DNA of 64,000 nucleotides from Candidatus Saccharimonadia bacterium (GTDB lineage: Bacteria > Patescibacteriota > Saccharimonadia > UBA4664), in assembly GCA_041743505.1 (NCBI GenBank), contig JBGTMQ010000020.1, positions 81,099-145,098 on the forward strand, written 5' to 3'. Under the pieces are notes generated by a model. It had not been told where the DNA came from. It ran no database searches and was given only the letters and a program-made list of their open reading frames with translations. Within the stretch, counting starts at the first letter, position 1; every line of letters begins with the position of its first letter. This document shows, one piece after another, positions 1 to 64,000 of this stretch. Position numbers and translations under genes: made by a program.

Positions 1-809
1 TGTTATTCTGGCTCGCCTTCGCCCTCATTGCCGCCCTCGTCGGTCTGGGAATCTGGCGCTGCGTCACCCGTAGGGACCGCCTAGGCATCGCCCTCGTTAT
101 CGCCGGCCTCATCGCTTGGATCCTAGCCATGGGGATTGCCTGGCCACCGGTGGCGCCCATCACCCGCTGGCTAGTCGAATACGTCCCGTTCTACCGTGGC
201 TACCGGGAGCCGCAAAAATGGCTGGCATTACTGGCACTGGCCTACGCTTACCTGGGAGCAGTCGGCCTCAGCGTTATCCATGAGCGGCTCAAAGGCTGGC
301 GGCAGGATGTCGCCGTCCTATTGGTGTGCCTGCTCCCGCTATTGTGGGTACCAATGCTCTTGTGGGGCGCGGCGGGACAACTGCGGAGCGTGGAATACCC
401 CGCTAGCTGGTACGAACTGGGCCGCCGGCTGGACTCTCAACCCGGGCAGTTTAAGGTGCTGATGTTCCCGTGGCATCAATATATTGCCCTCGATTTCGCC
501 GGGCGGACAGTCGCCAACCCGGCGCCGGCGTTTATTGGCCGGCCGGTTATATCCAGCCACGATCCTGAGTTACCAGGGGTGGCAGCTCCGCGGCCGGCTG
601 ATAATATAGTGATTGAGGATGAGGTGCTCACAGAGAGGTTTTATGCGCGAAACGCCGGGTCAAAGTTGGAGCCGCTAGGAGTGCGCTATATTGTGCTACT
701 CAAGCAATCTGATTGGCGTTTGTATAAATGGCTTGACCGGCAAGAAGACCTCAAGCTGGTTGAGCAAACTGACGGCTGGAAATTGTATCAAGTGGAGGTG
801 GCCAAATGA
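1..809 (+). CDS. membrane protein, C-terminal part (5' end lies outside window)
   Basis: Frame stays open from position 3 to the stop at 807-809. N-terminal part is hydrophobic (TM helices) and C-terminal part soluble. No recognisable family from sequence alone. Confidence 0.5.
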   Translation, partial: LFWLAFALIAALVGLGIWRCVTRRDRLGIALVIAGLIAWILAMGIAWPPVAPITRWLVEYVPFYRGYREPQKWLALLALAYAYLGAVGLSVIHERLKGWRQDVAVLLVCLLPLLWVPMLLWGAAGQLRSVEYPASWYELGRRLDSQPGQFKVLMFPWHQYIALDFAGRTVANPAPAFIGRPVISSHDPELPGVAAPRPADNIVIEDEVLTERFYARNAGSKLEPLGVRYIVLLKQSDWRLYKWLDRQEDLKLVEQTDGWKLYQVEVAK

Positions 810-1555
810 ACCGGCCGGTCGGACTAGCTGGAGATATCGCTCGTGGCCAAAAGATGGTCCGGCGGCCGGCGAGCCCACTCCCGGTCCAGTTGCCTACCAA
901 GCGGCAAGTCCGCAAGTTTGTGCGGGGGCTGGGGTTAATTAGCGACATCGTGCCCCGCCAGGCCGGTGTACGCCAACCGCAAGTAACCAAGCCCATGCCT
1001 GCGCCACCCAGGCCAGTGCCAACTGCACCCACCCCGGCGCCCAGACGAGTACGCACGCCAATCGACCCAACCCGGTTATCCACAGTCCGGGTTGCTCCGG
1101 CTCAGATGACTGCGGCCCGCGTGGCGGCAGCGCCACCTCAGCCCATCCGGCTGCCAAAACTACCGGCCCAATTGCCACAAGTGCCAACCCAAATCCCAAA
1201 CCGGCGCCAGCTTCGGCGAATCGCCCGGGCACCCGGAGTAGAAAAAAATACCAAACAAATTTGGGAATACGCACAATACCCGCTAATCGCTATTGTGGCT
1301 CTGGCTAGCGCTTATAGTACCACCATCGGCCAGTGTCTCATCCTGGTGTACGGGCTAATGGCTATCTGGCAGCGGTGGGATAGCCGCCAGAGCTTTGGCA
1401 TTGCTTTGTTTTTACTGATAACCATTCCGCTCTTCCAGCTTATCGGTCAAGCCGGTATTGCTGAGAACGTCGCGGTCTATGTGTATGAGCTTTTGGTTAT
1501 TGGTACAATTCTTGCGCTTATTGAATTGCACAAATCTAACAGATTGCACAATTGA
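806..1555 (+). CDS. proline-rich hypothetical membrane protein
   Basis: ATGA start/stop overlap with the upstream gene. Long Pro/Arg/Ala-rich low-complexity N-terminus followed by 2-3 C-terminal TM helices. Weak coding evidence. Confidence 0.4.
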   Translation: MNRPVGLAGDIARGQKMVRRPASPLPVQLPTKRQVRKFVRGLGLISDIVPRQAGVRQPQVTKPMPAPPRPVPTAPTPAPRRVRTPIDPTRLSTVRVAPAQMTAARVAAAPPQPIRLPKLPAQLPQVPTQIPNRRQLRRIARAPGVEKNTKQIWEYAQYPLIAIVALASAYSTTIGQCLILVYGLMAIWQRWDSRQSFGIALFLLITIPLFQLIGQAGIAENVAVYVYELLVIGTILALIELHKSNRLHN

Positions 1556-1604
1556 TATGCCACAACCCGTTTGGTAAGGTTAACCCCGTACATAAGGAGG
1601 TGTG

Positions 1605-2192
1605 ATGCCTATGAATAGAGGCCAAATAAAAAAAGGCATATTCGCCATCGCAGTAGTCGCTATGACTGCAGCGGTGGGAGTTGTCGGATTCGCTAATGCC
1701 GCCCCAGCGCGCGCCCTGCCCCTAGCTAACGGCTACGGTACGGGCATTGATGCAGTCCTAGAGGCGTTAGAGGTGTTCCAGGACGAAGTCCGGATGGCCA
1801 GCGACCAGTACCGTTCAGATATCCAGGCTTGCTTTGGAAATACCGAAGCTAGTCTAGGAGAGCCGGGCGCTTCAGCGCTGCGCTCCGCCGAGGCTGATAT
1901 CGACAAAAAAGTAACCCAGGTGACGGACCAGCTGAGCAAGAAAACAGCTGGCAGTACGGGGGCAAGCGCTAACGTCGGCGCTCTTGAGAATAAACTCAAC
2001 AGCGAGACAAACGTAACTATTGGCGCTCTAGACAGCGCAAATAGCGAAGTCGAGAAAAAGATCGCTCCCTTTGCCCATAACTCACAGCGCGGCGAATTGC
2101 GCCGGTGCTTGAGGGAAGCTCGCAACGACTTCAGGTCAGCAATCCATGAAGCACGTCAGGATTTCCTGCGGGTAGTTCGCAACGCCTTTTAG
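1605..2192 (+). CDS. secreted or membrane-anchored hypothetical protein
   Basis: Strong SD AAGGAGG at 1594-1600 with ATG at 1605 (tool start GTG 1602; ATG 1611 also possible). N-terminal signal/TM segment AIAVVAMTAAVGVVGFANAAPA. Rho-independent terminator follows. Confidence 0.6.
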   Translation: MPMNRGQIKKGIFAIAVVAMTAAVGVVGFANAAPARALPLANGYGTGIDAVLEALEVFQDEVRMASDQYRSDIQACFGNTEASLGEPGASALRSAEADIDKKVTQVTDQLSKKTAGSTGASANVGALENKLNSETNVTIGALDSANSEVEKKIAPFAHNSQRGELRRCLREARNDFRSAIHEARQDFLRVVRNAF

Positions 2193-2218
2193 CGACCATT
2201 TAGTTTGATATGACAAGG

Positions 2219-2249
2219 GTGGCCTCTACGGAGGTCACTTTTGTTTTTG
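2219..2249 (+). terminator. rho-independent terminator (8-bp stem with G.U wobble, UACG loop, T-tract)
   Basis: gtggcctc-tacg-gaggtcac followed by ttttgtttttg, immediately downstream of CDS 1605-2192. Confidence 0.7.
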
Positions 2250-2260
2250 CCGGCAAATAA

Positions 2261-2289
2261 TTGACAACCATAACAACTTTTGATATAGT
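2261..2289 (+). promoter_or_regulatory. sigma70-like promoter TTGACA-17-TATAGT
   Basis: Near-consensus -35 and -10 hexamers with 17-bp spacer. It would drive a ~140-nt leader carrying an 11-bp-stem hairpin (2351-2391) upstream of small ORF 2433-2495. Confidence 0.5.
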
Positions 2290-2432
2290 AACTCGGTCCT
2301 AAACAAGGTAACACTATGAAACGAAGACTTAGACCAAGCGGTTGAAGCTCCCGGTAATAAGTTTCCAAATCTTTGGCAGTTTATTACCGGGAACCTCAGC
2401 CAATTGAGATCCCACAACTCAAGGAGATTAAT

Positions 2433-2495
2433 ATGTACGGCTACGCTATGAAAGCTGTATCCAGCGAGCTTGAGCTCGTCCTGCGGCCCCTATAA
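2433..2495 (+). CDS. small ORF, 20 aa (MYGYAMKAVSSELELVLRPL)
   Basis: Consensus SD AAGGAG 7 nt upstream of ATG. Preceded by a promoter and a structured leader. Could be a leader peptide or small protein; no homology inference possible. Confidence 0.25.
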   Translation: MYGYAMKAVSSELELVLRPL

Positions 2496-2522
2496 AGCTG
2501 ATGAATTTGAGCACTTGACGTT

Positions 2523-2801
2523 ATGGGCTTGGTAGCCATCACCTCGGCCGCCGATCAGGACAACCCGGGCTCCGGCGGAGCATTGCAGAAACCGGGCTAT
2601 TGCCAGACCGGTATGAATTATCACGCCGGAGTTAGTTTTGGCCGGGTCATTCACGCCGACCGGTACCTACTCGTCAACCCGGCCGATCGCACCTGGAACT
2701 TCTTCTGGGGCGATGACGGCGCACCACCCGCCTTTAACATCGCCCGCCAGAAAACCCTGGCCGCCATGGAAAAGGCTGCTGGACAGGTGGCCTATCTGTA
2801 A
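2523..2801 (+). CDS. hypothetical protein (92 aa)
   Basis: ORF followed by a hairpin terminator (gggcgcccc-tttttcc-ggggtgccc at about 2806-2830). No SD. Possibly co-transcribed with the small ORF. Confidence 0.35.
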   Translation: MGLVAITSAADQDNPGSGGALQKPGYCQTGMNYHAGVSFGRVIHADRYLLVNPADRTWNFFWGDDGAPPAFNIARQKTLAAMEKAAGQVAYL

Positions 2802-2865
2802 ACTAGGGCGCCCCTTTTTCCGGGGTGCCCGTTTCCACTCATTATCCCTAACCATTGCTGCAAGG

Positions 2866-2965
2866 TACTGAACTGAGGGCAGTAGCACAAATAGGGAGGC
2901 CAGATTAACCCTACACTAAGCCATAGTTGAACAAATATAAAACACCTGCTGCCCTCAGTTCAGTA
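2866..2965 (+). repeat. E1: 100-bp paired-palindrome element (arms 2866-2884 and 2947-2965, core CTACACTAAGCCA 2911-2923)
   Basis: Left arm tactgaactgagggcagta and right arm tgctgccctcagttcagta are inverted repeats of each other. Layout is arm 19 + 26 + core 13 + 23 + arm 19. Same architecture as E2, E3 and E5. Confidence 0.85.
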
Positions 2966-3192
2966 GGCAGACCAAAAGGACCCTTGATCGGTAGGGGCAA
3001 TTCACAAAATGAGGACAGTTACCGAAATATTCTATCCAACTTACGGCCGCCCCAGAAGCGTCCCACATTCGCCGGCCAGCGGTATAATTTCGCCGAAGTA
3101 CAGTCGAAATACATAAGAACAACCCAAGTGTATCTTCCCCTCTAATCTCAGTTGGCATACACTGTTGATAGCGCTTTTCAAGCAAAAGCGAG

Positions 3193-4635
3193 ATGGCTAG
3201 TGTGGGAGGCACTTATATTTCAATGGTAGCAGCCAACTTCAAACGAACTAAAATTGTCGCCACCGTCGGGCCGGCGTCAAACTCACCCCAAATTCTGGAG
3301 CGCATGCTACAGGCTGGGGTCAACAGCTTCCGGCTGAATTTTTCGCATGGCACGCATGAACAGCACGGTGAAGTAATTAAGTTTGCCCGGGCGCTGGCCG
3401 CCAAATATGACCGGCCGGTGGCCATGATCGCCGACCTGCAAGGGCCCAAGATCCGTGTTGGCACCCTGCCAACCGACGGCCTGCCGTTTGTGCGCGGCCA
3501 CAAGGTCCGGTTCGAGTACGGCGCCGACTTTGAGCGTCACGGCATCATCCCGGTCCAGCATGATGTTTCCAAATACCTCAAGCCGGGCGAACGGATCTTC
3601 CTGCGCGACGGCCAGATCGAAGTCGAGGTGGAGAAGGTCGAGAAAAAGCTGGTGACCGGCAAGGTGCTGGCGCCCGGCCTGCTCTACTCCAACCAAGGCA
3701 TGAACCTGCCCGACACCGACCTGGGCGGTGACATCCTCACGCCCAAGGACATAGCCGACATCAACTTCGCCGTCACCCACGACGCCGATTACGTGGCGCT
3801 AAGCTTCGTCCAGACCGCCCGGGATATTCTCAATTTGAAGGCGCGCCTGGTCAAGCTCAAGGCCGACGTCAAAGTCATCGCCAAAATCGAAACCGCGGCC
3901 GCCGTCGAAAACCTGGACGAAATTTTCGCCGCCACCGACGCCGTTATGGTTGCTCGCGGTGACCTGGCCATCGAGACCAAGCCTGAACTGGTCCCGGCCG
4001 TCCAGCGCCGCATGGTCACGCTGGCCCGCCGCCATCGCAAACCGGTCATTGTAGCCACGCAAATGCTCGAAAGCATGATCCAAAGCTCCTCGCCGACCCG
4101 CGCCGAGGTCAGCGACGTGGCTACTGCCGTCATCGAAGGTGCCGACGCCGTCATGCTGTCCGGCGAGACAGCCATGGGCTTGTTCCCGGTCGAGGCTGTG
4201 GCCATGATGAAACGTGTCATCCTGGCCACCGAAGGCGAACAGCTGATCGAGTGGTCAGCCACTGCTCACGAATTTGGCGCCCACGACCGCGCCAACGCCA
4301 TCTCGGCCGCCGCCACCGTGCTGGCCAACCAACTACCGGCCAAGATGCTGGTAGCCGAAACCGCCTCCGGCCAAACCGCGCTCAACATCGCCTGCTTGCG
4401 GCCGGCCGTACCCATTATCATGGTTACCAACAGCCGCCGGGTACACAACCAACTGGCTCTTGTCTGGGGCGGTAAATCGTATCTGGACAGCGACCCGGCC
4501 GCCGCCACAGAGCATGTCGTCCGCCAGATGCGCATAGCCGGCCACGTCTCCGCCGGCGACGCCTACGTCGTGGCCTCCGGCAACCAGCCCGGTGTAACCG
4601 GCGGCACCAACACCGTTTCGGTCCGGGTAGTCTAG
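3193..4635 (+). CDS. pyk: pyruvate kinase
   Basis: KIVATVGPASNSPQILERMLQAGVNSFRLNFSHGTHEQH and the rest match PK along the full length (480 aa). Alternative start ATG 3223 with GGGAGG upstream. Confidence 0.92.
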   Translation: MASVGGTYISMVAANFKRTKIVATVGPASNSPQILERMLQAGVNSFRLNFSHGTHEQHGEVIKFARALAAKYDRPVAMIADLQGPKIRVGTLPTDGLPFVRGHKVRFEYGADFERHGIIPVQHDVSKYLKPGERIFLRDGQIEVEVEKVEKKLVTGKVLAPGLLYSNQGMNLPDTDLGGDILTPKDIADINFAVTHDADYVALSFVQTARDILNLKARLVKLKADVKVIAKIETAAAVENLDEIFAATDAVMVARGDLAIETKPELVPAVQRRMVTLARRHRKPVIVATQMLESMIQSSSPTRAEVSDVATAVIEGADAVMLSGETAMGLFPVEAVAMMKRVILATEGEQLIEWSATAHEFGAHDRANAISAAATVLANQLPAKMLVAETASGQTALNIACLRPAVPIIMVTNSRRVHNQLALVWGGKSYLDSDPAAATEHVVRQMRIAGHVSAGDAYVVASGNQPGVTGGTNTVSVRVV

Positions 4636-4723
4636 CCCAACAAAAATTTGTCGTTATAATAAAATTACATCTGTGACATAATGATACGGTCCCTTAAGTC
4701 AGAGTCGATCACCGGGAGACAAC

Positions 4724-5053
4724 ATGTCCCAGGCTATGCTCGCACCTACCCGCCCGTCATCAGCGTATGACCCGGCAGCGGTCATTGGGCCGCTAGACCA
4801 GCCGGCTCGAAAAGCCGTTGAACAGGCTTCACGATCTTCCACCGGCTCGCCCTTCGAGCACGATTGTACGGAGATAATCTGCCAGAAACTACTGTCCGCC
4901 GGCGGATCATCGCGAACCGCCGGGGAAGTCTGGGAGACTCTCGCCCGCCGTCAAGGCCTGGCCGACCGTGAGCCGGTCATCTACACACTCTATCGCGGCA
5001 TCTTCGCCGCAGCATGGTTCGACGTAGCCATGCTAATCGAAGCGGGTGTCTAA
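4724..5053 (+). CDS. hypothetical protein
   Basis: GGGAGA SD 5 nt upstream of ATG. 109 aa, no recognisable motifs. Confidence 0.45.
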   Translation: MSQAMLAPTRPSSAYDPAAVIGPLDQPARKAVEQASRSSTGSPFEHDCTEIICQKLLSAGGSSRTAGEVWETLARRQGLADREPVIYTLYRGIFAAAWFDVAMLIEAGV

Positions 5054-5153
5054 CAACCCGCCCCGACCACCCCTGGCTATTATTTGGCCGGGGGTGTGCT
5101 CTGTTTTATGATGTCAGAGGTTCATTCCCATCAGAGTAAAGGAGCGTGACTAG

Positions 5154-5864
5154 GTGCCTCATGCAGCTCTTGGTTATAGCCGCCGCAATATTGGCCGCCT
5201 TTTGGCTTGCCTGACAGACCTCAACCTGTATCTCTCACCCAACTGGTATCCTGTGGGCGGTGTTTGCATCCGCTGGTACCTGGTCCGGTCCAACTACAAT
5301 CTGCCCAAGCGCCCCTTTAATGGCGTGGATGTGGTCGCGGTCAGCCTCGACACCTACGTAACAGAGAAGTTCCTCATTGCGCATAACCATCCGCAAGACG
5401 GCTACTGGGCGCTCATTCACCTGGCGACCGGTACCAAGGTAAATGTTTTCTGGCCCGAGCACAGTTCGCCGCTCTATGATGCCATGCTGGTCCCGGATTT
5501 CCCGGTCCGGTTCCAATCGGCCGCCGACCAGCTTGTCACCGTCGTGGATAATATCCGCAAACCGCTCCACGGCCGGCCTCTCGACCCCAAGCAGCTCGAG
5601 GATGCCTGGCGTCTGTACCGGCTGGTCGGGCCCAAGGATAGCGAAAAGACATGGCAAGAGCGTTACCCCAATGAGCCGGACTTCAAGCAAGCCTTCGATG
5701 AGGCGCAAGAGGCCTGCGCCCTGCGGCCGGAGCTTATCCGGCCCGGCCTCTACACGAACCTGCGTCATCTTGCCCGGCAAGCCCTGGTGTGCTCCGAATG
5801 CCGGCATATCGCCGAGTATCCACTAGCCTCAAAGATGCGCATCGCCAGGGCATACCGGCGCTAA
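5154..5864 (+). CDS. hypothetical protein (GTG start)
   Basis: AAGGAG SD 9 nt upstream of GTG 5154, which lies directly after an in-frame TAG. 236 aa, no recognisable family. Confidence 0.5.
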   Translation: MPHAALGYSRRNIGRLLACLTDLNLYLSPNWYPVGGVCIRWYLVRSNYNLPKRPFNGVDVVAVSLDTYVTEKFLIAHNHPQDGYWALIHLATGTKVNVFWPEHSSPLYDAMLVPDFPVRFQSAADQLVTVVDNIRKPLHGRPLDPKQLEDAWRLYRLVGPKDSEKTWQERYPNEPDFKQAFDEAQEACALRPELIRPGLYTNLRHLARQALVCSECRHIAEYPLASKMRIARAYRR

Positions 5865-5981
5865 TCCCAACACCGGCTGCTAGCATCAAAATACGGCCGT
5901 CATTTAGCAATACGGCCACCCAGCTCGCGGCGGGCTCTCTACCAACGAGAGCCCGCCGATTTTATTTCATCTCCAGGAGGG

Positions 5982-6081
5982 TACTGCCCTCAGGGCAGTA
6001 CCATTACAACCACCTATGAATAATAACTACACTAAGCCAAAATATCAGCGCGGGCAATTTCTTACTGCCCTCAGTACAGTA
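5982..6081 (+). repeat. E2: 100-bp paired-palindrome element (arms 5982-6000 and 6063-6081, core CTACACTAAGCCA 6027-6039)
   Basis: Left arm tactgccctcagggcagta is a perfect 9+1+9 palindrome; right arm is tactgccctcagtacagta. Spacer lengths are 26 and 23 as in E1, but the spacer sequences differ. Confidence 0.85.
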
Positions 6082-6139
6082 GGTAGTAGGAGGGGAATGG
6101 CAAAACCCTGCCCAAAAAACCCCCACCCTCTACCGAAAA

Positions 6140-6168
6140 TTGACAATATGCAAAATTACAAGCATAAT
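6140..6168 (+). promoter_or_regulatory. sigma70-like promoter TTGACA-17-CATAAT
   Basis: 59 bp downstream of E2 and about 45 nt upstream of CDS 6213. Confidence 0.5.
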
Positions 6169-6212
6169 AGTATAGTCCGCCAAAATGCTCTCTCCCCACG
6201 AAGGGATCTACC

Positions 6213-6698
6213 ATGAGCATCAGAACCATCAGGCACACGTTCACTTGTCAGTCGAGCGGCCCTACAGCCGAGGAGATGGAGGGCGGGCTCGATGAACTCG
6301 AAGCTGCAGTTCAAGCCTACGTCGCACACCTTCCTGTTGGTACGTCCGTCAGCTACGGCCAGCTCGTACCCTGTCCGGCCTACAAGGCGGTCGTCTTAAC
6401 CCAAGCGGTCATCACCTGCCAGCCCACCCGAGGCCGCGGCGACCTACCACTCCGCACGGCCGAGTTTGCCTTCACTACCGGGGAACACTCTCACTGGTGG
6501 GCCGCCAAGCAGCGGGCCATGGCTGTAGACCGGTATTGGGCCAGCCTGCGCCAATGCGGTATTCCCGAGGCCGCCATCACAGTCGAGCGGATCCAAGAGT
6601 CTGACGGAAACGGCCGCCTCACCTGCATCGCTGTGGTAACGTATCGGAGCAAGTTCGAAGTCGACCCCCGCACCGGCGACCCCGTCAGTAAGGAGTAA
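6213..6698 (+). CDS. hypothetical protein
   Basis: 161 aa ORF downstream of the promoter, weak SD GAAGGGA. Followed 3 nt later by the SD-bearing CDS 6702, so probably an operon. Confidence 0.5.
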   Translation: MSIRTIRHTFTCQSSGPTAEEMEGGLDELEAAVQAYVAHLPVGTSVSYGQLVPCPAYKAVVLTQAVITCQPTRGRGDLPLRTAEFAFTTGEHSHWWAAKQRAMAVDRYWASLRQCGIPEAAITVERIQESDGNGRLTCIAVVTYRSKFEVDPRTGDPVSKE

Positions 6699-6701
6699 GA
6701 A

Positions 6702-6983
6702 ATGTCGGCCTTCGCAACCCTACTGGGCGTGCTGCTACTTATCGCCCTCCCCGTAGCCGCCAGCAGCCTCTTCTACCGCCCGGAATTAACGATCTGGCCG
6801 ATTCTCACCCTGTCTGGTCTCACGGGCTGGATGCTATCGCAAGCCTACCGCTTCGGTCCAAACTGGCTCGTTCCGGCCACCTACGTCTCCATCGGGCTCA
6901 GCCTGGCCGTCATGGTCTACCGGCTGGTACAACGGCTTCGCTCATACGATAAAGCGCCCGGGCACCAACCTCAGGACAACTAA
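6702..6983 (+). CDS. small membrane protein (2-3 TM)
   Basis: AAGGAG SD 7 nt upstream. Hydrophobic helices. Followed by a strong bidirectional terminator. Confidence 0.55.
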   Translation: MSAFATLLGVLLLIALPVAASSLFYRPELTIWPILTLSGLTGWMLSQAYRFGPNWLVPATYVSIGLSLAVMVYRLVQRLRSYDKAPGHQPQDN

Positions 6984-7003
6984 ACCCGTCCTGAAAAATC
7001 AAT

Positions 7004-7050
7004 AACGGTACTATCGGCAGCGTCAAAGCTGCCAATAGTACCGTTTTTCT
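7004..7050. terminator. bidirectional rho-independent terminator (17/18-bp stem, T-tracts on both strands)
   Basis: aacggtactatcggcagc-gtcaaa-gctgccaatagtaccgtt then tttttctt on the + strand, and attgattttt on the - strand. Sits between convergent CDS 6702-6983 and 7050-7664. Confidence 0.8.
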
Positions 7051-7664
7051 TATACCGGCAACCGCTCCCGGTATAGCCGCCAGATCGCTTCCAAAGTAGG
7101 CGCAAACCGCTCTGGCCGCGCCGGAATTCCGTCATCAAGCTCGCCGGCCGTCACCAGGGTAAGCCCGGCTATATCCGTACCGCTAAAAGTCGTCGGCGCC
7201 TCGCTCACCAAATAGTACGCACTGGCGAAAGTCTTATGCCCGTCAGCCAACGTTAGAAACTGGCTGCCCAAATACTGGGGCGCCGAATCTTCGTAATGAA
7301 TCTCTCTGGCCAGTGCCCGCCTGGCCGCCTCCACGGCCGTTTCGTTATGCCGGCGAATGGTCGCCACCGTGGCTCCCAGCCGCTCGGCGTACAAATTTGG
7401 CAGGTCTGCCCTGGCCGGAATCCGGCTGAGCACCACCTCCTTGGCCAAGGTTATGACCAAAACAAACACCGCATGGTATATATCCCGTGACTTATCAATG
7501 TCCTTTCGCCGCTTCTGTCCCACGACCGCTCCGGCCTCGCTTACGATGTCAACGAGCTGACCTGCATGTGCTGTGTCCATAGCTAGTAGCATACCAGCGC
7601 CGGCCGCAGCCCATGCTTGCATAAAACAAGCCGAAGCCGCAAAATATAATCCGCGCGGGCCCAC
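7050..7664 (-). CDS. hypothetical protein
   Basis: 204 aa ORF. No clear SD for any of three candidate starts (7664, 7622, 7592). Function not inferable. Confidence 0.4.
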   Translation of the reverse strand: MGPRGLYFAASACFMQAWAAAGAGMLLAMDTAHAGQLVDIVSEAGAVVGQKRRKDIDKSRDIYHAVFVLVITLAKEVVLSRIPARADLPNLYAERLGATVATIRRHNETAVEAARRALAREIHYEDSAPQYLGSQFLTLADGHKTFASAYYLVSEAPTTFSGTDIAGLTLVTAGELDDGIPARPERFAPTLEAIWRLYRERLPV

Positions 7665-7702
7665 CGCCGCGCCCGGTCTCCACTCAGGAGAGGAACCCTA
7701 GC

Positions 7703-8350
7703 ATGCTTGAAACATTGGCAGCTGAACTGGGCTTCGTTGAGACAGAAGCGTTACGCACCACTCGCACCAGGCTAGTAGCCGCCATTCTGTCCGGTGACTC
7801 GGCCGAAGGTCCCCGGCTCTGGTCACAGTTCGAGGAATTGGCCGAGTTCAGGTTATCCCGTTTGCCTGATGCCGATACCAGCGATGACCGTGCCCGTGCC
7901 CGCATCGGCATCAAGCTCATCAGGGCCCATATTTGGCAGTCAGCCGAGGAGCTGGTCTGTTATTTGCGGGAGCTGTTTGAAGCCCACAAACAGGCCGAGC
8001 ACCTAGTTCTGATCAATGTCGCCGCTACCTTGACCGGATTACTCAGGCGCTACGTTAGCTATGGGGAGTACTTCCAGGCCCAGGGACTGGATGAAGCTGC
8101 TATCGAGTATTACCTCCACGATGAGGATGATACGGGGCTCACTGACAAGCAGCGGGGGATACTCAACCTCCGGCTCACCGAGTGCTATCGGTCCTTGCTC
8201 ACCACACATCCTGGCGACACGGATCTCAAAGACCTCATGGATGACTCGCTCCAAAGCGCCCTCGTCTATCTGGACGGTGAGGTTGAGCAAGGCAAGGCCC
8301 AGCGTCTGCTCGACGAAGTATCCAAGGGTCGGAAAGAGCCGCACCCATGA
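7703..8350 (+). CDS. hypothetical helical protein
   Basis: AGGAGAGGA SD 6 nt upstream. 215 aa, acidic, no motifs. Confidence 0.5.
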   Translation: MLETLAAELGFVETEALRTTRTRLVAAILSGDSAEGPRLWSQFEELAEFRLSRLPDADTSDDRARARIGIKLIRAHIWQSAEELVCYLRELFEAHKQAEHLVLINVAATLTGLLRRYVSYGEYFQAQGLDEAAIEYYLHDEDDTGLTDKQRGILNLRLTECYRSLLTTHPGDTDLKDLMDDSLQSALVYLDGEVEQGKAQRLLDEVSKGRKEPHP

Positions 8351-8589
8351 TTCGACGGCCGGAGTACCCGCAACTGTTCGTCTGCAACGGTGTGCCCAAT
8401 CAGGCCACGGACTTTCAGGTATCAGTCGGCGACCTCACCTGGGTAACCATGCCTCATCTCAAGGCCGAGCGGCATCCCGGGTTTCTCATCCTGGAAGTCC
8501 CGGCCGTCACCGGCGCTACCAGAATCATCATCCATCCAGAGACTCTCGCCCGGCCAGTCCCACGGTCAACCATCACGCCATCATGTTGA
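8347..8589 (+). CDS. hypothetical protein (80 aa)
   Basis: ATGA overlap with the upstream CDS, which suggests translational coupling. Confidence 0.4.
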   Translation: MIRRPEYPQLFVCNGVPNQATDFQVSVGDLTWVTMPHLKAERHPGFLILEVPAVTGATRIIIHPETLARPVPRSTITPSC

Positions 8590-8638
8590 CCACCAGACCC
8601 CCAAAAACTTTAATAGTTGGCGGGGGTATTTTCTTTTA

Positions 8639-8666
8639 TTGCAATTACAAAGTTTTGTGGTATAAT
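8639..8666 (+). promoter_or_regulatory. sigma70-like promoter TTGCAA-16-TATAAT
   Basis: Near-consensus hexamers upstream of the CPBP protease gene, preceded by a T-rich terminator-like region at about 8596-8636. Confidence 0.55.
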
Positions 8667-8725
8667 AAACAATGCACCTTAATTAACCACATTCCCTTGG
8701 ATCCCACCACTGATTGGGGCGCTTT

Positions 8726-9502
8726 ATGGCAGGCACCATTAGGCGGCGTTACGGCTTGCCCATGGCAAGTACCGCTGGCATCTTCGAATTGTTCCTAGGA
8801 TCACTCGTCGTGGCGGGCTTCCTTTGGCTAGTCGCCCGCTCCTGGATGGAACTACCGTTCGACGCCCCCTGGCAAATTCGTGGTAGCATGACCGACGGCC
8901 TGGGCGATGTCTGGTTTATCTTCGTCTGGGGTACAGGCATCACGTTCTTGGTAGGGTTTCTTCAAATACTGGCGCGTCAGCCCCGGGACGAGGAGCCGGC
9001 CGAGATATTCCTCGTTGGATTATGGAAGAGCCTCAACGCCGGACTGTTCGAGGAAATGATTTTCCGGTGGCTGATGTTCATGTCCGTCATGGTGCTCCTC
9101 CAATTCCTCAACTTCATCACCTTCGGAATCGTCCGCTGGGTGTATGTCGAAGGCTTCATCCCGCTGGCAAACTGGCTGACTCTGGGCGCTCTTAGCCCGC
9201 AACTGCTTGGCGCCGGCTGGGTCCTAGCCGCCGCGGTTGTGATGTGTAACTGGAGATTCCAGACAGGCCATATCTATTTGGGGTGGTTCGGCTGGCTCAA
9301 TTCCTGGTTCCTCGGCATGGTCTTCTTCTGGCTCATGTTTAACTATGGGCTCTGGACCGCTATTGTCGCACACATTCTCTATGACGCTGGAATCTTCACC
9401 GTCGCAGCCATCGTTGCTACCATGCAGCCCCGGTATTCCCGCTACAATTCTATCCGCCAGATCGTTCGGAGTAGCAACCGGAGAAGATACCGGGCCAGCT
9501 GA
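8726..9502 (+). CDS. CPBP-family intramembrane glutamic endopeptidase (CAAX protease / Abi-like)
   Basis: Motifs EEMIFR (EExxxR), RFQTGH (FxxxH) and HILYD (HxxxD) sit within a polytopic membrane protein. Tool start TTG 8714; ATG 8726 preferred. Confidence 0.75.
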   Translation: MAGTIRRRYGLPMASTAGIFELFLGSLVVAGFLWLVARSWMELPFDAPWQIRGSMTDGLGDVWFIFVWGTGITFLVGFLQILARQPRDEEPAEIFLVGLWKSLNAGLFEEMIFRWLMFMSVMVLLQFLNFITFGIVRWVYVEGFIPLANWLTLGALSPQLLGAGWVLAAAVVMCNWRFQTGHIYLGWFGWLNSWFLGMVFFWLMFNYGLWTAIVAHILYDAGIFTVAAIVATMQPRYSRYNSIRQIVRSSNRRRYRAS

Positions 9503-9550
9503 TCGCTCTCCTGTCATCACCCTTCACTCGCGCTCAGGTAGGAGTTGAAA

Positions 9551-9781
9551 ATGTCCAACACAAGGCATCTGTCCATTGAGTACCGCGGCCGGGAGGTCAC
9601 CAATCCGTACGCCCGCGCCGCCGGCACAGTGGGCATCTTGTTGGCCTGTGTCTGTCTGCCGTTTATTGCGGTCTTGCATCCTTTGATGCTCGTCCTCGGT
9701 CGCCGCGGATTCGTCACGCACGAGTACGACAGTGCCACCACCACGATCACGATTTCAGGGGCCGGCTTCAAGAAGGACTAA
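9551..9781 (+). CDS. small membrane protein (76 aa)
   Basis: AGGAG SD 7 nt upstream of ATG 9551. One TM helix GTVGILLACVCLPFIAVLHPLMLVLG. Directly downstream of the CPBP protease. Confidence 0.45.
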   Translation: MSNTRHLSIEYRGREVTNPYARAAGTVGILLACVCLPFIAVLHPLMLVLGRRGFVTHEYDSATTTITISGAGFKKD

Positions 9782-9806
9782 CCACCAGCAATGTCCCGCC
9801 CGACAG

Positions 9807-9842
9807 CTCTGGGTATCGCAAGATACTCAGAGCATTCTTTTT
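9807..9842 (+). terminator. rho-independent terminator (11-bp stem with G.U wobble, GCAA loop, T-tract)
   Basis: ctctgggtatc-gcaa-gatactcagag followed by cattctttttta. Confidence 0.7.
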
Positions 9843-10020
9843 TAGGCCCTAATACTTGCATTACTTACCACCGACACCATCCCCGGCCATAACTGCAAAA
9901 TTGAGATGGTGCTCGCACCCCTCGCCACCAATGGCCGGCTAGCCATGAAGATTCTGTTTCACCTAGTCCCGCCGCAACCCCAGGCAACCCAGCCTGGGGT
10001 TCTACTTTCTCTGCCAAGGG

Positions 10021-10120
10021 GACTGAACTGAGGGCAGTACACAATTTGTCAGCACCGAATAAAAGCTGCGCCAAGCCAATACATGAAAGACTCAAACACC
10101 TTACTGCCCTCAGTTCAGTA
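10021..10120 (+). repeat. E3: 100-bp paired-palindrome element (arms 10021-10039 and 10102-10120, core ctgcgCCAAGCCA 10066-10078)
   Basis: Left arm gactgaactgagggcagta and right arm tactgccctcagttcagta are perfect inverted repeats. Spacers are 26 and 23 nt. Lies upstream of pgk. Confidence 0.85.
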
Positions 10121-10215
10121 GGTAGTGCCACGGAATTGTCCTCAGGTGAGCGAGGCCCGGGACCAAACATCAGCCATTATACCCGCCCACATTAGAAGAA
10201 TTCCCAGATTTCGCC

Positions 10216-10221
10216 TACAAT
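10216..10221 (+). promoter_or_regulatory. -10 box TACAAT 7 nt upstream of pgk ATG (probable leaderless transcript)
   Basis: Same geometry (TACAAT, 6-7 nt, ATG) is seen at alaS 47047-47052 and at CDS 41390. Confidence 0.4.
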
Positions 10222-10228
10222 AAAAACC

Positions 10229-11431
10229 ATGCACAAGAAAACCATCCGCGACATCGATGTTAAAGGTAAGCGCATCCTGGTCAGGGTTGATTACAACGTG
10301 CCCGTCAAAGACGGCGCCGTCACAGACGACTTCCGTATCCAGGCCAGCCTGCCCACCCTCCAGTACCTGCTGGAACAGGAATGCTCACTGGTATTAATGA
10401 GTCACCTGGGCGAACCCAAGGGCAAGCCGGATGCAACTCACAGCTTGCGGCCCGTAGCCGCCAAGGCCTCAGAGCTATTAAACCGGCCCATCGCTTTTCA
10501 CGAAGACTGCATTGGCGAAGCTGTCCTCAAGGCCGCCCGCGACCTGCGCCCCGGCGAGGTCATGATGCTCGAGAACGTTCGCTTTCACCAGCCAGAACTG
10601 GACAACGACCCCGGTTTCGCCCGCCAACTTGCCAATCTAGGCGACATCTACGTCAACGATGCCTTCGCCGTTGATCACCGCGATCAGGCCTCAGTCTCCG
10701 GGGTGGCCAAATACCTGCCGGCCGTAGCCGGACTTCTAGTCGAAAAAGAGGTCGAGCACATCCGGGGCGCGCTGGACAAACCAAACCGGCCGCTAGTAGC
10801 CATTATCGGCGGCGCCAAAGTCTCAACCAAAATTGAACTACTCAACAATCTCATTCCCAAGGTGGACGTACTCCTGCTCGGCGGCGCCATGGCCAACACC
10901 TTCTTGCTGGCCGGGGGCCGCGAAATCGGTAAAAGCCTGGCCGAACCGGATTACGTGAACACCGCCAAACAGTTAATAGAGCTAGCCAAGCGCGAAGACA
11001 CCCAGCTGTTCTTGCCGGAGGAGGTGGTTGTCAGCAAGAGCACCGAAACCCCCAAGCACCTGCGCACCGTCAAGGTCTCAGCCGTTGAGCCCGACGACTA
11101 CATCGTTGATGTATCGCCGGAGTTTCCCCGCCAACTCAGCCGGGCCGTCTATGAATTCTTGGACTTCGATAACAAGAGCACCGTTATCTGGAACGGCCCG
11201 CTCGGCCTCACCGAAGTACCCGAATTTGCGGCCGGTTCTCTGGCCATGGCCGGCGCCATCGTGGCGCTGCCGGGCGAGATCTCGGTCATCGGCGGCGGCG
11301 ACACAGCCGGCTTCGTCGACGAAGCCGGCCGCCACGACCAGTTCTCCTGGGTGTCTACCGGCGGCGGCGCCTCCCTGGCGCTCATGGCCGGCAAACAATT
11401 GCCCGGCATTGAGGCATTACAAGACAAATAA
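10229..11431 (+). CDS. pgk: phosphoglycerate kinase
   Basis: Full-length PGK signature (RVDYNVP, GGGDT, hinge and C-domain motifs), 400 aa. Confidence 0.93.
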   Translation: MHKKTIRDIDVKGKRILVRVDYNVPVKDGAVTDDFRIQASLPTLQYLLEQECSLVLMSHLGEPKGKPDATHSLRPVAAKASELLNRPIAFHEDCIGEAVLKAARDLRPGEVMMLENVRFHQPELDNDPGFARQLANLGDIYVNDAFAVDHRDQASVSGVAKYLPAVAGLLVEKEVEHIRGALDKPNRPLVAIIGGAKVSTKIELLNNLIPKVDVLLLGGAMANTFLLAGGREIGKSLAEPDYVNTAKQLIELAKREDTQLFLPEEVVVSKSTETPKHLRTVKVSAVEPDDYIVDVSPEFPRQLSRAVYEFLDFDNKSTVIWNGPLGLTEVPEFAAGSLAMAGAIVALPGEISVIGGGDTAGFVDEAGRHDQFSWVSTGGGASLALMAGKQLPGIEALQDK

Positions 11432-11432
11432 A

Positions 11433-12194
11433 TTATCTTGAAGCGTACTCTTGCATAAACGCCTCCATCTTGTCACTCACCTCACTTTTCATACCTTCTA
11501 AACGAGAATAAAAATCGTGAAGCTCTTCCTGCCATAACTCCCGGCGGTTCTCCCTCCAGTCGTTACTCGCCAGACTCTGATGTAAACGCCTAACGTCTCC
11601 TTCATCCATAATCCCCGAGAGCCCGTCTCTAACTACGTTTGGCGTATTCCCGATCCTCGTCTGTTGCGGATCGGCCAGGCGGGCCAACACCGCTTCAACA
11701 AGCACGGATCCCCGCTTGATATCGCGCATCTTCCAGCCCAGTCTTAGCAACGGCCCGCCCGCCTCGAGTAAGGCCATCATGCTCTCTGGGTCGCTCGGAT
11801 CATATCTGTCAGGGTCAATGTCGTATAACTTCTCATATAGTGCTGCGTCACCTGCAACCACGCCCTCGCGCTGTCGCTCAAGCGCCGCGATGTTTTTGGG
11901 CAACTCTTGTCGTGCGTCAGTTATTTTTTGCCGCTCGTCAGCCGTCTCTTCGGGTAACCGGTCAAGCTGACGCCGGGCTATGTCGATTTCCGTACTGAGC
12001 CCATACGCCTCGCTACTGCTCTCAACCGACTTAATTACCCGGGCCATAACCCTGTCCTTGGCCGGCTCCCCGTTTTCACCTTGCTCGGAGCCCGCGGCCT
12101 CTCCGGCCTCTGAGTGCAGTTCTTCGCTCAGCTGTTCTGGAGTGCGAGCCTTAAAATCCTCGCCGCCTGGTCCGCCTACCCGTTCACCGCTCAT
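11433..12194 (-). CDS. hypothetical acidic helical protein
   Basis: 253 aa ORF convergent with pgk (1-bp gap). No motifs. Confidence 0.5.
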   Translation of the reverse strand: MSGERVGGPGGEDFKARTPEQLSEELHSEAGEAAGSEQGENGEPAKDRVMARVIKSVESSSEAYGLSTEIDIARRQLDRLPEETADERQKITDARQELPKNIAALERQREGVVAGDAALYEKLYDIDPDRYDPSDPESMMALLEAGGPLLRLGWKMRDIKRGSVLVEAVLARLADPQQTRIGNTPNVVRDGLSGIMDEGDVRRLHQSLASNDWRENRRELWQEELHDFYSRLEGMKSEVSDKMEAFMQEYASR

Positions 12195-12294
12195 GGTCGT
12201 GATACGCCTTCCGTATATGAATCAATTATATAGCGAAATGTTTATTTATTTTGGGTCATCAAGCCCCCGGCACCGCCATTTCAATGTGAATACC

Positions 12295-12411
12295 TACTGC
12301 CCTCAGGGCAGTAATTCGGGGCCTTCAAAGCGCGTATCCAATTTTGGCTCTGTATAGGATATAAAACACTCATTCCGTAGTAAAATACACAACACTGCCC
12401 TCAGTTCAGTA
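12295..12411 (-). repeat. E4: 117-bp variant of the paired-palindrome element (arms 12295-12313 and 12393-12411, reverse-oriented core tggctctgtatag 12345-12357)
   Basis: Left arm tactgccctcagggcagta (palindromic) and right arm cactgccctcagttcagta. Core is the reverse complement of the family core; spacers are longer (31 and 35 nt). Confidence 0.75.
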
Positions 12412-12474
12412 CCCTATCCAGCTGTAAAGCAAAACCATCCTAGTCGGCCGTACCAGAGCATAAAACGGCCAACT

Positions 12475-12504
12475 TTGCGTTGGACCCACCATAAGCGCTA
12501 CAAT
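12475..12504 (+). promoter_or_regulatory. sigma70-like promoter with -10 TACAAT inside the 16-mer CATAAGCGCTACAATG
   Basis: -10 at 12499-12504, candidate -35 TTGCGT. The identical 16-mer recurs at the ftsA promoter (52623-52638). Confidence 0.5.
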
Positions 12505-12532
12505 GGCAATGAAGTAAAGGGTCTACACAGAC

Positions 12533-13288
12533 ATGACACGATTAATCGTTGGCAACTGGAAAATGAACCTCAATCCGGGCGAGGCCAGCGTGCTAGTGCA
12601 CCGGCTCCAAAACAAACTGTCAGTTGACCCTCAAACCGAAGTCGTTATCTGCCCGCCGTTTATCGACATTTATCCTATTTCCAAAGAGCTCGACAACAAG
12701 AAACTCAAACTCGGCAGTCAGAACATCCATTACCTGGACCAAGGCGCCTTTACCGGCGAAATATCGCCCGCCATGCTCAAAGGTATGGCCAGCTACTCCA
12801 TCATCGGCCATTCTGAGCGCCGGGCCATGGGCGAGGACGACAAACTCATCGCCAAAAAAATGGCCGCAGCGCTACGCAACGACATCATCCCAATCCTCTG
12901 TGTCGGCGAAAGCCTCCACGACCGCGAGCATAACCTAACCAAAAAGGTTGTCACCGATCAGCTCACCGCTGACCTCGCCCAACTCACAGCCGCCGATGTC
13001 GCTCAAATCGTCATTGCCTACGAACCGGTCTGGGCCATCGGCTCGCACTCGCCGGCCACCCCCGGTCAAATCAAGCCGGTTATCCGCACCATCCGCCACA
13101 CCGTCGAGGAGCTCTACGGTGAACAAGGCGGCGCCAACGTCCGCATCCTCTACGGCGCCAGCGTCGAGCCCGAATTTGTCTCTGCCATTCTACACATCGA
13201 CGGCGTCGACGGTCTGCTGGTGGGCGGCGCTAGCCTCAATTACGAAGAGTTTGCCGCCATTGTCAAGGCCGCCCAAAGCCTCAAATAG
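12533..13288 (+). CDS. tpiA: triosephosphate isomerase
   Basis: GNWKMN, AYEPVWAIGS and other TIM motifs; 251 aa. Confidence 0.92.
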   Translation: MTRLIVGNWKMNLNPGEASVLVHRLQNKLSVDPQTEVVICPPFIDIYPISKELDNKKLKLGSQNIHYLDQGAFTGEISPAMLKGMASYSIIGHSERRAMGEDDKLIAKKMAAALRNDIIPILCVGESLHDREHNLTKKVVTDQLTADLAQLTAADVAQIVIAYEPVWAIGSHSPATPGQIKPVIRTIRHTVEELYGEQGGANVRILYGASVEPEFVSAILHIDGVDGLLVGGASLNYEEFAAIVKAAQSLK

Positions 13289-13297
13289 CCAAAAAAA

Positions 13298-13325
13298 GCA
13301 GGGGGCGGCGAATGCCGCCCCCTGG
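13298..13325. terminator. bidirectional hairpin terminator (perfect 11-bp GC stem, GAAT loop, A7 upstream = T7 on - strand)
   Basis: aaaaaaa-gcagggggcggc-gaat-gccgccccctg. Serves the - strand CDS 13347-13823 and probably tpiA. Confidence 0.75.
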
Positions 13326-13346
13326 TCGGGGACTGTGTCTCTCTAG

Positions 13347-13823
13347 TTACTCATCGTCCGGGTCCTCATCACTCAGCAAGACACTCGGCTGCAGTTCCAA
13401 CAACCGGGCCACGGTCAGCTGGTTTTTGTCCAACAGTTCCGTCACCTCCGGATGAAGCGTCGGGGGCAAAAGCGGTTTCAGTAGTTTCTGCCCGCTCGTT
13501 CCCGGAGAAGCAGGGGTCTGGGCTTGAGCTTCCAGCTGAGCCGCTTGCTCGAAAAAGATGTGTGCCGCCATACCATCGAGCATGCCGTCGCCGGTCTCCA
13601 TCAGCCCCGCCGCATACTGCTGCAAGAAGGCTGACTTAATCCGGGCGAACGTCGGCGCATCCACGAGCAGCTCATCTAGCGGCTGGTCAAACAGCCCGCC
13701 AATCTGAGCCAAGAACTTCTCCACGACGGCCTGCAGATCAGGTCCGTCCTCTTCGCTGACCCCATCGGGAAACGCCTCACCAATAAACGCCTGGGTTACC
13801 TCGGTAGCACTGGGGATACTCAT
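13347..13823 (-). CDS. hypothetical acidic protein (158 aa)
   Basis: Start ATG 13823 has AAGGAG 6 nt upstream and overlaps the stop of the upstream CDS (ATGA). The tool ORF is extended upstream to 14012. Confidence 0.5.
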   Translation of the reverse strand: MSIPSATEVTQAFIGEAFPDGVSEEDGPDLQAVVEKFLAQIGGLFDQPLDELLVDAPTFARIKSAFLQQYAAGLMETGDGMLDGMAAHIFFEQAAQLEAQAQTPASPGTSGQKLLKPLLPPTLHPEVTELLDKNQLTVARLLELQPSVLLSDEDPDDE

Positions 13824-14227
13824 GGTTTCTCCTTCAGTTCTCGTGCGGGGAGGCCTAAAGCCTCGCGGGCGACTGGGTGCTGTAGTAGGCAAAATGACCC
13901 GGCCGCAAAAGCCAGGACCCATAACAGCAATATCGGCATGCCGGTGTGGCGGGTCAAGCTCGCGTGCGTGTCCTGGCTGATAGCTATGATCCCCAGCATC
14001 AGAAACCAGCAACCGACACCCGCTGACAGCGCATGTCCTTGCCTAGATTCGCTAACCAAGAACGCCAAGCACGAAACAGTACCAACACCGCTGACAAACA
14101 TACCAATCTGCCAGTACAGTGCATCCGTGCCGCTCATTTTGGTCGAAAGCACTAGTAGCTCCACGCCAATCAGTGCCATGAGGCCAAGAATGGTCGCGAC
14201 AATCATATTGAAGCGGTGGTGCGACAT
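13820..14227 (-). CDS. membrane protein (4 TM, 135 aa)
   Basis: GGAAGG SD upstream of ATG 14227. Translationally coupled to the downstream CDS. Confidence 0.55.
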   Translation of the reverse strand: MSHHRFNMIVATILGLMALIGVELLVLSTKMSGTDALYWQIGMFVSGVGTVSCLAFLVSESRQGHALSAGVGCWFLMLGIIAISQDTHASLTRHTGMPILLLWVLAFAAGSFCLLQHPVAREALGLPARELKEKP

Positions 14228-14260
14228 AAGAACCCCTTCCTGTGGAGGAGAGAACCTCTG

Positions 14261-14279
14261 TTACTACAATTGTAACACA
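14261..14279. promoter_or_regulatory. palindromic operator-like site TGTTAC-tacaatt-GTAACA
   Basis: 6-bp inverted arms around an internal 10-bp perfect palindrome tacaattgta, 34-52 bp upstream of the membrane protein start, in a divergent intergenic region. Confidence 0.35.
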
Positions 14280-14395
14280 TAATGAGAATAAAATCAATTA
14301 TTCGCTACCAACCAGATACACATACATTTGACTGATACCACTACGAGTGGCATATTAGCTGCATCCGCACTCACTACCGAGATGGAGTTGTGGCC

Positions 14396-14953
14396 ATGAC
14401 AAGTTCTCTATCAGTCGAATCACAAGCAGTGATTCGAGGCGTACTAGCAGGCAAGATTGACCGGGACAAAATTCACACTTTGCCTGGCCGGAGATTGCGC
14501 GTCCAAGCCGCCGTCGCCCTCATGCTGGCTAACCGGCAGCAATACCTGGATGACGACAACCGCGTCAAAGGGGGCTTCGGCCAGCACCTACGAGACATCA
14601 CCGGTGAAAGCAAAGCTCTACCCCATACGCTGACTTCCACCAGCCGGGAAGCCAAACTGCATCGCGCTTTGCGGAAAAAGCCAGGTGCCAGCGGGCGTGG
14701 CAGCTGGGAAGTATATCTGACGCCTCCGCCCGAGCTCCTGTCACTCGTGGACAAACCCACAGCTCAGCCACCGGCAGTTCTCACTCAGCCCGAGGATCAG
14801 AAGCCTGGGCAAGATGAAAAGCGCCAATGGCTCCCGGCCGAAGACCCTCAGCACCGCGCGTATGTCATCGTCCAGGCGCTTCTTGTCGAAGGCAGCGACG
14901 TCCTGCATGACGTCCACCGCCGCCTGCGCGCTATCTGCGATCCTAACTATTAA
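14396..14953 (+). CDS. hypothetical protein
   Basis: GGAG 7 nt upstream of ATG 14396 (tool start GTG 14390). Followed by a hairpin terminator. Confidence 0.45.
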   Translation: MTSSLSVESQAVIRGVLAGKIDRDKIHTLPGRRLRVQAAVALMLANRQQYLDDDNRVKGGFGQHLRDITGESKALPHTLTSTSREAKLHRALRKKPGASGRGSWEVYLTPPPELLSLVDKPTAQPPAVLTQPEDQKPGQDEKRQWLPAEDPQHRAYVIVQALLVEGSDVLHDVHRRLRAICDPNY

Positions 14954-14967
14954 TCCACCACAAAATG

Positions 14968-15000
14968 CCCCGCTGCCGATCCTTGGCAGCGGGGTTCATG
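14968..15000 (+). terminator. rho-independent terminator (perfect 10-bp stem ccccgctgcc / ggcagcgggg)
   Basis: Stem-loop followed by ttcatgcttgtt. Confidence 0.6.
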
Positions 15001-15174
15001 CTTGTTGCATATGTACAATTATATGATGTTAATAACAATGTTCATTTCAAGCATACTGCTTGCACCACCTGATGATAGTCATCACGTCAGTGATTGGGAG
15101 TGGCTGGGGCCATTTTCTCATATATGCCAAGATCAACATTGTCGCGGGCTATGTACAAGCGTAAAGTGTAAACG

Positions 15175-15606
15175 ATGACGGTATCATTCGAACCCGACGA
15201 GCTCAAGAAATTGATCGAACTGGCTTATCTTGGCGAGTGGTTTATTAATGCTCATCACGACAACGACTTCCAGGACGACAAAGCCACGGCCGTCACGCAA
15301 CGGTTGCTGGCCAAAAGCAAATTACCCGGCATTGAGCGGGATGCTGAGACAGGCGAATATTACATGGCGGCCGAATGGACCGAGCGGCTGTATGACCAAT
15401 ACATCCTCGACTACGACGACCACGTCTTCTGGGATGAGCTCACTGAACGGCTAGCCCAGCGCGATTTAGCCCGCCAGCGGGGTGTGCACATAGATGAGGT
15501 TAACCGCGAGGACGACGTACTCGAGTTACGGCCACTGGAAGAGCGTTACCGGCGTGAACTCGAAGGCCGCGGGGTCGAACGCCTAGAGTTAGCCGATGAT
15601 TTTTAG
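15175..15606 (+). CDS. hypothetical acidic protein
   Basis: 143 aa ORF after an AT-rich promoter region. Confidence 0.5.
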   Translation: MTVSFEPDELKKLIELAYLGEWFINAHHDNDFQDDKATAVTQRLLAKSKLPGIERDAETGEYYMAAEWTERLYDQYILDYDDHVFWDELTERLAQRDLARQRGVHIDEVNREDDVLELRPLEERYRRELEGRGVERLELADDF

Positions 15607-15635
15607 CATAACCATGATAATGGTATAGTTGACTC

Positions 15636-16784
15636 ATGCAATGCCCAAAATGTCAGCACGAGATGATAGAATCGCGCAACGGTATGTTGTGCCTCAACTG
15701 TGGTCATATTGAATCTAACGCCCATACCAAGCCATTAATTCCTGATGGGGCCAAGCCGGCCGACGCCGGGCCACCCACCGAAGAGGAGGCCAAGGCCGAG
15801 GCAGAGGTAGTTGCCGAAGTGGTCTCTGAGACTAAGGAGTCGCCGGCTGATGAGCCGAAGGTCCCCGAGGTAAAAGCCAAGATTGATAAGCCAGAAGCCA
15901 AATCCGAAGACGACGACAAGCCTTCCGATCCCGAGCCCGTCGCAGATAAACCGGCCGCCATTGATACGCCAACGAAAACGACTGAGACAGTGGTGGTTGA
16001 CGGCTCCGCCACTGAGGCGGCTGCCGCCCTGGAAGCTGCTGTCGCTGCCGTCGAGGAAAAGGCCGCCGAAGATAAGGCGGCCGACCCGGACCCAAAGCCG
16101 GACTCGGACCCTGAGCCCGAACCGGCACCCGAGCCCGAGGACAAGCCTGAGCCCGAACCCAAGCCAGAAATTAACCCAGATCCAGAACCAGAGCCAAAGT
16201 CGGACCCAGAGCCAGAACAGGCTCCCACCCATCCGAAACATAAGCCGGCTCCCAAACATGCATCTGAAATTCACGGCGCGGTTGTAGCCAAGCCAGTGGA
16301 CAGTATTATTTCCAAGCCCAAAGCACCAGCCCCTGTGGTGGATGAGCCGGTTGCAGAGCCGGAGGTGGCTACTGCAGAGCCCGAGTCCGAAGTATCAGAG
16401 CCGGTGGCAGCAGTTGACGGAGTGTCTGCTCCAGATGCACAGGGTACTTCAGCACCAACACCAGAGCCCGAACCGGCTCTTGAAACCGAAGCCCAGTCTG
16501 CGGACGAACCAGAACCAGAACCTGAGACGGCTTCCGCACCCGAATCCGAGCCAGCCGCTCCTCCAGCCCAAACCCCTGCTCCAACTCAAGCCCCGGCTCA
16601 GGCTCCGGCACCGGTGGCCCAACAGGCTCCACCGGTGCCGCCGGCAGCTGTTGACGGCAAGACACCCCTGACACCCAAAACGCATCCCACGCCCATGTCC
16701 AAGATCGAGGTTGTTGCTCTAGTGGCCGGCGTCGGGCTGTTGGGTGGCCTTGGCTATGTGGCCTATATGATATTTATGCGCTAG
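15636..16784 (+). CDS. zinc-ribbon membrane protein with long Pro/Glu-rich repeat linker
   Basis: N-terminal CPKC...CLNC zinc ribbon, about 300 aa of PEPE/PKPE low-complexity repeats, and a C-terminal TM anchor. Confidence 0.55.
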   Translation: MQCPKCQHEMIESRNGMLCLNCGHIESNAHTKPLIPDGAKPADAGPPTEEEAKAEAEVVAEVVSETKESPADEPKVPEVKAKIDKPEAKSEDDDKPSDPEPVADKPAAIDTPTKTTETVVVDGSATEAAAALEAAVAAVEEKAAEDKAADPDPKPDSDPEPEPAPEPEDKPEPEPKPEINPDPEPEPKSDPEPEQAPTHPKHKPAPKHASEIHGAVVAKPVDSIISKPKAPAPVVDEPVAEPEVATAEPESEVSEPVAAVDGVSAPDAQGTSAPTPEPEPALETEAQSADEPEPEPETASAPESEPAAPPAQTPAPTQAPAQAPAPVAQQAPPVPPAAVDGKTPLTPKTHPTPMSKIEVVALVAGVGLLGGLGYVAYMIFMR

Positions 16785-16859
16785 CCAACCAATCTCGTGC
16801 CAATACCATATGCACCACAAAACAACCGCTAGTTCGGCTGCGTTCGGTACGGTAAACTA

Positions 16860-19094
16860 TTGATTGTGCATCCCTTACTCTCAGATCTCAATGAACCCCA
16901 ACGCCTAGCCGCCGAAACTACCGACGGCCCGGTCCTCATTCTAGCCGGCGCCGGCTCGGGCAAAACCAAGGCCCTAACCCATCGCATCGCCTACCTGGTG
17001 GCCGAAAAACACGTCCGGCCGCTCAACATCCTGGCTGTCACCTTCACCAACAAAGCCGCCGGCGAAATGCGCGGCCGCGTCCTCTCACTCCTCGGCCTCG
17101 ACTCAACCAACCGCTCCTATTTCCCCTACATCGGCACCTTCCACTCTGTATCTCTGCGCCTACTCCGCCGCGAAGCCACCGGCATCGGCCTACCCTCTAA
17201 CTTCCTCATCTTTGATGCGGCCGACTCCCAGTCCGCGATCAAACGCGCTATGCGCCAAGCCAATATCGATGAAAAACAATTTACCCCCAACCTCATCCAT
17301 AACCTTATCTCCAGTGCCAAGAACGAACTGGTCGACGCCGCTCAATATGCCAAATTAGCCCAAGGTAAAGCCCAGGATGCGGCCGCCAAAGTCTACCCCG
17401 TTTACCAAGCCATTCTCAAGGACGCCGGCGCCCTCGACTTTGACGATCTCATCTTCCAAACCGTCCGCATGTTCCGCAAATACCCGGACATACTGGCCAA
17501 ATACCAGCAACAATTCGCCTACATCATGGTCGACGAGTACCAGGACACCAACCACGCCCAATACCAACTCACCAAACTCCTGGCCTCAGGCCATCGCAAC
17601 CTCTGCGTCGTGGGGGACGACTGGCAGAGTATTTATTCCTGGCGCGGCGCTAACTTCCAAAACATCCTCGATTTTGAGAAAGACTACCCCGAAGCTCAAA
17701 TCGTTAAATTAGAACAAAATTACCGCTCAACCCGCAACATCCTCGATGCCGCTCACGCCATCATCGCCAAAAACCGCGTCCGCTCCGACAAAAAGCTCTG
17801 GACCGAAGCGGCTGAAGGTATGGGCATCGGCACCGTCAATGTCTACAACGAAGTCCAAGAAGGGGAGTGGATTGTCCGCCAAATCCAGGAGCTAGCTGTC
17901 ACCGACAAACGCGAGCTCTACGATTTTGCCGTCCTCTACCGGACCAACGCCCAGTCCCGCTCTCTAGAAGAGGCTTTTTTGCGCTACAACCTGCCGTACA
18001 AAATTGTCGGCGGCACCCGGTTCTACGAGCGCCGCGAAATTAAGGACGCCCTGGCCTACCTGCGCTTCGTCTACCAACCCGACGATGTCGTTAGCTTCGG
18101 CCGCATCATCAACCTACCACCCCGGGGCCTCGGCGACGTCAGCTTGGCCCGGCTCGAACAATGGCAGCGCGCCCAAGGCCTCGGCCTCATGGCCGCCTTC
18201 CGCCGCGCAGGCGATGCTCCCGGCCTCCAAACCCGGGCCGTCAACGCCCTCAAACAATTCGCCCTGCTCATCGACGGCCTCCGCGCCGAAGCCACCAAAC
18301 TCCCAGCCGGCCCGCTCCTCGATCTCATCCTCAAACGCTCCGGCTACCTCCAATACCTTGATGACGGCTCCGTCACGGCCGCCGACCGCATCGAAAACGT
18401 CAAGGAGCTCCTCAGCGTGGCCGAAACCTACAACGAGCTCACCCTTGAAGGTTTTCTCGAAGAAATCGCCCTCATCTCCGACATCGACAACTACTCGCAA
18501 GAATCCAACGCCGTCACTCTCATGACCCTCCACGCCGCCAAAGGCCTGGAGTTCCCGGTGGTCTTCATCCCCGGCATGGAAGAAGGTATTTTCCCGCACT
18601 CCCGCTCCCTGTTCGACGGTGACCAAATGGAAGAAGAGCGCCGCCTCTGCTACGTCGGCATGACCCGGGCCAAAGAGCGCCTGTTCCTCATTTATGCCAA
18701 CTCACGCCTGCTCTACGGTGGCACTAACCACAACCCACCCTCGCGCTTCATCACCGAAATTCCGCCCGGCCTGCAATCCGAAGGCAGCGAGTGGGGTACG
18801 GCCGCCCGGGCCGGCCGCTACGGCGGGGGAGCAGCGCCCCATGGCGCCGGCGCCGGCAGCTGGAATGTACCCACTATGCCCGCCGCCGACCTGGCTGCCA
18901 CCGCCCGCGAAGCCGACCGCCATCGCGAAACCATGCTTGGCCTTGACCTCAAACCCGGCGACCGCATCGAGCACACCAAGTTCGGTGAAGGCATCGTCTC
19001 CGACATTAACGGCGACGAAGTCACGGCCGCTTTCACCGGCGTTGGCGCCAAACGCCTATCTCTCTCCTTCGCCCCCATCCGCAAACTTGATTAG
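16860..19094 (+). CDS. uvrD: ATP-dependent DNA helicase UvrD/PcrA family
   Basis: Walker A AGAGSGKT plus helicase motifs I-VI across the full length; 744 aa. Non-ATG start (TTG 16860 or GTG 16866). Confidence 0.9.
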   Translation: MIVHPLLSDLNEPQRLAAETTDGPVLILAGAGSGKTKALTHRIAYLVAEKHVRPLNILAVTFTNKAAGEMRGRVLSLLGLDSTNRSYFPYIGTFHSVSLRLLRREATGIGLPSNFLIFDAADSQSAIKRAMRQANIDEKQFTPNLIHNLISSAKNELVDAAQYAKLAQGKAQDAAAKVYPVYQAILKDAGALDFDDLIFQTVRMFRKYPDILAKYQQQFAYIMVDEYQDTNHAQYQLTKLLASGHRNLCVVGDDWQSIYSWRGANFQNILDFEKDYPEAQIVKLEQNYRSTRNILDAAHAIIAKNRVRSDKKLWTEAAEGMGIGTVNVYNEVQEGEWIVRQIQELAVTDKRELYDFAVLYRTNAQSRSLEEAFLRYNLPYKIVGGTRFYERREIKDALAYLRFVYQPDDVVSFGRIINLPPRGLGDVSLARLEQWQRAQGLGLMAAFRRAGDAPGLQTRAVNALKQFALLIDGLRAEATKLPAGPLLDLILKRSGYLQYLDDGSVTAADRIENVKELLSVAETYNELTLEGFLEEIALISDIDNYSQESNAVTLMTLHAAKGLEFPVVFIPGMEEGIFPHSRSLFDGDQMEEERRLCYVGMTRAKERLFLIYANSRLLYGGTNHNPPSRFITEIPPGLQSEGSEWGTAARAGRYGGGAAPHGAGAGSWNVPTMPAADLAATAREADRHRETMLGLDLKPGDRIEHTKFGEGIVSDINGDEVTAAFTGVGAKRLSLSFAPIRKLD
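19073..19092 (+). repeat. 20-bp exact direct repeat CCCCATCCGCAAACTTGATT (copy 1, in-frame 3' end of uvrD)
   Basis: Identical 20-mer at 22775-22794, where it forms the 3' end of the C39-like peptidase gene. Both genes end with the peptide PIRKLD. Confidence 0.8.
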
Positions 19095-19114
19095 ACCACT
19101 TAACTGGAATTCAC

Positions 19115-19669
19115 ATGCCTAACATTGAACTCGAATATCGCGCCCTCGTCAACGAGGCAGAATATCACAAGCTCATAGCCTTCCTCGATGGCAACGCCAC
19201 AGATCTCGGCGAGGATGACAAAAATGTTTTCTTCTTTATTCTTCCCGGCAAGCTCTTAAAAGTCGTTGATAACCAGTCGACCAACTCGGCCAAAATTGTC
19301 CTGAAGCTCAATCGCATTGGCCAAGGCAGTGACTTCGAAGAAATTGAAATACCCATTGACCCGGATCAAGTCGAAAAATCCGTCCACATGTTTAAATCAC
19401 TTGGCTTTACCGAAGTACAGCAATCATTCCAAAAACGTCACAATTATAAATTTAAAGGTGTGGAGCTAGCGGTAAAATACAGCGAAAATTGGCAATATCA
19501 TGTCGAGTTGGAGATTCTTCTCTCCGACCGCGAGCAGCAGGCTGAGGCCGAAAAGCGAATTCATGCCGTGGCCGCAGAACTGGGGTTAAAGATTATGACG
19601 GACGATGAACTCAAAGAACTTACTGCCAAAATCGACGCGGAGCACCGTTCTAAGACTGATCACATTTAA
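19115..19669 (+). CDS. CYTH-domain protein (CyaB / thiamine-triphosphatase-like)
   Basis: N-terminal IELEYRAL pattern and overall acidic beta-barrel-like profile resemble CYTH. Moderate confidence from sequence alone. Confidence 0.5.
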   Translation: MPNIELEYRALVNEAEYHKLIAFLDGNATDLGEDDKNVFFFILPGKLLKVVDNQSTNSAKIVLKLNRIGQGSDFEEIEIPIDPDQVEKSVHMFKSLGFTEVQQSFQKRHNYKFKGVELAVKYSENWQYHVELEILLSDREQQAEAEKRIHAVAAELGLKIMTDDELKELTAKIDAEHRSKTDHI

Positions 19670-19676
19670 GCTTATG

Positions 19677-19691
19677 TTTGCAATTTGCAAA
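19677..19691. promoter_or_regulatory. 15-bp palindrome TTTGCAA-t-TTGCAAA
   Basis: Perfect 7-bp arms, located just after the CYTH gene stop and about 130 bp upstream of the next CDS. Confidence 0.3.
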
Positions 19692-19820
19692 TAGCTGCTT
19701 ATACTGTGGAATAGCTGAAAGCCCCTCTTTCGTTCAGCATACCTATTCGGGCACCATTGACATCCAACTCGGGCTACACAGACCTCAATCCCAAAACCTA
19801 CGGAAGATTGGAATTGACCA

Positions 19821-20393
19821 ATGTCTGTTTTGGCTTTCCCGCAAGTGCAAGCTTCACCCATGTTTGACAACCTGAACCTGCTTGGTCGCCGTGCAGTCAA
19901 GCTCGTGCTGACAGTTGCGACTGTCTTCGCAATGGTACTCGGTCTTAGTCTCACCAGTAGTGCCGGTACCGCTAACGCTGCGACCGGCGATAGTGCTCCG
20001 GTCCATTTTGGACTTGGTCGGGCCTACTGGGGTGAAAATGGCATGGAGATCAGGCTTACTCGTGAGGGTACAGAATTGGCCTACCTAGCCTCTACCGTTG
20101 GCGGAGGAGCAGGAATTAAAGGTACACAGCTTGGTGCCGAGGCCTTGGCAAAGTTTGGTCCGATTATGAGCCATATCATACGATCTGGCGGCATTGATCC
20201 GACCAAAGACGGGGTTAAGGTCGTGGGTGCTGTCGCTGGTGCCACCGGCTTGTGGGCAGCCGAAAAGGTGATGATTCCTGACGGTATGTGCCTCGGAATT
20301 ACTTGGGCCCCTGAGATAGTGGCACCTAGCTCGTACATCTCCTACCCCTCTAACCCGCATCAATCAGCTTCCTGGCTGGAGTCTTGCTCGTAG
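19821..20393 (+). CDS. secreted hypothetical protein
   Basis: Signal-peptide-like segment ending ANA. The real start may be ATG 19860. Confidence 0.45.
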   Translation: MSVLAFPQVQASPMFDNLNLLGRRAVKLVLTVATVFAMVLGLSLTSSAGTANAATGDSAPVHFGLGRAYWGENGMEIRLTREGTELAYLASTVGGGAGIKGTQLGAEALAKFGPIMSHIIRSGGIDPTKDGVKVVGAVAGATGLWAAEKVMIPDGMCLGITWAPEIVAPSSYISYPSNPHQSASWLESCS

Positions 20394-20467
20394 CATGACC
20401 GGTCACCGGCCTGGGGTATGTCTCGTCGAGACGCACCCCAGGCCCACAAAACTGTTATTATTCACGT

Positions 20468-20866
20468 ATGAAACCATCAGTATCAAATTTTAAGATTCAG
20501 CTTGCTTGGCACCACTTCCTTTACTGGCTCTTTTGGATAACACTGGGAGCAGCAGCTACCGGCGATGCAATTTTGGGAGGCGGCTCTTTTGCGGTTGTGG
20601 CCTATCTTTTCAGAGATTGGCGTAACGCCCCGTACAAAGATCCGGTCGCTGATGATGCCGGACCAGGCAAGCGATTGATGACAGTAGTGTATTATCTTTT
20701 GGGCTGCGTGGCTATTCGCCTTGCTCTATTTCTCCTACAAGACAAGCCACTGTCTACAGATATATGGTGGTTCGCGGTGTTTGCTGCGGCGGCTACCACG
20801 TTATACTTCACCAAGCCCCTACCTAGACCGGAGGTGCAGCAGCAAAAAGATAGCAAAGCAACTTAA
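20468..20866 (+). CDS. small membrane protein, paralog 1 of a tandem pair
   Basis: 4 TM helices. Shares QLAW..FL.WL, W(R)D.PY and C-terminal FTKPLPRP with the next CDS. Confidence 0.5.
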   Translation: MKPSVSNFKIQLAWHHFLYWLFWITLGAAATGDAILGGGSFAVVAYLFRDWRNAPYKDPVADDAGPGKRLMTVVYYLLGCVAIRLALFLLQDKPLSTDIWWFAVFAAAATTLYFTKPLPRPEVQQQKDSKAT

Positions 20867-20877
20867 GGGTACGGGCA

Positions 20878-21264
20878 ATGAGAATACTCAGGCAACTTTT
20901 ATGGCTTCAACTTGCATGGAGGTATTTCCTTGCCTGGCTCTTGCCGGCAACTTTTTGGACTGCGCTTACTGATAGTGTAATCGTGGGAGCTGGTCTAGGA
21001 ATAGTCTTTTTCTTCATTGGTAGCTGGCGCGATACGCCATACGAAGGCATCCTCGGCAAAAGCTCCAGAAGTAGCAGTAGCCAATGGAGGATTGCAATAT
21101 TCTTCATCTCAGCATGGCTCATCATTTATTTAATTCATGCTCTTATCGATCCTAAGGACTCTCATGTCAGCGTAATTTGGTTTGTCATATTTGTTATCAC
21201 CACAATCGTTGCTAGCTTTACGAAACCTCTACCGAGGCCAGCCGGGGCCAAACCCCAAGCATAG
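20878..21264 (+). CDS. small membrane protein, paralog 2 of a tandem pair
   Basis: Same motifs as CDS 20468-20866. Confidence 0.5.
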   Translation: MRILRQLLWLQLAWRYFLAWLLPATFWTALTDSVIVGAGLGIVFFFIGSWRDTPYEGILGKSSRSSSSQWRIAIFFISAWLIIYLIHALIDPKDSHVSVIWFVIFVITTIVASFTKPLPRPAGAKPQA

Positions 21265-21317
21265 CCTGTGTAAGTCAAGGTGTGGTGAGCGAGTCCAGCC
21301 TTCCAACAACTGTCACT

Positions 21318-21797
21318 ATGAACAATACCGTCTCAGTAAAAAAACTAGCAAATGGACTTACCATTGTAAGCCCCAAAACTCATCCCCACGTTGAGTCAAT
21401 CTACCTTGAACTGGTTGTCAGGGTTGGCGCACGAAATGATTCAGATGAGTTTTTTGGCTTGGCCCATTTCGTTGAGCATGTGGTAGCGGAAATCGCCGAA
21501 GCTAGCATTCGGCGTCATGAATGGATCAATGACTATATGCTGGACACCTTTGATGCCGTGATCGATCAGGAGAAGACAACCTATTATGTCGGGGTAGCAA
21601 AAAATGATTCAGAGCGAGCCCTCCAGCTGGTCCTATCGGTTCTGCAATCTCCCGTTGTCACGCCAGAAATTATAGAGCGGAACAAAGAAATCGTAATAGA
21701 AGAATTACTCGAAGACCTTGACAGTGATACAACTCAAGCCACCCGGTACTTCGCATCTCAATATCACAAGGACAATACCCTGGGGAGCTACTATTAA
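21318..21797 (+). CDS. M16 (pitrilysin/insulinase) peptidase N-terminal domain only; truncated, possible pseudogene
   Basis: HFVEH (HxxEH zinc motif) and the KKLANGLTIV start are typical of M16. The ORF stops after about 159 aa, whereas M16 enzymes are about 420 aa. No continuation in other frames. Confidence 0.5.
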   Translation: MNNTVSVKKLANGLTIVSPKTHPHVESIYLELVVRVGARNDSDEFFGLAHFVEHVVAEIAEASIRRHEWINDYMLDTFDAVIDQEKTTYYVGVAKNDSERALQLVLSVLQSPVVTPEIIERNKEIVIEELLEDLDSDTTQATRYFASQYHKDNTLGSYY

Positions 21798-21862
21798 GAA
21801 TGCTGCTTCAAGACCCACCGTCCACTCCGCGCAGGCGTATGGCAGCCATCTTCGATGTAACC

Positions 21863-21902
21863 GCCCCATTGGCAACTCCATCGCCAGTGGGGCTTTGTCA
21901 TG
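21863..21902 (+). repeat. 40-bp hairpin element, copy 1 (CCCCATTGGC-n9-GCCAGTGGGG + CTTTGTCATG)
   Basis: 37/40 identical to 24222-24261. The stem has a T.G pair that is a wobble only on the + strand RNA. Confidence 0.7.
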
Positions 21903-21970
21903 ACCCGACTCATCCGTAAACTTGCTTGGTTTAAGTGCCTCTCTAAGCGGACTTCCCTCCAGTCAAATAC

Positions 21971-22016
21971 CCCACTATGTAGTTAAACTACGTACTAAGT
22001 TTGACTACATAGTGGG
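21971..22016. promoter_or_regulatory. perfect 13-bp inverted repeat CCCACTATGTAGT-n20-ACTACATAGTGGG
   Basis: Ends 9 nt before the ATG of the C39-like peptidase. Could be an operator or a 5'-UTR hairpin. Confidence 0.45.
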
Positions 22017-22025
22017 CCAACACAT

Positions 22026-22796
22026 ATGACTTCTCGGTCTGATACACTAAAGTTCATGCAGCCAATCGAATACCAAATCAAGCCCATCAAGCAAAACGCC
22101 AGTGAATGTATGCAAACCGCTGCCACGCAGGTCATTTCCCACTATGACCCATCCATAACCGTCCAAAGAGTTATCGAAGAAGTACCAGTTTATGTTGAAA
22201 ATGGCAACAAAATTGGCACCTCTCAAGGGCATATGGCCGCCTACTTTGCGCGGGCGGGTTACAAAACAACCATGTATATTTTTGATGTCGAGTTGTTTGA
22301 CCGGAGCTGGGTAGACCTAAATCCTCATGAAGTTCTAGCCGGCTTACGGGAGCGTCAGAAGTATATTCCAGCTAATTCATGGCTAGCCAAATACCATCAT
22401 ATCCTCGTCGATGGTTTTGAATTATATGTAAAAGAAGGTGGCAATTTCGCCTTCCCGCAGCTAAGCGCGAAATTATTACGAGATTTACTCGACAGCGGCC
22501 CGTACCTCATCCTATTGAGCTCAACCTACCTTAACCAGGCAGCAAAACAACGCTACAATCAAGAGTCCGACACGTTTGTAGCTGACCCCATTCAGGGACG
22601 TTCGCTTACCCATGCCGTAACCTGTGCGGGCTACAAGGACGGCCAGTTTCTTATCGTCGATCCAGACCCACCTCGAGACACTAGTCCACACCGGTGGATA
22701 GCACAAGAACACCTCATCGCCTCAATTATGGTTGCCCAAACAGAATCAGATAATTACTTGATCAAAATAGACAACCCCATCCGCAAACTTGATTGA
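22026..22796 (+). CDS. C39-like / papain-fold cysteine peptidase domain protein
   Basis: QNASECMQTAATQVISHY (Cys box) and THAVTCAGYKDGQFLIVDP (His box) match the Peptidase_C39_2-like pattern. Ends with the repeated PIRKLD tail. Confidence 0.55.
   Translation: MTSRSDTLKFMQPIEYQIKPIKQNASECMQTAATQVISHYDPSITVQRVIEEVPVYVENGNKIGTSQGHMAAYFARAGYKTTMYIFDVELFDRSWVDLNPHEVLAGLRERQKYIPANSWLAKYHHILVDGFELYVKEGGNFAFPQLSAKLLRDLLDSGPYLILLSSTYLNQAAKQRYNQESDTFVADPIQGRSLTHAVTCAGYKDGQFLIVDPDPPRDTSPHRWIAQEHLIASIMVAQTESDNYLIKIDNPIRKLD
22775..22794 (+). repeat. 20-bp exact direct repeat CCCCATCCGCAAACTTGATT (copy 2)
   Basis: See copy 1 at 19073-19092. Confidence 0.8.
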
Positions 22797-22859
22797 CGGC
22801 TCGAACCATCGTATAGTACGTAATCCCAGGACAACGATCTCGTATCGGAGGCTCTTGCC

Positions 22860-23378
22860 ATGCGTCATTTCGTCTCTGGCAGCACCTATCGTGAGCTAAT
22901 GCGGCGACTCGGCCGGCTTCAGTCCGAACTTGCCAATCCCGACGGCAGCCGCATCGATCCCGTATTACTCATCCAGACTTTGGACGTCTTGTTATCGGGC
23001 AAAGTATTCGAGCTAACAATTACTCCTAAGCCGGTAGAGGATGAATTTCTTTACCTGAGCTTACCCCCGGAAGTCTTAACGACCGACATTCAGATGCTGG
23101 GGCTCAAAACCACTACTTACAATATCCTGAAGCGTCACGGCATTGATACTATTGAGGATTTGCTTGAGCGGTCGGCGGCCGATTTACTAGATATAGCCTA
23201 TTTCGGCCCCAGGCTGCTGGAGGAGCTAAACCGCGCGCTTGCTGTACATGGCTGGCATCTATCCCGTCACGACGATCCTGATCTGGCGCCGCCGTCAGGC
23301 GACGAGTGGATAACATTTAACCGCTATAGCGGCGCACCGCGACGCGTTCTCAAGAGTCGTCTGCACAGCCGGAAGTAA
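22860..23378 (+). CDS. RpoA alpha-CTD-like (HhH) domain protein, paralog 1
   Basis: LYLSLPPEVLTTDIQMLGLKTTTYNILKRHGIDTIEDLLERSAADLLDIAYFGPRLLEELNRAL aligns with the RNA polymerase alpha C-terminal domain pattern L.LS.R..N.L....I.T..DL......EL......G..S..E. Followed by GWHLSRH...APPSGDEW. CGGAGG SD upstream. Confidence 0.6.
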   Translation: MRHFVSGSTYRELMRRLGRLQSELANPDGSRIDPVLLIQTLDVLLSGKVFELTITPKPVEDEFLYLSLPPEVLTTDIQMLGLKTTTYNILKRHGIDTIEDLLERSAADLLDIAYFGPRLLEELNRALAVHGWHLSRHDDPDLAPPSGDEWITFNRYSGAPRRVLKSRLHSRK

Positions 23379-23398
23379 TTCACCGAGAGGACACGCCA

Positions 23399-24181
23399 GT
23401 GGCCCGCTATGCTACCGCTACACCCAACCAGCGGCTTGAAGCGAGGCGTCTATGGATCGAAATCTATGCCGAGCTAACTAACCCTCAGGGCAGCTCACTC
23501 GATCCTCAGATGGTTCTCGAGGCGCTACAGTCGATTCAGTCACTGATTCGTTCAAGCGATAACCATGAGTCAGCCAAGTATCTTGACAAGGCCGCAGCTG
23601 AGGTCGGGCCGCTCGAAAATCCTGACGATTTTCTTTACTTAACCCTGCCCCGCGAGGTTCTCGATCAACCAGTCAACACGCTTAAGCTAACGGAGCGGCC
23701 ACTCAATTGCTTGCACCGGGAGAATATTAGTACCGTCGATGACCTTCTGCAGCGTTCTGGGCCCGAGCTGTTAGAGATACGAAACTTTGGAGCAGTATCT
23801 TTAAGAGAAGTAACAACCCGGCTTGATGAACGGGGTTGGCACTTGTCCACCCATGGCCAGGGATTAGCTCCTCCGCCGGGTGACCAGTGGGTTAAGTACC
23901 AAGACTGGCTCTTTCTCCGCAGCCGTTTCATCCGGCTACCCGTTGATAAGATCCTCCGCTGGAATTCGCAGATCATCGCCTCGCTCAAGGAGCTTGGAAT
24001 TGTAACAGTCGGTCAGTTGGTCTCGTTGACGGACGTCGAAGTGCTACGGCTGCCCTGGGACGAAAAGCCGGCCACCTACGTCTGGAAGTTCGAGAAAATA
24101 ACCGGCTTCGATGCGCTCGAGATAATTAATGCGTCACTTCAAGACTGCGGCCTGTCCCTGACCCAAGAAACAGATCGGTAA
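23399..24181 (+). CDS. RpoA alpha-CTD-like domain protein, paralog 2 (two tandem HhH repeats)
   Basis: Same alpha-CTD-like motif and GWHLSTH...APPPGDQW as paralog 1, plus a second degenerate repeat. N-terminus is also paralogous to 22860. GTG start with GAGAGG SD. Confidence 0.6.
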   Translation: MARYATATPNQRLEARRLWIEIYAELTNPQGSSLDPQMVLEALQSIQSLIRSSDNHESAKYLDKAAAEVGPLENPDDFLYLTLPREVLDQPVNTLKLTERPLNCLHRENISTVDDLLQRSGPELLEIRNFGAVSLREVTTRLDERGWHLSTHGQGLAPPPGDQWVKYQDWLFLRSRFIRLPVDKILRWNSQIIASLKELGIVTVGQLVSLTDVEVLRLPWDEKPATYVWKFEKITGFDALEIINASLQDCGLSLTQETDR

Positions 24182-24186
24182 GTCTA

Positions 24187-24221
24187 AGGTCCGGGATTCT
24201 TTCCCGGACCTTATTTTTTTT
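24187..24221 (+). terminator. rho-independent terminator (aggtccggg-attcttt-cccggacct + T8)
   Basis: Perfect 9-bp stem and long T-tract, immediately after CDS 23399-24181. Confidence 0.8.
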
Positions 24222-24261
24222 GCCCCATTGGCAACCCCACCGCCAGTGGGGCTCTGTCATG
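24222..24261 (+). repeat. 40-bp hairpin element, copy 2
   Basis: See 21863-21902. Directly follows the terminator and lies 45 nt upstream of CDS 24306. Confidence 0.7.
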
Positions 24262-24305
24262 CCAAACTCAAATTAAGGCTCTGAGCATCTGTTATCATTA
24301 GCACA

Positions 24306-25157
24306 ATGACTAGAGAACAATCCCCTCAAGATCCCGGTGCCGAACAGGGTATGTTCGCCGACACCCGTAAAGCCACCGAGGAGCTTAGGCAGCTAGCAGA
24401 ACAAGGCATTGAAGCCAGGCGGCAGATAGGCCGCCTTACCGAGCAGGATGAGGTCGAAATCGCCACCCACACCAGGCAAGCCAGACAAGAGCTAACCGGG
24501 GAAAGTGAGCGCGACATAACATTAAAGTCTGCAACCGAGATTGCGGATAAGCTCAAAGAAAAAGATAGTGAGCTATCAGATAGCATTTATGAAGCCCTGG
24601 CCGAGACGTACGGTACGGCAGGCGATGTAGACCGCGGGCTTGCCACCATCGATCAGATCGAGGACCATGTTTCGCGCATCGAGGGCCTAATCCGCCTGGC
24701 CAAAGTCACCCGGTCGGACCGCGTCCACGATGAAATCAAGCACTCTGCGATGAACGAAGAGGGTAAAGCCGTTAACATTGATGTCGCGAAGAAGGTCTAT
24801 CTGAAGCTCCGGGTTGAAGAAAATCTCGCCGAAAGAGCTGACTCATTTGCAATGTTAGTTGGCGACGCCGCCGAGAAAGACCCCAACTACGCCGACGTCG
24901 CAAATGCCCGGGAAGTGGTAGAGCGAGAGACCAGGGTGCCACCTAAGGCACCCAGTACCAGTCTCGAAACGCAGGCTAGAATACGCGCCCAGGCTGCCCA
25001 CCGTACTACCGGCCTTGCAGCCCTCGACGAGTATCGCGCCCAGGCTGCCCGCCTCGGACCCGGCCGTGCCCAGGACTTGATGTTTACGGTCTATACGCTA
25101 GCCACCTTAGAGCTCGCCAGGAAGCAGCATCCCGAGACAGACAAGGCCGCAGCTTAA
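24306..25157 (+). CDS. hypothetical helical protein, tandem paralog A
   Basis: 283 aa. Shares TEEL.Q, HxRQAR.EL..ESE, YGT.GD, QI..HV.R.EGL.RL and a terminal AAA with the next CDS. The upstream tatcattag motif is also duplicated. Confidence 0.5.
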   Translation: MTREQSPQDPGAEQGMFADTRKATEELRQLAEQGIEARRQIGRLTEQDEVEIATHTRQARQELTGESERDITLKSATEIADKLKEKDSELSDSIYEALAETYGTAGDVDRGLATIDQIEDHVSRIEGLIRLAKVTRSDRVHDEIKHSAMNEEGKAVNIDVAKKVYLKLRVEENLAERADSFAMLVGDAAEKDPNYADVANAREVVERETRVPPKAPSTSLETQARIRAQAAHRTTGLAALDEYRAQAARLGPGRAQDLMFTVYTLATLELARKQHPETDKAAA

Positions 25158-25188
25158 TACCCTGTTCCAGTCTGCTATCATTAGTGGT

Positions 25189-26028
25189 ATGAGCGCAGAA
25201 CACGATATCGGCGGCCGCCACAGACAGGAAAATGATTTTGCTGGTGCCCGCGAAACTACCGAAGAACTAATGCGGCAGATTACTGAAGCCCACGAATTAG
25301 CTGCGCAAAACCAGCCTGCAGCCGACGAGATTGAACTAGCCGGTCACATAAGGCAGGCCCGAATGGAGTTAAATAACGAGAGCGAGGATACCGTCATCCT
25401 GCTATCGGCCAGCGAAACTGCCCGCGACCTTCATGACCGCAGGCTGGCTGATGATGTATATATGTCATTAGCCGGTGCCTATGGTACGCGCGGTGACATC
25501 GCCGGCGGCCTTGATGCCGTCAATCAAATTCAAGAACACGTCTTGCGGCTCGAAGGACTGGTCCGACTATCCGAAATCACGGGCGATGAGTCAGTTAAAC
25601 GTCAGCTCGCCGAAGCGGTCGAAAACAAGGCCGGTCACGCGGTTCACGTCGAGGTAGCCAGAGAAGTATTTTACAAATTTCGAATGGAGGACCGCGACCT
25701 CGATAAAGCCCAGAATTTTTCCAAGCTGGTCGCTAAATCCGCCGAAAATGCATCCAATTACCCTAAAGCTGTCGATACCAACGCGCGGGTAGCCTTGATG
25801 GCCATAATAGAACCCGACTCACCGCAACCCAGCCTTGATGCTCAGGCCAAAACCCTAGTTGACCAAGCAAATCTCACCGCCGACCCCCTCAAATATCTCG
25901 ATCAATACTGGAAACAAGCCCAAGATCAACCACCCGGCCCAGACCAGGAAAAGATGTTGGCAACCTACACCATAGCCACAGTCGAGTTAGCCAACGATGC
26001 GCTACGCCCAGATCAAGCTGCCGCCTAG
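25189..26028 (+). CDS. hypothetical helical protein, tandem paralog B
   Basis: 279 aa paralog of CDS 24306-25157. Confidence 0.5.
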   Translation: MSAEHDIGGRHRQENDFAGARETTEELMRQITEAHELAAQNQPAADEIELAGHIRQARMELNNESEDTVILLSASETARDLHDRRLADDVYMSLAGAYGTRGDIAGGLDAVNQIQEHVLRLEGLVRLSEITGDESVKRQLAEAVENKAGHAVHVEVAREVFYKFRMEDRDLDKAQNFSKLVAKSAENASNYPKAVDTNARVALMAIIEPDSPQPSLDAQAKTLVDQANLTADPLKYLDQYWKQAQDQPPGPDQEKMLATYTIATVELANDALRPDQAAA

Positions 26029-26030
26029 AA

Positions 26031-26059
26031 TTGACTCTAAAGCAAAGATATGCTATAAT
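26031..26059 (+). promoter_or_regulatory. sigma70-like promoter TTGACT-17-TATAAT
   Basis: Consensus-like promoter upstream of small CDS 26145. Confidence 0.5.
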
Positions 26060-26144
26060 TAATAATAGACGTATGCAGTGAGCACTGCTCCCCGCAGCAC
26101 GCACCAACTCGCATAATCCGCCAACCATCGAATGGACGGACACT

Positions 26145-26399
26145 ATGAACGAATACCTCGTCGTACGCGACGGCCAAGGTCGGCCTGTCTCGCGGGAGAT
26201 GCTCGTCGGTCTCGATCCATTTGGCAGTATCCTCGTGCTGACCAATCCGAAAGGCGGTCAAATCGATCTGCCCATAGAGACCGGGCCCAACTGGCAACAC
26301 GACTTCTCCGGCATTACCGGGGATCAAGGCGAACCATTTACGCTCGTCGAGCGCGCCGGCCAGTGGTTCTTGCAAACCCCCCTCCCGCTCAACTCCTGA
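26145..26399 (+). CDS. small hypothetical protein (84 aa)
   Basis: ORF downstream of a good promoter, weak SD. Confidence 0.4.
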   Translation: MNEYLVVRDGQGRPVSREMLVGLDPFGSILVLTNPKGGQIDLPIETGPNWQHDFSGITGDQGEPFTLVERAGQWFLQTPLPLNS

Positions 26400-26522
26400 G
26401 CAAACATCCGGTGCCGGCACTTCCGCTGGCGCCGGATTAATATTTTTGACTCAATGCAATTAAAAATACCCTGGGAACATGCGCGAATGGTTATCGCGTT
26501 GTTCCCAGGATAAACTAGTTAA

Positions 26523-28343
26523 CTAGAATCCGGGCAGATACCTGCCGAGGTGCGGATAGATATACGACCCCAGCTCCCGGTGGTATAGAGTGAGCATCTG
26601 CTCTTTGGTGATAGCATCAGTTCCAGCCCGCACAAACACCACCTGAAGCAGATAGTCACCGGTCAGCACGAGCGTCTTGGCTCCGGACAAGCTGCCTTCG
26701 GGATCGTCGGCGTCAAACTCCCACACCATATCGCCGGCGTCTCGTTGAGCAGGCGTGATGGGTTTGAAAGTAAGCGGCGGCGAGCCGAGCCCATAATGCC
26801 CGACGCACGGCTTTGGAAGATTATCCAAGTAGGCGCGTACGCCTTCCTTCCGGCCAGGGGCAAGCTTGATCAGATGCATGTAAATCTTGCCTATCATCTG
26901 ACCGGGCTCCTCCAAAACATAAACGCCACCGGCCAGCGGAACATCGCCGTATGCGTCCTGTGGCAAGAGAGGCCAATAATCTCCGCATTCATCGGGCAGC
27001 AACAAGTGCCTGCCGATAGTGACCATAGAGCGCTGATCCGCCTGGCCTGGCGGTGGAGGCGGTAGCATTGCCTGTTGCGAGGGCGCCACCTCTAGCACCG
27101 GGGCCGGACGGTGGCAAAAGCCTTCTCTAAGGCCCTTGAAACAAGTTAACATCCGGTTCGCTTGTGCTTGAAGCAGGTACGAATTCGGGTGCGCGCTCCA
27201 CTCCTGGCTCGTCGGGATGACCCGGTTAATCCAGCGCTTTCCGGGCTCCGGGCCGGCGACATCCTCACACATCGTGTGGTCGCCGTCTTGGAGAATATCA
27301 GAGGCATCAACGTATGTTGCACCAACCTCACGAACAGCTTCCTCGGTAATCTTATTTGCCTGATCGGCGATACTGTTGAGCCACTTCATCTTCTCCTTAC
27401 TGATTCTCGCAAGAACACCAAGGCCGCATTCCGCTGGCATCTTCTCGGTAGTCGGAAATGGCCGGGGATAGCCGGACACGAGCAATTGGCCACCCTCGGC
27501 CAGATTTGCCTGCACGGAGCGGTAGGTCGAAACCAGCCTTTTCCTGATATCCGAAGCCTTGTCTTCGATGAGCACATCCCGGTCGTCCGAGCAGTCGACC
27601 CAGAAGAAGTATGGCTTCAAATATCTCGAGTAAATATCTGTGACACAATCCTTGACGATATCAGCAAAACCAATATCGTTGCCGGTCATCGTGATTGTCA
27701 CCAGATTGGCCCGGCGGGTCGTGTCCAGCTTCTTGGGGTGGCCGGTCTTAGAATCGGACGCCCATTGCGGCGGGTTAGCCCGTTCTTCATGCTCACGCTT
27801 ATTGAACGGTCCCCAGGTCTCATCCCAGGATTGTTCGTCCTCAAAATGCTTAGAGGTAGCTCCACTGCATGCACGATGGTCCAAGGTCCAGGCCGGGTTC
27901 TCGGCTTCTAGCGCCTCCCATAGCTTAACCGGATAGGCATTGGCCGACCGGTGGCAGTGGTTGCCCTCGATAGCAGTACCGGTAACGAAATCCTGAAAGT
28001 TCGTACCGCAGCTGTCAGTGACATTATCCGGCGCCCCTTCCCCCGCAGCGAACGAGTCTCCGAGAGCCGCATACACTAGGGTATCCTGGTCGGAGCCAAG
28101 ATTCACGCCAGCTGGGTAGCCCCCGGGCCGCTCACGCGACCCATGTCTTCTCGGCGCCTCCCCAGTTAGATCTTCCAGACCTGGCACAGGTGGGCATACG
28201 CCCAAATGGACAGGACCGGTCGGCATGATCGGCCAGGGTGACCGGTCTGGTTCATCGGCGAAAGCAATTCCCGGGATAGCAAATAGCAAAATACCGGTCA
28301 AGAAAGTAACCAGCACCCTGCGAGCCGTACACAGACTCATCAA
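26523..28343 (-). CDS. secreted SGNH/GDSL-family hydrolase with C-terminal extension
   Basis: Signal peptide (LLFAIPGIAFA), block I GDSFAAGEG, and a later SAHPN (block V-like His). 606 aa. Confidence 0.65.
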   Translation of the reverse strand: MMSLCTARRVLVTFLTGILLFAIPGIAFADEPDRSPWPIMPTGPVHLGVCPPVPGLEDLTGEAPRRHGSRERPGGYPAGVNLGSDQDTLVYAALGDSFAAGEGAPDNVTDSCGTNFQDFVTGTAIEGNHCHRSANAYPVKLWEALEAENPAWTLDHRACSGATSKHFEDEQSWDETWGPFNKREHEERANPPQWASDSKTGHPKKLDTTRRANLVTITMTGNDIGFADIVKDCVTDIYSRYLKPYFFWVDCSDDRDVLIEDKASDIRKRLVSTYRSVQANLAEGGQLLVSGYPRPFPTTEKMPAECGLGVLARISKEKMKWLNSIADQANKITEEAVREVGATYVDASDILQDGDHTMCEDVAGPEPGKRWINRVIPTSQEWSAHPNSYLLQAQANRMLTCFKGLREGFCHRPAPVLEVAPSQQAMLPPPPPGQADQRSMVTIGRHLLLPDECGDYWPLLPQDAYGDVPLAGGVYVLEEPGQMIGKIYMHLIKLAPGRKEGVRAYLDNLPKPCVGHYGLGSPPLTFKPITPAQRDAGDMVWEFDADDPEGSLSGAKTLVLTGDYLLQVVFVRAGTDAITKEQMLTLYHRELGSYIYPHLGRYLPGF

Positions 28344-28588
28344 TATCTCCCCTCACACTCGCTGTGCAGATTCTCAATGAACAAACAAAGCTGGCCAGCA
28401 ACCGGTACAGCTTGCATACGACCTATGCTCGCTAACAAGCAAGGCATAAACCGATCACACTCTAACATAGTATTAACAAAATGTCAACCAAATAACCGGC
28501 AACTCCTTCATCTGTAAAACTTGATTAAGTCCAACGATGCTGGTATAAGAAACGCAGTTCATAGTCTGGTCCGATCGAGGGAGCCGTC

Positions 28589-29173
28589 ATGCCTAATGAT
28601 TTTCTCTTCCTGACGCTACCAACCGACGAGCTTGAACGCCCGCTCAAAACACTGGAACTGCCGACCCGAGCGTATCACTGCCTGATGCGCGAGGAAGATA
28701 TCAGCACCGTAGGGGATTTGCTGGCCTGCTCAGAGTCTGAGCTAATCGACATTCGCATCATGGGGTCTAGTTTGGTTGACCAAGTCAAGATCAAGCTGGC
28801 AAAGCGCGGCTGGCATCTGTCGCCTCACGACCAGAGCACCGAACCGCCGCCGGGGGATTCATGGGTCCAGGTGCCACATGGGCAATACCTAAACAAGCAG
28901 CGCCAGGTCCTCCAGAGCCGGGTGCGTAGAATATCGCTTGATCGCTACAGCTGCCCCTACCCCGGCTACCCTAACACCCCAGTGGATGCTATCCGCTCGG
29001 TCATTAACCTGTCGACGCTCGGTGATCTGGCCGCCCTTACCGAAGTTAAGGTCCGGGCGGCCGTCGAAGAGGCCACCCGTAAGCCTCACTTCGAGCAGTT
29101 CGACATCGCCAAGTCCGTAGACTGGATCAAGCAGAAATTGACCGAAGTCGGGCTGAAATTGGCCCAACCGTAA
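28589..29173 (+). CDS. RpoA alpha-CTD-like domain protein, paralog 3
   Basis: DFLFLTLPTDELERPLKTLELPTRAYHCLMREEDISTVGDLLACSESELIDIRIMGSSL plus GWHLSPH...EPPPGDSW. Second HhH-like repeat. GAGGGA SD. Confidence 0.6.
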   Translation: MPNDFLFLTLPTDELERPLKTLELPTRAYHCLMREEDISTVGDLLACSESELIDIRIMGSSLVDQVKIKLAKRGWHLSPHDQSTEPPPGDSWVQVPHGQYLNKQRQVLQSRVRRISLDRYSCPYPGYPNTPVDAIRSVINLSTLGDLAALTEVKVRAAVEEATRKPHFEQFDIAKSVDWIKQKLTEVGLKLAQP

Positions 29174-29291
29174 CCGGCGCACCAGCCCGCAATAAGGGCC
29201 CGGGAATCAACTCCCCGGGCCCTTTGACATACTCAATCGGTTCTTGGATACTAAATGAGTTCTGCCCGACCCATGGTTTGGAGTAACCGCC

Positions 29292-30425
29292 ATGAAGCTC
29301 CGCAAGTTACTTGAAAGCAAGCTCACCCCGGCGCCCGAAACTAAACCCGATCCGGTAACCGTGCGCACTCTACGCCATACCGGACGCAAACTGGTGCTCA
29401 GAGACCTTTTTGCCACCCTGGTGGTTGAAGTGGGTGGCGAAGACATCGACATCACAGCCCGAGGCAGGACTTCGCGGCTCGCCAAGCTGCAGGTCTCTGA
29501 AAAGAACGATACTGTCACGCTCCGCGGGGTTAAACCCCAGGACGCCCTATCGCTTCACCTCGATAGCACCGGCTTGTTTAATAGCCGCTGGAGCCGCTGG
29601 CTGTTAAGACGGCTCGATGTCGTAGTATTGGCCCCGGAAGATAGCATCGGGCTGACTATTCGCGTGCCTGAAGGCACCGGGCTGGATATCAATGGCGTCG
29701 ACGGCAATATCATGATTGGTGACACCCAGGCCGCCCTAACGCTGGGTGTGGCATACAACCAGATCGCCACTGTCGGTCGCGTAAGTGATGCCGAAATCGA
29801 AGCCGGTTCCAGCTCGCGAGTCACTGTCGCCGGCGTACATGGCAGCCTACACATCGGCGCTGAATACTCAAGTCAGGTGACGGTCCGGGACGGCGATATT
29901 GTCGGTCTCACTGTTAAGAGTGATTCTAGTTCAGTAGTGCACGTACTCGGCCGCATTCACGATGCGGATGTCGGGGCGGCCTATAACAGCTCGGTCAAGC
30001 TGGGTATGGTGTCCGGCCGGCTGGATCTGGCGGGTGACTCTTCCTCCGACCTCACAGTGCTTGGGGGAACGGCCAACCAGTTGGAGGTAAAAGCCGCTTA
30101 CAACAGTGTTGTGAAATACGGCGGCACTGCCCGCGAAGTCACGCTCAAGCTTGACAGCAGCGCCGAAGCCTGGGTCGCCAACGTCACCGCCAGTTTAACG
30201 GTGAACGCCGACTACAACTCGCGCCTGACTATCGGCGATGGTAATAGTGAGGGTGTAATCCCGATAGTCGACATCAGGGCCGGCAGCTCCACCGAAATCA
30301 GGATTCGGGCCGTGGTCCAACGCGGCCGGATTTCCGCTGATTACAACGCCCTGGTGCTGGCCCGTGATTATGGTAACCAGGTGAAGATCCGCCAAGACGA
30401 CTCAGCCCAGGTCGGTACCTTTTAA
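29292..30425 (+). CDS. beta-strand repeat protein (DUF4097 / putative adhesin-like)
   Basis: Many repeated short beta-strand units (V.V.G..G.L.V, AYNS..K) typical of beta-helix / DUF4097-type proteins. 377 aa. Confidence 0.5.
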   Translation: MKLRKLLESKLTPAPETKPDPVTVRTLRHTGRKLVLRDLFATLVVEVGGEDIDITARGRTSRLAKLQVSEKNDTVTLRGVKPQDALSLHLDSTGLFNSRWSRWLLRRLDVVVLAPEDSIGLTIRVPEGTGLDINGVDGNIMIGDTQAALTLGVAYNQIATVGRVSDAEIEAGSSSRVTVAGVHGSLHIGAEYSSQVTVRDGDIVGLTVKSDSSSVVHVLGRIHDADVGAAYNSSVKLGMVSGRLDLAGDSSSDLTVLGGTANQLEVKAAYNSVVKYGGTAREVTLKLDSSAEAWVANVTASLTVNADYNSRLTIGDGNSEGVIPIVDIRAGSSTEIRIRAVVQRGRISADYNALVLARDYGNQVKIRQDDSAQVGTF

Positions 30426-30587
30426 CCGCCCGCTTACTGCGTGCTGCCCTCCGGCCTCGTGGTCGGTGGGCATTTTTTTGTTATTAATTATTGAATACAA
30501 AAGTTATCCACATTGACGCTTATCGGACAGAAGGGGTACCATTATTTTGTTCTTCAAAAACGAAAAGCTTAAAAATAAACGTCCCTC

Positions 30588-31826
30588 TTGTATTTAACGC
30601 GAGAGACTACGATTTTAAGCCACATAATAGGTCCGCTGGCCGCGACTTACCAGAAGCTGACTGCTCAACCCCGCAATTTCCTGGCCATCGGTATCCTCAT
30701 CACCATTGTATTTTTCGGACTATCGTCCGGCCATTTGCCACTCTCACCAACCGCTAGCGCCGATGCGCAGCGCCTAGTATCACTGTACGCTGATGGCCAG
30801 AAACGAGTCTTCGCTACCGAAGCCGGAACGGTTCGTGAGGCCCTGGACAACAGTAATGTTCAGCTGGCCAAGAACGATTTGGTCGAGCCAAGTCTTGAAA
30901 CGGAAATCCCGCAAGGTTTCTTCAACATTAATGTTTATCGCGCTCGGCCGGTGCTGGTGCAAGACGGGTACAAGTCACACTACATCACCAGCGCTTACCA
31001 AAGCCCCCGCCTGCTAGCTGAGGCCGCTGGCCTGCACATCTACCCGGAAGACGGCTACACCACAACCATGATCTCTGAATTTGTCGACAACGCCGCCGTC
31101 GGCATCAAAGTTGAAGTGAAGCGTGCCATGCCCTTGACCATACATGCCGATGGTACCGTTAAGTCCGTGCGCACTCAGTCCAAGACCGTCCGCGAGGCCT
31201 TGGACCAAAGCGGTGTGTCCCTTGGTCTCAAAGATACCGCCTCAGTACCAATGACAGATCCGGTGGTAGCTGGTATGAATGTTGCCATCACCAGGGTGAC
31301 GGATGTCGAAACCACCATCTCCACGCAGTTGCCACGTGGCCTGCAGACCGTCAATGACCCCAATGTGCTCAAGGGCGAGACCCACGTGCGGCAAGAAGGC
31401 TCAGATGGTGAGAAATCGGTCCTCTATCGCATCCACTACCGTGATGGAGTTGAAGTCAGCCGCGAGCAGTTACGCACTGTTAGCCAAACCGCTCCCGTGG
31501 ACCGGGTCGTCATGGTTGGCACCAAGGTCTTGTTTGCCGGTTCGGTTGAGCACTGGCGGCCGATGGTCATAGCCGCGGCCACGCAGTGGGGTCTTGATCC
31601 TAATATGATGATGCGGATAATGTCCTGTGAATCCAAAGGTAATGCCACTAGCGTCAGTCACTTTGTCGTCAACGGCCAGCACCCCACCGGCCTGTTCCAA
31701 TACCTGCCGTCAACCTGGCGCTCCAGCGGTGGCACTGACAGCAATATCCTCGATGGCGCTACTCAAATCCAAATCACCGCCAAAAAAATGGCCACCCAGG
31801 GCACCGGCGCTTGGCAGTGCAAGTAA
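30588..31826 (+). CDS. RpfB-like resuscitation-promoting factor (DUF348 repeats, G5 domain, transglycosylase-like domain)
   Basis: TVREALD repeats (DUF348), G5-like KGETHVRQEGSDGEKSVLYRIHYRDGVEV, and a C-terminal CESKGN...GLFQYLPSTW transglycosylase-like domain. The start is uncertain (TTG 30588, no ATG/GTG upstream of the TM segment). Confidence 0.7.
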   Translation: MYLTRETTILSHIIGPLAATYQKLTAQPRNFLAIGILITIVFFGLSSGHLPLSPTASADAQRLVSLYADGQKRVFATEAGTVREALDNSNVQLAKNDLVEPSLETEIPQGFFNINVYRARPVLVQDGYKSHYITSAYQSPRLLAEAAGLHIYPEDGYTTTMISEFVDNAAVGIKVEVKRAMPLTIHADGTVKSVRTQSKTVREALDQSGVSLGLKDTASVPMTDPVVAGMNVAITRVTDVETTISTQLPRGLQTVNDPNVLKGETHVRQEGSDGEKSVLYRIHYRDGVEVSREQLRTVSQTAPVDRVVMVGTKVLFAGSVEHWRPMVIAAATQWGLDPNMMMRIMSCESKGNATSVSHFVVNGQHPTGLFQYLPSTWRSSGGTDSNILDGATQIQITAKKMATQGTGAWQCK

Positions 31827-31865
31827 TCTTGCTTTAACCGGCCGAAACTAGCCTATACTAGGAAG

Positions 31866-33035
31866 ATGAATTTATTAGACATAGGCATCATCCTGCTCGT
31901 GATGGCCGTGGCTGCCCGCGGGCTGCAGGCCGGTTTTTTGCGTCAAGCCGGATCGCTGGGCGGCTTTGGGGTAGGCTTGCTACTCGGCGCGGCCCTGGCC
32001 CCGTGGGCTGTGCAATGGGCTGTGACTGACTCGTCCAAGGCCATCCTGGCCATCGCGGTTGTATTCGGCACCGCCTTAGCACTCAGTGGAGTCGGAGAGT
32101 TAATCGGCGCCACGGCCGGTCACCACGCCCGCCGCAGCCGCCTCGGCCGCATCGATGAAGTGGCCGGCGCGGCCTTTGGCGTGGTTGTGGGGTTGGTGGT
32201 GGTCTGGCTGCTGGGCTCCTTGCTCATGCGCCTGCCGCTGCCCGGGGTCCAAGCGGGAATCCAGCGCTCAGTCGTCTTACGGGTCTTAGACCAAAACCTG
32301 CCGCCGGCCCCGGATGTTGTGGCGCGGTTCGGCCGGTTGGTGGCGCCAAATGGTTTCCCGTCAGTCTTTAGTGGCCTCGAACCGGCGCCGGCGCCTCCGG
32401 TCACCGGACCAAACGCCGCGGCCATAAACCAGGCGGCCGCGGCCGGCCGTGCTGCAACCGTCAAGATTGAGGGTTTCGGATGCGGCGGCGTTGTCGACGG
32501 GTCCGGTTTTGTGGCCGGCCCGGGGCTGGTGGCTACCAATGCGCATGTCGTGGCCGGCATCCGGAACCCCATCGTGGTGGATAGCAAGGGTTTGCACGCC
32601 GCCACCGTGGTTGCTTTTGACCCCAACCTCGACTTTGCGGTCTTGCGCACCACCAATCTGGCCGCCGACCCTTTGCCGCTTGATACCAGGCTGGCTCCGC
32701 GTGGTACCGTCGGGGCTGCTTTAGGCTATCCTGGCGGCGGCCGGTTTACTATTACGCCGGCGGCCGTACTCCAGAGTCAGACGGCCCTCGGACGCAACAT
32801 TTACGACCGCGGTCTCGTCAAGCGCGATATTTATGCCCTCCAAGCAGGTATTCGTCCCGGTAACTCAGGCGGCCCCTTGGTTACGCCGAATGGGGTTGTG
32901 ATCGGCATGATCTTCGCCCGCTCCATCGCCAACGACAACATCGGCTACGCCCTTACCTCAGCCGAACTGCTGCCGAAACTGACAGCCGCCGCCTCCCACG
33001 GCCCGGTCACCACGGGCGCCTGCGCCGCCGGTTAG
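31866..33035 (+). CDS. CvpA-family membrane domain fused to trypsin-like (S1) serine protease (MarP-like)
   Basis: N-terminal CvpA-like 4-TM domain. C-terminal GCGGVVDG...TNAHVV...DFAVLR...GNSGGPL catalytic triad context. AGGAAG SD. Confidence 0.75.
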   Translation: MNLLDIGIILLVMAVAARGLQAGFLRQAGSLGGFGVGLLLGAALAPWAVQWAVTDSSKAILAIAVVFGTALALSGVGELIGATAGHHARRSRLGRIDEVAGAAFGVVVGLVVVWLLGSLLMRLPLPGVQAGIQRSVVLRVLDQNLPPAPDVVARFGRLVAPNGFPSVFSGLEPAPAPPVTGPNAAAINQAAAAGRAATVKIEGFGCGGVVDGSGFVAGPGLVATNAHVVAGIRNPIVVDSKGLHAATVVAFDPNLDFAVLRTTNLAADPLPLDTRLAPRGTVGAALGYPGGGRFTITPAAVLQSQTALGRNIYDRGLVKRDIYALQAGIRPGNSGGPLVTPNGVVIGMIFARSIANDNIGYALTSAELLPKLTAAASHGPVTTGACAAG

Positions 33036-33064
33036 ATTGCGCCGCACAGGTATAGCCCCCAATC

Positions 33065-33092
33065 TTGTATTTGCGACAAAAAATGCTATCCT
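33065..33092 (+). promoter_or_regulatory. sigma70-like promoter TTGTAT-16-TATCCT (duplicated at 33892)
   Basis: cttgtatttgcgacaaaaaatgctatcctaaag is nearly identical to the promoter of the downstream paralog. AAGGAG SD at 33136-33141. Confidence 0.55.
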
Positions 33093-33146
33093 AAAGCTCT
33101 GAAGCAAGCAGCCGCTTGTTTTCGTTCTTGGTACCAAGGAGCGACT

Positions 33147-33824
33147 ATGAAGCTGTACTACTGGGGGTTGTTCATCTCGGCGGCGGTGGTTGTTGTGTTA
33201 ATTCTCATGGTAAACAATATCGTGCCCAGGCCTGGTTTTACGGCAGTCGAGCCTGATCCGGTTGTTCCCGCCTCCACCAGCGTAGAGCCTGCGCCTGAAC
33301 CGGCTCCGGCTGAACCCGGCAGCGCGGTTGCAGAGCCGGCCACCGCGGTAGCCCCGCCCGCCAGGTCTGATTCGGGCTGGTCGGCCGTTGCTTACCGCAA
33401 AGAAGCTCCGGCCGGCGTTGCTACGCTTATCAGTATCAACTCGGCCCACCTCACCGAAGAAGGCGGCTTTGACCGCATCGGGCTCCATTTCCAGGGAGCC
33501 GTCCTGCCCGGAGTGTCAGCCGAGTATACGGCCAAAATCCTCCAGGATGGATCTGACCAACCGGCCCAGCTCGCCGGTAACGCCTTCATACAGCTAAAGC
33601 TGCTACAGGCAAAGCTTCCGGACGCCAAGTCCGGCCTTACCCAGCCGTCCCGCGGCGCCACCCTCAACCGGCCCCAGCTCAGAGCGTTTACCCTCAATGG
33701 TACGGCTGGCAATATCATCAGCATCGGACTCGGGCTGGACCACGGCGCCGATAACAAATCAGTCTTCCGGATTACTGAGGTATCGGAAAAGACCGAATCG
33801 GTGGTCTATGTCGACATCCGGTAG
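33147..33824 (+). CDS. membrane-anchored Pro-rich protein, tandem paralog P1
   Basis: TM helix, Pro/Ala-rich linker, then a C-terminal domain sharing EGG(F/Y)DR...QDGS with P2. Confidence 0.55.
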   Translation: MKLYYWGLFISAAVVVVLILMVNNIVPRPGFTAVEPDPVVPASTSVEPAPEPAPAEPGSAVAEPATAVAPPARSDSGWSAVAYRKEAPAGVATLISINSAHLTEEGGFDRIGLHFQGAVLPGVSAEYTAKILQDGSDQPAQLAGNAFIQLKLLQAKLPDAKSGLTQPSRGATLNRPQLRAFTLNGTAGNIISIGLGLDHGADNKSVFRITEVSEKTESVVYVDIR

Positions 33825-33842
33825 CAACCCGCCATCACCCAG

Positions 33843-33878
33843 CCGGGCCGTACTCTGCTAAGAGTCCGTCCCGGTTTT
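33843..33878 (+). terminator. rho-independent terminator (ccgggccgtactct-gcta-agagtccgtcccgg + TTTT)
   Basis: Imperfect 14-bp stem followed by a T-tract. Homologous to the terminator after P2. Confidence 0.6.
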
Positions 33879-33891
33879 AAGGTATTATAAC

Positions 33892-33919
33892 TTGTATTTT
33901 TCAGAAAAAATGCTATACT
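33892..33919 (+). promoter_or_regulatory. sigma70-like promoter TTGTAT-16-TATACT (duplicate of 33065)
   Basis: cttgtatttttcagaaaaaatgctatactaagg. Confidence 0.55.
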
Positions 33920-33977
33920 AAGGCACTGGAATAGGCGACCGCCATTTCTTGTCCCTCCTACACGAATAGGATCAAAG

Positions 33978-34742
33978 GTGAAAAAACTTATTCTTGGGCT
34001 TACCCTCGCAGCTATCGCCGTAGTCGTATTGGCACTGTTGGCCTTCAATGTCATACCGATGCCAGGTTCCTCACCCAACGAGTCAGCCAATGCGCCGGCT
34101 ACCAGCGCCCTGCCGTCGCCGCCGGACGCACCAGTCTTGGAGCCGGCCCAGGGGCAGCCCGCGGCTCCCATCGTTCCACCTGATTCACCGGTTTCAGCGC
34201 CGTCGCCGGTCGCCACTTCACCGGCGCCACAGGTGACGAAACCCGCCGGCCTTAGCCCGGACTGGTCGACTGCCTCCAGAGAGTACACGCCAAACGAAGC
34301 AGCCTTGAACAAACTGGTCCCAACTCCCATCATGGTCAACGTCCGGTGCGGCACCCATACCCAAGAAGGCGGGTACGACCGAACAGTCTTCGACTTCAAT
34401 GGGTTGATGCCAGGCTACAAGATCGAGTACGTACAGCAGGTGATTCAGGACGGCTCTGGCAACACGACGAACCCGCCCGGTGGCAAGTACTTCTTGAATG
34501 TCACATTTACCCCGGCCGATGCCCACTACACCGACGGTACCTCAGCGCTGAAGTCCAAGGAATGCTCCGCCACGCCGAATTTCCCCGCACTTCGCAGTCA
34601 CAATGTCCACAGCGACTACGAAGCCCATGTCGGCGCAGCCCTGGGCCTCGGCCACAAGGCACCAATCCGTGTCGGCGCAGTCGACAAAACCGGACCCGAC
34701 GGCAAGCCGCGGCAAAGCTTGTACATCGACGTTCACCACTGA
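33978..34742 (+). CDS. membrane-anchored Pro-rich protein, tandem paralog P2
   Basis: GTG start with AGGA 7 nt upstream. Same architecture as P1. My base numbering is about 1 nt off in this stretch (the parsed stop falls at 34741-34743). Confidence 0.55.
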   Translation: MKKLILGLTLAAIAVVVLALLAFNVIPMPGSSPNESANAPATSALPSPPDAPVLEPAQGQPAAPIVPPDSPVSAPSPVATSPAPQVTKPAGLSPDWSTASREYTPNEAALNKLVPTPIMVNVRCGTHTQEGGYDRTVFDFNGLMPGYKIEYVQQVIQDGSGNTTNPPGGKYFLNVTFTPADAHYTDGTSALKSKECSATPNFPALRSHNVHSDYEAHVGAALGLGHKAPIRVGAVDKTGPDGKPRQSLYIDVHH

Positions 34743-34752
34743 TCAACCCCGC

Positions 34753-34800
34753 CGGGATGACCTCTCAGACTTGAGAGTTCGTCCCGGTTTTTTCTTTTTT
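34753..34800 (+). terminator. rho-independent terminator (ccgggatgacctctca-gact-tgagagttcgtcccgg + T-rich tract)
   Basis: 14/16-bp stem followed by ttttttcttttt. Confidence 0.65.
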
Positions 34801-34826
34801 ACTTAGATATAACCTAAGATAGAAGA

Positions 34827-35654
34827 ATGGATTTATCACGCATCGAGGATGTCCGCACCGCGCTTAAGCTCGCTGGCATCCGGCCCAGCAAGGGCCTCGG
34901 CCAGCATTTTTTGGTGGACAAAGACAGCCTTGAGGCTATCATGGCTGCCGCCGGACCCATCAAAGCCGACACCGTCCTCGAGATCGGTCCCGGCCTTGGT
35001 GTCATGACCGGCCCGCTCACCCAGGCCGCTGGCCACGTTGTCGCGGTCGAGACCGACCCCATCCTGGCTGACCTATTACGCCGTAACATCCCGGACAACC
35101 TGACCGTCGTTGAGCAAGACATCCTGCGCTACGACCTGCGCCAGCTGCCGGCCGGCTACAAGGTGATCGCCAACATCCCATACTACCTAACCAGCAAGAT
35201 CTTCCGTCTGCTCATCGAGAGTCCCAATCCGCCGGCTATCATGAGCCTGCTTATCCAAAAAGAAGTGGCCGAACGCATTACCGCCGAGCCCGGCCGCCTC
35301 AGTATCCTGGCCTTATCAGTTCAATATTACGGCCGGCCCGAGCTCGTGCGTATCGTGGAGCGCCATAAATTCTGGCCGGCTCCGGAGATCGACTCGGCCG
35401 TCATCCGTGTGGAGCTGACCGGCCCGGCCTTCCCGGCCGATCCGCACCAGTTGTTCCGTCTCATCAAGGCCGGCTTCGGCGAGAAGCGCAAGCAACTACG
35501 CAACGCCCTGGCCGGTGGCCTTAACTGCAGTCTGGATTGCTCAGCCGAAGTCTTAGCCGCCGCCGGCATCGAGCCCACCGCCCGGGCCCAGGAGCTCAGT
35601 TTGTCGGAGTGGGAGCGGCTGTATCACGCAACAATCAAGCGGGAACTCGTTTAA
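34827..35654 (+). CDS. rsmA: 16S rRNA (adenine1518/1519-N6)-dimethyltransferase
   Basis: GQHFLVD, VLEIGPGLGVMT (SAM motif I) and full-length KsgA similarity; 275 aa. Confidence 0.9.
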   Translation: MDLSRIEDVRTALKLAGIRPSKGLGQHFLVDKDSLEAIMAAAGPIKADTVLEIGPGLGVMTGPLTQAAGHVVAVETDPILADLLRRNIPDNLTVVEQDILRYDLRQLPAGYKVIANIPYYLTSKIFRLLIESPNPPAIMSLLIQKEVAERITAEPGRLSILALSVQYYGRPELVRIVERHKFWPAPEIDSAVIRVELTGPAFPADPHQLFRLIKAGFGEKRKQLRNALAGGLNCSLDCSAEVLAAAGIEPTARAQELSLSEWERLYHATIKRELV

Positions 35655-35782
35655 TTACAAAACGTCTGTAGATAGGTGCTAGGCTGCGGATGGATCTGCA
35701 CATTTATACTCAAAAATTGCAATATTAGTAGAATTATTTTATAATGCAAACCGTCCAATCCCTGCTTTTAGAAAGGCTCATC

Positions 35783-36115
35783 ATGGGTCGCCGTGATAGG
35801 ATCAGATTCAGCTACGATGATAGCTTGCGGGAAACGCCTAGCAGCAGCTCCCCGCCGGGTGGCAATACCGGACAAGGTGGGGACCGCACTTACAGCGGGC
35901 TTTACCATGGCACAGACGAACAGGGGAATGATGTCACGGCAGCGTTTGGCCGTGAAGACACCCCAAAAGAAGGTCATACGTTCCTTGCGGATGGCCACAA
36001 GGACGCCAACGAGTTCTACGGCGAAAATGCTGAGTACCCAGATAAGGGTCACGACCACTACAACGGTCGCGGCGGCGGCACTTCCCGCGGACGATACACG
36101 GGCGAGGGCTCGTAA
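35783..36115 (+). CDS. small Gly/Asp/His-rich hypothetical protein
   Basis: Preferred start ATG 35783 (GAAAGG upstream); the tool ORF starts at 35744. Low-complexity sequence, stress-protein-like composition. Confidence 0.4.
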   Translation: MGRRDRIRFSYDDSLRETPSSSSPPGGNTGQGGDRTYSGLYHGTDEQGNDVTAAFGREDTPKEGHTFLADGHKDANEFYGENAEYPDKGHDHYNGRGGGTSRGRYTGEGS

Positions 36116-36191
36116 CTAGCTTCAGTCCCACCCCCTGGTGTTCTACCGGGCGCCGGGGGATAATTATGTCAATAAACCAAGGATTGCAAAT

Positions 36192-36497
36192 ATGCGCCGG
36201 AAACATCCTCTTTCGGGACATCCCCTCGCCCAGGTTGCGCGAACGCTTCATTATGCTATCGGAAAAACCGAAGATCCGGGGGGGCTCACGGTCCTCAATA
36301 AGGTCACAGCCGATCTGCAGCCTCTTCTAGACGAACACTTAATCAATGGTATCGGGCGAGAGCTGAACACATGGGTCGGACTCAAGCTAGACGCGCCGGA
36401 TATGGGCGCCACCTATGGAGACGATACGCACATTACCTACCCCGAAATATTTGAGGGCTACTCTAAAACATCGGGGGGTAATTATTTTAGAGATTGA
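36192..36497 (+). CDS. small protein, tandem paralog Q1
   Basis: AAGGA 9 nt upstream of ATG 36192. Shares PL.QVA, TEDP, LQPLLD, WVGLKLDAP.MGATYGD and YPE.F with Q2. Confidence 0.45.
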   Translation: MRRKHPLSGHPLAQVARTLHYAIGKTEDPGGLTVLNKVTADLQPLLDEHLINGIGRELNTWVGLKLDAPDMGATYGDDTHITYPEIFEGYSKTSGGNYFRD

Positions 36498-36522
36498 TTC
36501 TTTTGTAGTATATGAGTAGCAA

Positions 36523-36795
36523 ATGAACCCGCAAGATCTCTCAAACACACCATTGGTACAGGTAGCTCAAATACTCTATAAAGTTATCGAAACAACCGAG
36601 GACCCGGCGGCCTTAAAGGTGCTTAGTACAATTACATACAACTTGCAACCACTCTTAGACCAGGAGCTGGTTAATGGGGTAGGGCGACTTTTAGACCTTT
36701 GGGTTGGCCTTAAGCTAGATGCCCCGGAAATGGGGGCGACATACGGGGACGGGATAAAAGTCAGTTATCCTGAGGTGTTCGGAGACACTAAATAA
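36523..36795 (+). CDS. small protein, tandem paralog Q2
   Basis: 90 aa paralog of Q1. Confidence 0.45.
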   Translation: MNPQDLSNTPLVQVAQILYKVIETTEDPAALKVLSTITYNLQPLLDQELVNGVGRLLDLWVGLKLDAPEMGATYGDGIKVSYPEVFGDTK

Positions 36796-36927
36796 TTGGT
36801 GCAATCTTGTCAAAATCCACACAGCAGAGCTCACCTGCCTGCATGGAGTGCCGGGGCATAACTATGCGTAGCCCCCACAACTATCGGGTGGCTTTACCGC
36901 TCTGCCACTGCCCGCAAACTCATATGA

Positions 36928-36956
36928 TTTGACAAAAAATTGTTATTATAATATAA
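36928..36956 (+). promoter_or_regulatory. sigma70-like promoter TTGACA-17-TATAAC
   Basis: Consensus -35 upstream of the Cys-rich small ORF and metG. Confidence 0.5.
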
Positions 36957-36994
36957 CAAGAGAACCATTCGCATCCAGAAGGGAAGATGGCAAA

Positions 36995-37150
36995 ATGGGT
37001 ATTCGAGAGGCGTGGAATCAGGCCGTGCAGAAAATAGACGAGGTCACGGGTTGCGCAGCGCCTGACCGGGGCGGCGATGAGGTCCTTATCGTCTCAGCCG
37101 ACTGCAGTCAGTGCAATGGTCCTTGTCGCGGCGGTCACGACAGGAACTGA
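36995..37150 (+). CDS. Cys-rich small ORF (51 aa; C-x17-C-x2-C-x3-C)
   Basis: AAGGGA SD upstream of ATG 36995. Sequence MGIREAWNQAVQKIDEVTGCAAPDRGGDEVLIVSADCSQCNGPCRGGHDRN. Weak evidence. Confidence 0.3.
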   Translation: MGIREAWNQAVQKIDEVTGCAAPDRGGDEVLIVSADCSQCNGPCRGGHDRN

Positions 37151-37176
37151 TCAGACGCTAGAGTTTAGTGTCCATC

Positions 37177-37211
37177 CCATCATAGTCCTGCGTTTTACAT
37201 ACCGTAAAGCG
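37177..37211 (+). promoter_or_regulatory. 15-bp-stem hairpin (one G.U wobble, 5-nt loop) between the small ORF and metG
   Basis: agtcctgcgttttac-atacc-gtaaagcgcaggact followed by ttattcat. Possible attenuator/terminator. Too short for a T-box. Confidence 0.4.
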
Positions 37212-37302
37212 CAGGACTTATTCATGCCCCGGCTCTGTCATCAATATTTGGCTGCACCTAGCCGCCCATGCTACCATGGCCAAGTTAGGAGCTTTATTAC
37301 CC

Positions 37303-38754
37303 ATGGCTAAGTTTTACGTAACCACCTCAATCGCATACACCAACGGAGCACCCCACATCGGTTACGCTATGGAATTAATTCAGGCAGACGTTTTAGCCCG
37401 CTATCACCGGCAAAAAGGCGATGAGGTCTGGTTCTTAACCGGAACCGACGAACATGGTGCCAAGATCCATCGCGCTGCTGAGGCGGCCGGCCAAACTCCT
37501 CAAGCCTACGTCGACAAAGTTAGCCAGGGCTTCCGTGATCTCATGGGCCAATTAGAGGTCTCCAACGACCAGTTTATCCGCACTACCGATCCCGCACACA
37601 AAAAAGCCGCCCAAGCCTTATGGAAGGCCTGCGTCAAAGACATTTATAAAAAACCGTATGAAGGCTGGTACTGCGAAGGTTGCGAAACGTTCTATACCGA
37701 AATCGACGCCCCCGATAAAATCTGTCCCAATCACAAGGTGCCTCTTAAGCACACCAAGGCCGAGAATTACTTTTTTCGCCTCAGTGACTACACCGACCGG
37801 GTCCGCGAGCTCATTACTTCCGGGCAACTGCTAATCCTGCCAGAATCACGCCGCAATGAACTAATAGCACTGCTGGACCGTGGTCTTGAAGACGTTAGTG
37901 TTTCGCGTGAGAAATCACAACTCGAATGGGGGGTCGAAGTCCCGGGTGATTCTAATCACGTTATGTACGTCTGGTTTGACGCGCTGACTAACTACATTAG
38001 TGCCGCAGGCTATCCGAATGGCGCGGATTTCAAGACCCGCTGGCCCGCCGACGTGCAAATCATTGGCAAAGATATTCTTCGTCATCACGGTGCTCTCTGG
38101 CCCGCCATGCTCATGAGCGCCGGCCTGCTGGTTCAAAAGGCCCTCTACGTCCATGGTTTCATCTCCAGCGAAGGCCACAAAATGAGCAAGTCCCTTGGCA
38201 ATGTTGTTGGGCCACAAGACGTTATCGACAAGTACAGCGTCGACGCGCTCCGCTACTATTTGCTCCGCGAAATTCCATCTGATGGCGACGGCGATTTTTC
38301 ATGGGCCCGCATGGACATTGTCTATAATACTGATCTTGCTAATGACCTTGGCAACCTGGTCCAGCGCGTGGCTGTGATGGTCACCAAATACTTCAATGGC
38401 CAGCTCGGTGAATTGCCCCAGCATTCGCACGACACCCGCCCATATCAGGACGCCATGGAAGACCTGCGCTTTGACCGGGCGCTGTCCGAGGTGTGGCTGC
38501 TGGTCCGGGGTCTCAACCAGTACCTCGAAGAAGAAAAGCCCTGGGCGCTGGCTAAAACCGACGTCAACCAACTTGGCGAGGTTTTACATCACGCCGTCGC
38601 CGACCTCATCCAAATCGCCATGCTGCTGATGCCATTTATGCCGGTAACCGCCCAAAAAATTGCCGCCACCTTCGCCGATGGGCAGGTACATCCAGAGATT
38701 GGCGTACTGTTTCCCAAGGAAGCCGCTATCGAAAAGACCACCTTCGACGTCTAA
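37303..38754 (+). CDS. metG: methionine--tRNA ligase (short form, no C-terminal tRNA-binding domain)
   Basis: TTSIAYTNGAPHIGYA (HIGH), KMSKS, and zinc-knuckle cysteines. AGGAG 10 nt upstream of ATG 37303 (the tool ORF starts at 37276). Confidence 0.9.
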   Translation: MAKFYVTTSIAYTNGAPHIGYAMELIQADVLARYHRQKGDEVWFLTGTDEHGAKIHRAAEAAGQTPQAYVDKVSQGFRDLMGQLEVSNDQFIRTTDPAHKKAAQALWKACVKDIYKKPYEGWYCEGCETFYTEIDAPDKICPNHKVPLKHTKAENYFFRLSDYTDRVRELITSGQLLILPESRRNELIALLDRGLEDVSVSREKSQLEWGVEVPGDSNHVMYVWFDALTNYISAAGYPNGADFKTRWPADVQIIGKDILRHHGALWPAMLMSAGLLVQKALYVHGFISSEGHKMSKSLGNVVGPQDVIDKYSVDALRYYLLREIPSDGDGDFSWARMDIVYNTDLANDLGNLVQRVAVMVTKYFNGQLGELPQHSHDTRPYQDAMEDLRFDRALSEVWLLVRGLNQYLEEEKPWALAKTDVNQLGEVLHHAVADLIQIAMLLMPFMPVTAQKIAATFADGQVHPEIGVLFPKEAAIEKTTFDV

Positions 38755-38770
38755 CGCATATTCCAATCAT

Positions 38771-39526
38771 ATGCTTATCGATACCCACGCACATATACAC
38801 TTCGACGAGTACCGCGAAGAAATCGACGCGGTACTGGAACGCGCCCACGCGGCCGGCGTCGAAAAAATCATCACCGTTGGCGTCGACGAACTTGATTCAG
38901 CCCAGGCCATAGCGGTAGCGCGCGCCTACAATAACGTTTGGGCCACCGCCGGCCTACACCCCCACGACGCCGACCGCGGCTACGAAGCCCTCGAAGAGGT
39001 TGCCCGCCTGTCCGGGTTCGAGCAAGTCGTGGCCATCGGCGAATGCGGCCTGGACTATTTCCGCAGCGAGACCAGTCCCGAGGATCAGGAGCGTGCCCTC
39101 AGATTCCAGATCGAACTGGCACTCGGGCGAAACCTGCCCCTGATCTTCCATGTCCGCGATGCCTTTGACGATTTTTTCCGTATTACAGACGAATACGATG
39201 GCGTGACCGGCCTGGTTCACTGCTTTACTGCTGGTGTCAAAGAGATGAACGGCGCCGTCGACCGCGGACTCTTTGTGGCGCTCAATGGTATCATGACCTT
39301 TACCAAAAACGAGCAGCAACTCGAGGCCGCCCGTCAATTGCCCCTGGACCGCCTCGTCCTCGAAACCGATTGCCCGTTCCTCGCACCTGTGCCGCGCCGC
39401 GGTAAGCGCAACGAGCCGGCCAATCTCGCGCTCACCGCCGAGTTCCTGGCCAAGTTGCGCGGCGAGCCACTCGAGGACCTATCGTCAGCCACCACCCACA
39501 ACGCCGGGCGGCTGTTTCGGGTATAA
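38771..39526 (+). CDS. TatD-family metal-dependent hydrolase/DNase
   Basis: MLIDTHAHIHF start, typical TatD His/Asp/Glu pattern, 251 aa. 16 nt after the metG stop. Confidence 0.85.
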   Translation: MLIDTHAHIHFDEYREEIDAVLERAHAAGVEKIITVGVDELDSAQAIAVARAYNNVWATAGLHPHDADRGYEALEEVARLSGFEQVVAIGECGLDYFRSETSPEDQERALRFQIELALGRNLPLIFHVRDAFDDFFRITDEYDGVTGLVHCFTAGVKEMNGAVDRGLFVALNGIMTFTKNEQQLEAARQLPLDRLVLETDCPFLAPVPRRGKRNEPANLALTAEFLAKLRGEPLEDLSSATTHNAGRLFRV

Positions 39527-39539
39527 AAGTGTTTTCAGC

Positions 39540-39568
39540 TTGCATGTTCGGTAAATGTTCGCTATAAT
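39540..39568 (+). promoter_or_regulatory. sigma70-like promoter TTGCAT-17-TATAAT
   Basis: Near-consensus promoter that would give a long (~230 nt) GC-rich leader before CDS 39807. Confidence 0.5.
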
Positions 39569-39806
39569 CAAGACAATATCATTAATAATAGGTGCATGGT
39601 TATGGTTGAGACCATCTGGAACTTATCGTATCATCGGGTTATGAGCCGGACTGCGACAACCAAAACAATGAATCGCCACTGGGCTTCTCTGGTCCAGTCT
39701 CTCGACGTGCGCACCCGGCCCGGGTCCGTTGCGCCTCCCCCCGGCCAATCCGTTGAAGAGGCTTGGACAACCACCGGCACCTATCTGCGACAGGCGTTAC
39801 ACAACT

Positions 39807-40202
39807 ATGGCAGACAAGCATCCCGAAATCGTTCCGGCCGCCAGACCGGCTAGTCCACAACCCGACTCCTCAGTCGACCTTGAGTTGCATCTGGGTCCGC
39901 TGCCGCACGCGAACGATTTCGCCGAGTACGACCGGATTCTACCCGGCGCCGCCCATCGCATTCTCAAAATGGCCGAGCGGGAGCAGGTTTCGCGCCTCCG
40001 GCTGCGCTGGGGTGATTGGCTGGCCAATCTTCTCGCCATGATCCTGGGCCGTCTGTTCCTCTATACGTTACTCGTAGCAGCCGTTTACCTGGCCATCAAT
40101 GACAAGCCATTAGAAGCACTCCTGGCCGGGCTTGCCCCCATCGTAGTAACGATTTATGCTAACACCCGCAAAAGCGATACCGAATCTGGAGACGAATCCT
40201 GA
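39807..40202 (+). CDS. DUF2335-like membrane protein
   Basis: HLGPLPHANDFAEYDRILPGAAHRILKMAEREQVSR matches the conserved DUF2335 N-terminal motif, followed by 2 TM helices. Start ATG 39807. Confidence 0.5.
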   Translation: MADKHPEIVPAARPASPQPDSSVDLELHLGPLPHANDFAEYDRILPGAAHRILKMAEREQVSRLRLRWGDWLANLLAMILGRLFLYTLLVAAVYLAINDKPLEALLAGLAPIVVTIYANTRKSDTESGDES

Positions 40203-41368
40203 AGCCAATTTATCTCGATCATGCCGCCACCACCCCGCTCGACCCGCGGGTGCTTGATGTCATGCGGCCATATTTGGAAGATGAGTTCGCCAATCCATCC
40301 AGCCTGTATACCGCCGCCCGCAGGACTAGACAGGCTGTCGAGCAGGCCCGCTACCAGATAGCAGGTATTCTCGGTGCCAAGCCAACCGAAATCATTTTTG
40401 TTAGCGGCGGCACCGAAAGCAACAATCTGGCGGTGCAGGGCGTATTGCGGGCGCAATCGGGTGCGCATTGGGTGGCCAGCGCCATTGAGCATGACGCGGT
40501 ACTGGGCCAAACCGCCCCAATGGCGTCGCAGGATCACAAAGCCACCGTCGTAGCCGTACAGCCAAACGGCATCGTCGACCCGGCGATGGTGGAAGCTGCC
40601 ATTACCGATGAAACGGTACTAGTGAGTTTAATGCTAGCCAATAACGAGATCGGCACCATTCAGCCAGTGGCCGCCACTGCCAAATTGATTCACGTCCTGC
40701 GCCAGGACCGGGCAGGCCGGGGCATCAAGCGGCCGCTTTACCTCCATACCGACGCCACCCAGGCAGCCAACTACTTAGATTTACACGTCACGCGGCACGG
40801 CGTGGATTTGCTGTCGCTCAGTGGATCCAAAATCTACGGGCCCAAGGGCACCGGCATTCTGTACGTGCGCCAAGGTACGCAGCTCGAGCCATTGATGTAT
40901 GGTGGCGGCCAAGAGCGCGGCCGCCGCAGCGGCACCGAGAATGTGGCCGGCGCAGTCGGGTTAGCCGCCGCACTCGAAAACGCCCAAGCCGGCCGTGAGT
41001 CCGAGGGACACCGCTTGGCCCAGCTGCGCGATGAGGTTATTCGCCGCCTGCTGAAAACCATCCCCGGCGCCAAACTCAATGGTGACCCCAAACGCCGTTT
41101 GCCCAATAACGTTAGTCTCACCATCCCCGGCGCCGAAGGCGAAGCCCTGGTGCTGTACCTGGAGCAGGCAGGAATCCTGGCCTCCACCGGTTCGGCTTGC
41201 TCCAGCAGCGATCTCGACCCGTCACATGTCCTTCTGGCCATCGGCCGCACAACGGAAGAGGCCGGCTCGTCACTCAGATTAACCCTGGGCCAAAGCACCG
41301 ACACGGCGGCCGTCCACCAAGTCATTGATAAACTGCCGTCAGTCGCGACCAGGGTACGCGAGCTTTAG
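40199..41368 (+). CDS. cysteine desulfurase (IscS/NifS family, class V aminotransferase)
   Basis: KPIYLDHAATTPLDPRV N-terminus, SGSKIYGPKG (PLP lysine) and SACSS (active-site Cys). The conserved N-terminus lies upstream of the first ATG/GTG/TTG in frame. The only in-frame candidates are CTG 40199 or ATC 40196, overlapping the upstream TGA. Confidence 0.85.
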   Translation: MKPIYLDHAATTPLDPRVLDVMRPYLEDEFANPSSLYTAARRTRQAVEQARYQIAGILGAKPTEIIFVSGGTESNNLAVQGVLRAQSGAHWVASAIEHDAVLGQTAPMASQDHKATVVAVQPNGIVDPAMVEAAITDETVLVSLMLANNEIGTIQPVAATAKLIHVLRQDRAGRGIKRPLYLHTDATQAANYLDLHVTRHGVDLLSLSGSKIYGPKGTGILYVRQGTQLEPLMYGGGQERGRRSGTENVAGAVGLAAALENAQAGRESEGHRLAQLRDEVIRRLLKTIPGAKLNGDPKRRLPNNVSLTIPGAEGEALVLYLEQAGILASTGSACSSSDLDPSHVLLAIGRTTEEAGSSLRLTLGQSTDTAAVHQVIDKLPSVATRVREL

Positions 41369-41374
41369 CGCATT

Positions 41375-41383
41375 TGATACAAT
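41375..41383 (+). promoter_or_regulatory. extended -10 TGaTACAAT, 6 nt upstream of ATG 41390 (leaderless)
   Basis: Same TGATACAAT element occurs 7 nt upstream of the alaS ATG. Confidence 0.45.
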
Positions 41384-41389
41384 AAAAGT

Positions 41390-41983
41390 ATGATGAGGGT
41401 CCTCGCCGTTACAGGCATCTTGCTTGCGCTTTTAATGGCTGTTGTTATTGGTGGATTCTTTGGCCTCGGTCTTTATTTGTCGCCGCAAGACCCACTGGCC
41501 AAAGCCGATGCGATCGTGGCTATCTCCGGTGGGGAGACTGATGCCAGGACCGATGAAGCAGTGCGTCTGTATCGTGATGGTTGGGCTCGGCACATAATTT
41601 TCTCCGGTGCCGCCCTCGACCCCAACGGGCCGTCCAACGCCCGCGCCATGGCCAACCGCGCCGAGAGCCAGGGTATACCACCATCCGTCGTCTCGCTGGA
41701 TGAGATGTCCACGAATACGCGTGAAAATGCGGCTAATGTCACCAAAATCGTCAAGCACTTGGGCGATCACTCGATAATCCTCGTCACGTCCCCATATCAC
41801 CAGCGGCGCGCCGACATCGTATTCAAGCGCGCCCTTGGCCCAGGCTATTCCCTTATCAATCATTCTTCATACGATCAGAATTGGCGCCGGTCACATTGGT
41901 GGGCCACCACCTATAGCCGCGACCTGACTGTCTCGGAATCACAAAAGGTTGTATATGAACTCCTGAACGGACAGTCGCAATGA
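41390..41983 (+). CDS. DUF218 / YdcF-SanA-family protein
   Basis: AIVAISGG...RHIIFSGA...E..STNTRENA pattern typical of DUF218, with an N-terminal TM helix. Confidence 0.65.
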   Translation: MMRVLAVTGILLALLMAVVIGGFFGLGLYLSPQDPLAKADAIVAISGGETDARTDEAVRLYRDGWARHIIFSGAALDPNGPSNARAMANRAESQGIPPSVVSLDEMSTNTRENAANVTKIVKHLGDHSIILVTSPYHQRRADIVFKRALGPGYSLINHSSYDQNWRRSHWWATTYSRDLTVSESQKVVYELLNGQSQ

Positions 41984-42945
41984 TCCTCGTCGACATTGCC
42001 ATCTTGGCTGTTATCGCTATAGGAGGTTATAAAGGCATCCGGCGGGGAGTCATCCTGGTATCACTCGAATTCCTGAGCTTCGTGATCGCGACCGTCGTGG
42101 CCCTGGCTCTGTACCGTATGGCTGGACCCATAATAAAAGATTTTGCCGCCATTACATTACCATTAGCCAATCTCAGCGCCTTCCTCATCATCTGGACCGT
42201 TACCGAAGTACTTTGCGGCCTCATTATCCGTTACGGGCTTCTATCGCGCCTGCGAAACAAGCTGCAACCATCCTGGATAACCCGGACAGGCGGAGCCGTG
42301 TTAAATGGCCTAAAAATAACCACGCTAGTAGCCGTCGGGTTAATTTTGTTTGCCGGGCTGCCACTATCGGCCGAAATCAAACAGCCCGTCACCGACTCGT
42401 ATATCGGCCGGGCGTTTCTCGGCCTGGGCGGGCCGCTGCGACAATGGTTGGGCAATGGCTTGGGTGGTGACCTCGGTGAAGCCCTCAATGTCTTTACTGT
42501 TACCTCACCCCCCGACGGCGGCAAAAAAGTTGATCTTGGCTTTACCACAACCGAGGTCAAAGACAATCCCGCAGCGGAACAAACTATGCTGGAGCTGGCC
42601 AACCACGAGCGCAGCTCACGCGGCCTGCCGCCGTTAACCGTCAATGAGCCGGCCCGCCAAGCCGCCAGGGCCTACTCCACCCGCATGTTAGCCGAGGGCT
42701 ATTTTAGTCACAAAGATCCGGACGGCCATAGCCCGTTCGACCGGCTAAAAGCCGGCGGTGTTAAATTCCGCTCCGCCGGCGAAAATCTAGCTCTAGCGCC
42801 AACGGCCCAGTTGGCCCACCAGGGACTTATGAACTCACCGGGCCACCGGGCCAACATATTGTCAAAGAATTACCACAAGGTCGGCATCGGTGTCATCGAT
42901 GCGGGCCCGCACGGCCTGATGGTCACCCAAGAGTTTACGGACTAG
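41980..42945 (+). CDS. CvpA-family membrane domain fused to CAP/SCP/PR-1-like domain
   Basis: N-terminal CvpA-like 4-TM region. C-terminal GYFSHKDPDGHSPFDRL...GENLA...HRANIL CAP-domain motifs. ATGA overlap with the upstream gene. Confidence 0.65.
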   Translation: MILVDIAILAVIAIGGYKGIRRGVILVSLEFLSFVIATVVALALYRMAGPIIKDFAAITLPLANLSAFLIIWTVTEVLCGLIIRYGLLSRLRNKLQPSWITRTGGAVLNGLKITTLVAVGLILFAGLPLSAEIKQPVTDSYIGRAFLGLGGPLRQWLGNGLGGDLGEALNVFTVTSPPDGGKKVDLGFTTTEVKDNPAAEQTMLELANHERSSRGLPPLTVNEPARQAARAYSTRMLAEGYFSHKDPDGHSPFDRLKAGGVKFRSAGENLALAPTAQLAHQGLMNSPGHRANILSKNYHKVGIGVIDAGPHGLMVTQEFTD

Positions 42946-42980
42946 ATTAGTTCGTTGTTCTTTAGTAGAATTGTCAAGTT

Positions 42981-44027
42981 ATGAAAACAGTTTATGTCGG
43001 CATGAGCGGGGGAGTTGATTCCTCGGTGACCGCAGCGCTCGTCAAGAGCCATGGTTACCGGGTAGTCGGTGTCTACATGAAAAACTGGACCCAGGACGTA
43101 GCCGGGGTGGCCTGCCCCTGGAAGCAAGACCTAGCCGACGCCCGGGCTGCCGCAGTCGTCATCGACATACCGTTCAAGGTGTTTGATTTCCAGGCCGAAT
43201 ACAGGCAAAACGTTGTCCAGACCATGGTGGCCGAATACGAAGCCGGCCGTACCCCCAACCCGGATATCATGTGCAACCAGGAGATCAAATTCAAACTATT
43301 CCTGGACGCGGCCACAGCCGACGGTGCCGACCTCATCGCCACCGGTCACTATGCACGCACCAATAACGGCCAGCTCCTCGCCGCCGCTGATACCAACAAA
43401 GACCAAACCTACTTCCTCTACCGCGTCGCCCCCGAAGCCCTAAAACGGACCCTGTTCCCGCTCGGTGAGGTAACCAAGCCCGAGGTCCGCCGGTTAGCCG
43501 CCGAACTTAATCTACCCACCGCCACCAAACCCGACTCACAAGGCATTTGCTTTGTTGGTGAAGTCGGTATCAAGGAGTTCTTGCGCCAATACGTTACGAC
43601 CTCGCCAGGACCGGTCCTGGAGCGCACTACGGGCCGTCAGCTGGGTCAGCATGATGGGGCTGTGTTCTATACCATTGGCCAGCGTCATGGCCTTGGTATC
43701 GGCGGCGGCACCCCACTCTATGTCACCGGCAAGGACATCGGGTCCAATACAGTCTACGTTACCGGCGATCCGTCCGACCTGGAGCTGGAAACCGATCAAT
43801 TTGCCATCGCCCAAACTCACTGGATCAGCGCCTCACCAGAGGCCGGCCGCATCTATCATGTCCGAGTCCGTCATCGCAGTGAACTCATCGAAGGACGCAT
43901 CACCCAAATCGCCGGTCGCTGGCAGGTCAAACTCGCCCGCCCCGAGCGCGCCATTTCCCCCGGCCAATCCGCCGTCATCTACGACGGCGCCGCGGTTTTA
44001 GGCGGCGGCATTATTAGCTCAAACTAA
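42981..44027 (+). CDS. mnmA: tRNA-specific 2-thiouridylase
   Basis: VGMSGGVDSSV PP-loop and catalytic Cys motifs; 348 aa. Confidence 0.9.
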   Translation: MKTVYVGMSGGVDSSVTAALVKSHGYRVVGVYMKNWTQDVAGVACPWKQDLADARAAAVVIDIPFKVFDFQAEYRQNVVQTMVAEYEAGRTPNPDIMCNQEIKFKLFLDAATADGADLIATGHYARTNNGQLLAAADTNKDQTYFLYRVAPEALKRTLFPLGEVTKPEVRRLAAELNLPTATKPDSQGICFVGEVGIKEFLRQYVTTSPGPVLERTTGRQLGQHDGAVFYTIGQRHGLGIGGGTPLYVTGKDIGSNTVYVTGDPSDLELETDQFAIAQTHWISASPEAGRIYHVRVRHRSELIEGRITQIAGRWQVKLARPERAISPGQSAVIYDGAAVLGGGIISSN

Positions 44028-44088
44028 AAAGAGTCCGGCCTTAACAATCTAAGGCCGGACTATACAATACGTCCTAACAGGGCAGGGA

Positions 44089-44934
44089 CTACCGGACGGA
44101 CAAAGCCGGTGGGTTGTAGACAGTGCGCGTACGCTCGTCATGCATCAGGATGAACTGACCGGTAGGGAAGACACCTAGTGCCAAAATCGCTCTCACCGCC
44201 ACCTCCCAGACCCCGGTAACATCGCTAGGGTCGTGGTGAGTGGAAAAATGGATCCGAGCCGGACCCGGCAAGCCATCCCGGGGGATTTCGATATACGGCG
44301 CGGGCCTCTCAGCCACACCGGCCAACCCGATCAAGGCCGCAAGGCTAGATACGACACCACGAGGACAATCGAACATCAGCCGGATGACGCCAGGCTCCAC
44401 GGCGCCGAGGACTGGGTCTGCTATGAAATCGTACCGTGGCACGAGCAGGTCCATCAGCCGGCCGGTAAATGACGAGTCCCGGTAAACCCGGCCGCGCAGG
44501 GAAGCCATAAAGCCAAGGTATTCACCTTCCAGGCCAACCCAACTGCCAAACATCAACTCCTTGGACAAGCCTCGGGCTGTGGTCAGCAGGTTAGCAATGG
44601 GCAGGGTGTGCTCGGGATCGATCGCGGCCAATCCACCACTCACAAACAGTACCTCTGGCCGCTCCAGCGGATCGTACTCCCCAGGAGCCGCGATCCCCGG
44701 GAAGAGGCCTAACGTTTCCAGCCCACGGGCTGCAACGTCAGAGATGCGGTCATGCACCCGGATAACGAAATCGTCGCCCTCGCTCCCGGCGCTGACTTCG
44801 CGCGATAAGCGTATTCTGAGCTCTCGGACAATACTATTCAGTTCCGCGCCGCACAAAGCTACACGAGGATCGGGGACTATGTCGGTGCACGTCTCATGCC
44901 GGGTGACCCTGTAACTGTTGGTGGCCGTTGTCAT
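44089..44934 (-). CDS. hypothetical protein
   Basis: AGGAGG SD 5 nt upstream of ATG 44934, and a TTGACT-17-TAATAT promoter on the - strand at about 44960-44990. 281 aa, no confident family. Confidence 0.5.
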   Translation of the reverse strand: MTTATNSYRVTRHETCTDIVPDPRVALCGAELNSIVRELRIRLSREVSAGSEGDDFVIRVHDRISDVAARGLETLGLFPGIAAPGEYDPLERPEVLFVSGGLAAIDPEHTLPIANLLTTARGLSKELMFGSWVGLEGEYLGFMASLRGRVYRDSSFTGRLMDLLVPRYDFIADPVLGAVEPGVIRLMFDCPRGVVSSLAALIGLAGVAERPAPYIEIPRDGLPGPARIHFSTHHDPSDVTGVWEVAVRAILALGVFPTGQFILMHDERTRTVYNPPALSVR

Positions 44935-45010
44935 GGTACCTCCTACGACATCTGACTAAAATCAGATTTTGAAAGGGATGTATCTATATTACAATAAAAA
45001 CGTCAAAAAG

Positions 45011-45721
45011 TCAAAAAACAGCTTTCGAATACACCCGGCGACCTTCCACGAACACCGACTTGCCGTCCAAAATATCTAAACCAAGCTGAAAGTTACCAAA
45101 CGACTTAGCTTGCTTGGCCACCTCCTCCGTCGTCATCCACGCATTCCGCCCGCCTTCGAATCGCTCCTTTAACTCTCCACGCACATTCATACAATGCACG
45201 TAGAAGAAAATTTTGTCCTCAAGCAACTCCTGCGATTCTTGCTGAATCGCGTGCTCGTGATAAACCCCCAAAATCCTTAGGTCTGCCTCCAGACCAGTCT
45301 CCTCCTTTAGCTCCCGCGCGGCCCCCTCCGAAATCATTTCGCCCCACCGAAGCTTGCCCGACGGACGACCCCAAAACCCATAATAAGGATGCTTAAGCCG
45401 CTCCTGAAATAAAAACTCCCGCCGGCCATCCCGCTGCCGTTCAATCATCAACATCACCGCTACCTTTGGCTGCCGCTCCACTGTGTGGTTATCAGTATCG
45501 AGCCGGTTGGCATATTCTTTGCCGCGCGTCGTCAACTGATACCGGCCCTGCTCCGTCCGTCCCACCAGCCCCAGCTCTACCAGCCGCCCAATATGAAACG
45601 TAAAATGATCGCTCGAAAGTCCGGTCGGCTTCTGCAGCTCCGCAAACCCGGCCGCGGGTAAAAATAATAGCTCACGCAATATAGCCGTTTGAGCAACATG
45701 TATATTGACCTCTAAACTCAT
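45011..45721 (-). CDS. winged-HTH + Nudix hydrolase fusion protein
   Basis: N-terminal ILRELLF...HIGRLVELGLVGR wHTH and a C-terminal Nudix box GFWGRPSGKLRWGEMISEGAARELKEETGL. Preferred start ATG 45721 (GGAG upstream); the tool ORF extends to 45805. Confidence 0.65.
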   Translation of the reverse strand: MSLEVNIHVAQTAILRELLFLPAAGFAELQKPTGLSSDHFTFHIGRLVELGLVGRTEQGRYQLTTRGKEYANRLDTDNHTVERQPKVAVMLMIERQRDGRREFLFQERLKHPYYGFWGRPSGKLRWGEMISEGAARELKEETGLEADLRILGVYHEHAIQQESQELLEDKIFFYVHCMNVRGELKERFEGGRNAWMTTEEVAKQAKSFGNFQLGLDILDGKSVFVEGRRVYSKAVF

Positions 45722-45853
45722 TGTCCGGGCTCCGCTTAGCTTATGCGGTGAGTATAGAGATTGCCCACCTGGTAATCTAGTGAAGCCGGGTTTACCCGCC
45801 TGCACGATTCCAAAGGATAGAGCCCCGCGGGTTAAGCGGGGCTCAGGTGCGCT

Positions 45854-46717
45854 CTAGCTCAAATCAGCTAAAGCGCGGAAAGTTTGTTCATTTATCACGA
45901 TTACCGGCACGGTAGATCCGTGCACCGCAACACCAAAGGTAGGGATACGGCGCAGGTAATCCCGGTAAGATTGGCCGGAACGGGCCACATAGGCGGCGCG
46001 CCCAACCGAATTACAAAAGATCTCTTGTGCATCAATATCCAGCTTCTTCTGCACGGCTTCAGGCGTGGCCTGTGCCCCGGCCGCCGCGATCACTGCGCCG
46101 TACCGGCCGACGGAGGCAGGCGTGGCAGTCGACTTAACGATCAGTTGGCACATTTCGGTATCTGGGGCCGACGGAATGGGCGAAATCTCGCCGGCTACCG
46201 GAACCCGGATAAAAGCTACCGAAATCTCCGCATCAAAAACGGTAAATCCCCAGCCCGTGGCGCTGACTTGACCGGCCGTTGCGCGCGAAAGCTGGTCAAA
46301 CAGGGCTTTATTGCTCGAAAACACCACGTAGTGGCGTTTTTGCGGCCACAGGCTGGTCACCGCCTCTAGCGGGTTGCTTTTACCAAGTGCATCAACGTTT
46401 GAGCTGATCGCCCGGCCGGCTAGTCCGATGTTGACCGCAACTTGCTTAGCCAGGAGGGAAGCCGGAATATTAGGCGCGACACCGCTTTCCGACATAAAGA
46501 TCAGCTGATGATCCTGCACGGTAATCTGTTCCAGTGTCTGCAATTCGTTCGATCGCAAACTTGGCGGGCTAACCTGAACCAATTCGCTATTCCGGTTCAT
46601 AACGAGCGCCGATGCATCCGCAATACTACAAGCCGGGGTCAAAATGATCATGATCGCCAACAGAAACAGCCCGATCGGGCCGCCCAGCCGGCGAACTCTT
46701 TGGGGTACGATGTGCAT
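45854..46717 (-). CDS. exported hypothetical protein
   Basis: N-terminal TM/signal anchor LFLLAIMIILTPACS; 287 aa. Confidence 0.5.
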   Translation of the reverse strand: MHIVPQRVRRLGGPIGLFLLAIMIILTPACSIADASALVMNRNSELVQVSPPSLRSNELQTLEQITVQDHQLIFMSESGVAPNIPASLLAKQVAVNIGLAGRAISSNVDALGKSNPLEAVTSLWPQKRHYVVFSSNKALFDQLSRATAGQVSATGWGFTVFDAEISVAFIRVPVAGEISPIPSAPDTEMCQLIVKSTATPASVGRYGAVIAAAGAQATPEAVQKKLDIDAQEIFCNSVGRAAYVARSGQSYRDYLRRIPTFGVAVHGSTVPVIVINEQTFRALADLS

Positions 46718-47043
46718 CAGGATACCTTCCTTGAGGGGGCCGGCACATAACGTCGGCTATTGTATCATACTTTTTGACAAAATTGACAAAAGCTGTTCCC
46801 TTAACCCTCCTGCACAAACACTGAGAGCTATGGCTAGTTCATACTCAGTGGGTACTAGAAAAAGTCTAATCATTGAATTATCATCAAAAATAACTTATAG
46901 TTTTATCCTACACTAAGCCAAAAAAGCTACCATTTTATCACTCGCTCGTAGCTTACTAGAAAAATTCTAGTGCTCTGTCCTCAGGCATAGCCGTCCGTGC
47001 GTCTTCATCTTCTACTCAAAACCATCGAGAATCTCGCTTAATT

Positions 47044-47052
47044 TGATACAAT
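47044..47052 (+). promoter_or_regulatory. extended -10 TGaTACAAT, 7 nt upstream of alaS ATG (leaderless)
   Basis: Identical element to 41375-41383. Confidence 0.45.
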
Positions 47053-47059
47053 ACACCCC

Positions 47060-49060
47060 ATGACCACCCAAGAAATCCGCTCAGCTTATCTAAAATTCTT
47101 CGCTAACCGCGGCCACGTTATCATCCCGCGGGCCAATCTCGTGCCCAAAGAAGACGCCACTACGCTTTTTACCGGCTCCGGCATGCAACCCATGATTCCA
47201 TACCTACTCGGCGCCAAACACCCCAGCGGCACCCGCCTGACCGATTCGCAAGTCTGCTTTCGCGCCGATGACATCGACGAAGTCGGCGACAATCGCCATA
47301 CCACCTCGTTTGAGATGCTCGGCAACTGGAGCCTCGGCGACTACTTTAAAAAAGAGCAAATCCACTGGATATTCGAGTTTCTAACTGAAGTCGTCAAGCT
47401 CGACCCGAATAAACTCTACGTCACCGCCTTTATTGGTGCCCCTGGGTACGACATTCCCAAAGACACTGAAGCCGCCGAGATCTGGCAGGAGCTCTTTAGA
47501 AAACAAGGCATTGACGCCGATGTCGCCGACCTTGGCTCAGAGGCAGACGGCTACAACCGCGGCATGAAAGCTGGCGAACGCATCTTCTATTACGATGGTT
47601 CCAAAAACTGGTGGAGCCGCAACGGTGGTCCCGAAACCACTCCGGTCGGCGACCCGTGTGGTCCCGACTCGGAAATGTTCTTCCGCCTCGACGACTCCCC
47701 GCATACTGACGATGAACAGCGCCAGTGGGGCGAGCATTGTCACCCCAACTGCGACTGCGGCCGGTTTATCGAAATCGGCAACAATGTCTTTATGGCCTAT
47801 CGCAAAGAAGCCGAAGGCAGATTTGTATTGCTCGAAAAGCCCAATATCGATCATGGCGCCGGTCTCGAACGGCTGGCCGCCGCAGCTATCAACGACCCGG
47901 ATATGTTCAAAATTAGCCTGCTCTGGCCCATCATCAAACAGCTCGAGCGCCTATCAGGCAAAGACTACGCCGCCGAGCAGCTGCCCATGCGTATCATCGC
48001 CGACCACCTGCGGGCCGCCACCTGGCTGGCCGTCGACGGCGTAGTCCCAAGTAACACGGCCCAAGGCTATGTCATGCGCCGCTTCATCCGCCGCGCCATC
48101 CGCCAGGCCCATGCCCTGGGTCTACGCGACAACTTTGTGCACGAGGTTATCCCCGTCATTGCCGACAGCTACCGGGATGCCTTTCCCGAAGTTACCGAGC
48201 GCGAAGTTGAGGTGATTAATATTCTTGTAATTGAAGAGAAACAATTTCGTTCCACGCTCGAGCGCGGTTTAAGGGAGTTTGAAAAACAATCGTTAGTCCT
48301 GCAAAAAGATGATGGTACATATAGCAGTCAAATACCGGCAGCTACTAAGCCACTTGAGCCAGGTGTCACTCCAAAGTCTTCTGGCTATTTAGGTAAATTC
48401 AGTGTTTTAACTGGCGACATGATGTTTAAACTCTTCGATACCCATGGATTTCCTGTTGAGCTCTCGAAAGAAGAGGCACAACGACGCGGTATGAAAATTG
48501 CGACAGATGCGGATAAAATCTATACAGAACTAATGAACGAGCAGCGCATTCGCTCCCGTACCGCCACCACCGGCCAATTCAAGGGCGGCCTGGCCGATCA
48601 CTCGGAGATGAGCACCAAATATCACACCGCCACGCATCTCATGTACAAAGCCTTGCGCATCGTGCTCGGCGATCACGTTATCCAGCGCGGATCAAACATC
48701 ACGCCGGAGCGGCTGCGCTTCGACTTTAGCCACTCCGGCAAAATGACGCCGGAGCAAATTAAACATGTCGAAGATATCGTCAACGCTCAAATCGGCAAAG
48801 ATTGGCCGATGGGCTTCCGCGAAGAGAAAACAGCCGGCGTACTCGGCAAAGTTCTCGGCGCCTTCGGTGACCGTTACGGCGACTTGGTCAAAATCTACAC
48901 TGTCGGTGACCCGGACGGCGAACATTACTCCCGCGAAATCTGCGGTGGCCCGCACGTGGACCACACCGGAGTCCTGGCTGAAGGTGGCAAACGGTTCAGG
49001 ATCAAGAAAGAAGAATCCAGCTCCGCCGGCGTACGGCGCATCAAAGCCGTACTTGAGTAG
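47060..49060 (+). CDS. alaS: alanine--tRNA ligase (short form, catalytic + editing domains, no C-Ala domain)
   Basis: HTTSFEMLGNWSLGDYFK, GAGLERL, editing-domain HTATHL and CGGPHV motifs. 666 aa versus about 870 typical. Confidence 0.9.
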   Translation: MTTQEIRSAYLKFFANRGHVIIPRANLVPKEDATTLFTGSGMQPMIPYLLGAKHPSGTRLTDSQVCFRADDIDEVGDNRHTTSFEMLGNWSLGDYFKKEQIHWIFEFLTEVVKLDPNKLYVTAFIGAPGYDIPKDTEAAEIWQELFRKQGIDADVADLGSEADGYNRGMKAGERIFYYDGSKNWWSRNGGPETTPVGDPCGPDSEMFFRLDDSPHTDDEQRQWGEHCHPNCDCGRFIEIGNNVFMAYRKEAEGRFVLLEKPNIDHGAGLERLAAAAINDPDMFKISLLWPIIKQLERLSGKDYAAEQLPMRIIADHLRAATWLAVDGVVPSNTAQGYVMRRFIRRAIRQAHALGLRDNFVHEVIPVIADSYRDAFPEVTEREVEVINILVIEEKQFRSTLERGLREFEKQSLVLQKDDGTYSSQIPAATKPLEPGVTPKSSGYLGKFSVLTGDMMFKLFDTHGFPVELSKEEAQRRGMKIATDADKIYTELMNEQRIRSRTATTGQFKGGLADHSEMSTKYHTATHLMYKALRIVLGDHVIQRGSNITPERLRFDFSHSGKMTPEQIKHVEDIVNAQIGKDWPMGFREEKTAGVLGKVLGAFGDRYGDLVKIYTVGDPDGEHYSREICGGPHVDHTGVLAEGGKRFRIKKEESSSAGVRRIKAVLE

Positions 49061-49123
49061 CAAACCCCGCACCTCCAAACAAAAAATAGCCGGCACGCAA
49101 GGTGCCGGCCGTTGTCGTCTGCT

Positions 49124-49468
49124 TCATTGAAGCGCGATCGGGAGTGCTATGACCCCCAGGAGGATAGATCCAGCCGCAATTGTGACCAGGCCTACCGTAG
49201 CAACTGACTTGTCGGGTGGAACGAGCCTGAGCTCGGCGGCCCATTTGGTGTGGACCACGACGATCATGAGATGGGCGATGGTGAGAGTCGCAATCGCCAA
49301 TGATGTGGCTATCGCGCAGAACCAGCCCAGCACCACGCTGCCAAAAGGCGCCTGGTGCAATACCGAATGGAACATCGGAGTCATGATGGTCGCCATTGTA
49401 GAGAGAACAGGCAAGACCGGAAAAAATGTCTCCAGGTTACGCCGCATGGAACTAGTCGATGAAATCAT
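49124..49468 (-). CDS. small membrane protein, tandem paralog M1
   Basis: GGGAGG SD 6 nt upstream of ATG 49468. Shares L.QAPFG...LGW.C.I..SLA with M2. Confidence 0.45.
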   Translation of the reverse strand: MISSTSSMRRNLETFFPVLPVLSTMATIMTPMFHSVLHQAPFGSVVLGWFCAIATSLAIATLTIAHLMIVVVHTKWAAELRLVPPDKSVATVGLVTIAAGSILLGVIALPIALQ

Positions 49469-49484
49469 GGTTGCCTCCCGGAGC

Positions 49485-49826
49485 CTAGATGAACAGTATG
49501 CCAATCGATGCAGCGCCTAGCAAAAAGGATACTGCCACCGCCCAGGCCGCAAGTTTGACGGCCCAATCGCTGACATATGGGAAAATATCGAGACGCCAAG
49601 CCAGCTGAGCGCCCATCAACATGAGGATGATGGCGGAGTAGGCAAAAACCGACACGGCCAAGGATGCCACGATGCAGCAAACCCAGCCAAGCGCCGGGTT
49701 ACCAAAAGGCGCCTGGGGTAACATCAGATGGAGTATGGGGACTGGGCTGGCAGCCAAAATCAGCAATACCACCACTGACGGAGCGAGTGCCCACATCTTG
49801 CGACGCTGACGTGTACTGTAAGCCAT
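49485..49826 (-). CDS. small membrane protein, tandem paralog M2
   Basis: GAGAGG SD 8 nt upstream of ATG 49826. Paralog of M1. Confidence 0.45.
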   Translation of the reverse strand: MAYSTRQRRKMWALAPSVVVLLILAASPVPILHLMLPQAPFGNPALGWVCCIVASLAVSVFAYSAIILMLMGAQLAWRLDIFPYVSDWAVKLAAWAVAVSFLLGAASIGILFI

Positions 49827-49941
49827 CATTAGCCTCTCAATGTCGAAGAACACATGTATAGCTTAAATATAACACAAAATATGCAAAAAGTCAATAATCA
49901 AGACCTTCGTCTAAGCCTGTCCAATCGAGCAAAATTTAGCT

Positions 49942-50667
49942 ATGCTAACTGAAGTGAAACTAAAGTACAAACGCTTACTCCTTAAATTATCCGGCGAGCA
50001 ATTAGCCGGCGGTCATAAAAGCGGCATCGACCCGGCCATCGTTGCCTGGATAGCCAAAGAAGTTAAGAAAGCTACCGACGCCGGCGCCGAAATTATCATG
50101 TTGGCCGGCGGTGGCAATATCGTTCGCGGCAAAGAAGTCGCCGGCAACGGCATCCAGCTCATAACCGCTCACAACATGGGCATGCTCTCAGGCCTCATGA
50201 ACGGCATGGCGGTAGCAGATGTACTTACCGCCAATGGCATCTCGGCCCAATTACTAACAAATATCCGAGCCGACCAGGTAGCCGATCAATACACCGAGCG
50301 CCGGGCGGTGCATCATCTAAACAAAGGCCGCGTAGTCGTTATCGGCGGCGGCATCGGCCGGCCGTACTTCACCCACGATACCGCTGCCGTCAATCTGGCT
50401 CTGGAACTCCAATGCGACATCGTCTGCAAAATAACTAAAGTCGACGGCGTCTACGACCGTGACCCCACCAAGCACGCCGGTGCCAAGAAATTCGACGAGG
50501 TTTCATTTCAGCATGCCGTCGAAAACACCAATATCGCCGTCATGGACAAGGCGGCGCTAGGTTTGGCCATGGAACATAAGATGCCGGTGATAATCTTTGA
50601 TCTCCACAACGAGGACAACATCCGCCGCGTCGCCTCGGGCGAAGCCGTCGGCACGCTCATTTCATAG
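49942..50667 (+). CDS. pyrH: UMP kinase family protein (divergent paralog)
   Basis: LLLKLSGEQLAG, GGGNIVRG and DTAAV motifs of the amino-acid-kinase/UMPK fold. More divergent from E. coli PyrH than the convergent copy. Confidence 0.8.
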   Translation: MLTEVKLKYKRLLLKLSGEQLAGGHKSGIDPAIVAWIAKEVKKATDAGAEIIMLAGGGNIVRGKEVAGNGIQLITAHNMGMLSGLMNGMAVADVLTANGISAQLLTNIRADQVADQYTERRAVHHLNKGRVVVIGGGIGRPYFTHDTAAVNLALELQCDIVCKITKVDGVYDRDPTKHAGAKKFDEVSFQHAVENTNIAVMDKAALGLAMEHKMPVIIFDLHNEDNIRRVASGEAVGTLIS

Positions 50668-50725
50668 ACTTCAAAACATGAAAACGGCCACCTCTATACG
50701 AGACAGCCGCTTAATACTGCGTCAA

Positions 50726-51517
50726 CTAAACTAAATGCCGGAGGGTATGTACGATTGTACCGACTCCTTCGCCTCGCACAGCCCGGGCAATATTGCCCTC
50801 GGTGAGCAGGTTAAAAACGATGATCGGCAGCTTGTTGTCCATGCAAAGGCTGAAGGCCGTTGCATCTGCAACCTTAAGGTCGCGTTCAAGCACCTCACGA
50901 TGCGTGATCCATGGAATCAATTCAGCGGTGGGGTCTGTCCTGGGATCAGCCGTGTACACGCCGTCGACAGCTTTGCCCATCAGCAGAATCTCGCAGCCAA
51001 TTTCCAGCGCTCTCTGGGCGGCAGTTGTATCCGTCGAGAAGTAGGGCATACTAACGCCGGCGCCAAAAATCACCACCCGCCCTTTTTCGAGGTGTCGGAT
51101 AGCCCGGCGGGGAATGTACGCCTCAGCCACTTGGCTCATCGTAATGGCGGTCTGCACACGGGTCTCAACGCCATACTCGCGCTCCAGAAAATCCTGTAAC
51201 GCCAGACTATTCATCACTGTGCCAAGCATACCCATGTAGTCAGCCCTGGCGCGGTCCATGCCGGTATCTTGCAACTGCCGCCCGCGGAAAAAGTTACCAC
51301 CGCCAATGACGATCGCCATCTCAATGCCGGTAGCCGCCACCTCGGCTATTTGCCGCGCCACCATGTTTACTACGTCCGGATCAACCCCGACGCTACCGCC
51401 ACCAAACATTTCACCGCCGAGCTTCAGCATCACGCGGCGATAACGTGGTGGCTGGAATTCTTTGCCAAGCCGGTCCATCGTTGCACAACCGGCCGGGGGA
51501 TCAGTCAAATCGGTCAT
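50726..51517 (-). CDS. pyrH: UMP kinase (canonical bacterial type)
   Basis: [43 protein letters not shown] and [11 protein letters not shown] closely follow the E. coli PyrH pattern. AAGGG SD upstream of ATG 51517. Confidence 0.8.
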
Positions 51518-51670
51518 GGTTCGCCCTTCGGTTTGTACAAAGCACCCATTGCTTCTAGCCGGTTATACCAGACAGCGTCAATTTACACAATAGAACTTAT
51601 ATATAGACCCTAAGCGCTTTCAATTTTTCAGATATGATGCTTATACTTAAAACTGTAACGTGAGTATGTA

Positions 51671-52297
51671 ATGAACCAGCGTGGCAGAGCGCCAATTTTG
51701 CTAATTGTAATTGCAGCGACCTTAGGTGTTGGGCTGGCGGCTTCAGCCTACCTGAATTACAACCAATACCAAAAATCCAGCCAAATCCAACGCGAGCTAA
51801 AGGGACAAATCACTGACCTGCGCTATCAACTGCGCATCGATCAGAAGCAGGCAGCAGCCTCACCGTCACCTTCGCCCGGAATTACGGCCGGTAACGCCGC
51901 CGCTCCCGCACCAGCCGCTTCGCCCGGTGTGCTCGGTGCCCAAACCGTCGACCTAACCCAGCTCGGTGTCAAGCTAACGGTCGGCGACCCGATCGCTGAT
52001 CTAACCTACGATCATGAACTGGTCGGCTCGCTGCAGGTGGCGAACCTAACCACCTCAAGCCTGGTGGCCAAATATCCCGCCTGTAAACCCGGTACGGCTC
52101 TGGGAATGGTTGTGCGCCGGCCGCTCAATTCAAAACCCTCGAGCTCCTCTACCAAATTCCTCAAAACATTCGGCAAATTTAATTTCTACTATGTCCCTTC
52201 AACCGGCAATTGTGGCGGTACTCCGGCCGGCCAAGCAGCCGTCACAGCAGCCAAGTCCGCCCTGGTAAACACCGTGTTGCCAACACTAAGCCAATAG
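51671..52297 (+). CDS. membrane-anchored hypothetical protein
   Basis: N-terminal TM helix, coiled-coil-like segment, Pro/Ala-rich linker. 208 aa. Confidence 0.5.
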   Translation: MNQRGRAPILLIVIAATLGVGLAASAYLNYNQYQKSSQIQRELKGQITDLRYQLRIDQKQAAASPSPSPGITAGNAAAPAPAASPGVLGAQTVDLTQLGVKLTVGDPIADLTYDHELVGSLQVANLTTSSLVAKYPACKPGTALGMVVRRPLNSKPSSSSTKFLKTFGKFNFYYVPSTGNCGGTPAGQAAVTAAKSALVNTVLPTLSQ

Positions 52298-52334
52298 TTT
52301 GCTATAATTAGTCAAACATAAGGAGCACAGCCAG

Positions 52335-52607
52335 GTGATGGGTTCAAGGCACATGATTATCATCGTCATGCAATGGGTCGTCATCGCTGTGCTGGTGGCC
52401 GGCGGAAGTATAGCGGTGCTTATGGCAGAGCACAAAACAGCCGATTTCAAAAAGCAGCTCGAAAATCAAAAGAGCAATGTTAACAGCCTCCGAGAACAGG
52501 TCCGCCAGGCCAGAAATCCAACTTCAAGCCCGGTGCAGCCGCTGCCCGAGGCATCCGCTAACGCCGCTCCGTCTCCGTCCATAACGCCCAAACCAGTTCG
52601 ACCATAG
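52335..52607 (+). CDS. small membrane protein with coiled-coil segment
   Basis: AAGGAG SD. TM helix followed by KKQLENQKSNVNSLREQVRQA. Possible divisome-type small protein (speculative). Confidence 0.5.
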   Translation: MMGSRHMIIIVMQWVVIAVLVAGGSIAVLMAEHKTADFKKQLENQKSNVNSLREQVRQARNPTSSPVQPLPEASANAAPSPSITPKPVRP

Positions 52608-52622
52608 TTGGCTTTAGCCTAG

Positions 52623-52638
52623 CATAAGCGCTACAATG
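52623..52638 (+). promoter_or_regulatory. promoter -10 region with 16-mer CATAAGCGCTACAATG (identical to the tpiA promoter)
   Basis: -10 TACAAT at 52632-52637, 22 nt upstream of the ftsA ATG. Confidence 0.5.
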
Positions 52639-52659
52639 AGCGGTATAAGATAGTAGCCA

Positions 52660-53931
52660 ATGACCAACAAGCTGATCGAAAAATTCGTTCGCCTGCGCTC
52701 CTCCGCCACAGCTCCCCGGTATCTGGTAGCCCTCGACATCGGCACCGAATTCGTTAAGGCACTCATCGGCGAGGTCAAAAGCGATACCGTCGAGATTATC
52801 GGCGTTGGCCGCCAGCGCCAGCGCCTCACCGACATGCAGTCGGGCGCCGTCACCGATATCCGCGGTGTGGTCGAAAACTGCGATTTGGCGCTTAAGATGG
52901 CCGAAAAAATGGCCGGCGTAGTTGCCAAAGATGTGGTCGTCGGCATCGCCGGTGAGCTGGTCAAAGGCGCCTCCACCACCGTCCGCTACAAACGCTCCGA
53001 CCCCAGCGCGCCCATTGACATGGCCGAACTCAAAAAAATCCTCGACCGGGTCCAATACCGGGCCTTTGAGCGCGCCCGCCAGCAGCTCACCTGGGAAACC
53101 GGCATGAAAGAAATTGAGGTCAAGCTAGTCAACACCGCCATCGTCGACGTCCAGATCGACGGCTACCGGGTTACCAATCCCATTGGCTTCCAAGGCCGCG
53201 ATGTCTCCATCCAGCTCTTTAACGCCTTTGCCCCCATGGTCCACCTTGGCGCCCTCCAGAGCGTGGCCCAAGACCTCGATCTCAACCTCGTTAGCATCGC
53301 CGCCGAACCATTCGCTGTCGCCAAATCCGTGGGAGGCCAGGATTCGGGTGAATTTTCCGCCATCTTCATCGACATCGGCGGCGGCACCACCGACATTGCC
53401 TTAGTCAACAACGGCGGCGTCGAAGGCACCAAAATGTTCGCCATCGGCGGCCGCAGCTTCACCAAGCGCATCGCTCAGGTGGCCAATGTCAGCTTTGAAA
53501 AAGCCGAAGAAATGAAAATGTCCTACTCCAGCGGCAAACTCGGCCCCAAGGGCGTCAAACTGGTCGAAGAGGCTGTCAATTCCGATATCAAAGTCTGGCT
53601 CTCCGGCGTCGAGCTCAGCCTGGCCGAATTCGACCGCGTCGACCACCTCCCGGCCAAAATCCTGCTCTGCGGCGGCGGTACCGGCCTGCCCCAAATCATG
53701 GACGCTCTCAAGGGTGCCGATTGGTACAAAAACCTGCCCTTCGCCCGCAAGCCGGTCATCGCGCATATCAGCCCCACCGAGGTCAACCGCGTTATCGACA
53801 AAACCGGCAAACTCGTCAGCTACGCCGACATCACACCCATGGGCCTGGCCAATCTCGGCCTCGACACTGCGGGCGGCGGCACCGTCACCGAAACCCTTAT
53901 CAAAAAACTATCCCGCGCTATCTCGGCGTGA
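52660..53931 (+). CDS. ftsA: cell division protein FtsA-like actin-family ATPase
   Basis: ALDIGTEFVKALIGE, GIAGELV, IDIGGGTTDIAL and LCGGGTGLPQI actin-fold motifs; 423 aa. No ftsZ follows. Confidence 0.75.
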   Translation: MTNKLIEKFVRLRSSATAPRYLVALDIGTEFVKALIGEVKSDTVEIIGVGRQRQRLTDMQSGAVTDIRGVVENCDLALKMAEKMAGVVAKDVVVGIAGELVKGASTTVRYKRSDPSAPIDMAELKKILDRVQYRAFERARQQLTWETGMKEIEVKLVNTAIVDVQIDGYRVTNPIGFQGRDVSIQLFNAFAPMVHLGALQSVAQDLDLNLVSIAAEPFAVAKSVGGQDSGEFSAIFIDIGGGTTDIALVNNGGVEGTKMFAIGGRSFTKRIAQVANVSFEKAEEMKMSYSSGKLGPKGVKLVEEAVNSDIKVWLSGVELSLAEFDRVDHLPAKILLCGGGTGLPQIMDALKGADWYKNLPFARKPVIAHISPTEVNRVIDKTGKLVSYADITPMGLANLGLDTAGGGTVTETLIKKLSRAISA

Positions 53932-54038
53932 CAGAAGCTTTCTCGGTTGTTAGCCATTGACAAGCGCTAGAATAATTGTTATAATTATATATCAATCCGC
54001 TCGAATCGTTACCCGCCATTCCTAACTGGAGGTTTGTA

Positions 54039-54389
54039 GTGTCCCAGGAACATGCGATTGATGTCACCCTATACGGTACCTACAGCGGAGCGGAGATCAT
54101 CGCCGCCGCCAAAAAAACTGCTGATTCGAGGGCAAGATTCCATTCCAAGAAGCCCTATGGAGAATCCTTGCCTTGGATTGGCCAGATATCAGAGTATGGC
54201 TACGAGCACGTTCTCGTAGCCACATCTCGAGATGAATTCGCCATCCTGCCTGAGGCGGATTATACCCAAGTTGTCCTCATGAACTACGCCTGGCCCGTTC
54301 ATGTGCAGGTCGTAGGCTACAGTGACGAGCGCATCTTTGAAGAGCTCCAGCAGTTTGCTGCTACTCTTAAGCGGAATCTTCGGCGCTGA
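54039..54389 (+). CDS. hypothetical protein
   Basis: 116 aa ORF followed by terminator 54413-54445 (ccccgaacc-cttaat-ggttcgggg + T-rich). Confidence 0.5.
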   Translation: MSQEHAIDVTLYGTYSGAEIIAAAKKTADSRARFHSKKPYGESLPWIGQISEYGYEHVLVATSRDEFAILPEADYTQVVLMNYAWPVHVQVVGYSDERIFEELQQFAATLKRNLRR

Positions 54390-54412
54390 ACATCTGAATA
54401 AGGCTTATCATA

Positions 54413-54445
54413 CCCCGAACCCTTAATGGTTCGGGGTACTCTCTT
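54413..54445 (+). terminator. rho-independent terminator
   Basis: Perfect 9-bp stem with 6-nt loop, then tactctctttgcc. Confidence 0.6.
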
Positions 54446-54861
54446 TGCCACGCGAGCTAGGCTTTACGGGCCTTTATGGTAACGACGCAGACATCAAAGC
54501 CAAGTTTCTTGAGCTCAATCACCAGTCTCCATTCCGGCTTGGTTTCGAAGCTATTTACACGTTTCCCAGAAGTGCCAGCAAGCCGATATGACCTTAAGCT
54601 GGCCGTGAATGGCTATCTCCGGTCATCTTACCGCGGCATTCCAATCTACGGAACATCACCGGCCAGGTGGCTGAATACGACTAAAATGAAGACGCTGTTA
54701 CTGAGGACCAAAGAAGACTTACTTGGACGTCCATCTCCGCCAAATAATTAACTAGTCGTGAGTTCAAAAACCTCTATAGCATGAAAGTGAGGGCTGTATA
54801 ATAATTCATGCCATGGCTATCTTCTCTAAGGGCTCGGTACTGATCTAACTTATAAGGTACC

Positions 54862-54961
54862 TACTCTCCTGAGGAGAGCGTTTGGTTTTTGTTGGCCTAT
54901 AAATCACTATAACAAGCCATTATTCAATGGTAACTGGCAGCTTACTCTCCCCAGGAGAGTA
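54862..54961 (+). repeat. E5: 100-bp paired-palindrome element, arm-sequence variant (arms 54862-54880 and 54943-54961, core CAAGCCA 54913-54919)
   Basis: Arms tactctcctgaggagagcg and tactctccccaggagagta (half-site TACTCTCC instead of TACTGCCC). Arm-to-core distance 34 and core-to-arm distance 24 are identical to E1-E3. Confidence 0.75.
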
Positions 54962-55130
54962 CCTATTGAAAAGTCTAGCCGGTATCCTGTGAGACTCGTG
55001 GAGCTGGAGCCGAATTCTTACGGTCACCAGGGGCCAGGTTTTAGAATTCACGGAACTAGACATTTACAAATCAGCAATAATATGCTATTATAATAGATGT
55101 CCGCTCTTCTACAACTCAGAAGGAACCGAA

Positions 55131-55559
55131 ATGTCTCGGCGCACCAAGCTCCTGCTCGTCGGAATTGCTGCGGCCCTAATCATCGTTAGTGGCCTGGCGT
55201 ACATCCTTACGCGCGGAAACGACCGACCGGCACCTCAGGCCAACGGCGCCAATGCCGGGGTAATGTCGCCGGCTAGTCCTGTCCCAAGCGTTAGCACAAC
55301 GCAGCCAGCTAGTCCAATCATTAATGTCGTCGACTGCATCGGTAACGGTGCCACCTGCGAAGGCAGCCTAAACGGCTCGGATGGTGAGGTTCGTGTCACC
55401 AACAACACCAGTCACAACTGGCGGCTCAAGCTCACTTGTAACCACAGTGGTGACCAATGGAGCAGCTTAAATCAGCCATCAGCTGGCACAGTAACATCAC
55501 AGGCAAGCTGTAAGCATGGCGCACCAGCCCTCTACTGGAATGTCATATCACAGCCATAG
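55131..55559 (+). CDS. membrane-anchored Cys-containing small secreted protein
   Basis: AAGGAA SD. N-terminal TM helix. 142 aa. Terminator 55589-55622 follows. Confidence 0.5.
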   Translation: MSRRTKLLLVGIAAALIIVSGLAYILTRGNDRPAPQANGANAGVMSPASPVPSVSTTQPASPIINVVDCIGNGATCEGSLNGSDGEVRVTNNTSHNWRLKLTCNHSGDQWSSLNQPSAGTVTSQASCKHGAPALYWNVISQP

Positions 55560-55588
55560 CCTGGCAACACCCATAATCCAGCCCCACC

Positions 55589-55622
55589 GGCGCGTTCTCT
55601 CACGAGGACGCGCCATTTCTTT
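55589..55622 (+). terminator. rho-independent terminator (11-bp stem with wobble, T-tract)
   Basis: ggcgcgttctc-tcac-gaggacgcgcc followed by atttcttt. A second hairpin (ttctggcaa-n10-ttgccagaa, 55638-55665) preceded by A7 could terminate - strand transcription. Confidence 0.6.
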
Positions 55623-55858
55623 GCCCAAACAAAAAAATTCTGGCAAACATTACTGCTTGCCAGAACCATGCTGGTCTTACTTGCGGTATCTCCACAGGCC
55701 ATAGCCAACCAGGCTAACGATGCCCACAAACCCGATCAGGAAATTGTTGAAACATCCCCCGAATTCTACCCGACGAATGAGCCCAGACACGCTTACCTCC
55801 CTTGAGAACAACCAGTGATTTGGCCAGCAATAACAACTTAGCAAACAGCCCCAAGACG

Positions 55859-56356
55859 TCAACCAGCCAGCGGCCGGCCGTCCAGCAACCGGGCATACGT
55901 TGCGCACCAAACCGCCATCTTTACGGGAGCGACTGCGCACCAAGATTGATAGACTAACCCGGATGTGTTCCCGGACCACCATAGCTTGCTGGCAAAAATC
56001 CGGCCGTCGGGCAACCTCACCCGGTAATAGTCACGGAACTTGGCCGGATTCGAGTATCCTGTAAATATCGCATCGCCCTTGACGCCAATATGGAATAGGG
56101 CATACGCCTCACTGCCATTGGGGTGACGGACTACAGCCTCGATAGCCCGGATCCTTTGATGAGTCTTCGCGTGTATGTCTGGTGAACCGCAATGCAGAAT
56201 CTCGACGGTACCTTCATCAGCCACCTCTGCGCAGCACTTAAAGAACATATCCCAGTCGTCATCGCCGGCCTTAGCCAGCGATGTAATGCTAGGAATGCGG
56301 AACTTCTTGGGAGTGCGGCCGCGGGCGGCGCTGATCGCTGTAACTGTTGCATTCAT
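55859..56356 (-). CDS. hypothetical protein
   Basis: GGGAGG SD 4 nt upstream of ATG 56356. 165 aa. Confidence 0.55.
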   Translation of the reverse strand: MNATVTAISAARGRTPKKFRIPSITSLAKAGDDDWDMFFKCCAEVADEGTVEILHCGSPDIHAKTHQRIRAIEAVVRHPNGSEAYALFHIGVKGDAIFTGYSNPAKFRDYYRVRLPDGRIFASKLWWSGNTSGLVYQSWCAVAPVKMAVWCATYARLLDGRPLAG

Positions 56357-56449
56357 GGTGCCTCCCAGTTAGAGATGGGATTCTAATATTTTAACAAAAA
56401 AACCGCCTCCTCGCCCAAAAAGAGGCGAGAAGGCGGCAATCACAGCTGG

Positions 56450-56584
56450 TTACGCGAACCAGCTTATGATGGCGTATCCCACGCCGGTTGCGGCAAGGAA
56501 GCCAAGGCCGGCGAACGCGATGACTGTCACGACGCAGCCTTCATTTGGAGTAGCAGGAGTGCTTGCGGTGGGCCGGTTAAGCAT
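56450..56584 (-). CDS. small hydrophobic peptide (44 aa)
   Basis: GGAGGA SD 5 nt upstream of ATG 56584. C-terminal TM helix. Followed (lower coordinates) by a hairpin plus T7 terminator at about 56395-56437. Confidence 0.4.
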   Translation of the reverse strand: MLNRPTASTPATPNEGCVVTVIAFAGLGFLAATGVGYAIISWFA

Positions 56585-56824
56585 GTTTCCTCCAGCGAAT
56601 CTACAGAATGGGCTAGACGGCTCAAGGGCGCCTCTTCCTGCCGCCAGGATGGCACTCTCAGTAGCCCAGCTAACCATAATAAATTAACAAAAAATGTTAA
56701 CTATGTCAAAACAGATTATAAGATATAACCTCCCTCATATTGCCGGCAGAAATTCAGCGTCCAGACATGAAAAAGGCCCGGATAAGTGCTCCGGGCCTTC
56801 CTCGACAGTCGTGTGGATGTGATG

Positions 56825-57820
56825 CTACGACTGCTTACGGCAGACGTACTTGACGAAGATCTCAACGATCTTCTCCAACGGGAGCCGGGTCGGCTCCGTG
56901 TTGGGTGCCGTCCGGCTGCCGTTCAACAGGCAGCCAGCCTGCGGGAAGAAGTGCCAGCGGTCGGCTTCGGGGTTGGTCCCCTCTGCGGTCAGCTCGGCTT
57001 CCGTCAGCGTGCAGGTTCCGCCTGCGGCCTCGATCTCAGCGATCCGGATGGCGGCTGCCACCTGGCTGATATCGAGTTGGTTCTTCTCGTTCACGAAGAC
57101 CTGAACCTGGCCTTGGCCGTTCATCTGAATCACGGCAGCCTTGTAGCCACCATGCTCTGAGAACGCATTGGCCTTGGCCCTGTCCTCATCGGTCTCCATA
57201 ACGGCCAGCCGCAACGGCAATCCCTTCTTGCTGGTCTGCTCCAGGTCTACGACCTGAGCTCCTCGTACTGCACGCTTACCACCACGGTGGAATTTCTTGG
57301 CCCGCTGAACGAACGCGTCGATCAGCGTTGTCATGACGTCCATCACGTACTCGGGTTCGTCAGGGAAGGTTTCGTTCAAAGCCTTGATCTGGTCGCCCAG
57401 ATCAAACTTGGAGCCTTTGCCTTCCAGGTCGTGAGCGTTCACGTACGCCAACAGTTCCTTGAGCTCGGGGAGCTCGGAAACCGGCTGGCCACGTAGTGGC
57501 CCACTCTTGATGAAGATGGACTCCGCCACTAGCACAGCAGCGCACTTGCCTTCCACCCGGTCTTGTCCAGGGTAGGGGTGCTCGTTGTACCGGCCTCTGC
57601 CTACGCCGAAAGCGACGTAGTCATTCGGACCGGACAGGTCGAGCGTCCCGGCATCTACGAATTCCCAGTGGGCTTCGATGATGCCGGGGAACATACGCGC
57701 ACCGTACCGGCTGGCGATGTAGAACGCCACCCCCTCGTCAATGTGCGGTTCGAGGTGCGTGATAACACGCTCAACCCGGCGGGGACGGAAGGTCTGGGGA
57801 GGCGTGGAGTTCTGTGTCAT
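56825..57820 (-). CDS. hypothetical protein
   Basis: 331 aa ORF with a terminator hairpin at 56773-56800 (ggcccgga-taagtgc-tccgggcc + T5 on the - strand). No confident family. Confidence 0.5.
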   Translation of the reverse strand: MTQNSTPPQTFRPRRVERVITHLEPHIDEGVAFYIASRYGARMFPGIIEAHWEFVDAGTLDLSGPNDYVAFGVGRGRYNEHPYPGQDRVEGKCAAVLVAESIFIKSGPLRGQPVSELPELKELLAYVNAHDLEGKGSKFDLGDQIKALNETFPDEPEYVMDVMTTLIDAFVQRAKKFHRGGKRAVRGAQVVDLEQTSKKGLPLRLAVMETDEDRAKANAFSEHGGYKAAVIQMNGQGQVQVFVNEKNQLDISQVAAAIRIAEIEAAGGTCTLTEAELTAEGTNPEADRWHFFPQAGCLLNGSRTAPNTEPTRLPLEKIVEIFVKYVCRKQS

Positions 57821-57960
57821 TACAAATCACATCCAAACTGTCGAGGGGCTGTATCGCACTGAATGCACGATAACTTAACTATTATAGCATAACTGTGATA
57901 AAAATGCAATACTTTTATACCACTCCTGCACAAACATAAGCTTTGTGATAGTCTTAGAGC

Positions 57961-59700
57961 ATGAAAGATAGTGCCCTCTACCTCGAGGTAGACGAGGATA
58001 TCACCTCAGCCATCGATAAACTGACCAAGCTGCCGGAAGATTCGGTGCGGGTTGTGGTGCCCAAACGGTCCACTATGCTCCAAAGCATCATCAATCTGAA
58101 GCTCCTGAAAAAGGCCGCCGAAGATGCCGGCAAAAAGCTGGTCCTGGTTACCGGGGACCGGGTGGCCACAGACCTGGCCGGCCGGGTTGGCCTGGCCGTG
58201 GCGCCGAGCCTTGGCTCTGAGGCGGTGCTGGCCGAAGCCAAGACGCCTGAGCCGCCGGCCGCCGACGAGGTCATTGAGGCCGATGAACCCGACCCGTCCA
58301 AGGAGCCGGCTGAGGCCTTGGTTGCCGCTGGAGGTCAATCGGCTGCGGCCGCTGTCGAGCCAGTCGCTGCCAAATCAGAGGCCAAACGCCCACTAATATT
58401 TGCCCGGCGCAAGCTCGAGGATAAGCCGGCAGCACCGTCGGCCGCCGCGGCCGTCGTGGCCGACCCGGTCAAGGCTGGCAGTCCTGATGCCGCCGACGCC
58501 GCAGCTAGCCCCAAAGTGCCAAACTTCGGCCAGCTGCAACGCCGCTTGCTATGGATCGGGCTGGCTGTAGCATTGGTAGGCGGCTATTGGCTGGCTATGT
58601 ACCTTTTTGCCTCAGCCAAGGTCACGCTCTACGCCATTGGCAGTAAAGTTAACATCGATATGACCTTCGCCGCCGATCCGGGACTCAAGCAAACCGATAC
58701 CGCCAAGGGCGTATTGGCTGGCCAAACAGTCACCTTCAGCAAGGATGTATCGGCCTCATTCACCCCGACCGGGCAAAAAGACGTCGGCACTAAAGCCAGC
58801 GGCACTATGACAGTCAAGAACGAATTCGACGCCAACGCTCATCCGCTCCAGTCCGGCACGCGCTTCCAGGCGCCGGACGGCAAGATGTTCCGGTCCACAG
58901 CCGATATCGTCGTGCCGGGTGCGGTACCGACCATTCAAAACGGTCAATTGGCTTTGAGCCCCGGCACCACCACCGTTAATGTCATCGCCGACCAGAACGG
59001 CGACAGCTACAACGAAGGCCCGGCCAGGTACACAATTCCCGGTCTGCCAGCCAACCAGCAAGCCAAAATTTATGGCCAGGGCGCTCAGATGTCGGGCGGC
59101 ACAAGCAAGGTCGTCACCGTCGTAACGCAGGCCGATGTCGATAAAGCCAAGGCCGAAGCGCTCGCCAAAGACAAAGATGCCGGCCTGCATGATCTGGACG
59201 GGCGCGTTCCCAGCGGCTATATCGGCCTGTCTGGTTCACAAAAGCAAACCACCTCCAGTGCTATCTCCACCCCAGGAGTTGATAACGAAGCCACCACGGC
59301 TACGCTCGCCGTCAAGATTTCCTATACCCAACTCGCCGTCAAGAAATCCGAATACGAAGACTTAGTCGAAGCCAAAGAACAAAAGCAGTTTGGTGATAAC
59401 AGCCAGGTTTATGATGACGGGCTTGATAGCGCCGAGTTGACCGCCAGTCCGCCCGAGGCTTCCGGCCGTCAAACTTTCCAGCTCACCACCGAAGCCTATG
59501 GCGGCGCCAAGCTAGATAAAACCGCCATCGCCACAGCCATTAAAGGCAAAAAATACGGTGACGCCTCCGATGCCGCTACCCAGTATCCGGGCGTGCGCCG
59601 CGCCGAAATCAGTCTTTCGCCTGCCTGGTCTACCCGTCTCCCCGGCCGCGCCAGCCAGATCACCGTTGACATTAAGGTCGCCGACAGCAAGGATAATTAG
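57961..59700 (+). CDS. membrane protein with large extracytoplasmic domain
   Basis: N-terminal soluble approx 80-aa domain, Ala/Pro-rich linker, single TM helix LLWIGLAVALVGGYWLAMYLF, and about 370-aa Thr/Gly/Ser-rich extracellular part. Confidence 0.55.
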   Translation: MKDSALYLEVDEDITSAIDKLTKLPEDSVRVVVPKRSTMLQSIINLKLLKKAAEDAGKKLVLVTGDRVATDLAGRVGLAVAPSLGSEAVLAEAKTPEPPAADEVIEADEPDPSKEPAEALVAAGGQSAAAAVEPVAAKSEAKRPLIFARRKLEDKPAAPSAAAAVVADPVKAGSPDAADAAASPKVPNFGQLQRRLLWIGLAVALVGGYWLAMYLFASAKVTLYAIGSKVNIDMTFAADPGLKQTDTAKGVLAGQTVTFSKDVSASFTPTGQKDVGTKASGTMTVKNEFDANAHPLQSGTRFQAPDGKMFRSTADIVVPGAVPTIQNGQLALSPGTTTVNVIADQNGDSYNEGPARYTIPGLPANQQAKIYGQGAQMSGGTSKVVTVVTQADVDKAKAEALAKDKDAGLHDLDGRVPSGYIGLSGSQKQTTSSAISTPGVDNEATTATLAVKISYTQLAVKKSEYEDLVEAKEQKQFGDNSQVYDDGLDSAELTASPPEASGRQTFQLTTEAYGGAKLDKTAIATAIKGKKYGDASDAATQYPGVRRAEISLSPAWSTRLPGRASQITVDIKVADSKDN

Positions 59701-59701
59701 G

Positions 59702-60088
59702 ATGAAACGTTACCTCGGCGTCGATTATGGAGCCAAACGGGTCGGCCTGGCCGTCGCCGACAGTGAGGCCAAGCTGGCCCAGCCCCTCACCACCGTCGCG
59801 CCGCACGAGTTGGTGGACACCATCCAGCGTGAGGGGCCGTTTGACGTCATTGTAGTAGGTCTGCCACGCAGCCTGGATGGCAATGACACGCCGCAGACCC
59901 TGGCTGTGCGCCGCTTCACCGACGACCTGCTGGGCCCTTTAAAGGCCGAGGTTATGTTCCAAGACGAAGCCGGCACCTCCAGTCTGGCCGAAGACCGGCT
60001 ACAAGAGGCCGGCAAGCCGTTCAAACCCGAACAGATCGACGCTGAGGCTGCGGCCATCATCCTGCAGGACTACTTGGACCAACCATGA
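59702..60088 (+). CDS. ruvX: Holliday-junction-resolvase-like pre-16S rRNA nuclease RuvX/YqgF
   Basis: MKRYLGVDYGAKRVGLAVAD and VVVGLPRSLDG motifs. AAGGA SD. The tool ORF is extended upstream. Confidence 0.8.
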   Translation: MKRYLGVDYGAKRVGLAVADSEAKLAQPLTTVAPHELVDTIQREGPFDVIVVGLPRSLDGNDTPQTLAVRRFTDDLLGPLKAEVMFQDEAGTSSLAEDRLQEAGKPFKPEQIDAEAAAIILQDYLDQP

Positions 60089-61095
60089 CAATCCGCCAGG
60101 CCCGTTTGCGTCGCCGTCAGACGATACTGTATATCGCCGTGGCCGCGGTGGTTATCTTGTTCCTGGGCGTTTATGGCACCTATCGTCTTGACCTCCAGCC
60201 CGCTGCCGGCTCGGGCGGCTCACAACGGTTTGAAGTCAAGGCAGGGGAGCGGGCGCCGCAAATTGCCACCAGACTCAAAGAAGCCGGCCTTATCCGCAAT
60301 CGCAACGCCTTTTTGACCTATATCAATTTCCACGGCCTTCGCACCCGCCTCAAAGCCGGCGTCTATGCACTGTCACCCACGAAGTCAGGCCAAACCATCG
60401 CCCGGCTTCTAACCGATGGCCGGGTGGATGCCAAGCGGCTAGTAGTACCGGAGGGGTCCAAGCTAGCCGACATCGAACAGCTGGCGGCACGGCATGGTAT
60501 CACAGCCACCGACTTTAAGGCCGCCCTGGCTGCGCCACATTCAGACGCATTCTTGTCAGGCAAGCCGGCCACCGTCAGTCTCGAAGGCTATCTGTTCCCG
60601 GACTCATACCAGATCGAATCGAACACCACGGCTGCCATGCTCGTAAACACCATGCTCAAGACCTTCGGCCAACGGGTCGGGCCGGAATACGTCCGCGCTT
60701 TCGCCGCGCAAGGGTTAACCCTGCACCAGGGTCTAACAGTGGCCTCGATCGTCGAGCGGGAAGTCAGCCGGCCTGAAGACCGCCCGGTCGTCGCTCAAGT
60801 CTTTTTGAAGCGTTTCCGTGAAGGCATAGCCCTAGGCTCCGATCCGACTACCGATTACGCCGCCGCCCTAACAGGTGTGCCCTTCAATCTTTCCCTGGAC
60901 TCGCCCTACAACACCTACCGCTACGCCGGCTTGCCGCCCGGCCCCATTTGTAGCCCGGGCTTGCCGGCCATGGATGCTGTCGCCCGCCCAGCCGATACCA
61001 GCTACTTGTACTTCCTGTCGGATAAAACAGGCAAGACACACTACACCAAGACATTCGCCGAGCACCAACGCAACATTGATAAATACTTGCGATAA
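60085..61095 (+). CDS. mltG: endolytic murein transglycosylase MltG (YceG family)
   Basis: N-terminal TM helix, a YceG-like domain with LVVPEG and SPYNTYRYAGLPPGPICSPG. ATGA overlap with ruvX. Confidence 0.85.
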   Translation: MTIRQARLRRRQTILYIAVAAVVILFLGVYGTYRLDLQPAAGSGGSQRFEVKAGERAPQIATRLKEAGLIRNRNAFLTYINFHGLRTRLKAGVYALSPTKSGQTIARLLTDGRVDAKRLVVPEGSKLADIEQLAARHGITATDFKAALAAPHSDAFLSGKPATVSLEGYLFPDSYQIESNTTAAMLVNTMLKTFGQRVGPEYVRAFAAQGLTLHQGLTVASIVEREVSRPEDRPVVAQVFLKRFREGIALGSDPTTDYAAALTGVPFNLSLDSPYNTYRYAGLPPGPICSPGLPAMDAVARPADTSYLYFLSDKTGKTHYTKTFAEHQRNIDKYLR

Positions 61096-61158
61096 TAAAA
61101 AGTCTGTAGCCGGGAAAATAGTTAAGGGCCACTTGTCACACAAGTGGCCCCAGCGTAC

Positions 61159-61512
61159 TTAGTGCTCATTGAGCCGGCTGATGAGAGCGGTCACGGCTGC
61201 CTCGACGAAGCGCTCCGGTTCGGCCTCCAAAAGATCGGGTATCCGCTCGTAAACAGACGATTGGGCTTCGGAGATCGTGGTGTGATCGGTGTAAAGACTG
61301 AAACTGTAATGCTTGTCTCTCTCGGGCGAGTAAACACTGACCTCTACGACATTAAACCACTCGGTTTCAACGCCCCGGCTTTGCGCTTCTTGGCGGAACA
61401 CAGCAACAGCTGCCTGGCCTGCTTCCTGCATCCTTTCCCATATCTTCCGGCGCCGGGCAGTTTCCGTCAGGATCTCTTCCAGCTTCTCCTGGGCAATCTC
61501 GTCATAGGACAT
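61159..61512 (-). CDS. hypothetical protein (117 aa)
   Basis: GGAG 6 nt upstream of ATG 61512 (the tool ORF starts earlier at 61572). Confidence 0.5.
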   Translation of the reverse strand: MSYDEIAQEKLEEILTETARRRKIWERMQEAGQAAVAVFRQEAQSRGVETEWFNVVEVSVYSPERDKHYSFSLYTDHTTISEAQSSVYERIPDLLEAEPERFVEAAVTALISRLNEH

Positions 61513-61641
61513 GCTCGCTCCTCGGGCCTCTGGCTGAACGGTGAACAATGATACAATATTCCATTTTACCATTTAGTCAATGTTAAGCCAGATTGACACC
61601 GAGCTTGTCGCCTACAACTGGCTTACGGTATAGTTCTTCGC

Positions 61642-63483
61642 ATGAACATTGACAAAACGGCAGTACCACAGAGTGGCGACACCTGGGATCTCTCTCCGCT
61701 GGCAGAATATGCCAATGAAGCCGCCCTCCAGCTCGATCAAACCGCCGCCCGCGCTACGGCCGAAGCCTTTGCCGAAAAGTGGGGTGGCCGGTTTTCTGAA
61801 CTCTCCAATTCCGCCATCCTGGCCGAAGCACTCAACGAATATGAGTTGTGGCACGTCCACTATGGTCTCACGCACGATATTGTTGGCGACAGCGGTATCT
61901 ACTGGAAGCTGCGGTCGATGCAAGATTCCGGCGACCAGTTGGTTCAGTCCAAACTAACCGGCATTCGGGCTAATGCCCAATACATTGAGCACCTCCTGTG
62001 CCCATTTGAGCTAGCGATTGGGCAGATCTCGCCCAAATCCCAGGAGCAACTCCTGGCCGCTCCCGAGCTCTCGCGCTATGCCAGTTTCCTGGAGCGCCTG
62101 TTCCAGACAGCCATTGGCCGGCTCAATGCCGATACCGAAGCAGAGCTTGAGGCCTCCTGGCAAAGTGTCCGCTACAACCACATTCTGCCTCTAGCTAATG
62201 CCTTGTCCACCACCACGCCGTTTACCCATTTGCCGGCTGGCCGGACCGGACCGCAGACCGTCACCTCGCTGGTTAATCTCATGAGTGATCCGGACCAAGC
62301 GCTCCGCGACAGTGCCGCGGCCGCCTTCAACTCACTCCTCGTGCGCTTGAGCGGCCAAGCCGCCGAAGAAATGAGTGCTCTAACGTCGCATTGGCGGTAC
62401 GAAAACAAGCTCCGCCGCTTCCGCCGGCCCGACCAAAAGCGCCTTGTCCAAGACCGGCTTCCCGGCGAAGTGATTGACAGCCTGCTCACAACTGTTTCCG
62501 GCCGCTATGACCTCTCGCACCGGTTCTACCGGGTCATGGCCGCCACCCGCGGAGTGTCCCAGATCAAATATCACGAGCGCTACATTCGGATGGGCAAGCC
62601 TAGGCAGACCTACACTTGGCCCGAGGCCCGCCATCTCATCGAAACTACCTATGCCGCCGTTGACCCCCAGTTCGGGCACATAGTTAGGCAAATGGGCGAA
62701 CAAGGCCTAATAGATGTGTATCCCCGGGCCGGCAAGTCTACAATCGAAAAGTGTGACTACTTCAAGCCGGCCCTACCGCCATTTGTGTCACTTCTGTTTG
62801 CCGGCTCACCGCTCGATGTAGTGGTATCGGGCCACGAACTAGCCCACATGCTCCACGCTGAACTGATGAAGCCGCCTCGCATAATTCTCGACTATGGCAC
62901 ACCTGCTTGGATGATAGAATTGCCCGCCATGTTTTTCGAGCGGTATTTCTGGGACCGGCTTATCCAGGCAGCCGACCTGGAAACCCGTTTTGCCTTGCTG
63001 GCAGAGCGCTGCAGCCGGTTTATTGCCATGGTGTTCCGTCAGGTTGCCGGATACCAGTTCGAACAACAACTTCATAGCGAAGCTTGGCGTCATGAGCCGA
63101 GGGAAATCGGCGGCCTGTTCCAGCGCGAAATGGCGGCCTACATGGGACCGGCAGTCGAGCAATCCATCTTCTCGCACAACTGGTGGATCCATTGGCCCCA
63201 CCTGCGCACACCGTTCTACAACAGTGCCTACCCGCTGGGGATGCTAATCTCCAGCGCCATGCACGCGCGGCTTGCCGCTGACTCCGTATACCTCGAACGG
63301 ATCAAAGACTTCCTCGCTATCGGCCTCTCGGCGCCGTTCTCCAGGGTGCTCGAGGGACTCGACCTGAAGGTCGAAGGACTTTGGACCACCGGCCTTACCG
63401 AGATCGAAACACTGCTCAATGAGCTGGAGGCGCTTGGCCAAACTTTGGGTTACCTTGAATCCAGGGTTCTCGCCACCGCCTAG
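61642..63483 (+). CDS. pepF: M3-family oligoendopeptidase F
   Basis: HELAHMLH (HExxH) and overall M3B length of 613 aa. Confidence 0.85.
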   Translation: MNIDKTAVPQSGDTWDLSPLAEYANEAALQLDQTAARATAEAFAEKWGGRFSELSNSAILAEALNEYELWHVHYGLTHDIVGDSGIYWKLRSMQDSGDQLVQSKLTGIRANAQYIEHLLCPFELAIGQISPKSQEQLLAAPELSRYASFLERLFQTAIGRLNADTEAELEASWQSVRYNHILPLANALSTTTPFTHLPAGRTGPQTVTSLVNLMSDPDQALRDSAAAAFNSLLVRLSGQAAEEMSALTSHWRYENKLRRFRRPDQKRLVQDRLPGEVIDSLLTTVSGRYDLSHRFYRVMAATRGVSQIKYHERYIRMGKPRQTYTWPEARHLIETTYAAVDPQFGHIVRQMGEQGLIDVYPRAGKSTIEKCDYFKPALPPFVSLLFAGSPLDVVVSGHELAHMLHAELMKPPRIILDYGTPAWMIELPAMFFERYFWDRLIQAADLETRFALLAERCSRFIAMVFRQVAGYQFEQQLHSEAWRHEPREIGGLFQREMAAYMGPAVEQSIFSHNWWIHWPHLRTPFYNSAYPLGMLISSAMHARLAADSVYLERIKDFLAIGLSAPFSRVLEGLDLKVEGLWTTGLTEIETLLNELEALGQTLGYLESRVLATA

Positions 63484-63489
63484 AATTGC

Positions 63490-63535
63490 CCGGACTAACT
63501 GATTTATCATCAGCTAGTCCGGGCGCTTTTTTGCC
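63490..63535 (+). terminator. rho-independent terminator (15-bp stem, 1 mismatch, T6)
   Basis: gcccggactaactga-tttatca-tcagctagtccgggc then gctttttt. Confidence 0.7.
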
Positions 63536-63595
63536 CAAAAGAAAGCGGCCAACCCCGGATGGGGCTGGCCTTGTAGCCGGACGACTGAGTAGGTC

Positions 63596-63805
63596 TCAGG
63601 CGTAGTCATCCTGGTAGGCGATGGCTTCAGCCAAGGATTCTGAAAACGAATCCAAGACCGCATCGGCCGCCCCACTTGGCACGCAATCGCGGCAGCTGTC
63701 GCAGTACGTGATGCCGTCTCCCAGCTGGACGATCACCGTGGCCGGCTTGCCGCAGGCACACGTGTTATCATACGGCGGCAGGTGCCACCCAACGATCCTG
63801 ACCAT
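63596..63805 (-). CDS. small zinc-ribbon-like protein (C-x-C ... C-x2-C-x2-C)
   Basis: 69 aa ORF with a terminator-like hairpin downstream on the - strand (about 63551-63580). Confidence 0.4.
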   Translation of the reverse strand: MVRIVGWHLPPYDNTCACGKPATVIVQLGDGITYCDSCRDCVPSGAADAVLDSFSESLAEAIAYQDDYA

Positions 63806-64000
63806 CGCTGCTCCTTACCCGACCCTTTGTTGGCGGTTGCCATAGCATAGAAAACTTAGGAGAAGTATCTGCTAGCAGCGTGGCTGGAACATCAAAACGG
63901 TATACTATTTTGGCGATAAAGTCAACGAGCAGACAGCTTAATCGCCATGTCGCCAATATCACGCCGGTAATGCATGCCTTCAAAATGAATCAGCGACACA

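Follow-up and report, generated by a model that had tools for sequence, protein, structure and literature searches.

The window, that is, the whole stretch of 64,000 nucleotides analysed here, carries three paralogous genes on the forward strand, in a variable interval bounded on the left by a pcrA/uvrD-type helicase gene (16860-19094) and on the right by an rpfB-like gene (DUF348-G5-transglycosylase; 30588-31826), both on the same strand and both assigned by Pfam and synteny. The ORFs of paralog 1 (P0003, 172 aa; 22860-23378), paralog 2 (P0001, 260 aa; 23399-24181) and paralog 3 (P0004, 194 aa; 28589-29173) lie exactly where the original prediction had placed them. Inspection of the sequence revealed a GGAGG 7 nt upstream of the ATG of paralog 1, and a consensus scan a putative promoter-like site, TTGATT-17-TATAGT, further upstream (22789-22817, forward strand). 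A terminator-like hairpin with a 12-bp stem followed by T8 is predicted directly downstream of paralog 2 (24185-24223, forward strand). Because paralog 2 begins only 20 nt past the end of paralog 1, the two genes probably form a single operon. Paralog 3 is a separate transcription unit located one gene upstream of the rpfB-like gene.

All three proteins contain the segment resembling the C-terminal domain of the RNA polymerase alpha subunit (RpoA α-CTD) that had been predicted in them, and all score above the 23.8-bit gathering threshold of Pfam PF03118 (RNA_pol_A_CTD): 40.2 bits (E 2.7e-10) for paralog 1 (residues 71-128; 23070-23243), 73.6 bits (E 1.1e-20) for paralog 2 (α-CTD1, residues 86-144; 23654-23830) and 49.8 bits (E 2.8e-13) for paralog 3 (α-CTD1, residues 13-71; 28625-28801). 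None of them has the RpoA N-terminal domain, in agreement with the proposal of a free-standing paralog family with an α-CTD fold and a distinctive conserved motif. The AF2 model of paralog 2 (pLDDT 89.3, pTM 0.72), when compared with RpoA CTD structures as had been suggested, displays a compact (HhH)2 α-CTD fold that superimposes at approximately 1.0 Å over 65 residues; across the solved α-CTDs matched by Foldseek, the rmsd is 0.9-1.1 Å and TMt 0.84-0.94. These matches are 8y5t_A2, 1lb2_E and 1z3e_B (~1.0 Å) and 3n4m, and the matched chains include structures solved with and without DNA. Profile searching of the PDB returned RpoA α-CTDs only, the best match being Streptomyces RpoA (72.1 bits), followed by 8i23 (69.8 bits), presumably a Firmicute (Clostridium) RNA polymerase, and mycobacterial RNA polymerase entries (68.6-68.8 bits).

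Translated in six frames, the window contains the sequence GWHLS...PP(P/S)GDxW at exactly three places, one per paralog (GWHLSRH...PPSGDEW in paralog 1, 23250-23309; GWHLSTH...PPPGDQW in paralog 2, 23834-23890; GWHLSPH...PPPGDSW in paralog 3, 28808-28864), and the motif's DNA version was not encountered in 100 shuffles. The motif had been described as a conserved element that follows the α-CTD. While it is indeed present in all three proteins, its GWHLS portion lines up with GLSLG, the conserved terminus of the RpoA α-CTD, and belongs to the domain rather than being appended to it. In paralog 2, the motif runs into a β-hairpin modelled by AF2 at residues 164-173. Throughout the family, this aromatic and proline-rich, nearly invariant linker consists of a GWHLSxH-x5-8-PPxGDxW β-hairpin followed by LxSR, and G161, D162 and W164 (paralog 2 numbering) are invariant across the 22 members.

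Paralogs 2 and 3 had also been credited with a second degenerate HhH repeat. The repeat is there and is degenerate, but hhalign and modelling of the domain on its own refine it to a complete second α-CTD fold with an insertion. Pfam finds two stretches in paralog 2, the second domain of which (α-CTD2, residues ~176-260; 23924-24178) aligns with the first with a probability of 96.9% (E 1.7e-10) and, when modelled alone (pLDDT 87.2), matches only α-CTD chains in the PDB (TMt 0.89). An insertion of about 14 residues takes the place of the second hairpin, and the domain contains an LPW motif. Paralogs 2 and 3 have a degenerate second α-CTD, as do 19 of the other 20 aligned members; paralog 1 is devoid of it and is a truncated variant of the family. 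Paralog 2 thus displays the full architecture (three-helix N-terminus, FLYLTLP, α-CTD1, hairpin linker, α-CTD2), paralog 1 consists of an N-terminal helical segment, FLYLSLP, α-CTD1, the hairpin and LKSR, and paralog 3, which lacks the N-terminal segment, of FLFLTLP, α-CTD1, its version of the motif, LQSR and α-CTD2. Sequence comparison supports the earlier suggestion that paralogs 1 and 2 share a helical N-terminal segment, modelled by AF2 as three helices, and this segment recurs in most other family members. Neither a signal peptide nor a membrane segment was noticed when the sequences were inspected by eye.

About 22 sequence clusters share this architecture, namely a variable helical N-terminus, FLYLxLP, α-CTD1, the aromatic/proline hairpin, LxSR and α-CTD2; FLYLxLP, α-CTD1, G[WL]HLSxH, PPxGDxW and LxSR follow one another in this order in the three window proteins and 19 others. 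The family HMM scores its members at more than 200 bits versus 65-78 bits for genuine rpoA genes. The double α-CTD with a GWHLSxH...PPxGDxW hairpin is a rare architecture without a public name, and the literature searched offered no support, experimental or otherwise, for any family member. One member, P0093, corresponds to MDF2460843.1 from a labelled Candidatus Saccharibacteria bacterium MAG; the PcrA protein of the window is 75-77% identical to that of two other contigs carrying a family gene (L094, L095) and its TIM protein 70% identical to that of L094. The family appears from these sequences to be confined to relatives of Candidatus Saccharibacteria (CPR/Patescibacteria). Its members are mostly acidic (pI 5-6.3), as is the E. 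coli α-CTD. The notion that stand-alone α-CTD-like proteins are uncommon does not hold. An exhaustive profile search for the α-CTD yielded 19,320 matches, the best 150 of which, going by the architectures displayed by the profile matches rather than by annotations or one-by-one inspection, are multiple α-CTD matches or full-length members of the double α-CTD family; examples of the former have three repeats in 271 aa or 12 in 1031 aa, and BFVD names many small phage proteins of this type.

A family gene is found in a pcrA...rpfB-like interval in nine contigs (the window, L001, L084, L086, L088, L090, L094, L095 and the P0028 contig); it is the one constant occupant of this otherwise variable interval. 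Synteny places pcrA at the left boundary in L001, L086, L088, L090, L094 and L095, and in every contig extending far enough the interval has pcrA on its left. The gene is chromosomal; no link to defence, phage or plasmid functions was found, and PADLOC returned no matches among the neighbouring genes. Between contigs, family proteins are 32-46% identical versus 56-81% for adjoining housekeeping proteins; the gene evolves far more rapidly than those around it and tends to give rise to divergent tandem copies. The three window paralogs are 36-39% identical over their full length (45-49% in the core) and do not group together in a neighbor-joining tree of the family. At about 40% identity, and with closer relatives elsewhere in the family, the copies stem from an old expansion, and not from a recent one as originally predicted.

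DNA contact by the α-CTD involves the "265" determinant (R265, N268, C269, G296, K298 and S299 in E. coli numbering), a functional feature that is not needed for PF03118 membership. Only 40-65% conserved overall as a canonical set, this determinant is retained across the 22 members to varying degrees: R265 in 14, N268 in 12, C269 in four, G296 in 17, K298 (as K or R) in nine and S299 in 10. It is complete in none of the window copies, paralog 1 having T265, I269 and L299, paralog 2 V298, and paralog 3 H268, S298 and L299; paralogs 2 and 3 retain both R265 and G296. Two of the 22 members have the sigma-contact residue E261, and position 287 is variable. The best-conserved residues of the family are those of its own, nearly invariant motifs, whereas UP-element and sigma residues are partly kept or lost.

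We tentatively propose, with a probability of roughly 35%, that the family represents an accessory factor, specific to this lineage, that binds nucleic acids or associates with RNA polymerase. Counting against this reading are the incomplete "265" determinant of every window copy, the family-specific nature of the best-conserved residues and the acidity of most members, although the E. coli α-CTD is acidic as well. Of the functions originally put forward, a "DNA-binding family of unknown function" seems the most reasonable reading; UP-element or sigma contacts through mimicry of, or competition with, the α-CTD appear weakened by the residue losses. The proteins may be small cytoplasmic factors that bind nucleic acids and assist in transcription or chromatin function. 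The HhH hairpins of α-CTD1, where most members, paralogs 2 and 3 included, keep the key minor-groove arginine (R265 equivalent) and G296, would contact DNA with little sequence specificity or with a preference for AT. The rigid linker would hold α-CTD2, whose second hairpin is lost, in place to offer another surface, probably one for protein contacts, while the N-terminal helices could mediate self-association or association with a partner. Paralog 1, without the arginine and α-CTD2 and presumably co-transcribed with paralog 2, may be a non-DNA-binding partner or modulator.

It is also conceivable, although in our opinion rather unlikely, that the free α-CTDs are protein-interaction mimics or decoys which, instead of binding DNA, titrate or relay α-CTD-docking factors such as activators, Spx-like regulators, sigma region 4, NusA-type HhH repeats or α-CTD-hijacking phage proteins. 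The preservation of the fold while the DNA-contact residues have relaxed is suggestive of such a role, but the protein-contact determinants (E261, position 287) are likewise not conserved. Fast evolution and repeated duplication are expected of a surface with changing protein contacts; an α-CTD-like segment also occurs within the BREX kinase PglW (weak local matches), and phages encode small α-CTD proteins. The family genes themselves, however, have no defence genes nearby and no PADLOC or PHROG matches beyond the domain itself, and a weakly Sigma70_r4-like ORF two genes upstream in L090 is not conserved at the other loci. Synteny with pcrA raises the possibility, which we deem improbable, of a DNA-repair or replication accessory of the PcrA/UvrD helicase, tethering it for instance to DNA or to a stalled RNA polymerase; (HhH)2 modules do such jobs in UvrC, RuvA, LigA and ERCC1-XPF. 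While a family gene lies directly 3' of pcrA on the same strand in L001 and L088 (gaps of 72-86 nt) and L086 (~520 nt), one to six unrelated genes intervene in the window, L090, L094 and L095, and the family gene adjoins rpfB equally often (L086, the P0028 contig, L084). The constant position of pcrA to the left of the interval must be set against the promoter-like site and terminator that paralogs 1 and 2 have of their own, and co-orientation carries little weight because these genomes have almost all of their genes on the same strand.

Cultivated Saccharibacteria live on Actinobacteria, and an α-CTD derived from, or tuned to, that of the actinobacterial host could act as an effector-like mimic on host transcription. 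The top rank of Streptomyces RpoA in the PDB search would fit this scenario, as would the 61% identity of the core of another member, P0002, to an actinobacterial-type RpoA C-terminal fragment and the rapid evolution and paralogy typical of host-interaction genes. The Streptomyces lead over the next PDB entries is just 2-3 bits, however, the actinobacterial bias among the matches of one search is a product of the search pattern, and neither a secretion signal nor a neighbouring secretion system was seen; we regard this scenario as very improbable. The broader proposal of either a CPR-specific transcription component (a detachable "extra α-CTD pair") or a host-directed α-CTD mimic strikes us as a long shot. 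If true, the extra pair would dock on the Saccharibacteria RNA polymerase or its promoters, replacing activators missing from reduced genomes, or else the mimic of the host α-CTD would be used in the epibiotic lifestyle; under either version, the rapid divergence and repeated duplication would be a trace of co-evolution with partners.

Among the closest known systems, RpoA shares the fold, domain 1 being 33-49% identical to solved α-CTDs at an rmsd of about 1 Å and domain 2 having the same fold. The double α-CTD proteins differ from it in that they lack the alpha N-terminal dimerisation/assembly domain, carry two α-CTD folds per chain locked by a conserved hairpin, and display FLYLxLP, PPxGDxW and LxSR motifs that RpoA does not have. 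They do not qualify as RpoA: the window proteins are just 172-260 aa long, and the TIGR02027/NF0035xx equivalogs score 28-61 bits against cutoffs of 228-523, with only the C-terminal 60-80 model positions matching. The C-terminal acidic (HhH)2 repeats of NusA (TIGR01954) were likewise rejected (14 bits, in paralog 1 only, versus a cutoff of 48.15). Weak local matches link the α-CTD domain to PglW and NF005841 (PRK07758, a 95-aa hypothetical protein), with scores of 11-20 bits versus cutoffs of 115 and 990. PglW is a protein of about 1400 aa with a Ser/Thr kinase domain and a BREX gene neighbourhood; the family, which matches its positions 804-874 only (13-17 bits) and has neither a kinase domain nor BREX neighbours, was not assigned to it. 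Phage proteins named "RNA polymerase alpha subunit C-terminal" in BFVD (from uncultured Caudovirales, Rhodococcus phage Finch and Mycobacterium phage Mithril, among others) are also free-standing α-CTD folds (100-240 aa), but their similarity is confined to a single domain (TMq at most 0.26), and a search of 2.9 million viral contigs and 50,697 phage records did not find the family motif. The uncharacterised metagenomic multi-repeat α-CTD proteins (P0006 with 12 repeats, P0022 with three, P0041 with TPR and two) similarly reuse the module outside RpoA; their repeats, however, are canonical and RpoA-like and are joined by simple linkers, and the proteins come from other lineages and are without the GWHLSxH...PPxGDxW hairpin, FLYLxLP helix or degenerate second domain. 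Finally, the C-terminal HhH domain of TfoX/Sxy (PF04994) has been assigned to the HhH superfamily of the α-CTD (bioRxiv 10.1101/284836). The three paralogs are not TfoX proteins (no Pfam TfoX_N or TfoX_C match at E <= 1), the architecture of TfoX/Sxy is different and DNA binding by TfoX-C is itself a prediction; yet TfoX/Sxy, a stand-alone transcription co-factor with a domain of this superfamily, sets a precedent for an HhH module functioning on its own at promoters.

Three open reading frames on the + strand of the window, at 22860-23378 (paralog 1, 172 aa), 23399-24181 (paralog 2, 260 aa) and 28589-29173 (paralog 3, 194 aa), exist exactly where the original prediction placed them. Each contains the segment that had been likened to the C-terminal domain of the RNA polymerase alpha subunit RpoA (alpha-CTD), with Pfam PF03118 (RNA_pol_A_CTD) scores of 40.2, 73.6 and 49.8 bits, respectively, all above the curated cutoff of 23.8 bits. 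NCBIfam RpoA equivalog models align to the three proteins by their last 60-80 model positions only, with scores far under cutoff, indicating that these are alpha-CTD domains devoid of the remainder of the alpha subunit. Six-frame translation of the entire window contained the accompanying GWHLS...PP(P/S)GDxW motif three times, with one copy in each ORF, and its DNA form was absent from shuffled sequence. The three proteins are 36-39% identical over their full length; paralogs 1 and 2 do share the N-terminal segment ascribed to them, and a C-terminal extension is common to paralogs 2 and 3.

Word-indexed homolog searches returned only one or two relatives, including the protein P0002 (39% identity), the family being too divergent and too rare for such an index. 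When 1.84 billion representatives were searched exhaustively with a profile, 19,320 matches were obtained at E <= 1e-3, the best 150 of which fall into two classes. The first consists of approximately 20 proteins of 183-284 aa matching end to end in one stretch, whose motifs follow the order FLYLxLP, alpha-CTD1, G(W/L)HLSxH, PPxGDxW (with invariant G, D and W), LxSR, GIxTVGQL, LPW and a final L...GLxL helix. The second comprises many long proteins with 2-13 alpha-CTD matches. P0006 has 12 such stretches in 1031 aa and an N-terminus that is signal-like by eye, P0022 has three repeats in 271 aa, and P0041 combines TPR with two; they represent an unstudied metagenomic class of tandem canonical alpha-CTD repeats, whose existence indicates wide reuse of the alpha-CTD in proteins other than RpoA. 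The earlier view that stand-alone alpha-CTD-like proteins are uncommon must accordingly be abandoned, free and multi-repeat forms being common in metagenomes and phages.

A family HMM scores members at 205-270 bits versus 65-78 bits for 80 genuine rpoA genes, making the family cleanly separable from RpoA. Each of the family sequence clusters examined is a singleton or a pair, and members are entered in their sources as "hypothetical protein" or under the incorrect name "DNA-directed RNA polymerase alpha subunit". When GTDB was scanned with the family alignment, the pattern fitted actinobacterial RpoA and the 80 loci among the matches listed were all ordinary rpoA, an outcome that bears on rpoA and not on the distribution of the family. 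One actinobacterial MAG contig (L031) carries two rpoA ORFs with identical scores 5.3 kb apart (9203-10195 and 14502-15494), which must be the result of duplication or an artefact of assembly. For the family architecture and motifs, no description was found in Pfam, NCBIfam, the PDB or the literature; the domain is already known and annotated as PF03118, and it is this particular architecture that is undescribed in the sources searched.

An AlphaFold2 model of paralog 2 was built from the 22-sequence family alignment (mean pLDDT 89.3, pTM 0.72). Its residues ~84-150 superpose on solved alpha-CTD structures, both crystal and cryo-EM (1lb2, 1z3e, 3n4m, 8y5t), at 0.9-1.1 A over ~65 residues (TMt <=0.94); the Foldseek comparison thus recovered the anticipated alpha-CTD fold for domain 1 of the predicted model. 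No PDB chain resembled the entire model (TMq <=0.26), and the family profile matched RpoA chains alone in the PDB, covering the first domain alone. The degenerate second HhH repeat proposed for paralogs 2 and 3 is present and turns out to be a second alpha-CTD fold: profile-profile alignment relates domain 2 to domain 1 (probability 96.9%, E 1.7e-10), and a domain 2-only model (pLDDT 87.2, pTM 0.76) matched exclusively alpha-CTD chains among PDB structures (probability 1.00, TMt 0.87-0.89). Domain 2 has a ~14-residue insertion at the expected place of the second hairpin (G-x-K-S). Elsewhere in the paralog 2 model, the N-terminal segment forms three helices and PPxGDxW runs into a short beta-hairpin at residues 164-173, after which comes LxSR. 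GWHLS, while conserved, is not the separate element it had been thought to be; it aligns to the GLSLG terminus of the RpoA alpha-CTD and, as judged from this alignment, is an altered end of that domain. The fold of the family, two alpha-CTD modules, is unambiguous.

Genomic context places the family in a recurrent chromosomal position. The window reads PGK (10229), TIM (12533), PcrA (16860), the three paralogs and an rpfB-like gene (30588), followed by CvpA-trypsin, two AMIN-like genes, KsgA, MetRS, TatD, cysteine desulfurase and CvpA-CAP. The contig encoding the family member P0093 (NCBI MDF2460843.1), L094, belongs to a MAG labelled Candidatus Saccharibacteria bacterium and displays the order PGK, TIM, ..., PcrA, one gene, P0093, ..., rpfB-like. 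The same arrangement is seen in L001, L084, L086, L088, L090, L095 and the contig carrying P0028, L086 showing it in its simplest version (pcrA, family gene, rpfB-like). This recurrent placement makes the family gene the only constant feature of an interval whose other contents vary. Window PcrA is 75-77% identical to its counterparts in L094 and L095, and window TIM 70% identical to that of L094. An assignment to Actinomycetota, suggested by the rpfB-ksgA-metS-tatD synteny, was rejected: the PDB entries nearest to TIM are enzymes which, from their entry codes, we take to be those of Clostridium, Thermotoga and Bacillus, and a family member together with its syntenic contig derives from the MAG labelled Candidatus Saccharibacteria. 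The Saccharibacteria-related clade carrying the family has a GC content of 56-63%; well-sampled oral lineages seem to lack the family. All-versus-all BLAST of the neighbourhoods revealed no conserved partner gene beyond pcrA, rpfB and housekeeping genes. In L090 (GCA_964405545.1), the stretch from pcrA to the family gene includes a 184-aa ORF (3877-4431) that matches Sigma70_r4 weakly; it is conserved neither in the window nor in the other loci.

Compared with their counterparts in related contigs, the window's housekeeping neighbours show 56-81% identity and the family proteins 32-46%, indicating that the family diverges much faster than its neighbours. A neighbour-joining tree of a 103-column core is star-like, and the window copies do not form a clade, paralog 1 being nearest to P0011 (52%) and paralog 2 to P0002 (51%); either the duplications are old or the sequences are saturated. 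Neither this tree nor the 36-39% identity fits the recent expansion originally suggested. Extra divergent tandem copies adjoin family members in L084, L087 and L091/L092, so that the family is recurrently duplicated. Tandem duplication is in fact general in this part of the chromosome, extending beyond the alpha-CTD genes. Two tandem + strand genes between paralogs 2 and 3 (24306-25157 and 25189-26028) encode proteins of 283 and 279 aa with 38% mutual identity and without Pfam, NCBIfam, PADLOC or PHROG matches; as no related contig was found to contain them, they are specific to the interval as it occurs in this genome. Adjacent paralog pairs also encode small membrane-like proteins (20468-20866/20878-21264, 30% identity), AMIN-like proteins (33147-33824/33978-34742, 28%) and short ORFs (36120-36494/36520-36792, 60%). 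Altogether, the family is a Saccharibacteria-clade-specific, chromosomal and fast-evolving one of double alpha-CTD proteins whose conserved linker looks rigid.

A putative promoter-like site (22789-22817) upstream of paralog 1, the 20-nt gap between paralogs 1 and 2 and a putative terminator-like hairpin 3' of paralog 2 (24185-24223; 12-bp stem and T8) suggest that these two genes form a bicistronic unit. GGAGG precedes the ATG of paralog 1, and paralog 3 is preceded by a separate 245-nt region of its own with a predicted GAGGGAG ribosome-binding site. Directly upstream of paralog 1 is a C39-like peptidase-domain protein (22026-22796), itself preceded by a 171-aa + strand ORF (21282-21797) that aligns with peptidase M16 (insulinase) over the N-terminal part of that family alone and looks like a truncated or fragmentary gene. 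The paralog cluster is split by a minus-strand gene (26523-28343) for a 606-aa GDSL-lipase-domain protein with a hydrophobic N-terminal segment, which, given its strand and position, could represent an insertion. Upstream of this gene is a strong promoter-like site (28487-28459; TTGACA-17-TAGAGT with TG). Longer ORFs in the window are mostly on the + strand, minus-strand genes being few (26523-28343, 44089-46717 and 56825-57820 among them), and the GC skew is consistently negative, with a cumulative value of -2.76 over 64 kb. About half of the window ORFs that were tested lack a Pfam domain, and searches of the 64 kb for tRNAs and Rfam families found none. Two + strand genes encode a CvpA (Colicin_V) membrane domain fused to a trypsin-like, MarP-like protease (31866-33035) or to a CAP/SCP domain (41980-42945); both fusions are conserved in the Saccharibacteria-type contigs L086, L095 and that carrying P0028.

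Viral and defence associations were also sought. A hand-made degenerate DNA pattern of the strict motif gave no match in 2.9 million viral contigs and, in JGI metagenome contigs, a sole chance match in an unrelated ORF. A tblastn search of 50,697 phage records retrieved rpoA-like matches only, and a prophage or phage origin was rejected on this ground. PADLOC and PHROGs returned nothing for the three genes and their neighbours except an alpha-CTD-like segment of PglW, and a defence-island reading was likewise rejected.

The genomes of Saccharibacteria and other CPR are small and encode few proteins recognisable as transcription factors; for most lineage-specific genes of these bacteria no fold has been assigned. 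Our leading but tentative reading (probability about 0.35) is that the family is a nucleic-acid-binding accessory factor, in which the hairpins of domain 1 would contact DNA, domain 2 and the N-terminus would contact proteins, and paralog 1 would act as a truncated modulator. Alternatively, the proteins could serve as alpha-CTD mimics or decoys for protein partners, which we consider a somewhat weaker candidate. A repair accessory linked to the neighbouring PcrA is improbable, and a host-directed mimic of the actinobacterial alpha-CTD more improbable still; the whole basis of the latter is the slightly better score of actinobacterial RpoA (72.1 vs 69.8 bits, among PDB entries), alongside 61% identity to an actinobacterial-type RpoA fragment. 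Should the family prove to contact partners of RNA polymerase or factors of the host, it would constitute a new way of reusing a polymerase regulatory domain; a generic DNA binder would be an ordinary lineage-specific HhH protein. Its defined fold, conserved position and sharp motif make it a candidate, accessible to experiment, for a DNA- or RNA-polymerase-associated factor specific to CPR, and the database names of members labelled as RNA polymerase alpha subunits, which they are not, can be corrected.

With regard to the accessory factor reading, the 265, 261 and 287 determinants of the alpha-CTD are established (E. coli numbering). Among 22 family members, the DNA-contacting residues R265, N268 and C269 are kept in 14 (T in paralog 1), 12 (H in paralog 3) and 4 (I in paralog 1), respectively; G296 is kept in 17, all window paralogs included, K298 (as K or R) in 9 (V in paralog 2, S in paralog 3) and S299 in 10 (L in paralogs 1 and 3). 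The sigma-contacting E261 is kept in 2 of the 22, with G in paralog 1 and K in paralog 2. Since scaffold residues and family-specific motifs are conserved far above any of these canonical functional surfaces, canonical UP-element recognition is, judging by residue conservation, unlikely to be the conserved function. Most members, paralogs 2 and 3 among them, could plausibly make a looser, HhH-type contact with DNA through R265 and G296. Charge and pI were discarded as uninformative proxies for DNA binding, the E. coli alpha-CTD being likewise acidic. Unlike the family, a real actinobacterial RpoA has all seven residues (R265, N268, C269, G296, K298, S299 and E261) intact.

Follow-up and report, generated by a model that had tools for sequence, protein, structure and literature searches.

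How does a short intergenic element come to carry the same base changes in all four of its half-sites? The question is raised by E5 (54862-54961, + strand), one of a family of repeats in the genome of an uncultured Saccharibacterium. A preliminary description of the window (the whole 64-kb stretch of DNA analyzed here) had recognized that E5 keeps the geometry of the family, and had read its altered half-sites as the mark of selection on a hairpin or other structure, or of amplification from a distinct master copy. One does not expect many repeated non-coding modules in the small, streamlined genomes of Saccharibacteria, and to our knowledge almost nothing is known about gene regulation in the uncultured group to which this host belongs. 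The family precedes central-metabolism genes whose ancestral operon broke up. We describe E5 together with its sister copies, and weigh what could have produced them.

Anatomy of E5 and its sister copies

E5 consists of two 19-bp palindromic boxes, 81 bp apart, around the core CTATAACAAGCCA (54907..54919). Arm 1 (54862..54880), TACTCTCC-TGA-GGAGAGCG, is a 19-bp quasi-palindrome with six of eight Watson-Crick pairs plus one G-T, and has a T-rich run on its 3' side; arm 2 (54943..54961), TACTCTCC-CCA-GGAGAGTA, is a perfect 8+3+8 palindrome (8/8 pairs). Arm 1 and the reverse complement of arm 2 agree in 16 of their 19 positions, so both the palindromy within arms and the complementarity between them hold in this copy, as first described. 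Read in order, the half-sites are TACTCTCC, CGCTCTCC, TACTCTCC and TACTCTCC, all of the form (T/C)(A/G)CTCTCC in place of TACTGCCC. The reported GC to CT change is present in every one of them (C5 T6 in 4/4, versus G5 C6 in the inner half-sites of E1-E4), and positions 1-2 are also altered in one of the four. Searching for the pattern TACTCTCCNNNGGAGAGTA with up to three mismatches returned two sites in 64 kb (0.08 expected), and both were the E5 arms. The flanks, read directly, are TACC on the left (54858..54861) and CCTAT on the right (54962-54966).

E5 is built like the rest of the family. Start-to-start distances of 45 nt from arm 1 to the core and 36 nt from the core to arm 2, with spacers of 26 and 23 nt when the 13-nt core is counted, are identical in E1, E2, E3 and E5; the distances of 34 and 24 given originally agree with these values when counted to and from AAGCCA. 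A covariance model trained on E1-E3 alone gave E5 a + strand score of 43.1 bits (E=4e-8), which places it in the same element family.

Six copies (E1-E6) were found in the 64 kb plus 3.8 kb of adjoining sequence, about one per 11 kb, and the E5 type occurs once in the sequence covered. Their twelve 19-bp quasi-palindromes make up six inverted pairs, with a pair distance of 81 bp in four copies and of 98 and 101 bp in the other two. E1 (2866..2965, + strand; arms TACTGAACTGAGGGCAGTA and TGCTGCCCTCAGTTCAGTA, core 2911-2923) lies upstream of pyruvate kinase (3193-4635). E2 (5982..6081, + strand; arms TACTGCCCTCAGGGCAGTA and TACTGCCCTCAGTACAGTA, core 6027-6039) lies upstream of a 161-aa ORF (6213-6698), flanked by a terminator at 5928-5958 and a promoter-like site at 6140-6168. 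E3 (10021..10120, + strand; arms GACTGAACTGAGGGCAGTA and TACTGCCCTCAGTTCAGTA, core CTGCGCCAAGCCA at 10066-10078) precedes pgk (10229-11431), with a terminator (9976-10001) just before it.

Two further findings go beyond the preliminary description. E4 (12295..12411, minus strand), an inverted copy, has longer spacers (35 and 31 nt) and the core CTATACAGAGCCA at 12345-12357, and is situated in the divergent region between a minus-strand ORF (11433-12194) and tpiA (12533-13288); on the minus strand it scored 34.5 and 32.1 bits in two covariance-model runs, the latter with the E1-E3-only model. E6 (46853..46972, + strand), a sixth and weaker copy upstream of alaS (47060-49060), has an exact core (46908-46920) between spacers of 36 and 33 nt, and gave a weak covariance-model match (14.6 bits, E=0.1); its arms, TACTAGAAAAAGTCTAATC (46853-46871) and TACTAGAAAAATTCTAGTG (46954-46972), represent a third arm type, TACTAGAA. 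A solitary, armless core-like motif, CAACACTAAGCCA, is found at 52281..52293 on the + strand, with an extended -10, TGCTATAAT, directly downstream.

The module is thus ~100-120 bp long and comprises two mirror-image 19-bp boxes, with four equivalent 8-bp half-sites of the form TACT-NNNN, and, roughly four helical turns away from the centre of either box, an asymmetric 13-bp core, CT-N6-AGCCA. The core consensus is CTACACTAAGCCA, in which C1, T2 and A9-G-C-C-A13 are invariant in six of six copies. The 19-bp ends are complementary at 15-18 of 19 positions in E1-E5, as in terminal inverted repeats, with 18/19 between the arms of E1 and of E3, and the mirror symmetry covers asymmetric positions as well (outer AAC versus inner CCC, centre TGA versus TCA). 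The half-site 8-mers are confined to the elements, one stray TACTGAAC excepted, and a DNA uptake sequence was rejected on this ground. A LexA SOS box was rejected too. The gammaproteobacterial LexA box, TACTG-(TA)5-CAGTA, has the spacing CTG-N10-CAG and stands before DNA-repair genes; here the spacing is CTG-N9-CAG (19 rather than 20 bp), E5 and E6 have no CTG, and the downstream genes are glycolytic, alaS or of unknown function.

Concerted change and base pairing

The switch in E5 has a counterpart in E6. At half-site position 5, all 16 half-sites of E1-E4 have G, all four of E5 have C and all four of E6 have A. The change extends over positions 5-8 of the four half-sites together: GCCC has become CTCC in E5 and AGAA in E6. 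Half-sites compared within an element have an identity of 0.78 at these positions, against 0.46 for comparisons between elements (concertedness permutation p <5e-5 overall, and 1.5e-4 with one representative per arm type); the outer TACT, conserved in all three arm types, has ~0.85 in either comparison. The original argument that independent drift of one operator would not give an identical four-fold change is supported, and E6, with TACTAGAA, behaves in the same way. Three arm types with strict four-fold agreement within each element make a clear, testable pattern.

The claim that the agreement reflects selection on a hairpin or structure is supported only in part. Pairing over the six copies exceeded all 500 shuffles under both a local-hairpin and a long-range arm1:arm2 model, although related sequences without structure can also exceed such controls, as the tool itself warns. 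In the six-copy alignment the pairs are kept (82.3% of cells paired in the local hairpin and 86.8% in the long-range model, each with seven pairs changed on both sides), but the covariation signal comes from two independent events only, E5 and E6, and mismatches recur at positions 6-7. The outer half-sites of E1-E4 read TACTGAAC in five of eight cases where the inner ones read TACTGCCC, which leaves two unpaired local-hairpin positions (A·G, C·T or C·A) in five of eight arms. The local hairpin is not the conserved thing at positions 6-7. Four protein half-sites on double-stranded DNA fit the counts equally well, and repeats can be homogenized by template switching or gene conversion without structural selection; the helical-turn steps in spacer length, the lack of an Rfam match and the terminators before arm 1 in E2 and E3, all described below, likewise weaken the case for selection on a structure.

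Homogenization would account for the concerted change with no need for selection on structure: template switching or gene conversion between the repeats would carry a mutation from one half-site into its palindromic partner and into the other arm, leaving E5 as a drifted, homogenized copy. We consider this somewhat unlikely. Quasi-palindrome correction by template switching is an established process, and arm 1 of E2 and the gene-proximal arm of E4 (12295-12313), perfect palindromes where the sister copies have an asymmetric AAC/GGG, resemble correction events; the changes moreover come as blocks of two to four adjacent bases, and two independent switches are all that need explaining. Each switch, however, needs three successive conversions in the same direction, and the exact core and phasing in E5 and E6 argue for continued constraint. 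Homogenization also accounts for spread of a change within an element, not for the conservation of arms against spacers of 30% identity.

We think it very doubtful that the element acts as RNA, with arm 2 as a 5' leader hairpin, or with the two arms forming a 19-bp stem that would be a processing site (for RNase III, for example), so that the stem changes would be compensatory. The long-range stem is the predicted minimum-energy fold in five of six copies (z-scores -1.5 to -5.7), which together with the 86.8% of paired cells and the seven two-sided changes speaks for such a stem, yet no pairing is conserved in the 62-82-nt interior, no continuous hairpin runs across the whole doublet, and the warning about shuffle controls applies here as well. 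Correia elements are RNase III substrates once transcribed (PMC2649163), and an extended -10, TGTATAAT, lies upstream of arm 1 of E5 (54795-54802). On the other hand, intrinsic terminators precede arm 1 by 10-25 nt in E2 and E3, and in E1 as judged by eye, so one transcript over both arms is unlikely; Rfam gave no match at gathering score, and with the cutoff relaxed to E 5 still none within the elements; and spacer steps of ~10 bp would be meaningless for an RNA loop. In E5 itself, the stem at 54864-54878 followed by CGTTTGGTTT was flagged as terminator-like. Given the T-rich run, arm 1 of E5 also resembles a terminator; of the twelve arms it alone combines a G+C-rich hairpin with a following T run, the other 11 having no T run.

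Conservation, placement and distribution

Conservation is limited to the arms and core, which are 74%-81% identical between copies, compared with 24%-33% (near chance) in spacers and flanks. An all-against-all comparison of the six intergenic regions found nothing in common beyond arms and cores. The spacer variants are longer by roughly a helical turn on either side of the core (+10/+10 in E6, +9/+8 in E4), and such ~10-bp steps favor a geometry of double-stranded DNA over a folded single strand.

The dinucleotide flanking the element is the same on both sides in five of six copies, each read on its own strand: GG...GG in E1-E4 and CC...CC in E5. Since E1-E4 share the same GG, it may be part of the motif and not a target duplication; a TA target duplication was rejected, as TA occurs in every half-site, the inner ones included. 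The junction CAGTA|GG creates GTAG at one end of E1-E5 (five of six copies), with three of its four bases in the stem, 3' of the palindrome. The E5 borders TACC...CCTAT are the reverse complement of the family's AGGG...GGTAG, and the flanks of E5 are thus inverted relative to its core when compared with E1-E4. Insertion in either orientation at a preferred target would give this arrangement.

Each copy is placed after the end of one gene and before a separate sigma-70-like promoter that belongs to the next, in intergenic regions that are unusually long, at 88 to 228 nt from the proximal promoter or start codon. All six copies are in 5' regions, and the four in co-directional intergenic regions are all oriented with their genes; this uniformity, with a one-sided chance of ~1 in 16, hints at a gene-related role. 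Between E5 and the ORF at 55131-55559, for which no homologue was found, lies a TG-extended sigma-70-like promoter, TTTACA-17-TATTAT (55063..55091, + strand), so E5 is not the proximal promoter of this ORF. An A/T-rich -10-like sequence is found just upstream of the core. We rejected the core as a sigma-70 -10 hexamer, since it has the final T in three of six copies only and no conserved -35. A promoter scan inside E1-E5 found no consistent + strand promoter; the one convincing site is in E6, where 6 nt separate a sigma-70-like TTGAAT-17-TATAGT from the core that follows. Sigma-54 and ECF promoter patterns, the IHF consensus and a T-box gave no consistent fit by eye and no Rfam match.

This placement would suit a host cis-regulatory module, a reading we regard as unlikely. 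The boxes would be operators of a dimeric protein, 81 bp from centre to centre and looped around a core that would serve as a weak promoter or as the site of a bending protein, much as in the GalR-HU repressosome, and the module would control or insulate pyk, pgk, tpiA or its divergent neighbor, alaS and two ORFs without known function. Recognition of E5 and E6 would fall to paralogues, or to the same protein binding with a different affinity. Four equivalent half-sites changing together, an outer TACT kept across three arm types, a helical phase preserved in the spacer variants and conservation limited to arms and core are all what operators would show, and so is a position 5' of genes in 6/6 copies, with the four informative ones facing the gene. 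The -10-like sequence upstream of the core, the full sigma-70-like site in E6 and the glycolytic function of three downstream genes point the same way. Three arm types, however, would call for as many specificities in what is expected to be a small genome, and the same multipart geometry would be hard to evolve at unrelated promoters without copying. The distance to promoter or start is also variable, the -10-like hexamer of the core is without its key final T in three of six copies and E1-E5 hold no consistent + strand promoter. Relatives have no such sites before the same genes, and a Pfam scan of the ~60 ORFs in the window found no helix-turn-helix or other regulator domain, and hence no candidate binding protein there.

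The same scan found no transposase, RAYT/Y1, integrase or recombinase domain, and neither an intI integrase nor an attI site was found in the window. The window is bacterial chromosome, with pyk, pgk, tpiA, uvrD, alaS and ftsA. A phage single-subunit RNA polymerase promoter or N4-type hairpin promoter was rejected, given the bacterial chromosome and the lack of a phage match.

Relatives of the host were reached through PGK homologues (69%-72% identity), and ~67 kb from six related Saccharibacteria held no copy of the element. In relatives pyk-pgk-tpiA is a tight operon (L089); in the host it is split by interrupting ORFs that have no Pfam matches (one was checked for homologues), with an element before each glycolytic gene. 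One relative (L096) has a weak likeness, GAGGG-TACTCC-G-GGAGTA-GGAGTAG, which is not significant. A PGK search of genome contigs returned distant phyla only, at ≤50% identity; a core-plus-arm pattern had five matches in JGI metagenomes, all attributable to chance; and arm patterns in viral contigs gave nothing convincing (two without a match, and one match for the E5 pattern). No empty site or insertion polymorphism was observed in the one strain covered.

Contigs of the same strain from two Logan assemblies are identical through E1-E4 and E6. Both assemblies span E2, E3, E4 and E6, one sample of the two also spans E1, and both assemblies break exactly at E5, leaving 54876-54989 unassembled; causes other than recombination at E5 are possible for this break.

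Likeness to known repeats and a possible origin

The break bears on a further alternative, which we consider improbable: that the boxes are core-type sites of a site-specific recombinase, each with two inverted half-sites about a short crossover region, and the unit an attC-like (59-base-element-like) cassette boundary or tiny invertible switch with an oriented core. Integron attC sites consist of two imperfect palindromes of ~19-25 bp that are mutual inverted repeats around a variable centre, 57-141 bp in total, with AAC/GTT as near-invariant triplets. The architecture here runs parallel, with paired simple sites, structure conserved above sequence, and differences from site to site that are matched on both sides. 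The outer half-sites of E1, E3 and E4 (ACTGAAC...GTTCAGT) come within one mismatch of RYYYAAC...GTTRRRY, E1-E4 divide the split glycolytic region into blocks, and both the core of E5, inverted relative to its flanks, and the assembly break could be taken as traces of recombination. Against this, only E1, E3 and one end of E4 come near the attC motif, and the AAC/GTT triplets are absent from E2, E5 and E6; the core, unlike the variable centre of attC, keeps a fixed spacing; the cassettes would hold housekeeping genes with their own promoters and terminators; and no IntI or other integrase or recombinase was found in the window. A segment of 62-81 bp is shorter than the invertible segments known to us. 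E4 is inverted together with its flanks, and is therefore not an internal flip.

Among mobile repeats, REP/REPIN sequences typically number more than 100 copies per genome, and BIME-1 has a host-factor site between its two REPs. REPs form inverted palindrome pairs, 71 or 110 bp apart in P. fluorescens, with a less conserved spacer of kept length, compensatory changes and several co-resident families (PMC3116915, PMC3733652). The elements described here are likewise short extragenic palindromes in fixed-distance inverted pairs, with less conserved spacers of kept length and compensatory two-sided changes. REPs are further defined by an unpaired GTAG (or CGTC) at one end of the palindrome (PMC3733652); GTAG is at one end of five of six copies here, but it overlaps the stem, 3' of the palindrome. 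Unlike REPINs, these elements have a strongly conserved asymmetric core and a spacer that is not paired into a continuous hairpin; no RAYT was found in the window and six copies are known.

The Correia elements of Neisseria (CREE/NEMIS) are bounded by 26-bp inverted repeats around a characteristic core, come in two size classes and contain an IHF site for which a part in end synapsis has been proposed; most are found 5' of genes, and in some cases a sigma-70 promoter intervenes before the gene (PMC2649163). Shared with the present family are a length of ~100-155 bp, intergenic 5' placement, inverted repeats around an oriented core, a central site (IHF in Correia), length classes and an end symmetry that varies from copy to copy (PMC2649163). 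The two are not similar in sequence, the Correia ends are simple inverted repeats where ours are 8+3+8 palindromes, and the Saccharibacterium family has an interior unconserved save for the 13-bp core, and no TA duplication but a possible GG. Nor are the copies similar over their whole length, as MITEs are (spacer identity 0.31-0.33).

GalR-HU is an operator pair that loops DNA around a bending protein. Loops of this type resemble the module in having two palindromic operators with equivalent half-sites, a central site and helically phased distances; they differ in that no regulator was found here, the same geometry recurs at many unrelated genes, one small genome holds three operator types, and a loop of 81 bp would be very short.

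Taken as a whole, the element most resembles the small mobile palindromic repeats of other bacteria, such as Correia elements, enterobacterial BIMEs and Pseudomonas REPINs. The reading we favor, tentatively and at somewhat less than an even chance, is a lineage-specific repeat that spread by copying, with the mirror-image boxes and the core as putative protein-recognition sites and E5 and E6 as arm-variant subfamilies. A fixed geometry with decayed spacers fits copied units, and independently evolved operators fit it less well. The mirror symmetry, the flanks, the phasing of the spacer variants, the lineage-specific distribution, the split operon, the Correia precedent and the concerted arm variation also speak for this reading; the small number of copies, the lack of a transposase or recombinase domain in the window, the absence of any observed empty site, the interior that forms no continuous hairpin and the uniform orientation toward genes speak against it. 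The near-random spacers imply that any spread was ancient; arms and core would then have been kept otherwise than by recent copying, which favors a host function. Anatomy, copies, spacing, conservation, placement and absence from relatives are observed directly; spread by copying, protein binding, core bending and any present function are what we infer. The boxes may be bound by an oligomeric protein recognizing four like half-sites, or by an enzyme to which the stems appear as hairpins, and a second factor would bind or bend the core and so bring the two boxes together. The resulting complex could be the substrate that once copied the element, or a barrier or regulatory site co-opted before genes. 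The switch that would have given rise to E5 and E6 appears to have kept the outer TACT, the core and the helical phasing.

If the elements are mobile or recombinogenic, they may help explain how genomes of this kind become rearranged and split operons regain expression signals; if they are regulatory modules bound by protein, they would amount to a lineage-specific system of control or insulation. In a more specific version, which we hold to be quite unlikely, the boxes would be read by their structure (as hairpins or a small cruciform, with a TACT foot and a co-varying upper stem) by a lineage-specific Y1/HUH-type enzyme or recombinase, with the core positioning the complex. Such a system could still act as the copier, or as a tiny invertible or excisable switch before genes, and would, if true, be the first of its kind described in the Candidate Phyla Radiation. 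The inverted orientation of the E5 core relative to its flanks and the coincidence of both assembly breaks with E5 are hints in this direction.

E5 and the repeat family

We found that E5 (54862–54961), the variant copy of a 100- to 120-bp intergenic repeat in which two 19-bp palindromic arms (two 8-bp half-sites around 3 bp) flank a 13-bp core, is real, and the observation extends to a sixth copy, E6. Arm 1 of E5 reads TACTCTCC-TGA-GGAGAGCG and arm 2 reads TACTCTCC-CCA-GGAGAGTA (both within 54862–54961), giving the half-sites TACTCTCC, CGCTCTCC, TACTCTCC, and TACTCTCC. The preliminary description had reported a GC-to-CT change in all four half-sites and a geometry like that of the reference copies E1–E3. 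Both hold: The change falls at positions 5–6, and the 26-nt spacer, 13-nt core, and 23-nt spacer are retained; in E1, E2, E3, and E5 alike, the two arms start 81 bp apart. With up to three mismatches allowed, TACTCTCCNNNGGAGAGTA matched only the two E5 arms in the window (0.08 expected); the E1-type pattern TACTGCCCNNNGGGCAGTA had eight matches there, forming four pairs (0.28 expected).

A covariance model (R2) was trained on E1–E3 alone, to keep the E5 test free of circularity; each copy is reported below on the strand it occupies. The training copies (+ strand; 102–106 bits) have TACTGCCC/TACTGAAC arms, 26- and 23-nt spacers, and the core CTACACTAAGCCA (CTGCGCCAAGCCA in E3). E5, with arm type TACTCTCC and core CTATAACAAGCCA, was recovered at 43.1 bits (E=4e-8), the core giving the + strand an 8-bit advantage. 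E4 (32.1 bits) shares the TACTGCCC/TACTGAAC arms, has spacers of 35 and 31 nt, and is an inverted copy: Its core CTATACAGAGCCA (12345–12357) lies on the minus strand, which the covariance models score at 32–34 bits. E6 (46853–46972, + strand) has an exact CTACACTAAGCCA core at 46908, arms TACTAGAAAAAGTCTAATC and TACTAGAAAAATTCTAGTG (type TACTAGAA), and spacers of 36 and 33 nt; a borderline model match (14.6 bits, E=0.1), it is probably a sixth copy. A covariance-model search with filters off found no further copies in the window, nor were there any in the 3.8 kb to its left, and all family statistics are drawn from six copies only. Core positions C1, T2, and A9-G-C-C-A13 do not vary among the six copies, and arms and cores were the sole sequence common to the six intergenic regions.

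Concerted half-sites and base pairing

Half-sites of one element resemble each other. Identity at positions 1–4 (TACT) was 0.84 within and 0.85 between elements, and at positions 5–8 it was 0.78 within and 0.46 between. At position 5, every half-site of E1–E4 (16/16) carries G, every one of E5 (4/4) C, and every one of E6 (4/4) A. This concertedness was significant by permutation (p <5e-5 overall; 1.5e-4 with one representative per arm type), and E5 and E6 may represent arm-variant subfamilies.

The concerted change had been read as selection on a structure such as a hairpin, with arm variants that keep pairing, and this stands in part. Over the six copies, 82.3% of cells were paired in the local hairpins and 86.8% in the long-range stem, values that no shuffle reached, and seven pairs had changed on both sides under each model. 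The arm covariation is real, but its source is only two independent switches, and it fits base pairing or four equivalent protein half-sites alike, so that it cannot separate the two. The inner half-sites of E1–E4 are TACTGCCC (six of eight exact, two one base off) and the outer ones mostly TACTGAAC (5/8), which leaves two unpaired local-hairpin positions in five of the eight E1–E4 arms; despite these, arm-to-arm complementarity is 18/19 in E1 and E3. Template switching or conversion between repeats could also have produced the four-fold agreement without selection on structure. Palindromes that are asymmetric in sister copies are perfect in E2 and E4, and resemble products of such correction.

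Relative to 26/23, the spacers grow by +10/+10 in E6 and +9/+8 in E4, variant spacing indicative of a complex formed on double-stranded DNA. Judging from these two variants, both boxes and the core would be turned to the same side, with the DNA bent at the core. The half-site pattern, phasing, and orientation would all fit a host operator-pair module with looping, which we consider rather unlikely: It would need an unseen regulator that probably comes in three specificities, and it leaves the copied geometry unexplained. Some 60 window ORFs scanned against Pfam contained no domain of a regulator, transposase, Y1 enzyme, or recombinase. A role as RNA is very improbable given terminators directly upstream of arm 1 and spacing that changes in 10-bp steps; the elements matched no Rfam family, permissive thresholds included.

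Genomic setting and proposed spread by copying

The organism is placed as a Saccharibacterium by PGK homologues bearing names such as Candidatus Saccharimonadia, the nearest only 72% identical. In the relatives reached through these homologues, pyk-pgk-tpiA form a tight operon or have few insertions, and the element was not found in those loci. In the window, the three genes (3193–13288, compared with related loci at L089 5262–8678 and L091 231–4316) are separated by about ten ORFs that match nothing in Pfam. LigD-Ku is inserted between pgk and tpiA in another related locus (L088), which makes the locus a hot spot for insertions in several lineages. Each glycolytic gene of the window is preceded by its own terminator, element, and promoter.

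E1 precedes pyk, E2 a 161-aa ORF, E3 pgk, E5 a 142-aa membrane-anchored ORF (no homologue found by search), and E6 alaS; E4 lies in the divergent region adjoining tpiA. Every copy occupies an unusually long intergenic region (340–740 bp) and comes after the end of the upstream gene, with a predicted terminator just before arm 1 in E2 and E3, and a separate sigma-70-like promoter stands between element and downstream gene (e.g., 6140–6168 for E2 and 55063–55091 for E5). It follows that the element is self-contained and does not serve as the proximal promoter.

The element is a new, lineage-specific variety of small palindromic intergenic repeat. Our best explanation, held tentatively, is a unit spread by copying, which would make it a miniature palindromic repeat like the Correia, BIME, and REPIN elements. 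The same three-part module, its spacing fixed, turns up in unrelated intergenic regions, all within one lineage; its ends are mirror images with a matching dinucleotide on both sides, and it is absent from the relatives' loci. Correia elements have inverted ends, an oriented core, length classes, a preference for positions 5′ of genes, and a central host-factor site that has been proposed to assist synapsis of the ends (PMC2649163); the E1–E6 family resembles them in these features. Among E1, E2, E3, and E5, identity was 0.74–0.81 in the arms and 0.79 in the core, against 0.31–0.33 in the spacers and 0.24–0.31 in the outer flanks. Near-random spacers beside kept arms and core indicate that the parts are still constrained, whether through copying machinery or through a host function gained later.

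The assembly break at E5, rejected identities, and neighboring features

The immediate flanks of E1–E4 are AGGG (left) and GGTAG (right), and those of E5 (TACC/CCTAT) are the same flanks inverted relative to the E5 core. Same-strain Logan contigs from both samples end at 54875, inside arm 1, and restart at 54990 (L001, L002, L098, L099), leaving a gap at 54876–54989 in two independent assemblies; no such break affects E2, E3, E4, and E6, and in one sample E1 is continuous as well. The inversion and the break each offer a hint, as does the architecture, of a recombination site (an attC-like site or a very small invertible switch), a reading we find improbable; the attC signature is missing from half of the copies. 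Heterogeneity of the population at E5 could have caused the break, as could an artefact of sequencing or coverage. A further contig in one Logan sample begins at 2968, 3 nt beyond arm 2 of E1. Outside the elements, 6081–9531 is 99.7%–99.8% identical to same-strain contigs L100 and L101, with one gap (a 15-nt indel by length difference) and a few substitutions, and thus there is some population variation.

Other identities were set aside. The half-site words are confined to the elements except for one stray occurrence, which rules out an uptake sequence. The core is unconvincing as a −10 element, with its final T in half of the copies and no common −35; a good sigma-70-like site occurs only in E6, ending 6 nt before the core. 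The Escherichia coli SOS box has similar box ends, but the spacing differs (9 vs. 10) and the genes are unfitting. No phage similarity was found, and a metagenome scan for the element returned chance matches only.

An extended −10 (TGTATAAT) lies at 54795–54802, ∼60 nt upstream of E5 arm 1, whose stem with the T-rich run behind it (54864–54888) was flagged as terminator-like; together they could yield a short transcript of ∼80 nt ending in arm 1. A solitary core-like CAACACTAAGCCAATAGTT (52281–52293), nearly the E1 core plus its following bases but without arms, sits directly upstream of the strong extended −10 (TGCTATAAT) of the ORF at 52335, and at 33913 a second near-core (CTATACTAAGGCA) shares bases with another extended −10. 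The 16-mer CATAAGCGCTACAATG, containing a TACAAT −10, is repeated exactly at 12490–12505 (before tpiA) and 52623–52638 (before an ftsA-like gene), and the related GCATAAGCGCT precedes pyk in L089 (about 5180–5195); these may be a conserved promoter type of the lineage.

The intergenic region upstream of the 92-aa ORF at 2523 has a long imperfect hairpin (2335–2406; 35-nt arms, 77% complementary, 2 nt between), whose shape accounts for its only Rfam matches, weak sub-threshold hits to microRNA precursors. In the closest relative (L096, PGK 72% identical), an 80-aa XRE-family helix-turn-helix gene (609–851) lies directly upstream of pgk, and the perfect 22-bp palindrome ahead of it (ATAGTGACATATATGTCACTAT, 511–532) probably serves as its operator; the neighboring sequence GAGGG-TACTCC-G-GGAGTA-GGAGTAG bears a weak, nonsignificant resemblance to an E5-type box and its flanks. 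Three separate window proteins carry the C-terminal domain of the RNA polymerase alpha subunit (alpha-CTD, PF03118) but lack the N-terminal assembly domain (22860–23378, 23399–24181, and 28589–29173; 172, 260, and 194 aa); two are tandem paralogues, and all could bind A/T-rich DNA or transcription factors. Two UMP-kinase-like genes of the amino-acid-kinase family, at 49942–50667 (+; assigned by precomputed annotation) and 50726–51517 (−; by Pfam), are adjoining and convergent, and other tandem paralogue pairs occur at 20468/20878, 24306/25189, and 33147/33978.
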